This document shows positions 1 to 64,000 of a DNA stretch of 64,000 bases, piece by piece. The DNA comes from Eledone cirrhosa (lineage: Eukaryota). A model generated the notes under the pieces. It was not told the origin of the DNA. It saw only the letters and a program-made list of their open reading frames with translations, and searched no databases. Where the stretch lies: positions 71,734,001 to 71,798,000 of the forward strand of contig OZ024747.1 of the NCBI GenBank assembly GCA_964016885.1. The letters run 5' to 3'. The stretch's first letter is position 1. Every line of letters starts with the position of its first letter. The position numbers and the translations under genes are program-made.

Positions 1-510
1 TATGAAGGATGACAGCTGCATAAAAAGGTGCAGAGCACTAGAAGTTGATGGAAACCGCAGAGTGGGGAGACCCAAGATGACTTGGGATGAGGTGATAAAA
101 GCCGACCTTACCCAACTACACCTCTCAAAGTCAATGACACACGATCGTGACTTCTGGCGTCACGCAGTAATACAGGGTACCCGACCTCCCATGGGTACAT
201 GCTGAAGCATATAAACAATATGCCCCCCCGCCCCCACCGCAAGGTGGCCGTGGAGGTGCCACGGCAAAAAAGCACCCAGCCCACACTGTAAAGTGGACGT
301 GTAGGCGCCACGAAAAAGCACCCAGCACTCACTGTAAATGAGGTTGGTGTTAGGAAGGGCATCCAGCTGTAGAAATCAAGCCAGATCAGTTCCTGTATGA
401 GCAAGGCATGGTCAGCCGACCAGACACTGCCCACAACAGGACAACCCGTCTAACCCATGCTAGCGTGGAAGAACGGACGTAAAACGGTGATGATGATGAT
501 GATGATGATG
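1..510 (+). mobile_element. RTE-clade LINE 3' end (ORF C-terminus, 3' UTR, (GAT)n tail)
   Basis: ORF 2-205 ends ...GNRRVGRPKMTWDEVIK, a typical RTE C-terminus. The UTR contains the repeated aaaaagcacccag module and ends in a gatgatgat tail at about 488-510. It is a near copy of 4758-5220 on the other strand. Confidence 0.9.
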
Positions 511-623
511 ATATATATGTATGTATATATATATATATGTATGTATATATATATATGTATGTATATATATATATATGTATGTATATATATATATGTATGT
601 ATATATATATATATATATGTATG

Positions 624-662
<39 letters not shown>

Positions 663-942
663 GTATGTATGAATTCATATAACTGCTCTGTAAATCATCT
701 GATGTTATTACATTGAGCTATTTAACTTACTGGTAATAAGGTAGTAATATATTACTGCCTACCACTATTTAGGGTTTATAAAAATATATATAACTGCAAA
801 AGGTTTTTGTATTTGCATAACCATAAATAGTATAATTAATACTGTATGTATGTATATATATATATGTATGTATATATATATGTATGTATATATATATATA
901 TGTATGTATATATATATATGTATGTATATGTATGTATGTATG

Positions 943-976
<34 letters not shown>

Positions 977-1026
977 TGTATGTATGTATGTATGTATGTA
1001 TGTATGTATGTATGTATGTATGTATG

Positions 1027-1058
<32 letters not shown>

Positions 1059-1086
1059 TGTATGTATATGTATGTATGTATGTATG

Positions 1087-1119
<33 letters not shown>

Positions 1120-1186
1120 AAGTATATATATGTATGTATATATAAGTATATATATGTATGTATATATAAATATATATATGTATGTA
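511..1186. repeat. (TA)n/(TATG)n microsatellites (511-670, 845-1186)
   Basis: Simple repeats read directly from the sequence. Confidence 0.95.
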
Positions 1187-1551
1187 TACAATATTAAATA
1201 AATGGAAACTATATTTATAAAACCATATTTATTTCATTATATATATTTCAGGGATATCATATTAACAATATGCTATGCCTTCCTCAGACAAAATACAATA
1301 TAAATAGTTTTATAGATAAATATATTTGACATACCGTAACAACATCGACTTGTATTTGAAAAGTGCCAAATCAACTTTTCAAATACAAGTCGATGTTGTT
1401 ACGGTATGTCAAATATATTTATCTATAAAACTGTCTATATTGTATTTTGTCTGAGGAAGGCATAGCATATTGTTAATATGATATCCCTGAAATATATATA
1501 ATGAAATAAATATGGTTTTATAAATATAGTTTCCATTTATTTAATATTGTA
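1187..1551. repeat. Foldback inverted repeat with 178-bp arms and a 9-bp spacer; putative Penelope-like pLTR or retrozyme fragment
   Basis: 1187-1364 is the reverse complement of 1374-1551 with about 2 mismatches. Each arm holds a hammerhead motif. Confidence 0.9.
1443..1508 (+). ncRNA. Type I hammerhead ribozyme motif (mirror copy 1230-1295 on minus)
   Basis: Stem I tattttgt/atgaaata; core CTGAGGA; stem II agg...cct enclosing catatt-gtt-aatatg; GAAA-tatata-TA with predicted AUA cleavage after 1500. Confidence 0.75.
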
Positions 1552-1648
1552 AATATACTCCAAATACTTGTCGAGTGCTTTTATATCAGTTATAAATATT
1601 TACTAGTTGTAACCCAACAATTTAAATATAACTTTCCATATATGTATG

Positions 1649-1693
<45 letters not shown>

Positions 1694-1719
1694 ATGTGTG
1701 TATATCTATATATACATAT

Positions 1720-2081
1720 TGAGAGTATTGGCCTTGCAATCGAAAGGTTGTGAGTTCAATTCTCAGACCGGATGATGTGTTGTTTCCTTGACCAAGACAC
1801 TTTATATCACATTGCTCCAGTTTACTCAGCTGTAGAAATGAGATGATAGGACTGGGGGTCCCTATCATTCCACTGCAAAGTGGTCGTGGAGGTTCCACGG
1901 CAAAAAAGCACCCAGCCCACACTGTAAAGTGGATGTGGCGGTGCAGCGGGAAAAAAGCACCCAGCACTCACTGTAAATGAGGTTGGTGTTAGGAAGGGCA
2001 TCCAGCTGTAGAAATCAAACCAGAATCAGTTCCCGTCCCACCCTTGCAAGCAGGGAAAAAGTGGACGTAAAATGAAATGAT
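1720..2081 (+). mobile_element. tRNA-derived SINE (family B) with an RTE-derived 3' tail, slightly 5'-truncated
   Basis: B-box-like gagttcaattc; central tttccttgaccaagacactttatatcacattgctccag; the 3' part matches the RTE 3' UTR at 240-490. Confidence 0.75.
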
Positions 2082-2084
2082 GTG

Positions 2085-2412
2085 TGCTCCCAGCTGTGGT
2101 CACCCCCATAGTATCAAACTAACCATGGAGCTTGAAGTATTCCAATGAAGCTACACCAAGAAGGTTGCCACGATGGAGATAAACTACTGGGAGAGTCTAA
2201 AAGAACTGAAACTCTACTCCTCGGATTGAAGATGGGAGAGATATGCAATGATATACATATGGAAAATCCTGGGGGACTAAGACCAAACTTTCGCATCGAG
2301 AGCTGGACCAATTCTCGAACAGGATGTCACTGTGTGGTACCAAAGGTCCCGTCTTCCACATCTAGAATCAGGAGCAGCTATTGCAATAGCCTGGGGTTCA
2401 AAGGCCCTCAAC
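2085..2412 (+). mobile_element. CR1/L2-group LINE 3' fragment
   Basis: Decayed frame reading CSQLWSP...YWESLKELKLYS...NSLGFKGPQL; homologous to 9395-9975. Confidence 0.75.
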
Positions 2413-2485
2413 TTGGTTTTCAAAATTTAAATTTGTGTTTCCTATTCATCAATGCTTCAAGTAAGCTATAAAACTCTGTTATATT

Positions 2486-2875
2486 TCATCATCATCATTT
2501 TATGTCAGTTCTTCTACGCTAGCATGGGTTGTCCTGTTGTGAACAGTGTCCGGTCGGCTGACCTTGTCTTGCTCATACGGGAACTGATTCTGTCTTGAGT
2601 TCTACAGCTGGATGCCCTTCCTAACACCAACTTCATTTACAGTGAGTGCTGGGTGCTTTTTTTTTTTTTTTTTTTGCTGTGGCACCTCCACGACCACTTT
2701 GCAGTGGAATGATAGGGACCCCAGTCCTATCATCTCATTTCTACAGCTGAGTAAACTGGAGCAATGTGAAATAAAGTGTCTTGCTCAAGGAAACAACACA
2801 TCATCCGGTCCGAGAATTAAACTCACAACCTTTCAATTGCAAGCCCAATGCTCTAACCACTGAGCCATGTGCCTT
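2486..2875 (-). mobile_element. tRNA-derived SINE (family B), full length, RTE-type tail
   Basis: Minus strand begins aaggcacatggctcagtggttagagc (A box), has a degenerate B box, then the RTE 3' UTR and a (GAT)n tail at about 2487-2498. Confidence 0.8.
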
Positions 2876-2879
2876 CTAT

Positions 2880-3862
2880 TGTTGGCAATGTTAGGTCAGG
2901 TGACCATGTCTTGCTCATAAAGAACTGATTTGGGCTTGGTTTCTACAGCTGGATGCCCTTCCTAATGCCAAGCTCATTTACAATGAGTACTGGGTGTTTT
3001 TTGTTGTGATTCCTCCACGACTACTTTACAGTGTAGACTGGGTGTTTTTTACCGTGTCACCATCACGACCACTTTACAGTGTTTCGGCCTGTCCTCCTGA
3101 AAGATATATTGGCAGGTGGGATGGAGTGGTGCATACCGTATGTATGTTTCAGCCTTGGCCTGGGCCCGTGGGAAGTTGGGGTTTCTGTATTACCTCATAA
3201 CGCCAGAGATCTTGGTCCTGTGTCATTGCCTTTCAGAGGTGCAATTGGGCCAGGTCGGCTTTTATCACTTCATCTCAAGTCTTTCTGGGACTTTATGTAG
3301 CTGTCATCCTTCATACGAATCACATGTCCATACCAACATAATCTCCTCTCCTGCACACAACATTTGATTCCTCTTATGCCTAGTTTCTCTTTCAGTTTGT
3401 TTATGGTTTGCTGTTCGCGTATATTACTATTACACATCCATCGGAGCATACAAGCTTCATTCCTTTCTAATCTACGCAAGTCTTCTACACACAGCGCCCA
3501 GCTCTCCCTACCATGCAACATTGCCGTTCATATGCACACATCATACAGTCTACCTTTTATTCTGAGAGAAAAGCCTTTTGTATCCAGCTGTGGCAGTAGC
3601 TCCCTCAACTTCTTCCATCCCGTTCTTTCAGAACACCCCCCCCCCCCCTCCGCTGCTAATTCGGTATTGTTTTTACCAAGTCCTCCCAGACTTTGATGTC
3701 ACTTGTTTTCAGTGATTGTTTGCTGCTTACTGTCCTGGTGCAACTGCTACATGTAAAGCCTACATTCTTAACTAAACTTCCTGAGATCCCACTACATCTC
3801 TTGTGTACCCATAGTTTGCATATGGAGCAGAGGATGGAGTTTCTACCTACACCTCTCCTACA
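2880..3862 (-). mobile_element. Decayed RTE LINE 3' fragment with internal deletions
   Basis: ORFs 3270-3521 and 3656-3937 match the C-terminus and Cys-rich region of the 5178-6905 protein. UTR remnants lie at 2880-3080. Confidence 0.85.
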
Positions 3863-3899
3863 TAATGAGCACACACACACACACATATATATATATATA

Positions 3900-4736
3900 C
3901 TAGCCGAATTACCAGTGCCTTGTTGCGTTTCACACATTTTTTTTGTAAGAAAATGATGATTGATTTTAAATGAGTGATATAATTTATGGAGAAAAACTCA
4001 ATATTACTCAATGTAAAATATAATGCATGAAAAATTGGAAAACATCATTTTTTGTAATATATCAAATCAAAATTGAATTATTAAATCTTATTCTTATTTT
4101 GTTTCTTGTAAATAATTTTTTTCAAAATATCAATTGAAAACTTTTGTGAATAGGCATCATATCTTGTCATTTACCTATGGTTTAAATTTCATATAAATCG
4201 AAAGGGAGAAGTTTTCAGCGGGGGTTTGTACCCCCGGGGAACCCTAATAGGGGGTTTAACCACCATTAAGGTGTCTTATAGTATTGAAATTTTGTGAATA
4301 GGCATCATATCTCTTCATTTATCTATGGTTTAAATTGCATATAAATCGAACCGAAAAAATTTTCAGCGGGGATTTTGTGCCCCCTGGTGAACCCTAATAT
4401 GGGGTTTAACCCCCATTAGGGTATTTTAATTTTATTGAAATTTGCTGGAATTTTGTGAATAGGCATCATATCTTGTCATTTACCTATGGTTTAAATTTCA
4501 TATAAATCGAAGGTAAAGTTTCAGCGGCGGTTTTGTGCCCCCGATGAACCCTTTGATTAAAATGAAATATACTTATACAAGTACCTTGAGCAATGTAGTT
4601 TCAGAATATATATGGTTATGGGGTCTATCTCCAAAACCATAGGAGGAGTTCGTAAAATCTTGTTCCATTTATTGGCCAAACTTTTCACTATAGGGCGTTT
4701 AACCCCCATTAGGGTGTCTTAATATTATTGAAATTT
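3900..4736 (-). mobile_element. Probable non-autonomous Helitron-like element with about 150-160-bp internal tandem repeats
   Basis: The minus strand ends ...ggtaattcggCTAG-T at 3900. The unit ttttgtgaataggcatcatatct... recurs at about 4142, 4290 and 4451. Confidence 0.5.
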
Positions 4737-4757
4737 GCACACACACACACATATATA

Positions 4758-7077
4758 TCATCATCATCATCATCACCGTTTTACGTCCGTTCTTCCACAC
4801 TAGCATGAGTTAGACGGGTTGTCCTGTTGTGGGCAGTGTCTGGTCGGCTGACCATGCCTTGCTCATACAGGAACTGATTTGGCTTGATTTCTACAGCTGG
4901 ATGCCCTTCCTAACACCAACCTCATTTACAGTGAGTGCTGGGTGCTTTTTTGCCATGGCACCTGCACGACCACCTTGCAGTGGGAGGGTGTCGGGGCATA
5001 TTGTCTATATGCTTCAGCTTGTACCCATGGGAGGTCGGGTACTCTGTATTACTGCGTGACGCCAGAGGTCACGGTCATGTGTCATCGCCTTTGAGAGGTG
5101 TAATTGGGTAAGGTCGGCTTTTATCACCTCATCCCAGGTCATCTTAGGTCTCCCCACTCCGCGGTTTCCATCGACTTCTATGCTCTGCACCTTTTTATGC
5201 AGCTGTCATCCTTCATACGCATCACATGTCCATACCAGCGCAACCGCCTCTCCTGCACACAGCATTTGATTCCTCTTATGCTCAGTCTCTCTCTCAATTC
5301 ATTTATGCTTTGTCGGTCGCGTATATTACTATTACACATCCATCGGAGCATGCAGGCTTCGTTTCTCTCTAATCTACGTAAGTCTTCCACCTTCAGTGCC
5401 CAGGTCTCACTACCATGTAACATTGCTGTTCGGATACATGCATCATACAGTCTGCCTTTCATTTTGAGGGAGAAGCCTTTTGCAGCTAGCAGTGGCAGTA
5501 GTTCCCTGAACTTCTTCCATCCCGTTCTTACCCTAGTTATTGTACTTTCTGAACACCCATCTCCGCTGCTAATTCGGTCACCTAGGTAGCAGAAGCTGTC
5601 TACTGTCTCTACAGAGCCCTCCCAGAGATTGGTGGTACTTGTTTCCTGTGGTTGTTTGCTGTTTGCTGTCCCAGTACAGCTGCTGCATGTGAAGCCTACA
5701 TTCTTAATTAAGCTTCCTGAGATCCCGCTACATCTCTTGTGTACCCATTGTTTGCATTTGGGGCAGAGAATGGAGTTCCTACCTACACCTTTCCTACATA
5801 CTGAGCAAGGCCATTTCCCTGAGGGGATCTGGGTTCTGTTTTCTCGTCTACTTACAAGGACCTTAGTCTTTGTCATGTTGACTTTGAGACCCTTTCTTTC
5901 TAGTCCCTGCTTCCAAATTTGGAATTTCTTCTCTAGTTCTACCATAGATTCAGCTATAAGTGCGAGGTCATCAGCATACAGGAGTTCCCATGGGCATCCG
6001 GTCTTAAACTCCTCCGTTATTGCCTGCAGGACTATGATGAACAGGAGAGGGCTAAGAACAGAGCCCTGGTGGACACCAACCTGTACGCTAAATTCCTCGC
6101 TAATCCTAACTTTGCTGACTGCTCCCCTATACATGGCTTGTACAGCTTTCACAAGCCATTCATCTACTCCTAGTTTTCTAAGAGCCCACCAGATTACAGT
6201 ACGTGGAACTCTGTCAAAGGCTTTCTCGAGATCGACGAATGCCAGGTAGAGTGGCTTACTTTTAGCTAGGTTTTTTTCCTGTAACTGCCTCACAAGGAAG
6301 AGCGCATCAGTGGTGCCTCTTCCTGGTACAAACCCAAATTGCATTTCATCTAGTTTCACCCGGTCCCTAATCAACTGTGCTATAACTCTTTCTGTTACTT
6401 TCATGACCTGGTCCATCAGCTTTATACCTCTATAGTTTCCTCTATCGAGTGCATCACCTTTACCTTTGTAGCAGTTGACAATGATGCTACTGCACCAATC
6501 GTTTGGTATGACACCTTCTAGTATTACCTGGTTAACAATACGTGTGGTTATAGTGTGACCTACAGACCCAGATGCCTTCAGCATCTCGGCAGCTATACCC
6601 GATGGACCAGTTGCCTTCCCCATCTTCATATCTTTGATTGCCTTACTTACTATGCTGCTGCTGACTTGAACTGCTGGCCCCTCTATAGGGTCTACTTGGG
6701 GTAGGGTCTCTTCTTCCCATGCATTCTCCTCATTTAGTAATCTATCATAATGACTCTTCCATGTATCTTTCTTCTCAGCACTTGTGAGGGCAAGCTCACC
6801 TTTATCATTCCGGATACACTTCTCTCCAATGACATCACAATTCTCTCTGACACTGCCTCGCAATCTTGAACACCTCCTGTTTCTGGTCCTCTCGTTGCAA
6901 AACATGCTTGAATTTTCTATCCTCTGCTAAGTATACTTGTCACCTAGCTTCCCTCTTGGTCTCTATGTAATGTACCCTGTTCCCCCATTCTTCCATTCTT
7001 TCCATGCCTGTCTCTTGGCCTTAACTGCCTCATCTACCTTATTGTTCCACCACCAAGTCACTCTCCTCCTGCTTGTG
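4758..7077 (-). mobile_element. RTE-clade LINE, 5'-truncated, inserted in CA/TA microsatellite
   Basis: RT ORF, 3' UTR and (GAT)n tail at 4758-4774. The 5' end abuts (TA)n at about 7082. No endonuclease domain is present. Confidence 0.95.
5178..6905 (-). pseudogene. RTE reverse transcriptase ORF (575 aa open) with an embedded C4HC3 PHD-like finger
   Basis: Motifs NYRGIKL, QFGF, FVDLEKAFD, GVHQGSVLSP, YADD and YLG. A 1-bp deletion at about 5180 relative to the copy at 1-205 creates the premature stop, and there are frameshifts upstream of 6905. Confidence 0.92.
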
Positions 7078-7079
7078 GT

Positions 7080-7120
<41 letters not shown>

Positions 7121-7287
7121 AATTAGTATATCTAGTAACATATATATACACAGATGCATACTTATGTTAGCAAATATATAGGTTTTGTCTTAGTAACTAT
7201 GTGGTTCAATGCATGGGGTTGCAGAACAATAATATGAGAGACGTAAAATAAGAAAATTATAAAATTAACTTACTTACTTAAATTTCA

Positions 7288-7367
7288 CTCCCAACTAATT
7301 AGTTTCTGAAAGGGATTAAACGTACTATCCGAAGAGAGCACGGAGAAGCCTTTCGTCATCAGGGAAG
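7288..7367 (-). ncRNA. Type I hammerhead ribozyme motif
   Basis: Reverse complement of 7657-7736. Confidence 0.75.
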
Positions 7368-7656
7368 TCTATTCTCAGCTAAGTTTCCAGGCAATACGTG
7401 GACACAGGGAACTTATACAAAAATAATTCAGTGGATGGAAAAAGCAAAGCGAGGACTAATTCCAAGCCATTGATAAAACCACTGCCTACTGCGTCGGTGG
7501 CAAATTCAAAAGAATCAATCAGTGGATAGTGGTTTGTTAGTAAGACAGCAGCCGTACTGTTACCATAGCAGCAGTTTTGGCCATTTTTGCTCGACAAATA
7601 TTTTTGTATAAGTTCCCTGTGTCCACGTTTTGCCTGGAAACTTAGCTGAGAATAGA

Positions 7657-7736
7657 CTTCCCTGATGACGAAAGGCTTCTCCGTGCTCTCTTCGGATAGT
7701 ACGTTTAATCCCTTTCAGAAACTAATTAGTTGGGAG
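7657..7736 (+). ncRNA. Type I hammerhead ribozyme motif with a long stem II capped by a cUUCGg tetraloop
   Basis: Stem I cttcc/gggag; CTGATGA; gaaagg/cctttc plus cgtgct/agtacg plus tc-TTCG-ga; GAAAC-taatta-GTT. The base of stem II is a non-canonical C-A. Confidence 0.78.
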
Positions 7737-8149
7737 TGAAATTTAAGTAAGTAAGTTAATTTTATAATTTTCTTATTTTACGTCTCTCATATTATTGTTC
7801 TGCAACCCCATGCATTGAACCACATAGTTACTAAGACAAAACCTATATATTTGCTAACATAAGTATGCATCTGTGTATATATATGTTACTAGATATCTAA
7901 TTCTTTATAATTATCTCCAAAACTGCTGCTATGGTAACAGTACGGCTGCTGTCTTACTAACAAACCACTATCCACTGATTGACTTCGATGTCACGTGATT
8001 GATTCTTTTGAATTTGCCACCGACACAGTAGGCAGTGATTTTATCAATGGCTTGGAATTAGTCCTCGCTTTGCTTTTTCCATCCACTGAATTATTTTTGT
8101 ATAAGTTCCCTGTGTTCACGTATTGCCTGGAAACTTAGCTGAGAATAGA

Positions 8150-8229
8150 CTTCCCTGATGACGAAAGGCTTCTCCGTGCTCTCTTCGGATAGTACGTTTA
8201 ATCCCTTTCAGAAACTAATTAGTTGGGAG
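8150..8229 (+). ncRNA. Type I hammerhead ribozyme motif (tandem copy)
   Basis: Same sequence as 7657-7736, 493 bp downstream. Confidence 0.78.
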
Positions 8230-8282
8230 TGAAATTTAAGTAAGTTAATTTTATAATTTTCTTATTTTACGTCTCTCATATA

Positions 8283-8326
<44 letters not shown>

Positions 8327-8374
8327 TACACAAACACACACACATATATAGCGAACACACACACATACAGTAGT

Positions 8375-9025
8375 GAAAGTACAGTAGCCACGGAGTAGGC
8401 AGACCCAGAAAAACCTGGGACGAGCTGATAAATTCCGACCTCACACACTTACACCTCTCCAAGACAATGTCACTGGACCGAGAGCTTTGGCGCTATACAG
8501 TAATAGAGAAGACCCGCCTTACTTAAGTACAAAGTAAAACCTACTACAGTCAGTAGGCATCTCTAACAAAATACACCCCCTGTCCCACCACCCCCACCCC
8601 ATCCACACCGCCCCTTTCAATGTAAAGTTATGTTGGTCCCACAAAATCGAGGCCGAAACAAATGAGATCGTGTAGGTGTCATGACAAAAAAAACACAGTC
8701 CACGCTGTAATGTGACCGTGTAGGCAACACGGTAAAAACCTCCCAGTCCCACACTGTAAATGTGGTTGGTGTTAGGAAGGGCATCCAGCTGTAGAAAACC
8801 TGCCAGACAGTCCACGCTGTAATGTGGCCGTGTAGGCAACACGGTAAAAACCTCCCAGCCCCACACTGTAAATGTGGTTGGTGTTAGGAAGGGCATCCAG
8901 CTGTAGAAAACCTGCCAGACAGTCCTATGCGAGCAAGACAACCACTCTTGCCTCAAGTGGGAAAACTCCCGTCCAAACCCATGCAAGCGTGGAACACAGA
9001 CGTTAAACGATGATGATGATGATGA
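8375..9025 (+). mobile_element. RTE LINE 3' end, related subfamily, with an internal duplication of about 113 bp in the UTR
   Basis: RVGRPRKTWDELI frame at about 8391; UTR modules; gatgat tail at 9009-9025; 8697-8807 is repeated at 8809-8924. Confidence 0.8.
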
Positions 9026-9255
9026 CACCCAAACACACACGCACATATATATATATATATACACAAACACACACACATATTTATATCTTTTAGCAGAGCA
9101 TTTTAATATTGCCACTCAATGAAAACCCTTTGTTTGGAATAAATGAATCTTGAAAATTAGGAGTGCCTGTCAGTGTGTATGTGTTTGTCTACTTAGCATC
9201 AATTTACTACCCTCCCCTACCACCAGAAAATACCACCATATTACATTGACAGTCA

Positions 9256-9305
9256 GCTTTTCTGATGATTTCCTCCAAATGAAACAGTTCTAGTCCTGTT
9301 GAAGC
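9256..9305 (+). ncRNA. Minimal hammerhead-like motif (family shared with 24.3 kb and 58.9 kb)
   Basis: CTGATGA-tttcctccaaat-GAAACAG-ttctagtc-CTGT-T-gaagc; stems I and II are weak. Confidence 0.5.
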
Positions 9306-9394
9306 CATTTCTATATTAAATATATATATATACTCTTGTAGCTGTTCCAGCCATCCGGCTGAGACCATGATTGGGCACTGCCCTTGTTGCTACA

Positions 9395-9975
9395 CATTCT
9401 ATCTCCAGCCTGTGTTGGCTGGCCATTGATGTAAGAGGGAGTTCGTTGCTGCTGCCCTTGGGTTACCTTCGTACCATGATGTGGGCTCATCCGGGATCCT
9501 GGATAACAGGGTGTCGAGAAGTTTCTTGAAAATATCCACGGCCACACCATGTAGATCTCTCAAATCCCTTGGCAGTTTGTTGAAGAGTTGAGGGCCTTTG
9601 AACCCCAGTCTATTGCAATATCTGCTTCTTGTTCTAGATGTGGAAGATGGGACCTTTGTCACCACACAGTGACGTCCTGTTCGGGGGTTGGTCCCGCTCT
9701 CAATACTAAAGTTTGGCGCTAGTCGTTCCAGGATTTTCCATATGTATATCACTGCATATCTCTCCCATCTTCGTTCCAAGGAGTAGAGTTTCAGTTCTTT
9801 TAGCCTCTCCCAGTAGCTCATCTCCTTCATCGTGCAATCCTCTTGGTGTAGCTTCGTTGGATTGTCTCAAGTTCCGTGGTTAGTTTGATACTATGGGGTG
9901 ACCACAGCTGGGAGCAATAGTCCAGGTGGCTTAGGACAAATGGCCTTCATAGTATCAACATGGTCTCCCGGTCTT
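9395..9975 (-). mobile_element. CR1/L2-group LINE 3' fragment
   Basis: HLDYCSQLWSP...SYWERLKELKLYSLERRWERYAVIYIWKIL...GPQLFNKLP (ORF 9399-9830). Confidence 0.85.
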
Positions 9976-10196
9976 TTATAAAACCTCAAATAAAAAGTCA
10001 AGATTTGTTTCGATTTAACAGAGCAGAAAGAATTCGCGTCAGAATATTCCAACCAATCCAGCCTATATCAGCTGAATAAATATGTATGTGGAGATACATA
10101 TATACACACCCACATGCACATATATATATATATATATATACACACATGCACGCACACACACATATATATATACACACACACTCAAACACACAGACA

Positions 10197-10832
10197 TACA
10201 TGCATGCATGCATACATGATGGCTTCCCCCTCGTTATCGAGTATGGCCATTGCACAATATACCATTATTAATAATTATTAATTAATTCTATCGTGCAAAT
10301 ACCTGTGCATGAAGATATATTTTAAAGTGAGGAAAGACTATGCACTGAGCCAATCCCACTCTCTGAGAGACAGTAGCTATAACCCGAAAAGAAGACAATA
10401 TCAACATCATCGGTTACTGAGCCACAGGTTTTATATCGGAGTTATCCCAGTTTCCTGGGTTGCCTTCTCCTAGAAGAATGCCCTGACAAAGGCTAGGGGT
10501 CCTTCACTCCCAGTGGTTTAACCGCGCGATCGGGTGTCCAGCCCGATTATTTCAATGTCCCCGCACATGTACATACACATGCACCCATGTATATACACAT
10601 ATACATACATATGTACATGTTTATATACATATTTACACACTTTTGGATGGCCGTTGACTCTTATGAGATCTTCCGCCCTTTGTCAGGTTTTGTTTTTTGT
10701 CCTGCAGGGTGTCCAAAATCACCCTCCTCACCAAGTAAACTTGGTGGGGTTGCCGGTTTAGTCGCCGACGACCCGACCATGCGACAGGTTGTACTGGGTT
10801 ACATGTTACCAATAGCACTCAAGAGTCATCCG
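10197..10832 (-). mobile_element. Short non-autonomous RTE/BovB-like derivative (5' UTR-like block plus 3' end and TATG tail)
   Basis: 10440-10832 matches 13690-13940. catgatggc at about 10215 resembles the LINE 3' end at 10851. Confidence 0.5.
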
Positions 10833-13310
10833 ACATACATACATACATACATGATGGCTGCAAACTCGTGTTCAAGTAATGCCATCGCCCGATAAAATGT
10901 TCAAAAATGTGAAGCACAAATGTGACTCTTTAAACCAGCCAAATACTTGCACCCTATGGCACACACATGGCAACTTTAGGCTCCCCCGAAACTTTCCATT
11001 GCTTTGTTCTGGCTGTATGTTCACATGTATCTTTTAAGACCTCCCATGCTTGTACATTTCTTACACCTTTTCAGATCATAATCTACATGAGGTCCACTGA
11101 TATGACTTTGTTCATGTCTAATCAAACCAGCTTTGCTCAGGCTGACTCGACCACAGTGCTGGCAAACCAGATGATGTTCAACAGCAGGCAGTTCAGAACA
11201 GTCTCAATCCTCACCTTCCTTTTCAGTGTTAGGTGTTCTCTCCGACGAGTTTCAAAGTGTTCACCACCTGACTTGATCAAACGTCTCTTCACACGCTCGT
11301 CAGCCATTTTCTCCCATTCGTCAGATGAAATTCCAGCACAAGCCAAGGTGCCCCTGATACAGTCCCGGTACCGCCTTTTTGGTTTATGTGGTGGTCGCCT
11401 TCCTTCACACAGTTCTCCATAGAGAAGTTGTTTTGGAATACGATCATCAGACATCCGGACCACGTGACTGCACCACCTCAACCGATACCGAAAGATTATG
11501 CTCGCTATAGTCACGCACCTGCTCCGTTCTAGAACTTCCAAATCACTGGCGAACATTTTCCACCACACCCCAAGTAACTTATGAAGAGATTGTTGGTGAA
11601 ATCTCTCCAGATCCTTGAGGTGCTTTCTGTATGTGACCCACGTTTCACAAACAAAGTAAAGAGGAGACGACACAAGTCAGATACACTTTCACCTTGGTTT
11701 CGATAGTGATACCTCGTCTGGACCATAAACGTTGATGCAGCCGTCCAAAAGCATCACTGGCTTTCTTGATTCTTAAGGATATTTCATTATCATGTGTGCA
11801 TGAAGTGTTCAACGTACTACCAAGGTAAACAAACTTGTCAGCAACTTTTAGCCTCTTTCCGTACACGTACACACTTGGTGCAGTGTACTCGTTTCCAGGT
11901 ACTGGCTGATACATCACAACAGTCTTTTCCAAGCTTATTGTGACGCCCAAAGTGCTGCAAGCTGCAGAAAAAGAGTTCTTAATAATCTGCATGTCACTTT
12001 GTGAGTGTGCAAAAAGATCGCAGTCATCTGCATACAAAAACTCTCGGATTATAGATGTTAATACCTTTGTGCTTGTACCAAAGCACCTGGTGTTGAACAA
12101 CCTTCCTGAAGTGCGATACCTGATGTAAACCCCATGAGAACAATATTTGAATGCCATGAGAAACACTATCGTAAAATATAAGGAAAACAGAGTTGGAGCC
12201 GGAATGTCCCCCTGCTTCACTCCTGGTTCAGAGATGCTACCACGAAAACTGACCAAAGCCTTCATGTCATCGTGGAAAAGATGCAGAATCTTCTACCCTA
12301 CCTTGGATTTTTTTCCCACAACGCAGTTCGATTGACAGTGTCAAAGGCCTTTGTCAAGTCAACAAAGATCTGGTAAAGGTCCATACATTGTTCGATACAC
12401 TTTTCTTGCAGTTGCCGAGCAGAAACGATCATATCCACTGTTCCTCTTTCGTTTCTGAACCCACACTGCGACTCAGGCAACACATTCAGAGCAACTCATG
12501 GGATCAATCTATCCATCAATATTCGACACGACTTTACCAACTACTGAAAGAATGGATGACATGATAATTGCCACATTTGTCCTTGCCGTCCTTTCCTTTA
12601 TGGAGAATCACCATGAGCGCATCCTTCTTGTGGGACATTCTCATCTTCCCACACCATTTTCATGAGGTCAGTCAGGCGCTGCGTGAAGTTTTCACCACCA
12701 CACTCAAAACCGCTCCACTCAGACCATCCAGACCAGGAGACTTACCACAGTTCAGCTTATGCACAACAGAAGTCCCCTCTGCAAGAGAAGATACATTATC
12801 CATCTCATATGCTTCACTGGTTCAATAGGAATGGAACAAATGAAATCATCATCAACCTGGGATGGCTGGTTTAAGAGCTCATCAAAGTGATCTCTCTATC
12901 TGTCGAGTGTCTTTTGGGTCGTGCAGTAATTGCTTGCCATCTTTCGATCTCAAAGGGGCCACTGGAGAGCTGAAAGGGCCATACCCCTCTGTGAGTAGAA
13001 AGTGCGGCAGTTTCACATTGTTGCCGTCAGATGCCACTTGAACTTCATCTGCTTTGTTGCTCCACCAGGTATTTTGCATAGCCCCGAGTTTCACCTGCAC
13101 TTCCTTCTTTACCTGTCTGTAACGCTCATAATTGTCACCAACAGAGATACCACCTTTAAGAACAGCATCAAGTGCCTTTTGTTTTCTGTCTAGCAGTCTT
13201 GACCTCCTGGTCAGTCTCATCAAACCAGTCCTTGTTTTCTTGTGACAAAGCCAAGGACCTCTGCTGAAGCCTCATAGACTGAGTTCCTGAAGTCCTTCCA
13301 GTTGTTCTCA
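10833..13310 (-). mobile_element. Decayed BovB-like RTE LINE (frameshifted RT, 5'-truncated)
   Basis: LPESQCGFR...RQLQEKC...FVDLTKAFDTVNR, GVKQG, LYADDC, FVYLGS and RIPKQLLYGEL are split over ORFs from 11137 to 13223. A (TATG)n tail lies at 10833-10850. Confidence 0.9.
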
Positions 13311-13314
13311 TACA

Positions 13315-13940
13315 CGCATACATACTTACATATATGGTGGCTGCCAACTCGTTTTTGATTACAGCCACTACTTTATATCCATGTAGGAGAACCCCTACCG
13401 ATGCGCTGAATGAGTGTGACTTCTTAGTCCAGCCAGCGACTTGAAAACTCTGGTATAAACACTACACTTGTGACAATTATTGACACATAGTGCTGGGCCC
13501 ATGGCACCATGTGACGACAAGTGCAGAGAGATCTGCAGATATAAAGCAATGCCTGTGCCATGAAGCTTTTATAGTGAGCAAAGGCACTGCACAAAGCCAG
13601 TCCCACTCCCTTAACCAAGATGATATTTACCAAAAAGAAGAACATGTCAACATCATTGGATACCATCAGAGTTGCAGGTGTTATATCAGAGTTTTCCTTC
13701 TAGAATTCTGCCTTGACAAAGGCTAAGGGGTCATCTCTCCCGGTGATTTTGGATGGCCATTGACTCTTAAGAGCTCCTTTGCCCTTTGACAGGTTTTGTT
13801 TTTAGTCCTGCAGGATGTCCAAAGTCACCCTCCTCACCAAGAAACCTTGGTGGGGTTGCCAGTTTAGTCACCAACGACCCGACCATGAGACAGGTTGTAC
13901 TGGGATATATGTTACCAGTAGCACCAACTGGTGACCTGAC
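13315..13940 (-). mobile_element. Second short non-autonomous RTE/BovB-like derivative
   Basis: atggtggctgccaactcg at about 13334 matches the LINE 3' end atgatggctgcaaactcg. The 5' block is shared with 10440-10832. Confidence 0.5.
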
Positions 13941-14684
13941 ATATATACATGTATACATACATGCATACATCCATCCATACATCCATACATAAATGTATAC
14001 ACACATACATACATCCATCCATACATGTATACATACATACATACAATGGTTAAAGTGTTTGACTGACGACCATAAGTTCATGGGTTCATATTTGGGACCG
14101 GGTAGTTATTGAATCAACCTGATATCAATGTTTATTATACAGCACACTTCCTCTTTGGTATAATATGACACAGTAATATCTAACATAGTACCCATCTAAT
14201 CTGTTATAATATGATTTACCTTTCCTCTGTGAAGGCACATGCCTTAGGGGTTACGGTACTGGACTAACCATTATAAAGTCATGGGCTCGTTTCTTCGATC
14301 CTGCAGCATGTTGCGTCCTTCAGTGAAATACTTTAGTTTGTGTAGCATCTTCTACCAGGACTTGCGGCAGACAGATAATATCAGTAATGGAAAAAACCTT
14401 GTTTCATTAGTATGACCTGGAAATCAGTTCCACTCTATTTATCTTCTTTATTAAAGGCAATCAAATTATTTTTTATTTTATTTTTTCTTAAATAAATTCC
14501 ATAAAATCGAACTAAATTGAAATTTTGTAATAAAATTTCCATAAAAGTTAATGTTTACAATACAATAAAATGTAATAAAATGTATTGAAGTCGACGAAAT
14601 GTGGACCTTCATTTTTGAAAGATCCACATAAGCAGACCTTACAATATTGTACCACAATTTTCCTTTGTGCAAAAGTGGGCAGCC

Positions 14685-14879
14685 GAATTTAGGAAAGGAT
14701 AGGGGATTCTTGAAGATGACCCAATGTCTGGACGTCCTACAACTGCCACTACCGAGGAAAACATTGATCTCAGTACTGCAACACCGATGGAAGAAGTGTG
14801 TGGAACGCAAGGGAGACTATGTTGAAAAATAAACCTCATTTGGTCACATTCCATGAGAATATCTTTGTCAACCCTCGTA
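14685..14879 (+). mobile_element. Internally deleted mariner relic
   Basis: An LEDDPMSGRPTTATTEENID-like N-terminal piece is joined to the C-terminus LQHRWKKCVERKGDYVEK*. It ends in a TIR-like ...caaccctcgTA. Confidence 0.8.
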
Positions 14880-14914
14880 TCTATGCGTAATATACGTAAA
14901 GATAGAGAATTGCG

Positions 14915-15303
14915 GGCACTACAACGCTATTAACTGTCATATTTGTTGGTGAAAAAATTTGATTATAAAACTTAAATTTATGAATGACTTGTTTTCTAAT
15001 TAACTTAAATTTGTTTTCTAATTTGGCCCTTTTAAGAGCCACCTATATTTTCATTTAAGTAACTCCACTTACATCGATATGCTTTATAACCATGACTTGT
15101 TTTCTATTTGTTTTCTAATTTGGTACTTTTAAGTCTTCCCTCTCTCTCTCTCTTCCCTATCTTTCCTCTTCCCTCTCTCTCTAAAAAAAACGCGTGAAAA
15201 CTCCACTTACGCGTGGTAGTAATACGGAAATAAACGATGTTGACGAGTGACGTCACCTTCGCCTGTTTTCCACTGGACTGACAGCTAATAGCGTTGTAGT
15301 GCC
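14915..15303. mobile_element. MITE with 25-bp terminal inverted repeats
   Basis: ggcactacaacgctattaactgtca (14915) and tgacagctaatagcgttgtagtgcc (ends 15303) match at 24/25. No clear TSD. Confidence 0.65.
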
Positions 15304-15859
15304 GAAAATATAGTAAAAGGTACCGGCATTTACCGGATGTTTTTAGTGTATATAGTTTTTAGTGTATATAGTGAATGCGCATGCACTGGAGTCAACTTCA
15401 AGGGAGATAATTCAATTTGCTATTTGAACTGTTTTATTCACAAAGGGATTTGGTAGAAATAGCAGCTAAATATTTCTCGAATTAATATCTCCCATCTCAA
15501 AAGTGAAAGGAGACAGTAAAATTAGGTCCTCTAAACAAAACAGACAAGATGGTCATGGATATGACGACATTGATTAAACTGGGGAACATTTTTTTTCTTG
15601 GATTTGAGTTCTTATTCTGATATTTTTATGCCACTGATTCTGAAAATATCCATTTTATCCCAGCAGCTGTAGTTTTTTAGATATTGCAGAGGCCATTGCT
15701 TACTTTATTACTCTTCTGAAATGGTAGTATGAGTTACTTGTAATTCTAAATTCATCTGTAGAATTAAATTGTAGCTATAATCTTGCTGATGTTGTAATTT
15801 TACATGTGTATAATACATGTATTAATGTAAGTTCTTTCCTACTACATGTGATGACATGG

Positions 15860-16420
15860 CTTTGAGAGAAAATGTTTAAATCATCCATATGGTTTTTTTG
15901 TATTATTTGCCACGAGTACACATTCATTGAACAGAGAAAAACTATCAGTGATTTTATGAAAAAAACTTATTTTGCCTATTTTAGAGTACAACTAGAGGAC
16001 CAAGGTAAGCCATGGGCTCCTCAGGTTGTGTGTAAAACATGTACAGAGGATTTGTAGCAATAGATCCTTGGAAAGAAATGTCGGAAATTTGGTATACCAA
16101 TGTTATGGGGATGACAGAAAAACCACAGTGATGACTGTTACTTTTGTTTGGTGAATATAAAGAGCATCAGTGGATGTATCCTGAAATAATCTCAGCTAGA
16201 TAACCTGTTGCATATTCCAATGACCCATCCTTCAGCTATTTTCTAAAGCTCCCTCAAAATGTTCATGAATCTGCTATAGACAAAGAAAACATATGGAGGC
16301 AAAATGACAGTAATTTTTAAGGAACACCATCAGTTATAGAAGGTAAAAAAAAATCATCTGAACTGTTAGCTTCTTAACAGGGAGAAAAAAATTAGTTACC
16401 AGGAACCAAAATTTCGTTTC
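15860..16420 (+). pseudogene. Decayed DNA-transposon protein N-terminus (Cys-rich)
   Basis: FCIICHEY...YFAYFRVQLEDQGKPWAPQVVCKTC followed by FGIPMLW..KNHSDDCYFCLVNIK, with stop codons. I recognise this pattern from invertebrate transposon-derived ORFs; superfamily not assigned. Confidence 0.65.
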
Positions 16421-17734
16421 TTTTTCTTCTTCTTCTTCAGAGGCAATGGTAAACGATCACGATGTGTGGAGAGATGCCATGCTGGGAAGGACCCGTCAAA
16501 CCCATGCAAGCTTGAGCTAGCTATATTGTCCAATCTTGATGATAAGAGGCTAGATGGTCTAACCCAGTAATTTCCAGCATGAGGTGCACAACCCCCGTGG
16601 GAACAATTTGAATATTTAAGCGGTAATTTGAAAATGATGTTAATGAGAACAAACTTCAGGTTTTACTTTATTACTTTTACACCAAGGTAACCTTAGTAGT
16701 ACACATTACTGTCGGAAACTCCTGTCTCACCTCTTCCATACATGTAATTGTGTATCTGGCACCACCTCTACTCCAATGTGCTTACATTTTGCAGTTAATC
16801 ATCGCTGTTTTCATATCAAGGGGTTGGGTGGAGTATAACAATCTTTGAGATGTTGAGGTGGGTCATGGTACACAAAAGGTTTGGGACCACAGTCTAACCC
16901 ATTGTCTCTAGGTAAGAGGTAGATGTCTCATTTGAGACACCATATTCAGTAACTCTTTTTCTCCTTCCCACACCCTGGATGCTGCAGCAAAAATGAGGGT
17001 CACTACATCCAAAGCCAAATGGAATAAAATTCTAAAATACCAGGAATTAACAAAACACATTTTTTTTTCAGCCTGTAAAATTCAAGACATTTGGACAGCT
17101 GAGCCACTGACATATCAGATGATTCTCCAGGTGAAAGTGCATAGTTATTCCAATGTCTTAACTTCACTATCACCTGCAGCAATGTTATGAGTGTATCCCT
17201 GTGTAGGGAAAGGTATGGACTCTTTATATTTCATGTGTTCAAAGCTGGCAGGGTGTGCAGTGGATGAAATTACATCACTGTTATTTTCGTGTTCTATCCA
17301 TACCCAAGACAGTTAATGTAATTGACTGTACATACACTATAATATATCTTTTTGTGTGGCCAACAGTAAAAAAAAAATGGAGTCAATTTAATCAACTTAC
17401 CTCTAACCCTAACCATTTCTTTGTATTCCATATTGTGACATGTATGTTGATAAAATAACTTTACAAACGCCCTTTGTATAGATTAAATACACACACAGAT
17501 ATCAATTATTGTGATCACTTTATAGCCTCTGCAAGACTAAAAGGCTTCCTCAATCCTACATTGTCTCTATTCAATTACATGCCACTATTCAATTACATGC
17601 CACAACATATTGGAACTATTTTATAGTGATACCAGCATTAGAGAACTTTAGCCAACACTGTCTCTTTTTGATCATGAAGTCCTTTACAAAATGCACAGGG
17701 TGCATTTTATCATAACAACAACACTAGAAAGATT

Positions 17735-18060
17735 ATGTACTTAACAAAAAAGAAGCCCTGATGAACACCCACCTACACATTAAATTCTTCACTAAACTAA
17801 TCACCTACTCTCACTTTACTGATATTCTATCAAAGGTCTTTTTCAGATCTATAAAAGCTATGTATAGCTGCTTACTCTTAGCTAGGAACTCCTCTTGTAG
17901 TTATTTCAGTAAAAAGAGAGTACTGGTGCTACTCCTTCCTGGTAGAAAGCTAAACTGCATCTCATCAAATTTGACTGTTACCCTAATGAGCTGTTCCAAT
18001 ATTTTCTACTAATTCCATAACCTGATCCATGCCTCCGTAGTTGCTCCTTTCAAGAGCACC
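17735..18060 (-). mobile_element. Old LINE RT fragment
   Basis: The minus strand reads MQFSFLPGRRSTST...AYIAFIDLKKTFDRI. Confidence 0.6.
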
Positions 18061-18340
18061 ATCTTTTTCCCTTATTCCAAATAAAAAGAAAACATTTTAT
18101 ATACTTTTTCTTGAAATGTGTTTTCTTCTCCAAAGTCAACCATTTAAAAATAAATAAAAAAAATTAGATATAAAGACAAGAAATGCAAAATAAAAAAAAA
18201 TATATCTTGACATCAAAAGTTAATTTCACATCACCAGTTCTTGCTTTGAGAGTGTCAAAACAAATATTTTAGTTTAGTTTTGTGTTGTTGTATTAGTGCT
18301 GAAGTTTATATTTATCTTTTCTTTGTTTTATCTACTATGT

Positions 18341-18597
18341 TCAGCTAGGATTGTTGTTTTCTTCAGCAGTCCTTAATACATGATATTCCACAAACCAAAT
18401 TCCAAACCCTAGAAGAGTGAAACACCCAGAGACTATAGCTAGTGCCAATGACCAGCCGACTGATAACTGTCCGGTAAGATCAACATTCTTGAAAGCTGGA
18501 AAGTTGTTTAATGTGTAGGAATTATAAGTTTTTATGGTGTAAAGGTAATCTTTCCCTTTCACGCCCATGACAATTGTTCCCATAAGTGTCAAACAAC
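18341..18597 (-). CDS. PMP22/EMP/claudin-family protein, last coding exon
   Basis: Acceptor ttccttcttaaAG|G at 18598/18597, phase 1. Encodes GCLTLMGTIVMG...LSVGWSLALAIVSGCFTLLGFGIWF...NPS*. The GWS motif before TM4 is typical of the family. Confidence 0.88.
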
Positions 18598-18710
18598 CTT
18601 TAAGAAGGAAACAGAGGAGAGAAAAAATATTTTAAAAGTAGACAGGCAGATTTGATATTGACATTTAAATAAACAACATCATCATCATTATTATCATTAT
18701 CATTATTCAG

Positions 18711-18880
18711 CTGTGGGCAGATAGAGTGTTGGACAGCAGGCTTTGTGGCATATAGTTACAGCCCTTTATGTTCTGATTTCTCATGCTGCCTTTCATCCTA
18801 ACGGGATCAATAAAATAAAGTACCAGTACTTGGATCAATTTAATTGACTCTCCCCCAAAATCATTAGCTTTGTGCCTAAA
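18711..18880 (+). mobile_element. tRNA-derived SINE (family A), intronic and diverged
   Basis: Contains the core gcctttcatcctaacgggatcaataaaataaagtaccagt. Confidence 0.7.
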
Positions 18881-19262
18881 TCATCATTATTCATCTGTTC
18901 TACATCCAATTTTCCATCCTATCGTGTGTTAGATGGAGGCCAGAGCTTATTCTGGTTTTATATGCTGTTAAATGACTGAGAGAAGAAAACTTCCTTTTAG
19001 AGGGGAAGACAGTCATAATATTAATTACATTTGCTATTGCTAGAATTCATTTTCAACTGAGTGGACTGATGCAAAGTGTCTTTCTCAAAGACACAATCAA
19101 CCACCCTGACCAAGGATGGAACCCATGATCTTAGGATTGGGAGGCCAACACCCTAACCACTAGGTTAGTATTTTTATATAAAAATGTATTGTATTTTACC
19201 ATCATAATCATCATACCCACCACCATCACCATTGAGAGTTTTAGATTAGTTTACACACACAC

Positions 19263-19370
<108 letters not shown>

Positions 19371-19415
19371 TTTTTCAACTGAACAATTTGTCAGCATTTT
19401 CTATTCCGTTTACCA

Positions 19416-19446
<31 letters not shown>

Positions 19447-19880
19447 AGAGTTGGGACCCGTTATCTATATATGAGGTATTACCATAAAAGGAATTTCAGC
19501 TAGATCCTGTCAACAAAATCTCCATCAGTTTAAATACACAACAAATCACTGATTTCCAAATGGCTAAATGTCAACAGAAGGGCACCCAGGAGAGTCATGA
19601 CCTAGATGTGGCCCAACCCCTTAGAGTGTAAGAAGTTAAGGGCCAAAATGCTTGCTTGAGGTGGGTTTCTTCTCTGAAGACCTTCTGCTGTCCAGGTCTC
19701 CTGAGAGTTTCTTACCACTGTTGTCAATACTTATATTACTTTTTGAAGTTGCTTAAATGAGTTATTTCCCTTAGCTGAATGTGACATCGCACTTATTTAT
19801 GCCCATGACTGAATACTGAATTATAATAAACCAAGAAGCATTACATAAATACTGATAATCAGGAATAGTATAGTACTTAC

Positions 19881-20027
19881 CAGCAGAGAATGCAATGAGG
19901 CAGAGAGAAATGACTGTGATGATTTTGTTAGCATGAGATATGGCTGTGTAGCAGATGAGGGTTATCAGACAAGCTAGCTGACAAATTAGAGCTACAATAA
20001 AGAAACCTTGTGAGGCTCGAGCAAAAT
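19881..20027 (-). CDS. PMP22/EMP/claudin-family protein, middle coding exon (147 bp)
   Basis: ttttttttcAG acceptor and G|GTAAGT donor, phase 1-1. Encodes DFARASQGFFIVALICQLACLITLICY...ISLCLIAFSA (TM2 and part of TM3). Confidence 0.88.
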
Positions 20028-20057
20028 CTGAAAAAAAAACAATAATGATAATAATAA

Positions 20058-20236
20058 TGGTTTCTGATTTAGGCACAAGGCCAATAAGTTTGGGGGAGGT
20101 GAAAGTCGATTAAATTGACCTCAGTGTGTTACTGGTATTTTATTTTATCGACTCCTCGCCGGGATTTGAACTCATAGCATAAAGGACCATAACTCTATGC
20201 CACAAAGCATGTTGTCTGATGCTCAACCAATACTGC
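20058..20236 (-). mobile_element. tRNA-derived SINE (family A), intronic
   Basis: B box gagttcaaatccc on minus, plus the family core and tail. Confidence 0.75.
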
Positions 20237-20784
20237 TAAAATAATAATGGTATGAAGCTATGCTATTGGAAAAATTACATACAATAGCTTTATCATGTTT
20301 GATATTGCCCTGAACAACCTCCCTACAAAATTGAATCCTCTGTTGATGGCAAGGAATTATAAAATACTGATATGTTCTTTAGTGAGTACTGAACCAGTTG
20401 TCTTTTCACCCATGACTGTTAGATCTTTGTCTATAAGTAGCTATTAATAATGACTGGAACAGTATACATATACGGTCAACAACTCTATATGCAAATGAGG
20501 CTAATCAGCCCATGTACATAGGAGTCAAAACTATGTTTTCCCCTATACTGAGTCCCAGCAGGAGCAGGGTAAGGGAGTACTATCTTGATAATGACCAGAG
20601 TCAGAAATGATGATTGTCGGCAGTTATCCACCCTTGCTGCTGCTGCAATCCACTAAATGGCTACATTATCAGTTTCCAAAATTCATAGCTGACTGCTTTC
20701 AAATGTTTATTCATAAACATACTGTACATTGCTAGATATACAAAATGCACACACACACACATGCACACACATATATATATATAT

Positions 20785-21100
20785 ATCATCATCATTTCTG
20801 TTTAACATCCATTTTTCCATACTGGCATGGGTTAGACAAGTTATACTGTTGTGAGCAATGCTAGATCAGGTGACCGTGTCTTGCTTGTACAGAACTGATT
20901 TTGGATTGGTTTCTACAGCTGGATGCCCTTACTAGTGCCAACCTTATTTATAGTGAGTGCTGGGTACTTTTTGCCATGACACCTACTCAACCACTTTACT
21001 GTGTGGACTGGGTACTTTTTGCCATGACACCGTCATGACCACTTTACAGTGTGGGCTGGAGGCTTCACTGGATGTATGCTTCAGCCTGTCCTCATGGGAT
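20785..21100 (-). mobile_element. RTE 3' UTR fragment in the claudin-like gene intron
   Basis: catcat tail, ttctacagctggatgccctt and gtgctgggta modules. Confidence 0.75.
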
Positions 21101-21465
21101 ATATATATGGAAGTGGGTGGGGTGGTATGGTTTCCATGGCTGCATGCGTTGATGTTCACTTTAATTGAAAGCAAAAGCTGGAAAAAAGAACTATAAGTTT
21201 AACTCTTTAGCATTTAAACTGGCCATATCCAGCCAATTTCTCTCACCTATTTCTATTCAAACCGACTATAACTAGCCACTCATACTGATGTTAAGGTATT
21301 GTTCTCAAAATAAATAACATCAAAATCTTGTAGATTCAATATGATATGAGATAATCATGTAAGCTAAAGCCTTTACTGTGAAAATACAATAGTAAATGTA
21401 GAGAAATGTAAATGTAGAGAAATGTAAATGCTAAGGGTTAAGATGATTGGATTTTAAAAACTCAC

Positions 21466-21694
21466 CTGGATTTCTATTATATGTTGAACAATCCATTTCA
21501 TCGCTCCCTTTCACAACCAAACAATGGCTCCAGACACCAATATAAGCTCCGCCATCTAAAACAACCCAGGATGATGTGCTTATGGAGATTAAAAAGATCA
21601 CAAAACCACCAATGAAAGAAACAGTGGCTAACGTATCTGCCAAAAAAAGGTCAACCTTATTACTGTGTGACATCCTGAAACTTCGTGAACTCAT
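21466..21694 (-). CDS. PMP22/EMP/claudin-family protein, first coding exon
   Basis: ATG at 21694, then TM1 and the signature W-x8-GVW-x2-C-x10-C; donor CAG|GTGAG at 21466. The three exons total 633 nt, giving 210 aa in frame. An upstream acceptor ttttacAG at 21770 implies a non-coding 5' exon. Confidence 0.88.
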
Positions 21695-21828
21695 TTTTTA
21701 GAGCAGATGTAGATTTTATTGTTGTTGTCTATTAAGAGTTTATAGTGTTTTGATCAATAAAATAACAGCCTGTAAAATATAAGGTGAAACAGGAAATTAA
21801 TACTTTTAGAAGCAATTAGTATTTAGAT

Positions 21829-22073
21829 ATACAAGGGTTGGCTGAAAAGTTCATATATATATAGAGAGAGAGAGGGGGGAGATGAAAAGTTCATAGGCTG
21901 ACTAAGAAACTCTCATGGAATGACCAAATGAGATTTATTTTTCAACATAGTTCCTGGAAAGAAACAATACAATTATTAATAAGAGTTGAAATTAATGCAT
22001 GCAATATTTCAAAGCTCTAGCATCAATACTTTCCTTCATAGTCAGCCTATGAACTTTTCAGCCTCCCCTCATT
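21829..22073. mobile_element. Mariner-derived MITE
   Basis: Inverted ends tacaagggttggctgaaaagttcata and tatgaacttttcagcc. The interior matches the mariner 3' end at 14812-14860. Confidence 0.7.
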
Positions 22074-22225
22074 AATACATAATTAATACAAAATATGAAT
22101 GAATACATACATACATATATACATATATACATACATACATACATACATGCGTACATTATCGAGTATGGTCATTGCACGAGGAAAAAATAAATAAATAAAT
22201 AATATATATATGTATATATTTATAA

Positions 22226-22417
22226 ATATTGTTATACTTTGGGAGGGTCATGTTGCCAATAAGAAACACACGCACCAGTTGCTTTCACTTCAATTTATTA
22301 TAAATTAAATTTATAAATTTAGGAATTTATAAATTTAATTTATAATAAATTGAAGTGAAAGCAACTGGTGCGTGTGTTTCTTATTGGCAACATGACCCTC
22401 CCAAAGTATAACAATAT
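22226..22417. repeat. Foldback with 94-bp arms and a 4-bp spacer
   Basis: 22226-22319 is the reverse complement of 22324-22417. Confidence 0.9.
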
Positions 22418-22499
22418 CGGTTTCAACACACGTTTTCAGATAAAGAATCTTGCTAAACAAATTCAGAAACGAAATATTTATAAATATATATATATAAAT

Positions 22500-23257
22500 G
22501 AAGTATTTCCGTAGGAAACAGAGAGAGAGAAAAAGAGAAAGATAGAGAGGAAGACATAGTGGTTGTGAGAGTGAGAGAGTAGATTGAAAGAGAGACATAG
22601 AGAGAGGGAGGGGAAACAGAGAAGGAGAATGGGAGAGAGAGAGAGGGAGCTGGTGGAGTTGTTGTGTATATATGTGTGTGTGTCTATGACCAGTGTATAT
22701 AGATCAGTGACCCCCACATATATATATATATACATACACATATATATATATATGTATACACACACACATTTATATATATACATACACACACGTGTATATA
22801 TGGGCCTTCCAGTTTCATTTCACATTATATACATGTATGAGTGTATTTTAATTATTTAATAATTATTTTTAAGTGAACATGATTTTAAAAATATATTTTT
22901 AAGTGAACATTATCAAACAGGTTATGTGTGGTCTAGTGTACTACTAAAACTCTGTAATTGCTTGTTTGTCTGTAATACAGCCAAAAGGGCGCATAATGGA
23001 AACATACTTTGAAAGGATGTTAATCCTGAAATGGGGATACAAATGGAATAAAACAAGTTTTGTGTAAATCGGAGCATGGGTTCCCGAGATATGTGATTTT
23101 TCCGAGTACCTTCATAAACAGAGAGAGGGAGAGAAAGATAGAGAGGAAGAGATAGTGGTTGTGAGAGAGTAGATTGAAAGAGAGACATAGAGAGAGAGGG
23201 AAGTAAACAGAAAAGGAGAATGGAAGAGAGAGAGAGAGCTGGTGGTGTTGTTGTGTG

Positions 23258-23290
<33 letters not shown>

Positions 23291-23318
23291 CTAGACCAGT
23301 GTATATAAATCATAGACA

Positions 23319-23378
<60 letters not shown>

Positions 23379-23560
23379 TATATATATATGTACACACACA
23401 CATTTATATATATATATATATACATACACACACGTATATATATATGGGCCAATAGTTTCATTTCACATTATATACATGTCTGTGTATATTTTAATTATTT
23501 AAAAATTATCTTAAAGATATTTTGAAGTCAATGTGACCTAACAGGTCACGGGTGGTCTAG
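22500..23560 (+). mobile_element. Two head-to-tail non-autonomous Helitron copies (about 22500-22936 truncated; 22937-23560)
   Basis: Both end in ggtCTAG-T, and the second has a gtgacc-taaca-ggtcac hairpin. Homologous to 46590-47450. Confidence 0.75.
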
Positions 23561-24035
23561 TATATATGTGTGTGTGTATTTATATATTTACTCTTTTAGC
23601 TGTTCCAGTCATCTGGCTGAGGCCATGCTGGGAATATATATATATAAGCAAAAATATATAAAGGGGAAGGTAATACATTAAATGTATTGCCTTCTGTGCC
23701 ATATATTTTTGCTTATACCTGCTCTGCTTACCTTCTGCACTTAACTCTCATTAAATATTAACCTTACTATAATATTTAATGTTGCACCTCTAAGCATTGA
23801 ACACACTTTGCTTCGGCTATAGGCATCTAATATATTATATCATAGTTCTTTCTCTCCTACTCTTATGATATATGTCTCTTTCTTCGATATGTATATATAT
23901 ATATAAGCAAAGAGATATTTAATTTGTTGGTAGTTCAACAAATTTATTTATAACAGATTCGAAGCACTCAACTAGTTTCCTGGAGTATAATCAATGATAT
24001 TAATAAATGGAAACTATATTTATAAAAACAATATT

Positions 24036-24097
24036 TATTTTATTATATATATTTCAAGGGTACCAAAAACTTTGGTACACTTTCATCGGATAAAATA
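24036..24097 (-). ncRNA. Type I hammerhead motif with a core variant CCGAUGA, relative of 1443-1508
   Basis: Stem I tattttat/ataaaata; stem II aag..ctt plus gtaccaaa/tttggtac; GAAA-tatata-TA. Confidence 0.65.
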
Positions 24098-24174
24098 CAA
24101 AGTGTGTTTTATAAATAGTGACATAGCCCAGAAACCAGACTTTATCGGTTCAGGTTCCATTTGGATATATATAT

Positions 24175-24372
24175 GTTTATCCCAGGTTGAATCGGAGGTA
24201 ACCACAGTAAGTAAGGTACTCAATACATAGCAGAGTATAAATATTTAATATAGAAACGGCTTCTACAGGACTAGAACTCTTTCATTCAGAAGAAATACGC
24301 TTTCCTGATGATTTCTTTCAAATGAAGCAGTTCTAGTCCTGTAGAAGCCATTTTTATCATATATTAAATATA
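24175..24372. mobile_element. Foldback element with a degenerate hammerhead motif (24299-24348)
   Basis: Arms at about 24241-24296 and 24311-24372; CTGATGA at 24305 with GAAAC mutated to GAAGC. 24175-24296 is homologous to the reverse complement of 58907-59030. Confidence 0.65.
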
Positions 24373-25044
24373 TATATATATATATATCTATATATATCTT
24401 TCCCTCTTTTTCTTTCTCCTTCTTTTCTCTCTATTTCTATAATTGTTTCTCCATTTCACCTTGATTCTTACAACAGGCTCAACCACAAACCTATCAGAGA
24501 GCGGCTGATACTTTGACAGTTTTCCCTCTTTGGCCAGGTGGGCAGCGTAGCCTGGGCTGGTAGCCAAAGGCAGCCAGTTACTGCTAGGTATCTATACTGA
24601 GAACAGTCAGCCCTGGGAACAATAGTTGAGACACAATTTAACCCTCTCACTGTAACTGCCATAACAACTTTCACAGTTAATTGTAGTTGTTATCTCTACT
24701 GCCTCACTCACTAATACAATTATATATATTGTTACTGTTGTTATTGTTGTTGTCATTGCAGTTGCATGACGTAGTTATTGATGGCATTCTATGCTCATGC
24801 AGCTGTTTCTCTTGTCATTTTTTTTTTTTTTTTTTTTTTTATAATTTCCAATGGAAGCACAATACCACAATCTTTGGTGGGTTGTCCATTAAATTGATCT
24901 TAGTACTTGATTGGTTTGGTCCTTTATTTTATCAACCCTGGAATGATGAAAGGTAAAATGATGGGATTTTAATTAAGAACTTAATGAGCAAAAACAAATA
25001 CTGCAAGGCATATTGTCCAATGCTCTAACAATATTGGTGACAGT

Positions 25045-25182
25045 GAAGGTGGTGGTGGTGGTGGTGGTGGTGGTAGTGGTGGTGGTGGTGGTAGCAACAG
25101 CAGCAGCAGTAGTAGTAGTAGTAGTAGTGGTGGTGGTGGTAGCAGCAGCAGCAGTAGTAGTAGTAGAGTAGTAGTAGTAGTA
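25045..25182. repeat. (GGT)n/(GTA)n/(GCA)n trinucleotide tract
   Basis: Simple repeats. Confidence 0.9.
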
Positions 25183-25403
25183 GGTTTTTGTTAATTCTGC
25201 GGCTATTGCCAGTTTTATTGTGTAATTGCAGCTGTTACTATGGCATCTGTTTCTACTGCAGTGTATACAGGGCAGAGTAGTTAACACTCTTACAATTGCC
25301 TCCACACAACTCTTTCTATATTCCTAGACAACAACAACAACAACTATCATAATTATCACTATTTAAGATATAAGTAAAGAATTAAAAAGAAATAATAATA
25401 ATA

Positions 25404-25832
25404 ATGGTTTCTGATTTAGGCACAAGGCCAGCAATTTGAGGGGAAAATCGATTAAATCGAACCCAGAGCATTACTGGTACTTTATTTTATCGACCTTGTA
25501 AGGATGAAAGGCAAAGCTAACCTCGGCGGGATTTGAACTCAGGGCGTAAAGGGCCGTAAATCTGTGCTGTGAAGCATGTTGTCCGACGCTCTACCGATTC
25601 CCCCGCCCTTAAAAGAAATGATAATAATAATGATTTCTACTATAGGCACAAGGCCAGCAATTTTGGGGAGGGAAAAGTCGATTAAATCGACCCCAGTGCA
25701 TTACTGGTGCTTTATTTTATCAACCCCATAAGGCTAACCTTGGTGGGATTTGAACTCAGAGTGTAACAGGCCATAACTCTATGCCACAAATCATTTTGAC
25801 CAATGCTCTACTGACACTGCCTATCCACGGCC
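25404..25832 (-). mobile_element. Two tandem tRNA-derived SINEs (family A), separated by (AAT)n
   Basis: Each has a B box gagttcaaatccc on minus and an A-box-like head (gaatcggtagagcg in the first), plus the core gcctttcatccttac..ggtcgataaaataaagtacc, partly deleted in the second copy. Confidence 0.85.
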
Positions 25833-26104
25833 CTTATCTATCATTTAATTATGAGATTTACTTTAGATAACAATCTTCAGGTGTCTTATTATATGATTCA
25901 TTATACAATGTTTTAATATTCATGGTATTCCACACCTTTACTCTAAATGAATCAACACTGCTGGTCTAGTCATGACCATCCTATCTTTTAGCTTCTTTTT
26001 ACAGTGATAGACATAGTATCATTTTTCCTCATTAAAAACAGTCAAGTATCACTGAAATCCCACTCTACAATTGTTAAAATGGAAGGTCATGTTAGAGAAT
26101 GTAG

Positions 26105-26400
26105 TCTTCTTCTTCGCTCACTTATTCCTGAGAGGGGGTCCTGTCAGAAGCAACTGTCTCCAACTGATCCGGCTGGATTCCCAAGTATGACCAGCCAAGC
26201 TCATGGATGTTATCCAACCATCTTGCTCGAGGTCTACCCCCGGGTCTCTTGCCAGCAGGTTTTGCCCGTAAAATCTGTCCATCGATTCTTTCCCCGAGAC
26301 ATTCTAACCACATGCTCATAGTTTCAAATCGGAGAAGTAGTGGCTCTACCTGGTGTGACTCTTTGATCTCCGAGTTACACATTTTATCGAGTAATGTTAT
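26105..26400 (-). mobile_element. RTE-like LINE 3' fragment (third family)
   Basis: QVEPLLLRFE...ILRAKPAGKRPGGRPRARWLDNI with a gaagaaga tail. Confidence 0.75.
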
Positions 26401-27129
26401 GTAGTTTTTGACTTAAAAAGAAGATGAAGTAGATGTGTCTAGAATGTTCTTCTTGACTGGGGCTGACCCAGGGCTAAACAACAATAACATTTCACCACAC
26501 AGTACTATGCAAATATGAGTCAAAGATAGAGTCTCTATATTGCTACTTGACCTTCTATAAATAACAGTTAAATCTCCTTCAAATCTATAATGTTAGTGAA
26601 ATTACTCTATCTTCTTTTGTGGATATATTTGCTATATTTTCTTCTAATCTTTACAACATTCATGCACAAGGAAACATTGTATTTCCATTGGTGTGCTGCA
26701 GAAAACTCACCTTCCCATGGGCACAGGATGAAACAATCTTGTAGAGGGTACATATCTACACCAATCTCCCCCCTCCCCCCATTGATCTTAATTTAATGTT
26801 CAATCACATCTCATCACCAACTAAATATCCTACTCTAGACTCTAACCATCCCCACTTACCTTTTCCATGTCCAACTGCCTGCATACTACTTCTCTCTCTT
26901 TCCAACTCCCACATCTCTCATACATCTCTCCTGTCAAACCCATGCATACATGTATGGAAAGCTGGACATGCTGCAAACTTGCTCTCTGCTACAATAAATG
27001 CACCAAGTCCTCCTGATCCCCACCTCCCACACTCCTGATCCCTACCACCCACACTCCTCTTCAATCTATGTATACAAGCATGGAAAACTGGACATTCTCC
27101 ACACCTGCTCCTCACAGTGTTGCAGCCTC

Positions 27130-30100
27130 AACAAAAGCACCTAGTTCACCCTGTAAGGAGGTTGTGCTGATGCCACAACAAAAGTACTCAGTTCACCCAG
27201 TAGGTAGTCGTGCTGGTAACACAATGAAAAAGCACCCAGTTTACCCTGTAATATAGTCGTTTGGTGCCACAATGAAAAGCACCCAGTTTACCCTGTCATA
27301 TAGTCGTTTGGTGCCACAATAAAAAGCACCCAGTTTACCCTGTCATATGGTCGTTTGGTGCCACAATAAAAAGCACCCAGTTTACCCTGTCATATAGTCG
27401 TTTGGTGCCACAATAAAAAGCACCCAGTTTACCCGGTCATGTGGTCGTTTGGTGCCACAATAAAAAGCACCCAGTTTACCCTGTCATATAGTCGTTTGGT
27501 GCCACAATAAAAAGCACCCAGTTTACCCTGTCATATGGTCGTTTGGTGCCACAATAAAAAGCACCCAGTTTACCCTGTCATATGGTCGTTTGGTGCCTCA
27601 ATAAAAAGCACCCAGTTTACCCTGCCATATAGTCGTTTGGTGCCACAATAAAAAGCACCCAGTTTACCCTGTCATATGGTCGTTTGGTGCCACAAAAAAT
27701 AGCACCCAGTTTACCCTGTCATATGGTCGTTTGGTGCCACAATAAAAAGCACCCAGTTTACCCTGTCATATAGTCGTTTGGTGCCACAATAAAAAGCACC
27801 CAGTTTACCCTGTCATATAGTCGTTTGGTGCCACAATAAAAAGCACCCAGTTTACCCTGTCATATAGTCGTTTGGTGTCACAATAAAAAGCACCCAGTTT
27901 ACCCTGTCATATAGTCGTTTGGTGTCACAATAAAAAGCACCCAGTTTATCCTGTCATATAGTCGTTTGGTGCCACAATAAAAAGCACCCAGTTTACCCTG
28001 TCATATGGTCGTTTGGTGCCACAATAAAAAGCACCCAGTTTACCCTGTCATATAGTCGTTTGGTGCCACAATAAAAAGCACCCAGTTTACCCTGTCATAT
28101 GGTCGTTTGGTGCCACAATAAAAAGCACCCAGTTTACCCTGTCATATGGTCGTTTGGTGTCACAATAAAAAGCACCCAGTTTACCCTGTCATATGGTCGT
28201 TTGGTGCCACCATAAAAAGCACCCAGTTTACCCTGTCATATAGTCGTTTGGCGCCACAATAAAAAGCACCCAGTTTACCCTGTCATATAGTCGTTTGGTG
28301 TCACAATAAAAAGCACACAGTGTACCCTGTCATATGGTCGTTTGGTGCCACAATAAAAAGTACCCAGTTTACCCTGTCATATGGTCGTTAGGTGCCACAA
28401 TAAAAAGCACCCAGATTACCTTGTCATATAGTCGTTTGGTGCCACAATAAAAAGTACCCAGTTTACCCTGTCATATAGTCGTTTGGTGCCACAATAAAAA
28501 GCACCCAGTTTACCCTGTCATATGGTCGTTTGGTGCCACAATAAAAAGCACCCAGTTTACCCTGTCATATGGTCGTTTGGTTCCACAATAAAAAGCACCC
28601 AGTTTACCTTGTCATATAGTCGTTTGGTGCCACAATAAATAGTACCCAGTTTACCCTGTCATATAGTCGTTTGGTGCCACAATAAAAAGCACCCAGTTTA
28701 CCCTGTCATATAGTCGTTTGGTGCCACAATAAAAAGCACCCAGTTTACCCTGTCATATGGTCGTTTGGTGCCACAATAAAAAGCAACCTGTTTACACTGT
28801 CATATGGTCGTTTGCTGCCACAATAAAGAGCACCCAGTTTACCCTGTCATATGGTCGTTTGGTGCCACAATAAAAAGCACCCAGTTTACCCTGTCATATA
28901 GTCGTTTGGTGCCACAATAAAAAGCACCCAGTTCACCCTGTCATATGGTCGTTTGGTGCCACAATAAAGAGCACCCAGTTTACCCTGTCATATGGTCGTT
29001 TGGTGCCACAATAAAAAGCACCCAGTTTACCCTGTCATATAGTCGTTTGGTGCCACAATAAAAAGCACCCAGTTCACCCTGTCATATGGTCGTTTGGTGC
29101 CACAATAAAAAGCACCCAGTTTACCCTGTCATATGGTCGTTTGGCGCCACAATAAAAAGCACCCAGTTTACCCTGTCATATAGTCGTTTGGTCCCACAAT
29201 AAAAAGCACCCTGTCATATAGTCGTTTGGTTCCACAATAAAAAGCACCCAGTTTACCCTGTCATATAGTCGTTTGGTGCCAAAATAAAAAGCACCCAGTT
29301 TACCCTGTCATATGGTCGTTTGGTGCCACAATAAAAAGCACCCTGTTTACCCTGACATATGGTCGTTTGGTGTCACAATAAAAAGCACCCAGTTTACCCT
29401 GTCATATGGTCGTTTGGTGCCACAATAAAAAGTACCCAGTTTACCCTGACATATGGTCGTTTGGTGCCACAATAAAAAGCACCCAGTTTACCCTGTCATA
29501 TGGTCGTTTGGTGCCACAATAAATAGCACCCAGTTTACCCTGTCATATGGTCGTTTGGTGCCACAATAAAAAGCACCCAGTTTACCCTGTCATATGGTCG
29601 TTTGGTGCCACAATAAAAAGTACCCTGTCATATAGTCGTTTGGTGCTACAATAAAAAGCACCCAGTTTACCCTGTCATATAGTCGTTTGGTGCCACAATA
29701 GAAAGCACCCAGTTTACCCTGTCATATAGTCGTTTGGTTCCACAATAAAAAGCACCTAGTTTACCCTGTCATATGGTCGTTTGGTCCCACAATAAAAAAA
29801 AAATCCTGTTTACACTGTCATATGGTCGTTTGGTTCCACAATAAAAAGCACCCAGTTTACCCTGTCATATGGTCGTTTGGTGCCACGATAAAAAGCACCC
29901 AGTTTACCCTGTCATATAGTCGTTTGGTGCCACAATAAAAAGCACCCAGTTTACCCTGTCATATGGTCGTTTGGTTCCACAATAAAAAGCACCCAGTTTA
30001 CCCTGTCATATGGTCGTTTGGTACCACAATAAAAAGCACCCAGTTTACCCTGTCATATAGTCGTTTGGTGCTACAATAAAAAGCACCCAGTTTACCCTGT

Positions 30101-33100
30101 CATATAGTCGTTTGGTGCTACAATAAAAAGCACCCAGTTTACCCTGTCATATAGTCGTTTGGTGCTACAATAAAAAGCACCCAGTTTACCCTGTCATATA
30201 GTCGTTTGGTGCTACAATAAAAAGCACCCAGTTTACCCTGTCATATGGTCGTTTGGTGCTACAATAAAAAGCACCCAGTTTACCCTGTCATATAGTCGTT
30301 TGGTGCTACAATAAAAAGTACCCAGTTTACCCTGTCATATGGTCGTTTGGTGCCACAATAAAAAGTACCCAATTTACCCTGTCATATAGTCGTTTGGTGC
30401 TACAATAAAAAGTAGCCAGTTTACCCTGTCATATAGTCGTTTGGTGCCACAATAAAAAGCACCCAGTTTACCCTGTCATATAGTCGTTTGGTGCTACAAT
30501 AAAAAGCACCTAGTTTACCCTGTCATATGGTCGTTTGGTGTCACAATAAAAAGCACCCTGTTTACACTGTCATATGGTCGTTTGGTGCCACAATAAAAAG
30601 CACCCAGTTTACCCTGTCATATGGTCGTTTGGTTCCACAATAAAAAGCACCCAGTTTACCCTGTCATATAGTCGTTTGGTGCCACAATAAAAAGCACCCA
30701 GTTTACCCTGTCATATGGTCGTTTGGTCCCACAATAAAAAGCACCCAGTTTACCCTGTCATATGGTCGTTTAGTGCTACAATAAAAAGCACCCAGTTTAC
30801 CCTGTCATATAGTCGTTTGGTGTCACAATAAAAAGCACCCAGTTTACCCTGTCATATGGTCGTTTGGTGCCACAATAAAAAGCACCCAGTTTACCCTGCC
30901 ATATGGTCGTTTGGTGCCACAATAAAAAGCACCCAGTTTACCCTGTCATATGGTCGTTTGGTGCCACAATAAAAAGCACCCAGTTTACCCTGTCATATAG
31001 TCGTTTGGTGCCACAATAAAAAGCACCCAGTTTACCCTGTCATATAGTCGTTTGGTCCCACAATAAAAAGCACCCAGTTTACCCTGTCATATGGTCGTTT
31101 GGTGCTACAATAAAAAGTACCCAGTTTACCCTGTCATATGGTCGTTTGGTGCCACAATAAAAAGCACCCAGTTTACCCTGTCATATGGTCGTTTTGTGCC
31201 ACAATAAAAAGCACCCAGTTTACCCTGTCATATAGTCGTTTGGTGGCACAATAAAAAGCACCCAGTTTACCCTGTCATATAGTCGTTTGGTGTCACAATA
31301 AAAAGCACCCAGTTTACCCTGTCATATGGTCGTTTGGTGCCACAATAAAAAGCATCCAGTTTACACTGTCATATAGTCGTTTGGTGCTACAATAAAAAGC
31401 ACCCAGTTTACCCTGTCATATAGTCGTTTGGTGCTACAATAAAAAGCACCCAGTTTACCCTGTCATATAGTTGTTTGGTGCTACCTTAAAAAGCACCCAG
31501 ATTACCCTGTCATATAGTTGTTTGGTGCTACCTTAAAAAGCACCCAGATTACCCTGTCATATAGTCGTTTGGCGCCACAATAAAAAGCACCCAGTTTACC
31601 CTGTCATATAGTCGTTTGGTGTCACAATAAAAAGCACACAGTGTACCCTGTCATATGGTCGTTAGGTGCCACAATAAAAAGCACCCAGATTACCTTGTCA
31701 TATAGTCGTTTGGTGCCACAATAAAAAGTACCCAGTTTACCCTGTCATATAGTCGTTTGGTGCCACAATAAAAAGCACCCAGTTTACCCTGTCATATGGT
31801 CGTTTGGTGCCACAATAAAAAGCACCCAGTTTACCCTGTCATATGGTCGTTTGGTGCCACAACAAAAAGCAACCTGTTTACACTGTCATATGGTCGTTTG
31901 CTGCCACAATAAAAAGCATCCAGTTTACCCTGTCATAGGGTCGTTTGGTGCCACAATAAAAAGCACCCAGTTTACCCTGTCATATAGTCGTTTGGTCCCA
32001 CAATAAAAAGCACCCTGTCATATAGTCGTTTGTTGACACAATAAAAAGCACCCAGTTTACCCTGTCATATAGTCGTTTGGTGTCACAATAAAAAGCACCC
32101 AGTTTACCCTGTCATATAGTCGTTTGGTGCCACAATAAAAAGCACCCAGTTTACCCTGTCATATAGTCGTTTGGTCCCACAATAAAAAGCACCCTGTCAT
32201 ATAGTCGTTTGTTGACACAATAAAAAGCACCCAGTTTACCCTGTCATATAGTCGTTTGGTGTCACAATAAAAAGCACCCAGTTTACCCTGTCATATAGTC
32301 GTTTGGTGCCACAATAAAAAGCACCCAGTTTACCCTGTCATATAGTCGTTTGGTTCCACAATAAAAAGCACCCAGTTTACCCTGTCATATAGTCGTTTGG
32401 TGCCACAATAAAAAGCACCCAGTTTACCCTGTCATATGGTCGTTTGGTGCCACAATAAAAAGCACCCAGTTTACCCTGTCATATGGTCGTTTGGTGCTAC
32501 AATAAAAAGCACCCAGTTTACCCTGTCATATAGTCGTTTGGTGTCACAATAAAAAGCACCCAGTTTACCCTGTCATATGGTCGTTTGGTGCCACAATAAA
32601 AAGCACCCAGTTTACCCTGTCATATGGTCGTTTGGTGCCACAATAAAAAGCACCCAGTTTACCCTGTCATATGGTCGTTTGGTGCCACAATAAAAAGCAC
32701 CCAGTTTACCCTGTCATATAGTCGTTTGGTCCCACAATAAAAAGCACCCAGTTTACCCTGTCATATGGTCGTTTGGTGCTACAATAAAAAGTACCCAGTT
32801 TACCCTGTCATATGGTCGTTTGGTGCCACAATAAAAAGCACCCAGTTTACCCTGTCATATGGTCGTTTGGTGCCACAACAAAAAGCAACCTGTTTACACT
32901 GTCATATGGTCGTTTGCTGCCACAATAAAAAGCATCCAGTTTACCCTGTCATAGGGTCGTTTGGTGCCACAATAAAAAGCACCCAGTTTACCCTGTCATT
33001 GGTCGTTTGGTGCCACAATAAAAAGCACCCAGTTTACCCTGTCATATGGTCGTTTGGTTCCACAATAAAAAGCACCCAGTTTACCCTGTCATATAGTCGT

Positions 33101-36100
33101 TTGGTCCCACAATAAAAAGCACCCTGTCATATAGTCGTTTGTTGACACAATAAAAAGCACCCAGTTTACCCTGTCATATAGTCGTTTGGTGTCACAATAA
33201 AAAGCACCCAGTGTACCCTGTCATATGGTCGTTTGGTGCCACAATAAAAAGCACCCAGTTTACCCTGTCATATGGTCGTTTGGTGCCACAATAAAAAGCA
33301 CCCAGTTTACCCTGTCATATGGTCGTTTGGTTCCACAATAAAAAGCACCCAGTTTACCTTGTCATATAGTCGTTTGGTGCCACAATAAAAAGTACCCAGT
33401 TTACCCTGTCATATAGTCGTTTGGTGCCACAATAAAAAGCACCCAGTTTACCCTGTCATATAGTCGTTTGGTGCCACAATAAAAAGCACCCGGTTTACCC
33501 TGTCATATGGTCGTTTGGTGCCACAATAAAAAGCAACCTGTTTACACTGTCATATGGTCGTTTGCTGCCACAATAAAGAGCACCCAGTTTACCCTGTCAT
33601 ATGGTCGTTTGGTGCCACAATAAAAAGCACCCAGTTTACCCTGTCATATAGTCGTTTGGTGCCACAATAAAAAGCACCCAGTTTACCCTGTCATATGGTC
33701 GTTTGGTGCCACAATAAAAAGCACCCAGTTTACCCTGTCATATAGTCGTTTGGTCCCACAATAAAAAGCACCCTGTCATATAGTCGTTTGGTTCCACAAT
33801 AAAAAGCACCCAGTTTACCCTGTCATATAGTCGTTTGGTGCCAAAATAAAAAGCACCCAGTTTACCCTGTCATATGGTCGTTTGGTGCCACAATAAAAAG
33901 CACCCAGATTACCCTGACATATGGTCGTTTGGTGCCACAATAAAAAGCACCCAGTTTACCCTGTCATATGGTCGTTTGGTGCCACAATAAAAAGTACCCA
34001 GTTTACCCTGACATATGGTCGTTTGGTGCCACAATAAAAAGCACCCAGTTTACCCTGTCATATAGTCGTTTGGTTCCACAATAAAAAGCACCCACTTTAC
34101 CCTGTCATATGGTCGTTTGGTGCCACAATAAATAGCACCCAGTTTACCCTGTCATATGGTCGTTTGGTGCCACAATAAAAAGCACCCAGTTTACCCTGTC
34201 ATATGGTCGTTTGGTGCCACAATAAAAAGTACCCTGTCATATAGTCGTTTGGTGCTACAATAAAAAGCACCCAGTTTACCCTGTCATATAGTCGTTTGGT
34301 GCCACAATAAAAAGCACCCAGTTTACCCTGTCATATAGTCGTTTGGTTCCACAATAAAAAGCACCTAGTTTACCCTGTCATATGGTCGTTTGGTGCCACG
34401 ATAAAAAGCACCCAGTTTACCCTGTCATATAGTCGTTTGGTGCCACAATAAAAAGCACCCAGTTTACCCTGTCATATGGTCGTTTGGTTCCACAATAAAA
34501 AGCACCCAGTTTACCCTGTCATATGGTCGTTTGGTACCACAATAAAAAGCACCCAGTTTACCCTGTCATATAGTCGTTTGGTGCTACAATAAAAAGCACC
34601 CAGTTTACCCTGTCATATAGTCGTTTGGTGCTACAATAAAAAGCACCCAGTTTACCCTGTCATATAGTCGTTTGGTGCTACAATAAAAAGCACCCAGTTT
34701 ACCCTGTCATATAGTCGTTTGGTGCTACAATAAAAAGCACCCAGTTTACCCTGTCATATGGTCGTTTGGTGCTACAATAAAAAGCACCCAGTTTACCCTG
34801 TCATATAGTCGTTTGGTGCTACAATAAAAAGTACCCAGTTTACCCTGTCATATGGTCGTTTGGTGCCACAATAAAAAGTACCCAATTTACCCTGTCATAT
34901 AGTCGTTTGGTGCTACAATAAAAAGTAGCCAGTTTACCCAGTCATATAGTCGTTTGGTGCCACAATAAAAAGCACCCAGTTTACCCTGTCATATAGTCGT
35001 TTGGTGCTACAATAAAAAGCACCTAGTTTACCCTGTCATATGGTCGTTTGGTGTCACAATAAAAAGCACCCTGTTTACACTGTCATATGGTCGTTTGGTG
35101 CCACAATAAAAAGCACCCAGTTTACCCTGTCATATGGTCGTTTGGTTCCACAATAAAAAGCACCCAGTTTACCCTGTCATATAGTCGTTTGGTGCCACAA
35201 TAAAAAGCACCCAGTTTACCCTGTCATATGGTCGTTTGGTGCCACAATAAAAAGCACCCAGTTTACCCTGTCATATGGTCGTTTGGTGCTACAATAAAAA
35301 GCACCCAGTTTACCCTGTCATATAGTCGTTTGGTGTCACAATAAAAAGCACCCAGTTTACCCTGTCATATGGTCGTTTGCTGCCACAATAAAAAGCACCC
35401 AGTTTACCCTGTCATATGGTCGTTTGGTGCTACAATAAAAAGTACCCAGTTTACCCTGTCATATGGTCGTTTGGTGCCACAATAAAAAGCACCCAGTTTA
35501 CCCTGTCATATGGTCGTTTTGTGCCACAATAAAAAGCACCCAGTTTACCCTGTCATATAGTCGTTTGGTGGCACAATAAAAAGCACCCAGTTTACCCTGT
35601 CATATAGTCGTTTGGTGTCACAATAAAAAGCACCCAGTTTACCCTGTCATATGGTCGTTTGGTGCCACAATAAAAAGCATCCAGTTTACCCTGTCATATA
35701 GTCGTTTGGTGCTACAATAAAAAGCACCCAGTTTACCCTGTCATATAGTCGTTTGGTGCTACAATAAAAAGCACCCAGTTTACCCTGTCATATAGTTGTT
35801 TGGTGCTACCTTAAAAAGCACCCAGATTACCCTGTCATATAGTTGTTTGGTGCTACCTTAAAAAGCACCCAGATTACCCTGTCATATGGTCGTTTGGTGC
35901 TACAATATAAAGTTACTCAGTTTACCCTGTCATATGGTCGTTTGGTGCCACAATAAAAAGCATCCAGTTTATCCTGTCATATAGTCGTTTGGTGCCACAA
36001 TAAAAAGTGCCCAGTTTATCCTGTCATATAGTCGTTTGGTGCCACAATAAAAAGACCCAGCTTACCCTGTCATATAGTTGTTTGGTGCTACCTTAAAAAG

Positions 36101-39100
36101 CAACCAGATGACCCTGTCATATAGTTGTTTGGTGCCACAATAAAAAGCATCCAGTTTATCCTGTCATATAGTCGTTTGGTGCCACAATAAAAAGTGCCCA
36201 GTTTATCCTGTCATATAGTCGTTTGGTGCCACAATAAAAAGACCCAGCTTACCCTGCCATATAGTTGTTTGGTGCTACCTTAAAAAGCAACCAGATTACC
36301 CTGTCATATAGTTGTTTGGTGGCACAATAAAAAGCATCCAGTTTATCCTGTCATATAGTCGTTTGGTGCCACAATAAAAAGTGCCCAGTTTATCCTGTCA
36401 TATAGTTGTTTGGTGCCACAATAAAAAGACCCAGCTTACCCTGTCATATAGTTGTTTGGTGCTACCTTAAAAAGCAACCAGATTACCCTGTCATATAGTT
36501 GTTTGGTGCCACAATAAAAAGCATCCAGTTTATCCTGTCATATAGTCGTTTGGTGCCACAATAAAAAGTACCCAGTTTACCCTGTCATATAGTCGTTTGG
36601 TGCCACAATAAAAAGTGCCCAGTTTATCCTGTCATATAGTTGTTTGGTGCCACAATAAAAAGTACCCAGTTTACCCTGTCATATAGTCGTTTGGTGCCAC
36701 AATAAAAAGTACCCAGTTTACCCTGTCATATAGTCGTTTGGTCCCACAATAAAAAGTACCCAGTTTACCCTGTCATATAGTTGTTTGGTGCCACAATAAA
36801 AAGTGCCCAGTTTATCCTGTCATATAGTCGTTTGGTGCCACAATAAAAAGTGCCCAGTTTATCCTGTCATATAGTCGTTTGGTGCCACAATATAAAGTGC
36901 CCAGTTTATCCTGTCATATAGTCGTTTGGTGCCACAATAAAAAGTGCCCAGTTTATCCTGTCATATAGTCGTTTGGTGCCACAATAAAAAGACCCAGCTT
37001 ACCCTGTCATATAGTCGTTTGGTGCCACAATAAAAAGTGCCCAGTTTATCCTGTCATATAGTTGTTTGGTGCCACAATAAAAAGTGCCCAGTTTATCCTG
37101 TCATATAGTCGTTTGGTGCCACAATAAAAAGTGCCCAGTTTATCCTGTCATATAGTCGTTTGGTGCCACAATAAAAAGTACCCAGTTTATCCTGACATAT
37201 AGTCGTTTGGTGCCACAATAAAAAGTACCCAGTTTACCCTGTCATATAGTTGTTTGGTTCCACAATAAAAAGTACCCAGTTTACCCTGTCATATAGTCGT
37301 TTGGTGCCACAATAAAAAGTACCCAGTTTACCCTGTCAGATAGTTGTTTGGTGCCACAATAAAAAGTACCCAGTTTACCCTGTCATATAGTTGTTTGGTG
37401 CCACAATAAAAAGTACCCAGTTTATCCTGTCATATAGTCGTTTGGTGCCACAATAAAAAGTACCCAGTTTACCCTGTCATATAGTCGTTTGGTGCCACAA
37501 TAAAAAGTACCCAGTTTACCCTGTCATATATGTTGTTTGGTGCCACAATAAAAAGTACCCAGTTTATCCTGTCATATAGTCGTTTGGTGCCACAATAAAA
37601 AGTACCCAGTTTATCCTGTCATATAGTCGTTTGGTGCCACAATAAAAAGTACCCAGTTTATCCTGTCATATAGTCGTTTGGTGCCACAATAAAAAGTACC
37701 CAGTTTACCCTGTCATATAGTTGTTTGGTCCCACAATAAAAAGTACCCAGTTTATCCTGTCATATAGTCGTTTGGTGCCACAATAAAAAGTACCCAGTTT
37801 ATCCTGTCATATAGTCGTTTGGTGCCACAATAAAAAGTACCCAGTTTACCCTGTCATATAGTTGTTTGGTACCACAATAAAAAGTACCCAGTTTACCCTG
37901 TCATATAGTTGTTTGGTGCCACAATAAAAAGTGCCCAGTTTATCCTGTCATATAGTCGTTTGGTACCACAATAAAAAGTGCCCAGTTTATGCTGTCATAT
38001 AGTCGTTTGGTGCCACAATAAAAAGTGCCCAGTTTATCCTGTCATATAGTCGTTTGGTGCCACAATAAAAAGACCCAGCTTACCCTGTCATATAATCGTT
38101 TGGTGCCACAATAAAAAGTGCCCAGTTTATCCTGTCATATAGTTGTTTGGTGCCACAATAAAAAGTGCCCAGTTTATCCTGTCATATAGTTGTTTGGTGC
38201 CACAATAAAAAGTGCCCAGTTTATCCTGTCATATAGTCGTTTGGTGCCACAATAAAAAGTGCCCAGTTTATCCTGTCATATAGTCGTTTGGTGCCACAAT
38301 AAAAAGTACCCAGTTTATCCTGTCATATAGTCGTTTGGTGCCACAATAAAAAGACCCAGCTTACCCTGTCATATAGTCGTTTGGTGCCACAATAAAAAGT
38401 GCCCAGTTTATCCTGTCATATAGTTGTTTGGTCCCACAATAAAAAGTACCCAGTTTACCCTGTCATATAGTCGTTTGGTGCCACAATAAAAAGTGCCCAG
38501 TTTATCCTGTCATATAATTGTTTGGTCCCACAATAAAAAGTGCCCAGTTTATCCTGTCATATAGTCGTTTGGTGCCACAATAAAAAGTACCCAGTTTACC
38601 CTGTCATATAGTCGTTTGGTGCCACAATAAAAAGTGCCCAGTTTATCCTGTCATATAGTTGTTTGGTGCCACAATAAAAAGTGCCCAGTTTATCCTGTCA
38701 TATAGTCGTTTGGTGCCACAATAAAAAGTACCCAGTTTATCCTGTCATATGGTCGTTTGGTGCCACAATAAAAAGTACCCAGTTTATCCTGTCATATAGT
38801 TGTTTGGTCCCACAATAAAAAGTGCCCAGTTTATCCTGTCATATAGTTGTTTGGTGCCACAATAAAAAGTACCCAGTTTACCCTGTCATATAGTTGTTTG
38901 GTCCCACAATAAAAAGTACCCAGTTTACCCTGTCATATAGTTGTTTGGTGCCACAATAAAAAGTACCCAGTTTACCCTGTCATATAGTTGTTTGGTGCCA
39001 CAATAAAAAGTACCCAGTTTACCCTGTCATATAGTCGTTTGGTGCCACAATAAAAAGTACCCAGTTTATCCTGTCATATAGTCGTTTGGTGCCACAATAA

Positions 39101-40420
39101 AAAGTACCCAGTTTATCCTGTCATATAGTTGTTTGGTGCCACAATAAAAAGTACCCAGTTTATCCTGTCATATAGTCGTTTGGTGCCACAATAAAAAGTA
39201 CCCAGTTTATCCTGTCATATGGTCGTTTGGTGCCACAATAAAAAGTACCCAGTTTATCCTGTCATATAGTTGTTTGGTGCCACAATAAAAAGTACCCAGT
39301 TTATCCTGTCATATAGTTGTTTGGTGCCACAATAAAAAGTACCCAGTTTATCCTGTCATATAGTCGTTTGGTACCACAATAAAAAGTACCCAGTTTACCC
39401 TGTCATATAGTTGTTTGGTACCACAATGAAAAGTACCCAGTTTATCCTGTCATATAGTTGTTTGGTGCCACAATAAAAAGTACCCAGTTTATCCTGTCAT
39501 ATAGTCGTTTGGTACCACAATAAAAAGTACCCAGTTTACCCTGTCATATAGTCGTTTGGTACCACAATAAAAAGTACCCAGTTTACCCTGTCATATAGTC
39601 GTTTGGTGCCACAATAAAAAGTACCCAGTTTATCCTGTCATATAGTCGTTTGGTACCACAATAAAAAGTACCCAGTTTACCCTGTCATATAGTCGTTTGG
39701 TACCACAATAAAAAGTACCCAGTTTACCCTGTCATATAGTCGTTTGGTGCCACAATAAAAAGTACCCAGTTTATCCTGTCATATAGTCGTTTGGTACCAC
39801 AATAAAAAGTACCCAGTTTACCCTGTCATATAGTCGTTTGGTACCACAATAAAAAGTACCCAGTTTACCCTGTCATATAGTCGTTTGGTGCCACAATAAA
39901 AAGTACCCAGTTTATCCTGTCATATAGTTGTTTGGTGCCACAATAAAAAGTACCCAATTTACCCTGTCATATAGTCGTTTGGTGCCACAATAAAAAGTAC
40001 CCAGTTTACCCTGTCATATAGTCGTTTGGTGCCACAATAAAAAGTACCCAGTTTATCCTGTCATATAGTTGTTTGGTGCCACAATAAAAAGTACCCAGTT
40101 TACCCTGTCATATAGTCGTTTGGTGCCACAATAAAAAGTACCCAGTTTACCCTGTCATATAGTCGTTTGGTGCCACAATAAAAAGTACCCAGTTTACCCT
40201 GTCATATAGTCGTTTGGTGCCACAATAAAAAGTACCCAGTTTATCCTGTCATATAGTCGTTTGGTGCCACAATAAAAAGTACCCAGTTTACCCTGTCATA
40301 TAGTCGTTTGGTGCCACAATAAAAAGTACCCAGTTTATCCTGTCATATAGTTGTTTGGTGCCACAATAAAAAGTACCCAGTTTACCCTGTCATATAGTCG
40401 TTTGGTGCCACAATAAAAAA
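27130..40420. repeat. 47-bp tandem satellite, about 280 units, 13.2 kb
   Basis: Unit aaaaagcacccagtttaccctgtcatat(a/g)gtcgtttggtgccacaat; period 47 (27232, 27279, 27326). Two diverged units lie at 27130-27226. Confidence 0.98.
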
Positions 40421-41139
40421 CGGCGGCGGCGGCGATGTTGATGATGAGCAGGAGGAGTAGGAGGTGGTGATAGTGATGATGATGAGGAGGAGGAGGAGGA
40501 GTAGGAGGAGGTGGTTATGATAATGATGATTTATTAATACTCACCTTTCAAGGTCAATATAATAAAGTATCAGTCAAGTAGTGTGGTCAATATACTCAAC
40601 TTTCCCTCCCCCAGAAATAGTTGGCCTTGTGCCAAAATTAGAAACCATTATTATTTATAAATATACTAAAAGCAGTTCTATCTCCTTTCATTACACACCT
40701 GGTATTAATTTACTTGATTTTATTGCCAGTTAAATTAACAACCGTTAAATTAGTGATTATCTGAAATTAAACATCATTAAATTGGAGACCACTGACTAAC
40801 TGTATTTGACATTAAAGCTGCTTGAAAGATTCTTTGGAATTCTGCATATTTTTAAGCAGAAGTTCCTGCAATCCATGCTGGTAATTTGTATACCTTAGAC
40901 TGTTGACTGTAACAGGGCCAGTGGAAGCATTTTTGAATTGAAGGAGTACAAATTTGGTCAATTTAGTTGTAGTGATTAGTTTAGCTGTTATCACATATCA
41001 ACCAAGATATAAAAAAACTTTGATATGCGACAAACATAACATATGCATAAATTGTAGAGCATATACAAACAGATGTGTGTTTTGGTAGTTTGGGGAGAAA
41101 ATATAATTATTGAGGGGAGGGGGCACAAAGAAACAATAT

Positions 41140-41318
41140 TTCCGTTGGTCTGTCCATTGCTGATACTATCTACCAGTTGCAACTCCTGGCAAAAAGAGAG
41201 AGCAACGTGAAATAAAGTGGTTTCCTCAAGGACATACTGTATTGCCTGGTCCAGGAATCGAACTCAGAACCTCACCATTGTAAATCCAATTCACTAACCA
41301 CTAAGCCACCTTCCTTCA
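41140..41318 (-). mobile_element. tRNA-derived SINE (family B-type head)
   Basis: Minus strand: tggcttagtggttag A box, gagttcgattcc B box, and tccttgaggaaaccactttatttcacgttgctc. Confidence 0.75.
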
Positions 41319-42447
41319 CAGCACCTACAGGCTGGTTTTATTTTGTTGATATTAAATCAGAAGAAGAATCTTTATTCAAAAAGTTACAATGTAGGTTACT
41401 GTGGCATCAGTGACACACAAAATAGCAAACAATTTATTTCCTATTTGTTAAAGTGGGGATTCAATTTTCAAATGCAACCTTATAATGGCATCATTAAAGT
41501 GGTAAACCCAAGAATTTGTATATGCAGCAAAAGTAAATAAAAACTACCTTATATATACAACCATATTACACAATACATTTCCTTTATCTTTCATGTAACA
41601 GAAAGCAGCATTTTTTTTTTTTTTTTCAAAGTCTGCTTCCTTGGCATTAAGCATGAATTCCTAACAAACATTGTTATGCTGCTTATTGCCACAAATAATA
41701 GCACATCTTTCATTCTATAGCACATTGACATAGTCACCGTTTATTAGAGAAATTTCAGCTTGTTATTCAGCTCAGCAATTTCAACAAGATTCGCTTGGTT
41801 TTTACAAACGGCTCCTTTCACTCCGACATCACATTTGCTCATGCATGCAGAAATCTTACATGGTCATATTTGCTAAACCTATTTGGCTTTTCATTTATGT
41901 TCTGCTAATGCCAACAACATCCCTTTTTGCTTATGGGCAAATAGCTATCAAAACATAACCATATTGTCAGACACACTTAGTTTTTTTTATTTTATTCACA
42001 GACTGTGACAGTTCGTGTCCATTCACCCCTTGTTGCCTCATGACCACAGACAACCCTTATTCATGTTGCTCAGCATTGTCCAAACATGGTCACATATTTT
42101 CATATGCTATGATATGATACAGAACCTACCACAGCTACTATATCCCAGTCCATATCTAGTGCTACATAGATCCCTGAAGTATTTCATCATTGATATAAAC
42201 AGATGAAAGGCAAGTCAGCATAAACAGGTTTAAATCAACCCAATAGACACAGAATCACTATCTAAAACTTCACCTTGCTAGTCTAATACCATGTCATTGA
42301 TGCCTTTCTGACAAGATCCCTACTTCCAAGACTGCTCCAGAAAAGAATACACTTCCATTAAAACCAGTTACAATTAGAAGTAGTAGAAGAGTGTATTAGC
42401 CTGCCAACTGAACTTTTCTTTTTGTTTTATTGAAAAGATATTATTTG

Positions 42448-42665
42448 GGCGGTAGATTCGCAGTATCGGTAAAGTGTCGGATACCATGTTTCGTGATATA
42501 GAGTTACGTCCCTTTACGATCTGAGTTCAAATCCCGCCGAGGTTAGCTTTGCCTTTCATCCTTATGGGGTCGATAAAATAAAGTACCAGTAAAGGACTGG
42601 GGTTGATTTAATCGACTTTCTTCTCCTCGAAAATTGTTGGCTTTGTACCTAAATCAGAAACCATT
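42448..42665 (+). mobile_element. tRNA-derived SINE (family A), full length
   Basis: gcagtatcggtaaag head, gagttcaaatcccgccgagg, core and tail. Confidence 0.85.
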
Positions 42666-43109
42666 ATTTGTGGTATTGGAATGAAACATGATATATCTTC
42701 CCATGACTTTTTTTCCTAGTCAAAATTGTTACTGTTTTCCTATTTCTATTCACTGCCATTGCAATACCCATTGATTGCCAATGCAGCATGTGTAGAACAA
42801 ACTCAACTAACCATAAAGCACTTTAACCCTTTAGCATTTACATTACGCTATATATACTATTGTATTTTTGTGGTAACGGCTTTACCTCACATAATTACCT
42901 CACATAATATCAATCTACAAGATTTTTATGTTATTTATTTTGAGAACAATACCTTAACATAAGTATGATCAGCTGATTATGGCTGGCTTGAATAGAAAGA
43001 GGTGAGAGAATTCTGGCCAGATACGGGTGGTTTAAATGCTAAAAGGTTAAGTAAAAGTTTTCACCCTTTATTCAAATACATCAACTTATCACATTATACA
43101 TGAATATGT

Positions 43110-43512
43110 CTGTGGAGCATGAGACAACATGCTTTATGCCATAGAGTTACGGCCCTTTATAATCTGAGTTTAAATCCTGCCAAGATTAGCCTTGCCTTTC
43201 ATCTTTACGGGGTTGATAAAATAAAGTACTAGTAATACACTAGGGATGATTTGACTTTTCCTTCCCCAAAAATTGTTGGACTTGTGCCAGAAACCAATAT
43301 ATTGAGAGCTTTAAAGAAATGTGGTAACAGGACAGTAAGTTATAAATATTGTTTCTACTATTGGCACAAGGCCAGCAATTACCCAGTACATTACTGGTAC
43401 TTTATTTTATCCGTAAGGATGAAAGGTAAAGTTAACCTAAGTGGGATTTGAACTCGGACCATAAAGAACTGTAACTATATGTCACAAAGCATGTTTTCCG
43501 ACGCTCTACCGT
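43110..43512. mobile_element. Two family A SINEs in inverted, tail-to-tail orientation
   Basis: Plus copy at about 43110-43297 and minus copy at about 43349-43512. Confidence 0.7.
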
Positions 43513-43765
43513 ATTTGTCTAATAAATTCTTTCAACACACTAATATTGCATGTCATTGATACAATGAATCATATTTTTACACACACACTCTCTCTCTCAC
43601 ACACACACAAACACACAGAGAGAGAGACCTGTCAACTCCCCATCTGAGGGGGAGATCTCCAACCCACTTTCGAGTGGGTAACAGATGTCTTCTCTTGTGA
43701 AAATGGGAATAGCTTTCATTATGTAAATCATTTCTCCCCGTTTTGGTGCACTTTTTTTCATGGTC

Positions 43766-43800
<35 letters not shown>

Positions 43801-44199
43801 TTACATTATATTATATTATATTATTAGAATTAATAATAAAAGTTTAGTGAACTATAAACTCGGTTTTACTGTACCGTCATAGCTTTGTTGTAAGAAAATG
43901 AATAAATGTACCCACACACACAAACACAGATGTATAGGTTCAGGCGTGGCTGTGTGGTTACAGAGTTTGTTTTGGTTTACCAATGGTCTAGTGAGTGAAA
44001 TCTGGTACTCTGGTCCCAAATAATATGGCGTGGGGAATAACCTGGGAAGTTGAAATAAGGTGAGGGGAGGGGGGTCAGAATTTTTCTAGGTTGTCTCTGC
44101 TGACTTTTTAAAAAAAAACAGAATAAGCCGTTTAGTTTACATATTGAGACCCCCAACTCATCCTATTTATTTTATAGCGTACGGGATTTCTAGTAATAT

Positions 44200-44396
44200 C
44201 AGACCTGTCAACTCTCCCCGTCCGAAAGGGGAGATTTCCCACCCACTTTGGGGTGGATGAGAGATGTCTTCTCTTGTGAAAGTGAGTATAGCTTTCATTA
44301 TGTAAAATCTCCCCATTTAGTTTCATTTCTCTCCGTTTTGGGACACTTCTTTTTCATGGCTCTCCCTATTTGAGCTTTTAGCGGTTGGTAGGTCTG
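44200..44396 (+). mobile_element. MITE of about 197 bp (other copies at about 43625-43766, 46016-46205 and 63650-63748 on minus)
   Basis: Imperfect TIRs cagacctgtcaac and gttggtaggtctg; conserved interior ...gctttcattatgtaaaatctcccca. Confidence 0.7.
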
Positions 44397-44799
44397 GCAT
44401 CCTATTTATTTTATAACGTGTGGGATTTCTAGTAATGTACTTTGTTTGTCATGTATAATGTTTTTAATGTATAGCAGGAATGCTAGCACTTAGAATAAAA
44501 TTTTGCCGGAGATATATTAGGAAAATTTAATAAGCGGGAGGGGAGAGATCTTTAAAATTAATAAGCAGGAGGTTGGGGGGTATTCGAGGCCCGAGAGTAG
44601 GTGGAAGGTGTAGAAAGGTAGAAATCCATTGTATATATATATATATATGTGTGTGTACGTGATTGTCCCAGTATAGGTTTGCGCGTTTATTTATACTCCA
44701 CAAAAACAGATCGATAACATAAGCACTAAATCCCTTTAATGGTGCATGGCGCAGTCAAGCTGAAATCAGTAATATATATATGTGTGTGAGTGTGGAGGT

Positions 44800-44903
44800 G
44801 TATATATATATATATATATATATACAAATACATACACACACATATATACCCCCCCCCCCTATATATATATGGGGGGGGGGGTATATATGTGTGTGTATGT
44901 ATT

Positions 44904-44940
<37 letters not shown>
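44800..44940. repeat. Palindrome built from TA/CA microsatellite and C-run/G-run arms
   Basis: ...acatatatac-Cn-tatatatatat-Gn-tatatatgt...; symmetric about position 44865. Confidence 0.85.
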
Positions 44941-44943
<3 letters not shown>

Positions 44944-45714
44944 GGGTATATGTGTGTATGTGTATGGTGGTGTGTGTATATATATGGGTGTGTGTATCAC
45001 TTTGCCTTTCATCCTTATGGGGTCGATAAAATAAAGTACCAGTAATGTACTGGATAATTGCTGGCCTTGTGCCAATAGTAGAAACAATTATTGCTAGTGT
45101 AAATTATTTTACAATAGCTTTACTATTTTTTACCTCCCGCAAGGTTTTATTCGCCATTCAAATGATAATTATTATAACTATCCACAAAATATTATTGTAC
45201 TTACATTTATTTTACTGTTGTCCGAGACAACTTGCCATCCATTTATTCCAGCGAACATTTGTTGACTACGTAAACAGTGACATTGCGACCTCTCTACCTC
45301 TCTCTTTACTACCACTGCTACTACTACTACTACTACTACTGTGACTACTACTGCTACTACTATTACTACTACTACTGTGACTACTACTACTATTACTACT
45401 ACTACCGCCACTACCAAATAAACAACTCCATCAACAAACACGTATATTTATTTGTATTCATTTAATAGTCCCGGTCATTAGACTGCGACCATGCTAGGGC
45501 ACTACCTTAATTTAATCGATCATATATCGAAGCCAGAACTCATTTTGGTACTTATTTAAGTTTGGCACTTATTTTATCGATTTCTCTTTTTGTTGTTGTT
45601 GTTTTTATTGAACAATCATGCTACGGAACATAAACAAAGACACAGATGCGGGCACGCACGCATACACACACACACATATGTGTGTATGTGTGTGTGTGTG
45701 TATGCATGTAATAT

Positions 45715-45824
45715 ATACAAGGCGTCCCCCCCCCCAAAAAAAAATAAACATACTTCAACAGCATTCTAATAAATATTACCTGTACAGGTAATCAAAGTGT
45801 GTATATTTTTTGGGACACCCTATA
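45715..45824. mobile_element. Tc1/mariner-type MITE (second copy at 63254-63357)
   Basis: TA-flanked ends of the type cagggtgtccc...gggacaccct; shared interior cttcaacagcat..taataaatatt.cctgtacaggtaatcaaag. Confidence 0.7.
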
Positions 45825-46589
45825 TATATATATGTGTGTGTGTATAGGTGATTATAGCAGAGAACTTCACTATTATCTTTGGTAAGGTGTGAGACGCTCT
45901 ATGCACATTAAAATCCTCCGTTTAACAGGAATTTAAAACGGACGACTGAGTCATCGACTTGTTGAATACACACACTGAATGGGGTTTTTTTTAATTATTT
46001 TGTCAACTATATTTTCAGACCTGTCAACCCTCTACGTCCGACGGAGAGATCTCCCACCCACTTTGGGGTGGGAGAGAGATGTCTTGTGAAAAATGGTATA
46101 GATTTCATTATGTAAAATCTCCCCAGTTTGCTTCATTTCTCCCCGTTTTGGAGCACTATTTTTCATGGTATGTCCCGTTTGGGTTTTTAAAGGTTGGCGG
46201 GTCTATTTTACAAGAAAAAGGTATACAATGATGGAAATTTAAAAAAAAAAACGATAAAAACAAAATTGATAACGAAAAATGGGTAAGGGGTAAAGAAGGG
46301 CAGGTTTGGCCGTATAGAAAAGTAAAGGAAAGGGCTATAAATGCCATAAACTAGAAGAAAAGGAGGGAAAGAGCAAGGACTTTTAGGTAACAGAAGAAGA
46401 AATAGGGAAGGGGAGAGGGTGACAGACTAGGTCGGGGAGGTGCTTCGGTTGCACCGCGAGGATAAAACTGCACAGGCAATTCTGCGGTCAATGGTCAGTT
46501 GATCGGCTTGAAATAGCAAGCAAATCATTTTCTTTCTTCCCCTACACACTCAAATCACTTTCTACCGTTGGGTAGTGTTAATCGTGATA

Positions 46590-47013
46590 TCTCTCTATAT
46601 ATATAACTAAAACTCTGCAATTGCTTGCTTGCTTGTCTGTAATGTAATACAGCCAAAAGGGCGCATAATGGGAAAATATTTTGAAAAAAAGTTGACCCTG
46701 AAATGGGAATACAAATGGAATAAAACAAGTTTCGTGTAAATCGGGACACGGGTTCCCGAGATATGGGGTTTTTCCGGGTACCTTCATAAACAGAAAGAGA
46801 GAGGAAGATAGAGAGAAAGAGATAGTGGTTGTAAGAGAGTAGATTGAAAGGGAGACATAGAAAGAGGAAGGGAGAGGAGACAGAGAAGGAGAATGGAAGA
46901 GAGAGAGAGCTGGTGGTGTTGTTCTCTCTCTATATATATATGTGTGTGTGTGTGTCTATGACCAGTGTATATAGATCACAGACACCCACATATATATGTA
47001 TACAAACGCACAC

Positions 47014-47059
<46 letters not shown>

Positions 47060-47450
47060 ATATATGAAAATATGGGTGAGAAGAATACTGCTGATTGCAC
47101 ATGGATAACATGTTATAAAATGAGTCCCTCATCAGTGATTTACCAAACGATCATGGGTATTTCATCGCATTAAAAATCATATACCTCACGTTGGAGCGAT
47201 AATAACTAAAATAAGTTATTAGGACAATAGAAACGCGTAAAGCGAGTGAGACAAGTAAACAACACAGGGGAAAGCTAACCGAAGATGGAAATAAACACAA
47301 GCAACATGTATATATATATATATATGGGCTTTCCAATTTCATTTCATATTATATACATGTCTGTGTATATTTTAATTATTTTTAAGTTAACATGGTTTTT
47401 TTAAATATATTTTGAAGTGAACGTGACCCAACGGGTCACGGGTGGTCTAG
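46590..47450 (+). mobile_element. Non-autonomous Helitron, full length
   Basis: 5' A|TC start; 3' hairpin cgtgaccc-aac-gggtcacg followed by ggtggtCTAG|T. Inserted at an AT dinucleotide with no TSD. Confidence 0.85.
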
Positions 47451-49050
47451 TACAAAATAAATAAATAAAAATAATCTGCAAAAAGACTTGTTGGTCACGG
47501 CTTCAACGATAGCCTGGAGCTAAACAACAACAGTAACAAGTAATGATAGGGTTATGTCAATGTAAGGAATTATCATTTTGCTTTTTTCGTTCAGTTTAAA
47601 TATCTATAAAATATCTATTGTTATGTGTTCCAGATCGCTACGCTCTGACTTTAAAATCCGCCAAGGTCAACTATACGTTTTATCCTTTCGAGGTCAATAA
47701 AATAAAGTATGGGTGAAATTGTTAGAGCGTTGTTTGTTCTGTTCCAGTTGTTTGTGTTTTAAGCTACAATGCTGTTGTGGCCTTGTTGGCAGGTATACTT
47801 AATCTGTTACCCAATTTAACACCACCACCTGGCACTTCAGCGCCTTTTGCAGAATCTTTTCTGTTGCAAGTATTCGGACCAAGTCACTAGTTTAAAGATA
47901 CCCTCCTTCTTCCCTATCACAGAGGTGGGTTAGGGTTAGCAGAGGTGGGTGTGTAGCAGTAATTTGATGCTCTTTTCAATGGAGTTGCTCATACAATCTA
48001 CGCAACAATTACCACACCACTCAGTAATCCACAACAGAACACACAACAACAGAATCAACACCACAACACAGCCACTATTTGACTCGATAAAGGTGAATCT
48101 CTTCTCAAAATTCAAGGGGCTGAGATTAATTTTTCAGATGTCAGATATCTACGGGGATTTTCATTCTCCGAATGGCGTATCGGTTGAAACTCACACTATA
48201 GGTTATGCTTGAAAACCAGTATTCACAAAAGGAAGGGGGCAGTAGCGTAGCTAAGAAGATGAGAGGTGGCAGTTCAATCCAGGCCCCACAAACTCGAGCT
48301 TCGCCACTGCAAAGAGGACTTGAAACTTGGTATTCTATGATAAAAATCCCCTCAGAGGTTTTACTTAAAGCCAATACTTAAAGCCAGTGCTTAAAGAAGA
48401 AGCCCTTAAGCCTTAATTACAAGGTTTCAATTCTCAATGAGAGCTGCTTCACATCACTCCACTTTATTTACTTCACGTGTTTAATGTCCTTCTGGAATGA
48501 ATGAATGCCACAACCTCCTGCACAGTCGTCATACAAAACATTCTTAAAGGTTTTATGGTCACGCATGACACAATTAGTTGTTGTTTAGCCCCAGTTAAAC
48601 TCTGACCATAGATCCCAATGGTCACAAACATTCCAGTCGTAACTATCCAAACTTATTTTCTAGATACAGTTTATCCAATGTGACTTTTTTTTAAAGACAG
48701 CAGTGTTTAATTTGAGAGAGATTTGGTTACTATTTCTAGCAGATCAAGTAATCATATGGGGGGGGGGGCTCCTTCGTTAGTTTGTGAAATAATTAATACA
48801 ACAAATAAATGAATGAATGGACAGACGAAGAATAAATAAATAAATGAATGAATGAACGAACGAACGAATAAAGATCGATATATCTATTGATTTGTGAGAA
48901 AGAAAGAGAAGAGAACTAAAAGCTAGGCGCCAGGTGATTCAGGTGACGTCTTTCAGGCCTCCATGGCGTGATCAAGAGAAAGGGAAACGCCTAAATAAGA
49001 AGAGTGGAGCAAATAAAACTGCCAATGTCGCAACTGACAGGTATACCAGT

Positions 49051-49740
49051 CAGAGCCGGACTAACACAAATAGGGTTCCTGAGCCTGAGAACATTTGAGG
49101 CCCCAAGCACCTGTTCGTAAGTAACTTAATGGAAATTAGAAGTACATGAATGTAGGCCTACACATAGATCGATACGGAGATTTCAGCATCGATCCACGCC
49201 GACCTCTAAAATAAAGGTAACGCCCAAAGAAAAAGAAATGTATTTAATAAGAATTAGAATATTCTAAGTTTTCACAAAAAACATCGTATTTCATAACTAT
49301 ATTTTAATATTACACTCACCAAAATGCAGAGTCAGATATCTTCTCCAGCTTTCCTTGCTGCAAACTCACCTATTATGTCACAGAAATCAATGAACGTAAG
49401 TTAATTATATTCTGTGCTGAGCATACTCAGATCAGACAGCTTTGGGATATCGTCGATCGGAGATCATTATTTTATCCTTTTTAGTCTAGAAAATTCATGA
49501 CCATTAAACACAAGAACAATTAGAAAATTTGCCATATTCTCTTTCATTACTATATTATACTTATATTGATGGCAGATATTACCCAGATCCGACAAGGGTA
49601 AACTCGCTTAATTAGGGTCAATGGTGACCTAAAAGCACGAATATTTTGTTTAAAGGCATCAAAATGCGCGCAAAGATATATACGTATAGATATATATATA
49701 AAAGCAAGATATATCCTTTGGCAAATTATAATTGAAACAG
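49051..49740 (-). mobile_element. hAT transposon 3' relic (dimerisation domain plus terminus)
   Basis: The minus strand reads FSRLKRIK**..LRSTISQ..LSDLSMLSTE..IDFCDIIGEFAARKA. The terminus-like cagagccggactaac lies at 49051. Confidence 0.75.
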
Positions 49741-49763
49741 TATTCATCCATTATGTTTTAAAT

Positions 49764-52700
49764 CAGTCATGGACAAACTGCAACGCGTTTGACTTCTTGA
49801 ATAACATGTCTAATTTCAAAATTGTCTGGAATTTGTTAGTAGTGTGGCACATCTTATGATGAGCCACACCTATGTGGCTCGCCTTATGTTGGGCCATGAC
49901 CTATGTGGCTCGCCTTATGTTGGGCCATGACCTATGTGGTTCGCCTTATGTTGGGCCATAACCTATGTGGCTCGCCTTATGTTGGGCCATAACCTATGTG
50001 GCACATCTTATGATGAGCCACACCTATGTGGATCGCCTTATGTTGGGCCATAACCTATGTGGATCGCCTTATGTTGGGCCATGACCTATGTGGCTCGCCT
50101 TATGATGAGCCACACCTATGTGGCTCGCCTTATGTTGGGCCATAACCTATGTGGATCGCCTTATGTTGGGCCATGACCTATGTGGCACATCTTATGATGA
50201 GCCACACCTATGTGGATCGCCTTATGTTGGGCCATAACCTATGTGGCTCGCCTTATGTTGGGCCATGACCTATGTGGCACATCTTATGATGAGCCACACC
50301 TATGTGGCTCGCCTTATGTTGGGCCATAACCTATGTGGCTCGCCTTATGTTGGGCCATGACCTATGTGGCACATCTTATGATGAGCCACACCTATGTGGC
50401 TCGCCTTATGTTGGGCCATAACCTATGTGGCTCGCCTTATGTTGGGCCATGACCTATGTGGCACATCTTATGATGAGCCACACCTATGTGGCTCGCCTTA
50501 TGTTGGGCCATGACCTATGTGGCACATCTTATGATGAGCCACACCTATGTGGCTCGCCTTATGTTGGGCCATGACCTATGTGGCACATCTTATGATGAGC
50601 CACACCTATGTGGCTCGCCTTATGTTGGGCCATAACCTATGTGGATCGCCTTATGTTGGGCCATGACCTATGTGGCTCGCCTTATGTTGGGCCATGACCT
50701 ATGTGGTTCGCCTTATGTTGGGCCATAACCTATGTGGATCGCCTTATGTTGGGCCATAACCTATGTGGCTCGCCTTATGTTGGGCCATAACCTATGTGGA
50801 TCGCCTTATGTTGGGCCATAACCTATGTGGATCGCCTTATGTTGGGCCATAACCTATGTGGCTCGCCTTATGTTGGGCCATAACCTATGTGGCTCGCCTT
50901 ATGTTGGGCCATGACCTATGTGGGTCGCCTTATGTTGGGCCATGACCTATGTGGTTCGCCTTATGTTGGGCCATAACCTATGTGGCTCGCCTTATGTTGG
51001 GCCATAACCTATGTGGCTCGCCTTATGTTGGGCCATAACCTATGTGGCTCGCCTTATGTTGGGCCATGACCTATGTGGCTCGCCTTATATTGGGCCATGA
51101 CCTATGTGGCTCGCCTTGTGATGAGCCACACCTATGTGGCTCGCCTTATGATGAGCCACACCTATGTGGCTCGCCTTATGTTGGGCCATAACCTATGTGG
51201 ATCGCCTTATGTTGGGCCATAACCTATGTGGCTCGCCTTGTGATGAGCCACACCTATGTGGCTCGCCTTATGATGAGCCACACCTATGTGGATCGCCTTA
51301 TGTTGGGCCATAACCTATGTGGCTCGCCTTATGTTGGGCCATGACCTATGTGGCACATCTTATGATGAGCCACACCTATGTGGCTCGCCTTATGTTGGGC
51401 CATAACCTATGTGGATCGCCTTATGTTGGGCCATGACCTATGTGGCTCGCCTTATGTTGGGCCATGACCTATGTGGTTCGCCTTATGTTGGGCCATAACC
51501 TATGTGGATCGCCTTATGTTGGGCCATAACCTATGTGGCTCGCCTTATGTTGGGCCATAACCTATGTGGATCGCCTTATGTTGGGCCATAACCTATGTGG
51601 CTCGCCTTATGTTGGGCCATAACCTATGTGGCTCGCCTTATGTTGGGCCATAACCTATGTGGCTCGCCTTATGTTGGGCCATGACCTATGTGGTTCGCCT
51701 TATGTTGGGCCATAACCTATGTGGCTCGCCTTATGTTGGGCCATAACCTATGTGGCTCGCCTTATGTTGGGCCATAACCTATGTGGCTCGCCTTATGTTG
51801 GGCCATGACCTATGTGGCTCGCCTTATGTTGGGCCATGACCTATGTGGCTCGCCTTGTGATGAGCCACACCTATGTGGCTCGCCTTATGATGAGCCACAC
51901 CTATGTGGATCGCCTTATGTTGGGCCATAACCTATGTGGATCGCCTTATGTTGGGCCATAACCTATGTGGCTCGCCTTGTGATGAGCCACACCTATGTGG
52001 CTCGCCTTATGATGAGCCACACCTATGTGGATCGCCTTATGTTGGGCCATAACCTATGTGGCTCGCCTTATGTTGGGCCATGACCTATGTGGCACATCTT
52101 ATGATGAGCCACACCTATGTGGCTCGCCTTATGTTGGGCCATAACCTATGTGGATCGCCTTATGTTGGGCCATGACCTATGTGGCTCGCCTTATGTTGGG
52201 CCATGACCTATGTGGTTCGCCTTATGTTGGGCCATAACCTATGTGGCACATCTTATGATGAGCCACACCTATGTGGCTCGCCTTGTGATGAGCCACACCT
52301 ATGTGGCTCGCCTTATGTTGGGCCATAACCTATGTGGCTCGCCTTGTGATGAGCCATAACCTATGCGGCTCGCCTTGTGATGAGCCATAACCTATGCGGC
52401 TCGCCTTATGATTATCCACACCTATGTGGCTCGCCTTATGTTGGGCCATAACCTATGCGGCTCGCCTTGTGATGAGCCATGACCTATGTGGCTCGCCTTA
52501 TGTTGAGCCATAACCTATGTGGCTCGCCTTATGTTGAGCCATAACCTATGTGGCTCGCCTTGTGATGAGCCATGACCTATGCGGCTCGCCTTGTGATGAG
52601 CCATAACCTATGTGGCTCGCCTTATGTTGGGCCATAACCTATGTGGCTCGCCTTATGTTGGGCCATGACCTATGTGGTTCGCCTTATGTTGGGCCATAAC

Positions 52701-54470
52701 CTATGTGGCTCGCCTTATGTTGGGCCATAACCTATGTGGCTCGCCTTATGTTGGGCCATAACCTATGTGGCTCGCCTTATGTTGGGCCATGACCTATGTG
52801 GCTCGCCTTATGTTGGGCCATGACCTATGTGGCTCGCCTTGTGATGAGCCACACCTATGTGGCTCGCCTTATGATGAGCCACACCTATGTGGATCGCCTT
52901 ATGTTGGGCCATAACCTATGTGGATCGCCTTATGTTGGGCCATAACCTATGTGGCTCGCCTTGTGATGAGCCACACCTATGTGGCTCGCCTTATGATGAG
53001 CCACACCTATGTGGATCGCCTTATGTTGGGCCATAACCTATGTGGCTCGCCTTATGTTGGGCCATGACCTATGTGGCACATCTTATGATGAGCCACACCT
53101 ATGTGGCTCGCCTTATGTTGGGCCATAACCTATGTGGATCGCCTTATGTTGGGCCATGACCTATGTGGCTCGCCTTATGTTGGGCCATGACCTATGTGGT
53201 TCGCCTTATGTTGGGCCATAACCTATGTGGCACATCTTATGATGAGCCACACCTATGTGGCTCGCCTTGTGATGAGCCACACCTATGTGGCTCGCCTTAT
53301 GTTGGGCCATAACCTATGTGGCTCGCCTTGTGATGAGCCATAACCTATGCGGCTCGCCTTGTGATGAGCCATAACCTATGCGGCTCGCCTTATGATTATC
53401 CACACCTATGTGGCTCGCCTTATGTTGGGCCATAACCTATGCGGCTCGCCTTGTGATGAGCCATGACCTATGTGGCTCGCCTTATGTTGAGCCATAACCT
53501 ATGTGGCTCGCCTTATGTTGAGCCATAACCTATGTGGCTCGCCTTGTGATGAGCCATGACCTATGCGGCTCGCCTTGTGATGAGCCATAACCTATGTGGC
53601 TCGCCTTATGTTGGGCCATAACCTATGCGGCTCGCCTTGTGATGAGCCATAACCTATGTGGTTCGCCTTATGTTGAGCCATAACCTATGTGGCTCGCCTT
53701 ATGATCAGCCGTAACCTATGCGGCTCGCCTTGTGATGAACCATAACCTATGTGGCTCGCCTTATGTTGGGCCATAACCTATGCGGCTCGCCTTATGTTGG
53801 GCCATAACCTATGCGGCTCGCCTTATGTTGGGTCATAACCTATGTGGCTCACAACTTGAGAAAAGTTTTCCATGAATAATTTAAATCATATTTTACAGAA
53901 AAAATTCTCTCAAAGTCTTTAAACTCTTACGATTATGCAATTTTGAATTAACAATATTTTCCCACCAACATGTAGCGAAATAAGTAGTTTTAATGCTAAA
54001 TCATAAATCTCTTTGTAGAGAGATTCTGGCGGAAAAAATCCCTTCAAAGAGATTTCAATCAAATATGAAATTGTATTCGAAAGTTGAATCCAGAGTATCT
54101 TCCATAGCTGCTTCTGTTAAAAGTACATTCTAGTTTGGGTCTTGTTATTTTCATTAAAATATTTTGCAATATATAAAATTGCAGATTTGATATGTTTAAA
54201 TCACTCAGAAATACCAAAATATTTCATGGATTCTAAAACACCTAGATTATCTGATAGTAGCTGCTTAATTTACTGTACAAGTTTAATAACCGGATTAATG
54301 CATCTTTCGCATTTTTTTCTGTTTGTTGAGGAAGTTTACATTGGGAGAGTTAATTCTCAAATTGAAAACTAAGGTAGGCTTTTGAGCCTACAAAATCTGG
54401 AAGACATTCATCTTGCTTGAGTTTTTTTCCTGGCATAAGAATAATTGAACTAAGGGATCTATCTATAATA
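49764..54470 (-). mobile_element. Possible Charlie/Buster-type hAT relic hosting the minisatellite
   Basis: TIR-like cagtcatggacaaactgc at 49764. The minus strand near 53975-54003 reads DLALKLLI./FAT, resembling the Charlie C-terminus. Highly decayed. Confidence 0.4.
49843..53850. repeat. 30/31-bp minisatellite, about 130 units, 4 kb, with an internal dyad
   Basis: Units acctatgtggctcgccttatgttgggccat(a/g) (31 bp) and ...gatgagccac (30 bp). Confidence 0.97.
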
Positions 54471-54475
54471 TAGAT

Positions 54476-54794
54476 CATGGGCGTGCAACAGGCGGCCCGC
54501 GGGCCACTATCCGGCCCGCCAGACCAGTCAGAGTGGCCCACGATGACCGTTTTTAATTTTTACCTTGTAGGCTTATTTAGAATTTTGTTTGTAACCGTAA
54601 TACAATTTTCTGTTAGTTGACCTATACTAAAGGGCTTCACTGATAGGGTTATGTGTGTTATAATTTCCTAGTTCCATGTTATGGAAAGAAGTTGTGGTGA
54701 ATCTTTGGAATAGTGCTTAATAAATATTAATGGTCCTAATAGTTGTTCCAATGTTCAAAAGTGGCCCGCCAATGGAATATGTTGCACACCCCTG
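54476..54794. mobile_element. hAT MITE with an 8-bp TSD
   Basis: TIRs catgggcgtgcaaca and tgttgcacacccctg; subterminal ggcccgc repeats; TSD atatagat/atgtagat (7/8). Confidence 0.88.
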
Positions 54795-55179
54795 ATGTAG
54801 ATCATGCAATAACTTAGTCAGATTTTGAGTGTGAACTTCAAAAATATTAATTCTTTGCACCCGAGTAAAAAACAAACATAAAAACTACATGGCAGTGTAG
54901 TTCAAGCCACTGCTCAAAACGTCTTGTAATAGTAACTTTGATTGAGAGACCTAAAAAATTAATGTCAGGGCAAAGTGTATTTTTCCCCTTTCATGTTAAG
55001 TTAGCTACCTATTCTGAAAAAATTATTGAAGGCGTTAAAATGTTACTAAAACTTAAGTAAATTTATTCCACATGCCACCACCATAAATGAAATTTAAAAG
55101 TCAGTCTACTTCGTAGTCCTGGCGAACAGCATGGAGAAAGCATTGTCCTGGAGGATAGTGAGGGAGACGCGCTGGAACA

Positions 55180-55400
55180 GTCACTCCACCTCGGAGGATG
55201 TGGGGGGGGAGCTCACACGTGCAGGTAGCCAACGCCGATCCGACAGTAGTGAGGAATGATGATGTCTAGGGGCCACTGCTAAAGTTCTCAACCACAAACC
55301 TATCAGAGAGTGGTCGATATTTTGACAGTAAACCCTCTTCGGCCTGGCGGGCAGCGAAGCCTGGGCTGGTAGCCGAACACACCATGTTGCCGCTATAGGT
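55180..55400. repeat. Interspersed repeat shared with 24477-24590 (possibly a LINE 5' region)
   Basis: ctcaaccacaaacctatcagagag...gcctgggctggtagcc occurs at both sites. Confidence 0.55.
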
Positions 55401-55546
55401 GTCACATGAGGCATCTCAGAAAAATGTCCTTAATCATGTACTCCAAATACCTGATAATATCGACAATGGAAACATTATTCCCTCGGTCCGATCTGACGAT
55501 AAGTTCTATTCTATTTTATCTTCTTTTTTTCTGTTTAAACGTCATT

Positions 55547-56062
55547 GGGTTGGCAGAATCGGTAGAGCGTCAGACACCATGCTTTTCAGCATAGAGTTAC
55601 GTTCTGAGTTCAAATCCCGCCGAGGTTAACTTTGCCTTTCATCCTTACGGGGTCGATAAAGTAAAGTACCAGTAATGCACTGGGTAATTGCTGGCCTTGT
55701 GTCAAAAGTAGAAACAATTATAGTTAATTGATTGGCAGTATCGGTAGAGGGTCGACGCCATGCTTTGCAGCATAGAGTTATGGCCTTTTATGGTCTGAGC
55801 TCAAATCCCGCCGAGGTTGGCTTTGCCTTTCATCATTACGAGGTCGATAAAATAAAGTACCAGTAATGCACTTGTTATTTTGTTAAGGGAAGTGGATTGG
55901 CAGTATCGGTAGAGCGTCGGACAACACGCATCGCAGCATTGAGTTACGGCCCTTTACATTCTGAGTTCAAATCCCGCCGAGGTTAACTTTGCCCCTTACG
56001 TGGTCGATAAAATAAAGTATCAGTAATACACTGGGTATTTGCTGGCCTTTTGTCAAAAGTAT
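55547..56062 (+). mobile_element. Three tandem family A tRNA-SINEs
   Basis: A box tggcag(a/t)atcgg at about 55551, 55733 and 55899, each followed by a B box and the family core. Confidence 0.88.
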
Positions 56063-56739
56063 AAATAATTATTATTAATTTGTTAATCTTGTTGCTCTCT
56101 GACCGATTTATTTTATCCTGACCTTTCTCGAAACTGTGATTAGGGGCAGTTGCTGTCCGCGATCACACAAACACCACCCCGCGTTCATAATCCTATGTAT
56201 AGTATAGAGGCTGTCTGTATTATCTTACGATCTTTCAGATGTGATTAATGTGAAAACTGACTCATTAATTGCCAAATAAATGTAACTGCATACACAAACA
56301 AACAAATAAACACACACATATACTGTATATATATCACATATACATATTTCATGTATATACATATTTCTTATATATATATATATTTATATATATATATATA
56401 TCACATATACATATTTCATGTATATATATATAGTTCTTGTATGTATATATATATATATATATCTATATATATAATTCCCGTTCTGTGTGTGTGTGTAAAA
56501 GAGTTTCACTTGGAAAATATTCCATCGATCTGTCAAATTAAACACATAGCCAAAATAGGCTACGGTTTGTAACATCAAGAAAAAATTATTTCATAATGAT
56601 TAATTTCGAAGTCACAAACTTCGATTTTATAATCTTATAGACTTTTGCACTAACAAATTCCATGACGGCCATAAAGAGAGAGAGCGTTCCTTTTACACAC
56701 TTCTTAACTCTCCCACTTCCACAACACGACGTTATGGGA

Positions 56740-56806
56740 TTGTATGTGTATGTGCGTGTGTATATGTGTGTGTATGTGTTTGTGTGTGTATGTGTGCGTG
56801 TGCGTG

Positions 56807-56896
<90 letters not shown>

Positions 56897-57175
56897 TTCC
56901 ATAACGGCCAGAGAGAGAAGGATATGTGAGAGGGAGATAGAAAGAGAGGAGTGAGAGAGAGAGAGTAAAATAAAGAAAGAGAGGAGTGTGTGTGACGCGA
57001 ATATGATAAATACAGCGTTTATAATTTTAACTTTATTTATTACACTTCTTAACTCTCCCCCTTCCACAACGTCACGTCTTGGGATTGTGTGCGTATGTGT
57101 GTGTGTGTATGTGTGTGTTTGTGTGTATGTGTGTGTATGTTTATGTGTATGTGTGTGTGTTTGTGTGTGTGTGTA
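56740..57175. repeat. (TG)n tracts with a duplicated flank
   Basis: acacttcttaactctccc.cttccacaac occurs at about 56697 and 57042, each followed by TG repeats. Confidence 0.85.
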
Positions 57176-57670
57176 CATGATGGATGTTTTAAAATACACA
57201 TTGTTCAACCGACACGGCTAACGATACATTTCTCTATGTTCACATTTTAATGACACATATCTGTAAATAAAACTTGCTCTTTTTGAATACCGTCTCATTT
57301 TTTTTATTGAAACAGTTGATCAGGTAAAATTATCCTCTAAGTTAAACATACAACACGGAAATTGACCATTAACATTGCAGCCCTACCAAGAACTGACACC
57401 GTCCAATATGTGTGTGCGCTTGTTATATACGTATTTATTTATTTATATACGTTTATTTAATTATTTATTTATTTGTATACACGCATACACACACACACAT
57501 ATTTATATGTGCGTGGTTTTGTATACCTATGGCAAGTGTTTTCGCGTATGCTTGTGTATGTACGTATTTGTATGCGTGTATGTATTTATTTAATTTCTAT
57601 TACTTCTGTATTGTATTTTACTTTATTCTTAACTCTGAAGCGGAGATTCATTTGGTCTCCTAGTTAGAAT

Positions 57671-57921
57671 TTAGTCTACGACTTCAGCTATACCATTTAC
57701 GTGGTTTTGTCTTTGCGTGCAATTGTTCTCCACGCTTCACATATAACGTATTATCTTCGTTTTTTCCGTTCATTGCCAGAGAACGTCTCTATGCACCACC
57801 TAAGAGAACATTAGTCTACGACCTCTTTTATACCATAAATGTGGTTCTGTCTTTGCGCGTAATTGTTTTTCACCGCTCCTATTAATGACGTATTATATTC
57901 GTTTTTTCCCGTTCTTTGCCA
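57671..57921. repeat. Diverged tandem duplication of about 140 bp
   Basis: ttagtctacgac...gtggtt.tgtctttgcg...ccgttc.ttgccag occurs at 57671 and 57811. Confidence 0.75.
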
Positions 57922-58120
57922 GCCTCCGGTTGCAACGTTTTTTGAAATATCCACTTCTGCGTTTACAGATTGACTTTGTTAGTTTCAGAAGATCCCGTTA
58001 AGGGTGAAAGCAGCGATTCTTTGCTTAAACTTTAATCTGTTATTTTAATAAATATATATATTTCATATATATACATATATATATATATCACGTATACATA
58101 TACATATATATATATCACGT

Positions 58121-58193
<73 letters not shown>

Positions 58194-58356
58194 TATACAT
58201 ATATATCTATCACATATACATATTTCATGTATCTGTATACATATATATACATATATATATAAATTTTGAGTATATGTTGGTTGTTCACCGACACCTCAGT
58301 ATGCAGAATGGAGCACTCGGCGAAGTGCGCGGGTTAGTTTGGTTACTCCGGAGTAA

Positions 58357-58774
58357 TGTAAAATAAAATAAATAAGTCAAATATTTAAAATTTGGCTTCG
58401 TTTATTACTGCTATATATATTTCGGTGACAGCCATCTTTGGCTGTGACCTCTTCAGGCAGTCCGAATTAGTGTGGTAGAGACGGGTACACATGTTGTTGA
58501 GGTGTATAATTTTGTCAATATTCCGATATGTCCAGTTCCTGGTTGGATTGTTATTTCTCTGTTAATCATATGAATTCAAACAAACGAATTTCAGCGTCAA
58601 AGACATATCGGAATATTGACAAAGTTAAACACCTCAACAACATGTGTACTCGTCTCTACCACACTAATTCGGACTGCCTGAAGAGGTCACAGCCAAAGAT
58701 GGCTGTCACCGAAATATATATAGCAGTAATAAACGAAGCCAAATTTTAAATATTTGACTTATTTATTTTATTTT

Positions 58775-58777
<3 letters not shown>
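58357..58777. mobile_element. Foldback element with 176-bp arms and a 69-bp spacer, carrying two opposed hammerheads
   Basis: 58357-58532 is the reverse complement of 58602-58777 with few mismatches. The right end abuts CA/(TA)n. Confidence 0.88.
58673..58727 (+). ncRNA. Canonical type I hammerhead ribozyme motif (mirror copy 58407-58461 on minus)
   Basis: Stem I actgc/gcagt; CTGAAGA; stem II ggt-c-acagcca-aaga-tggctgt-c-acc with a G10.1-C11.1 pair; GAAA-tatata-TA with predicted cleavage after 58722. Confidence 0.88.
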
Positions 58778-58850
<73 letters not shown>

Positions 58851-58851
58851 C

Positions 58852-59030
58852 ATAGAAAAGGCTTCTAGATGACTAGAACTGTTTCATTCGGGAGAAATCA
58901 TCAGATGATTTCTCCCGAATGAAACAGTTCTAGTCCTGTAGAAGCTTTTTTCTATATTAAATATTTATACTCTGCTTTGTATTGAGTACCTAACTTACTG
59001 TGGTTACCCCCGATTGAACCCATGATAAAC
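58852..59030. mobile_element. Foldback centred on a hammerhead core (family of 9256 and 24299)
   Basis: Symmetric about 58903 (aaatcatc-a-gatgattt). The minus strand reads CTGATGA-tttctcccgaat-GAAACAG. Confidence 0.7.
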
Positions 59031-59047
59031 TTATATTATATATATAT

Positions 59048-59093
<46 letters not shown>

Positions 59094-59095
59094 TG

Positions 59096-59229
59096 TGCAT
59101 AGATTTGGTACAAACACCAGTATTTCATCGTACAACCTACACTATATATATATGTGTATGTGTATATATATATATATATATAGTGTAGGTTGTACGATGA
59201 AATACTAGTGTTTGTACCAAATCTATGCA
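59096..59229. repeat. Foldback with arms of about 50 bp around a TA microsatellite spacer
   Basis: tgcatagatttggtacaaacaccagtatttcatcgtacaacctacacta and its reverse complement. Confidence 0.85.
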
Positions 59230-59497
59230 TAATAGAAAACAAGAGGAAGTTTCGTTTACATATGAAAAATACTTATTGCGTATCGACCTGACGCGCGTTT
59301 TGCAGAGGATTGGCTCAAGGTGACCCATAAGATATCTTTTGTCGCATCACCAGTCTAAGGAGCAGATTGATACTGGACTCGGGTCCATAACTCTTATGGG
59401 TCACCTTGAGCCAATCCTCTGCGAAACTCGCGTAACAGGTCGATACGCAATAAATATTTTTTATATGTAAACGAAACTTCCTCGTTTTTTCTATTAT
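59229..59497. mobile_element. Foldback with arms of about 104 bp and a degenerate hammerhead at 59350-59439
   Basis: CTAAGGA (core G>A); long stem II gcag/ctgc, gattg/caatc, ccataa-ctc-ttatgg; GAAAC-tcgc-GTA. The opposite arm gives aaaac-gcgc-GTC. Confidence 0.7.
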
Positions 59498-59544
59498 ATA
59501 TATGTGATTAATATTATATATATATATATATATAAATATATATA

Positions 59545-59766
59545 TAAAGGAACGATCGACCTTCGTCAAATCGAACCGAGGAAACAATGTTTCCGTTGGT
59601 CTTTCCAATTGCTAATACTATCTATCGGTCGCAACTCCAGGTAGAAGGAGCAACGTGAAATAAAGTGGCTTGCTCAAGGACATAACGCATCGCCTGGTCC
59701 AGGAATCGAACTCACAACCTTACGATTACGAATCCAATTCTCTAACCACTCAGCCACACGCCTTCA
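59545..59766 (-). mobile_element. tRNA-derived SINE (family B-type head)
   Basis: Minus strand: aaggcgtgtggctgagtggttagag A box, gagttcgattcc B box, and tccttgagcaagccactttatttcacgttgctcc. Confidence 0.82.
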
Positions 59767-59815
59767 CATATATATATATATATACATATATATCTATATA
59801 TATATATATATATAT

Positions 59816-59861
<46 letters not shown>

Positions 59862-60760
59862 TGATTAATTGCTTATGCTTTTCTATTTTGTTGAAACATT
59901 GACAGATCATCTAGATAAATAAGTGCATATATATGAGAGGTTGCAGTGAGAGACAGAAGCTGCCACTTATAATAAATGCATTCACCTTAAATCTGTCTCT
60001 AGGAACTATTCCACCATTATTTTGAGCTTTTCTTATTCTTTGCTTTCTTCTGGAACTCTGGTAGTTAACGTCAGAGGGTAATCTTGGCTTGTTGTTCAAT
60101 GTGATCAAATTTATTCCGAATCCCTCTACTAATACATTAGTGTTTGTGTTCGGATAAATGATGCTAAGTGGAAACCAGTGTGGGTGTCGGACTCTGTAGG
60201 GTGCGTATTACCTTTCATGTTCATAATCTTCATGAATAAGATTGATATGTGCAGTTGAGCTAGAAGTAATATCAAGACGGTGGGTGTGGGATCCAGGGTC
60301 TATGAGAGGGAGGGGGTCCGGCAGGTACTTTGTTCCAGGGCCCAAGAGCTAAGAAGGCCCCACAGCAACCATACAGTGTCCATTTTGAAAAAAAATATTT
60401 GCCTGCTTAGGGACCCCAAAGGAGTCTTATACCGCCTTGCAAAATTTCTCTTGGAAGCCCTGGTGGGATTAGTGGGCTGGTATTTACAGACATGATGCTA
60501 CTTAACTCGCACTGGATAGATTCGTTGTCCAATGCGGCACAACAGGAATAAAACTCATTCGTCCTCTGCAGTAGGCCTGTGCGGTGTGTTCTGCAAATAG
60601 AGTTACATTGAAGCAAGTGGAGAAGTTCAAGTATCTCGGGGCCGTTTTCCTGAGTAATAGTAGTATGGTGGTGGTTGTGGTAGTGATGGTACGTGGTTCG
60701 TTGTGTTGGTATTGTAGTGGGTGATGGCGTGTTATGTTTTTATTATTATTTGCAATGTCG

Positions 60761-60930
60761 ATGGATTGGCAGTATCGGTAGAGCGTCGAACACCATACTT
60801 TGCGGCACAAAGTTACGGCCCTTTACGTTCTGAGTTCAAATCCCGCCGAGGTTAGTTTAGCCTTTCATCCTTACGGGGTCGATAAAATAAAGCACCAGTG
60901 ACACACTGGAGTCGATTTAATCAGAAACTA
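60761..60930 (+). mobile_element. tRNA-derived SINE (family A)
   Basis: tggcagtatcggtagagcg, gagttcaaatcccgccgagg and the family core. Confidence 0.85.
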
Positions 60931-62370
60931 TTATTATTTGCAAGGTCTGGAGAAAGGGCCTGTGCCAATGATTTTTGCATCTCCTCTTTGTCTGATGAAA
61001 CTGAAGCTGTTGCTGTTCAGTTTAAATTATTGTAAGACAACTCCTGCATAAAAGACATATGCTGGGAAAGAGTTTCAGAAAGATGACATTCTAGGAGGAA
61101 GATACTGTACATAGTGGTCATTGTTGGGTTTGGTGTGTTGGACATAATATGTATGATGAGAGGAGGGAGAGATTAGTAAGGCGGGAGTGCCTGAACGAAG
61201 GTAGAATTAGGTCAGCCAGCTCTGAAGAGTAGATAGAAATATGAACCAGAGGCGAGATCGTATCTAACAGTGACTGTCAGCTCATTCTAACAGCGTACTG
61301 TTCATGTTTAAGTGTGCAATGATGTTTTAGTTCCACACGTATACAATCAACAATGCAAATGAACGATAAAGATAAATCAGATCTTTCACTGGTTTGTTTT
61401 CAAGTCATTCGTCTTGACTACGGTGAAGGGCAAATGTCATAAAGAGTTTCGGCGATCATATTGTTACCAATATGTATTTCAATCTATCACTTATTATCGA
61501 TCTCTATTTCCTAAAGTACTACTTTTCGAGACAAAAGCAAGAAAACGCGCGCATGCGCACACATTGATTGAACATAACCTTTGTCTTTCCGTTTTCTAAA
61601 AAAAATGAGCCTTTTCCGACGGGTTTAGGGGGCAGATTCGTTGAAAACACACAAATACACACACAAAAATGCGGGGGGAAATATTTTTTCATCAAACGCA
61701 AGAAATGTGTAGATCTATTGCCGCAAGGAAAAAAAAATACACAGAAAAACAGTAGACACTATCCATCTGATGGTGAATATATATACAAAGACATTCTCAT
61801 GGATAAGTTTCTCTATTTTTATGGAATAGAATAGATTCTTTGAACAGTATCAGATTTGGTTTGTTTTTGTAGATTCTCTTTGAATTGTTGTATGTCAACT
61901 CCTATACAAATATTCCGTCGAGCTTTTCTCATCTCAGAATGACAACTCAATACGGTTCATAAAGCTATATCATACATCATCCATGTCTTTGAAATGGCAA
62001 CTAACAAGAGTAGTTGGCATTTCTGAGTTTTTCAATAGCTGTTTCTTTTCCTCCAGGACCGCTTCTGACCTATTTCTAAATATCCATACATTAATTGCAA
62101 TGTTTTATATTGTTTTAAATTCTTTAAATTCAGAATGGAACTATGAAACTATGAAATATAAAACCACTAGTGTCAGCATTATACATACACATACTATTTC
62201 ATGTTTGCACATTTATTCATCCATTTATTTTAAATATTAGCCTTGCTCAATGGTCTACATTATATTCTATTTATATACACTGTACACATATTAAACTATA
62301 CAATATTTGGAATATATTCTATCAAATGTCTAGTTTACTATGAATAACATTTAATATGATACACAGAATA

Positions 62371-63065
62371 CTTGAAACTAGTACAGCGTTCCTTTGTCAG
62401 TGTTGAACAAATGAGCAACGATGGTTGCTGGACACTACGGCTTAATTCGGGATGTTTGTTTACAAACACACCGAGCATTATAATAAATGTTCGGTGAATC
62501 CATACGTACATATATATATTAGTGTGCATGTATGTATACATACTACTGTACGTCTGTATACATATATGTATGTACGTATACATACTTATATTTAAGTAAC
62601 AGCCGTACTAAGAGTGAGAAATGAAATTTCGTTTCATTTTTTCCGTTTATCGTTTTCGGTGCCCCGGCCAATTAACTCACTCGATATGCAAATTAGGCTG
62701 CTCAGCCGTTAATATGCATAAGGAAAGTATATACTTTCAGACGTTCAATCATCTGGCAGGAAGGTATACGTTGCTGACGATAGCTAATGAGCTTGAAACT
62801 AGTACAGCGTTCCTTTGTCAGTGTTGAACAAATGAGCAACGATGGTTGCTAGACACTACGGCTTAATTCGGGATGTTTGTTTACAAACACACCGAGCATT
62901 ATAATAAATGTTCGGTGAATCCATACCTACATATATATGTGTGTGTATGTATATATATATACATACTACTGTACGTGTATACATATATGTATGTACGTAT
63001 ACATACTTATATTTAAGTAACAGCCGTACTAAGAGTGAGAAATGAAATTTCGTTTTATTTTTTCC
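62371..63065 (+). mobile_element. 421-bp direct tandem repeat (about 1.65 units) with a hammerhead at the unit junction; retrozyme or pLTR-like
   Basis: cttgaaactagtacagcgttcc... begins at both 62371 and 62792; the copies are near-identical apart from the microsatellite. Confidence 0.82.
62768..62810 (+). ncRNA. Minimal type I hammerhead ribozyme motif (43 nt)
   Basis: Stem I acgttg/cagcgt; CTGACGA; stem II t-agct-aatg-agct-t; GAAAC-ta-GTA, with palindromic actagt in stem III and predicted cleavage after 62804. Confidence 0.8.
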
Positions 63066-64000
63066 AAAGAATACATTCATTATATTTAAACAAATAATTA
63101 TTGCGATGTTTAAATTACAATTTAAATAAAATAAGGCCATGACCTCATCTTCACTACAGTGTATATTGCAGGAATATTAATGTTTATTTGACTACTAAGT
63201 TTATTATGAAACCAATAGAAATATACAGGACATATGCACGCATGTATCATATATATAGGGTGTCCCAAAAAATGTATACACACTTCAACAGCATGCTAAT
63301 AAATATTGCCTGTACAGGTAATCAAAGGGTGTACACATTTTTGGGTGGGGACACCCTTTCCCTTTCCGATATCTAAAAAACAAGTAATTTTTGGAGGTCA
63401 GATTCGTTGAAAACACGAAAAAAAAAACTAGAAAAAAAAGATATTTTTACTTGAATCCAAGACAGGTGTTTATGTAAAAAGTTGCCGTTGGTGGCTACAT
63501 GAAATGTCAAAGATATTGCTTGTTGGCTCATGTTATTTGTTTGATCTTGTCAGATGTAGTACATATAGAGTACTCTAAGTATCTATGAGTCGTTTTACTT
63601 TTAGCGATCCTTCGTCTAAAAAAACCCTAAAAATCTTTTAAAAATTGCCCCAAAACGGAGAGGAATGAGGTAAAATGGGGATATTTTACATAATGAAAGC
63701 TATACCCATTTTCACAAGAGAAGACCTCGGACAGGGAGAATTGACAGGGGTGAGACTGACCTCAGCAGTTTCTGTACTGGCATTTTTGTCTTCGTGGTCA
63801 CTAAACACATTTGTTTGTTAATATTTTTGCTAACGTTTTATCCTTTTTTTTTAATTACTACAAACTCTGATTTTAGCTTTCGCTCTCAATTATTTTTTGG
63901 CTCCTAATCATTAAATACCAGCTCGAACTACTTAAACAATTGTAAAATTAATGGATGGAATGAAATGCCTACCTGATTGATGTGTCTGTAAATTTCAAAT

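What the first reader, a model, noticed from the sequence alone, without database searches (positions are those of the whole stretch)
58357..59497. Four different foldback elements stacked in 1.15 kb of TA microsatellite, including a canonical hammerhead
Consecutive palindromes (58357-58777, 58852-58955, 59096-59229, 59229-59497) are unrelated in sequence and mostly separated by (TA)n. The first has a fully canonical ribozyme motif in both arms. The second inverts exactly at the CUGAUGA core. The third retains only a GAAA-tactagtg 3'-half-like piece. The fourth has a long stem II and the GAAAC-gcgc-GUC type of loop III. This looks like an insertion hotspot. Inversion points in or near the ribozyme suggest that RNA structure triggers template switching during reverse transcription (inference).
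Basis: partly seen in the sequence, partly recalled or inferred. Interest (0 to 1): 0.75.

Follow-up and report, generated by a model that had tools for sequence, protein, structure and literature searches.

The report
Stacked Penelope retrotransposon stubs with hammerheads
These mirror-image DNA pieces are real but largely ordinary: they are three short, head-to-head stubs of abundant Penelope-type jumping genes plus one local duplication, piled into a TA repeat, and their break points likely mark where the element's RNA begins rather than where its self-cutting ribozyme acts.

Summary
The four inverted repeats exist, but they are not four unrelated elements. P1, P2 and P4 are head-to-head, 5'-truncated ends (pseudo-LTR, type I hammerhead motif, one-sided tail) of three high-copy repeat families. 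P3 is P4's own tail plus an inverted duplicate. P1 belongs to a Hydra-clade Penelope-like element (PLE) with RT and GIY-YIG ORF; P4 is tied to a similar ORF remnant; P2's ORF was not found. Only P1's hammerhead is intact. The layout is published, and this scan noted it before on other DNA. In 116 tail-anchored genomic copies, 62 show the same tail-less inverted partner. 5' ends cluster at family-specific spots: P1 about 122 nt upstream of the core (0 of 47 at the core), P2 at the core's 5' edge (32 of 58), P4 from 33 nt upstream. There is no excess at the cleavage site. In P2 and P4 the cluster edge lies about 30 nt behind a TATA box, so it likely marks the transcript start, where internally primed reverse transcription runs off. 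Ribozyme-triggered template switching is not supported as a general rule. Known kind, modest new mechanistic leads.

The parts
57410..58052 (+).
   Evidence: 92% identical over 643 nt to the 3' region of the ORF-bearing element in L281; ORF motifs; motif read by eye
58048..58261 (.). (TA)n-rich tract between P0 and P1
58262..58356 (-). P1 tail (unpaired 3' extension), opening with an RCTC...GAGY palindrome
   Evidence: in L212 the same tail runs on to the ORF's first ATG
58357..58601 (-). P1 tail-bearing body (left arm plus spacer), 5'-truncated at about -158 from the core; intact hammerhead motif at 58407-58461
58602..58777 (+). P1 inverted, tail-less copy, 5'-truncated at -74
58673..58727 (+). 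Intact type I hammerhead motif: 5-bp stem I, core CUGAAGA, stem II with one mismatch, palindromic AU loop III, AUA triplet; predicted to pair as a dimer through loop III
   Evidence: motif scan; fold and cofold; cleavage not tested
58781..58846 (.). (TA)33
58848..58904 (-). P2 inverted tail-less copy, truncated at the first core base; lacks the 5' strand of stem I and has two changes in stem III, so predicted dead
58904..59031 (+). P2 tail-bearing body truncated at +2 inside the core, with unpaired tail 58956-59031
59092..59142 (+). Left arm of 'P3': inverted duplicate of the P4 tail, sharing its shortened form
59143..59183 (.). (TA)/(TG)n at the P4 tail end; centre of 'P3'
59184..59228 (-). 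P4 tail (right arm of 'P3'), internally shortened
   Evidence: one run contig covers 59191-59259 with no difference (X2 record 14)
59229..59332 (-). P4 tail-bearing body, truncated at +37 inside stem II; no core
59329..59497 (+). P4 inverted tail-less copy starting at -26; hammerhead motif 59349-59440 with 61-nt stem II region, core changed to CUAAGGA (59357), predicted dead

Best explanation
The region is a stack of three head-to-head, 5'-truncated stubs from high-copy repeat families with the pseudo-LTR, hammerhead motif and one-sided tail of Penelope-like retroelements (P1 joined to a Hydra-clade ORF, P4 to a similar ORF remnant, P2 likely so), plus an inverted duplicate of one tail, which likely arrived one after another in a (TA)n tract. 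Mechanism. (1) Shown: in a full copy (L212) the order is pLTR, hammerhead, tail, ATG, ORF, so the stubs are copies of the stretch just upstream of the ORF. (2) From the Anolis PLE in vitro (PMC11167929): the endonuclease nicks both strands of AT-rich DNA and reverse transcription starts internally at two sites that bound the tail. (3) Inferred: both target ends prime a cDNA, one from the tail end and one from the inner site; the two truncated cDNAs are joined head to head, giving a palindrome with a one-sided tail. (4) Inferred: initiation at the 5' pLTR lies only some 70-320 nt from the RNA's start, so many cDNAs run off at the transcription start; this makes the family-specific clusters of 5' ends, which coincide with the ribozyme only where it begins at the RNA's 5' end. 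(5) Inferred: each insertion leaves (TA)n beside it, the target for the next family. (6) Inferred: P3 arose by snap-back of the self-complementary (TA)n at P4's tail. Odds: identity as PLE stubs about 0.93; two-ended priming about 0.7; clusters equal transcription starts about 0.55.
For: High copy number: 1482, 1175 and 2669 first-look candidates for P1, P2, P4 (not copy numbers). P1 pLTR follows the ORF in sense in at least 19 of 31 ORF-anchored loci within the 1.5-kb flank. The P1 ORF has RWK, DKT, YRDD, CxCx5C, GIY-YIG without CCHH, CxxC and CxH, the Hydra features of PMC8557442 section 11. P4: L231 and L247 carry a collinear endonuclease end and UTR upstream. 69 of 116 tail-anchored copies have an adjoining inverted copy, 62 of them starting at the tail-less site. 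Arms share family-polymorphic alleles in P1 (18 of 285 differ, against 83 of 268 for other copies), so they came in one event. Junctions are mostly asymmetric in P1 (15 of 16 differ by more than 10 nt) and P4 (23 of 25). Cluster windows: P1 14 ends in -128..-120, P2 23 in -8..0, P4 6 in -33..-25. TATA boxes at -36 (P2) and -63/-61 (P4), CCAAT boxes upstream in all three. Non-inverted copies end at the same spots (L135, L144, L321; L161, L169, L333). Incidental copies repeat the P2 cluster (25 of 35) and, weakly, the P1 cluster (3 of 19).
Against: No RNA data, so no transcription start was observed. P1, P0 and P7 have no canonical TATA 30 nt before their clusters. P0 (24 of 78 ends at -11..+8) and P7 (5 of 11 within 8 nt) cluster at the ribozyme's 5' edge like P2, and P4 has a mild excess there too (8 against 3.3), which a ribozyme-linked stop would also explain. 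No clear extra cap-derived G was seen; the G excess before P2's proposed start mostly comes from the inverted arm. P1's cluster lies on an 8-bp palindrome, which blurs alignment ends and could favour fold-back. In P4 the arms share polymorphic alleles no more than random copies do (21 of 73 against 18 of 69; older copies). P2's coding partner was not found in 60 long copies. Cluster windows were chosen after looking, and the two ends of a symmetric junction are counted twice.
Confidence: 0.8

Rival explanations
1. The folded hammerhead, or protein bound to it, stops reverse transcriptase at the core's 5' edge and provokes the switch.
For: P2 32 of 58 ends at core +-8; P0 24 of 78 at -11..+8, P7 5 of 11, incidental P1 3 of 19 at -6..-4; P4 8 against 3.3 expected.
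Against: P1 0 of 47 at the core; pooled cleavage-site ends 8 against 10.6 expected; fewer ends than expected 3' of the ribozyme, where a polymerase would first meet the fold; non-inverted copies share the clusters; hammerhead core mutants did not change insertion or product size in the Anolis system (PMC11167929).
Confidence: 0.2
2. Palindromes arise by self-priming fold-back of one strand at short internal palindromes, as proposed for rotifer Penelopes on an antisense template.
For: PMC3846280 passages; P1's cluster sits on an 8-bp palindrome; 10 of 21 P2 junctions are symmetric within 10 nt; arms share alleles in P1.
Against: Most P1 and P4 junctions are asymmetric, either arm can be the longer, and one arm often ends at the cluster while its partner ends anywhere. 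The two arms start at two different fixed 3' sites.
Confidence: 0.15
3. They are foldback or MITE-type DNA transposons, or assembly artefacts.
For: Long inverted arms; TA targets; no listed run contig bridges the P1, P2 or P4 centre.
Against: Variable 5' truncation, one-sided tails, ORF linkage; arms differ by 2-9% and are asymmetric; comparable junctions occur in run contigs (tables 5 and 5c).
Confidence: 0.03

Closest known systems
Hydra-clade endonuclease-positive Penelope-like elements (Craig et al. 2021, PMC8557442; passages and section 11 read)
   Same: C-terminal GIY-YIG, RWK and DKT motifs, CxCx5C linker, no CCHH, CxxC and CxH, canonical hammerhead in the pLTR, (TA)n targets, inverted 5'-truncated copy and one-sided tail.
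   Different: Tails here are about 55-95 nt against the 30-40 bp described; the P1 element has a long 3' UTR (about 1.5 kb from ORF end to 3' hammerhead in L212); most sampled copies are non-coding stubs. Supplementary family lists were not read, so these families may already be listed.
Poseidon of Anolis carolinensis (Frangieh et al. 2024, PMC11167929; parts 1-2 of 4 read)
   Same: Two internal RT start sites bounding the tail, both-strand cleavage of AT-rich DNA, hammerhead near the ORF start; explains the tail-plus/tail-less pair.
   Different: Other clade; its ORF starts inside the hammerhead, whereas in P1 the first ATG lies about 250 nt downstream of the core. The parts read do not map 5' truncation points.
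Minimal type I hammerheads of metazoan PLEs (Cervera and de la Pena 2014, PMC4209133; parts 1-2 of 4 read)
   Same: Short palindromic helix III, predicted dimer activity; that paper already reports dual motifs about 100-700 bp apart on opposite strands.
   Different: P0, P2 and P7 close stem II with U.U rather than G-C, P0 has A at core position 4, P4 has a 61-nt stem II region.
Adineta vaga Penelopes (Arkhipova et al. 2013, PMC3846280; passages read)
   Same: Head-to-head inverted pLTRs, optional tail on one arm, TATA and initiator-like motifs in the pLTR.
   Different: They propose self-priming on an antisense template; the asymmetry here fits two-ended priming better.
Twin priming of L1 (recalled, no call)
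   Same: Two target ends each prime a cDNA, giving a 5' inversion.
   Different: In L1 the two cDNAs copy non-overlapping parts of the RNA; here both copy the same stretch.

Membership tests
Hydra-clade PLE (P1 family) | RT with C-terminal GIY-YIG endonuclease in one ORF | tested here: met
   YRDD-bearing ORF; GIY-YIG E=6e-4, 20.5 bits, under the 22.6 cut-off; Pfam gave no RT hit
Hydra-clade PLE (P1 family) | RWK and DKT motifs | tested here: met
   L212
Hydra-clade PLE (P1 family) | CxCx5C linker, CCHH absent, CxxC and CxH around E and N | tested here: met
   L187, L216 against section 11 of PMC8557442
Hydra-clade PLE (P1 family) | Placement in the RT phylogeny | not tested
   No reference PLE proteins were fetched; no tree built
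Hydra-clade PLE (P4 family) | Linked RT/EN ORF | tested here: inconclusive
   Decayed endonuclease ends with CxCx5C-like linker collinear with the UTR in 2 of 30 long copies; no RT part seen
Hydra-clade PLE (P2 family) | Linked RT/EN ORF | tested here: inconclusive
   None within 1.5 kb upstream in 60 long copies; nearby ORFs in L284, L350, L358 belong to other insertions
PLE insertion unit | Inverted 5'-truncated copy plus one-sided tail | tested here: met
   62 of 116 copies
PLE insertion unit | (TA)n target preference | tested here: met
   103 of 116 against 92 of 2133
Type I hammerhead (P1 window copy) | CUGANGA and GAAA core, stems I and II, NUH triplet | tested here: met
Type I hammerhead (P1 window copy) | Self-cleavage | not testable with these tools
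   needs an assay
Type I hammerhead (P2 and P4 window copies) | Intact core and stem I | tested here: not met
   P2 lacks the stem I 5' strand on both arms; P4 has CUAAGGA on one arm and no core on the other. That this G-to-A change inactivates is recalled
Non-LTR retrozyme | Head-to-tail tandem units, each with a hammerhead | tested here: not met
   No tandem array here; definition from bioRxiv 2026.07.22.740005 part 1
MITE / foldback DNA transposon | Fixed ends with symmetric terminal inverted repeats and fixed internal length | tested here: not met
   Variable truncation, one-sided tail

The most novel reading that the evidence does not exclude
The stubs are a genomic footprint of PLE reverse transcription: they copy the element's 5' UTR from two internal start sites to the transcription start, so their 5' ends map pLTR promoters; in several families the hammerhead begins at the first bases of the RNA; and an RCTC...GAGY hairpin that opens the tail in six of six otherwise unrelated families is the signal that sets the inner start site. 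A bolder add-on (about 0.15): hammerhead dimers hold two RNAs in one particle, which would explain window P1 arms that differ only at three family-polymorphic sites.
Probability: 0.45. Interest if true: 0.55.

Novelty: new member of a known kind. Interest (0 to 1): 0.27.

Why it matters
As a locus it is ordinary debris of a known retroelement class. The value lies in the statistics: how PLEs make their inverted insertions, and what their hammerheads do, are stated open questions (PMC8557442 passages). The copy sample argues against cleavage or ribozyme stalling as the general cause, and gives three exact, testable predictions of transcript starts and a candidate initiation hairpin.

Tried and rejected
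Rfam: nothing at gathering threshold; E-value hits were generic hairpins. A Pfam family search in the genome failed on an unknown accession. I first read the ORFs as Neptune clade; the motifs fit Hydra. L162/L163 looked like long P2 copies but are a segmental duplicate. ORFs near P2 or P4 in L281, L284, L350 and L358 belong to other families. A planned prospective test on a further family (window 1548-1632) returned no match, so it was not run; incidental copies were used instead, and those of P5 were too diverged to read. The cap-G test was inconclusive. No RNA holder was listed. Run contigs and RAD reads are dominated by other copies and do not bridge the palindrome centres in the pieces shown; X1-X3 are one sample and may be the assembly's source; presence/absence polymorphism could not be tested. 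PMC5785218 was not held. Rearranged (scrambled) hammerheads noted by earlier agents in this genome were considered; P1, P2 and P4 read as ordinary type I order, and I did not search the tails systematically for scrambled forms.

Full report
Observation. The four inverted repeats are in the sequence. A motif scan of the window found a complete type I hammerhead at 58673-58727 (+) and its mirror at 58407-58461 (-), plus a second mirrored pair near 1287/1451. Each strand carries one sense motif, and the whole P1 transcript is predicted to fold into one long hairpin that pairs it. Rfam gave no hammerhead hit. The window lies in a 3.0-Gb animal assembly; I did not identify the species.

What the pieces are. 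Searches of the own genome show P1, P2 and P4 to be dispersed families with 1482, 1175 and 2669 first-look candidates, the best P1 matches 97-99% identical. Other copies reveal an unpaired 3' tail on one arm only: 58262-58356 for P1, 58956-59031 for P2, 59184-59228 for P4. The P4 tail is the right arm of P3. P3's left arm repeats it with the same shortened form, which no held locus outside the window shows. So P3 is not a family, and its GAAA piece is antisense tail. A fourth family's end (P0, 57410-58052) lies just upstream. P2's window copy lacks the 5' strand of stem I, and P4's has a changed core on one arm and none on the other. Only P1's motif is intact.

Link to coding elements. A long P1 copy carried a PLE ORF piece. 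In ORF-anchored loci the P1 pLTR follows the ORF in sense. L212 shows pLTR, hammerhead, tail, ATG about 250 nt after the core, ORF, UTR and a tail-less pLTR. Motifs RWK, DKT, YRDD, CxCx5C, GIY-YIG without CCHH, CxxC and CxH match the Hydra clade as defined in PMC8557442 section 11; Pfam gave GIY-YIG at E=6e-4, under its cut-off, and no RT hit. P4 is collinear with decayed endonuclease ends in 2 of 30 long copies. P2's ORF was not found in 60 long copies.

To avoid bias I sampled by the tail only: 121 loci, less four from the window and one of a duplicate pair, 116 in all (39 P1, 38 P2, 39 P4). These are the best matches to the window's tails, not a random draw. 69 have an adjoining inverted copy and 62 of those start at the family's tail-less site. 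With the first core base as 0, 5' ends fall as follows. P1: 14 of 47 in -128..-120, 0 within 8 nt of the core (3.5 expected). P2: 32 of 58 within 8 nt of the core (8.5 expected), with a sharp edge at -6. P4: 6 of 61 in -33..-25, 8 at the core (3.3 expected). Pooled ends at the cleavage site: 8 against 10.6 expected; ends 3' of the ribozyme: 31 against 48. Non-inverted copies end at the same spots, and in asymmetric junctions one arm often ends at the cluster while the other ends anywhere. Copies met by chance in loci fetched for other families repeat the P2 cluster (25 of 35) and show clusters at the hammerhead's 5' edge in P0 (24 of 78) and P7 (5 of 11); diverged subfamilies may inflate these. 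So breakpoints are non-random, often at the ribozyme's 5' edge, but not at its cut site or 3' face, and not at all in the tail-anchored P1 sample.

Mechanism. A TATA box lies at -36 in P2 and at -63/-61 in P4, about 30 nt before each cluster edge, with CCAAT boxes further up; the usual 30-nt spacing is recalled knowledge. PLE transcription starts in the pLTR (PMC2377424, PMC8557442 and PMC6765202 passages), although the Drosophila promoter is TATA-less. In the Anolis element both target strands are cut and extended, RT starts at two internal sites that bound the tail, and hammerhead mutants leave insertion unchanged (PMC11167929). I infer that two cDNAs primed from the two target ends run towards the RNA's start and are joined head to head. 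P1 arms share family-polymorphic alleles (18 of 285 differ, against 83 of 268 for other copies), P2 less clearly (9 of 71 against 25 of 68), P4 not (21 of 73 against 18 of 69). Against the start-site reading: no RNA data, no TATA in P1, P0 or P7, no clear cap G, and a short palindrome at P1's cluster.

Stacking. Tails end in (TA)n in 103 of 116 copies. Ends of six mapped families occur at 0.69 per kb within 100 nt of a tail and about 0.06 per kb at 400-1300 nt; 9 of 116 loci have a neighbour within 200 nt, and only 1 has two insertions within 1.5 kb on that side. Four insertions in 2.1 kb is therefore denser than any sampled locus, but I infer it is the expected extreme of successive targeting in a genome with thousands of copies. 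Arm divergence (3 of 163, 5 of 56, 7 of 98) suggests P1 is the youngest. A P3-like inverted tail of that length was seen in none of the other tail-anchored loci, only a shorter one in L099.

Reads. Run contigs cover 59191-59259 and 59347-59408 with no difference and show similar junction types, but no listed piece bridges a centre. RAD reads were uninformative.

Comparison and novelty. Inverted truncated copies with a one-sided tail, (TA)n targets and opposite-strand hammerhead pairs are all in print, and this scan has reported such stubs several times. I found no paper mapping PLE 5' ends to promoters or describing the shared tail hairpin in searches; the library lacks most subscription papers, I read only parts of the papers, and no supplements, which may list these families. 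The tail motif was found after looking, in 6 of 6 families against a 2.4% background; it folds as a stem in P0, P2, P4 and P7 but not in the lowest-energy folds of P1 and P5. Verdict: new members of a known kind, interest 0.27.

Noticed in passing
tails of P0 (L281), P1 (58262-58356), P2 (58956-59031), P4 (L220), P5 (L181), P7 (L076): Each tail opens with an RCTC...GAGY inverted motif close behind the tail-less end (A-U in five families, G-C in P0); background 123 of 5114. The window's P4 tail has lost it.
   Followed up: partly
window 57981-58031 (+): Hammerhead-like motif of family P0 with core CAGAAGA, U.U closing stem II and a 4-bp stem III; the A at position 4 recurs in most copies seen.
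   Followed up: partly
P0, P2 and P7 families (L281, L250-L279, L287-L292): All three close stem II with U.U instead of G-C; P2's 4-nt loop II varies while its 3-bp stem is kept.
   Followed up: partly
window 58357-58777: The three differences between P1's arms all fall on family-polymorphic sites where both letters are common; may mean two templates or gene conversion.
   Followed up: partly
window about 1190-1670, 9206-9328, 23887-24376: More PLE stubs: a P5 head-to-head pair with intact hammerhead motifs, a lone P2 end, and a P5 end beside a P2 palindrome.
   Followed up: partly
window 27125-40419 and 49853-53850: A 13-kb array of a 47-bp unit (284 copies) and a 4-kb array of a 31-bp unit (130 copies).
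   Followed up: no
window 59547-59767: Another high-depth dispersed repeat right after P4, also seen beside other loci; not identified.
   Followed up: no
L284, L285, L283, L009, L358, L350: At least five further Hydra-type ORF families and one Penelope/Poseidon-type endonuclease (CxxC inside GIY-YIG, L284) nested in the same kind of TA-rich sites.
   Followed up: partly
L152: Four tandem repeats of a short inverted P2 piece before the body, suggesting repeated template jumps.
   Followed up: no
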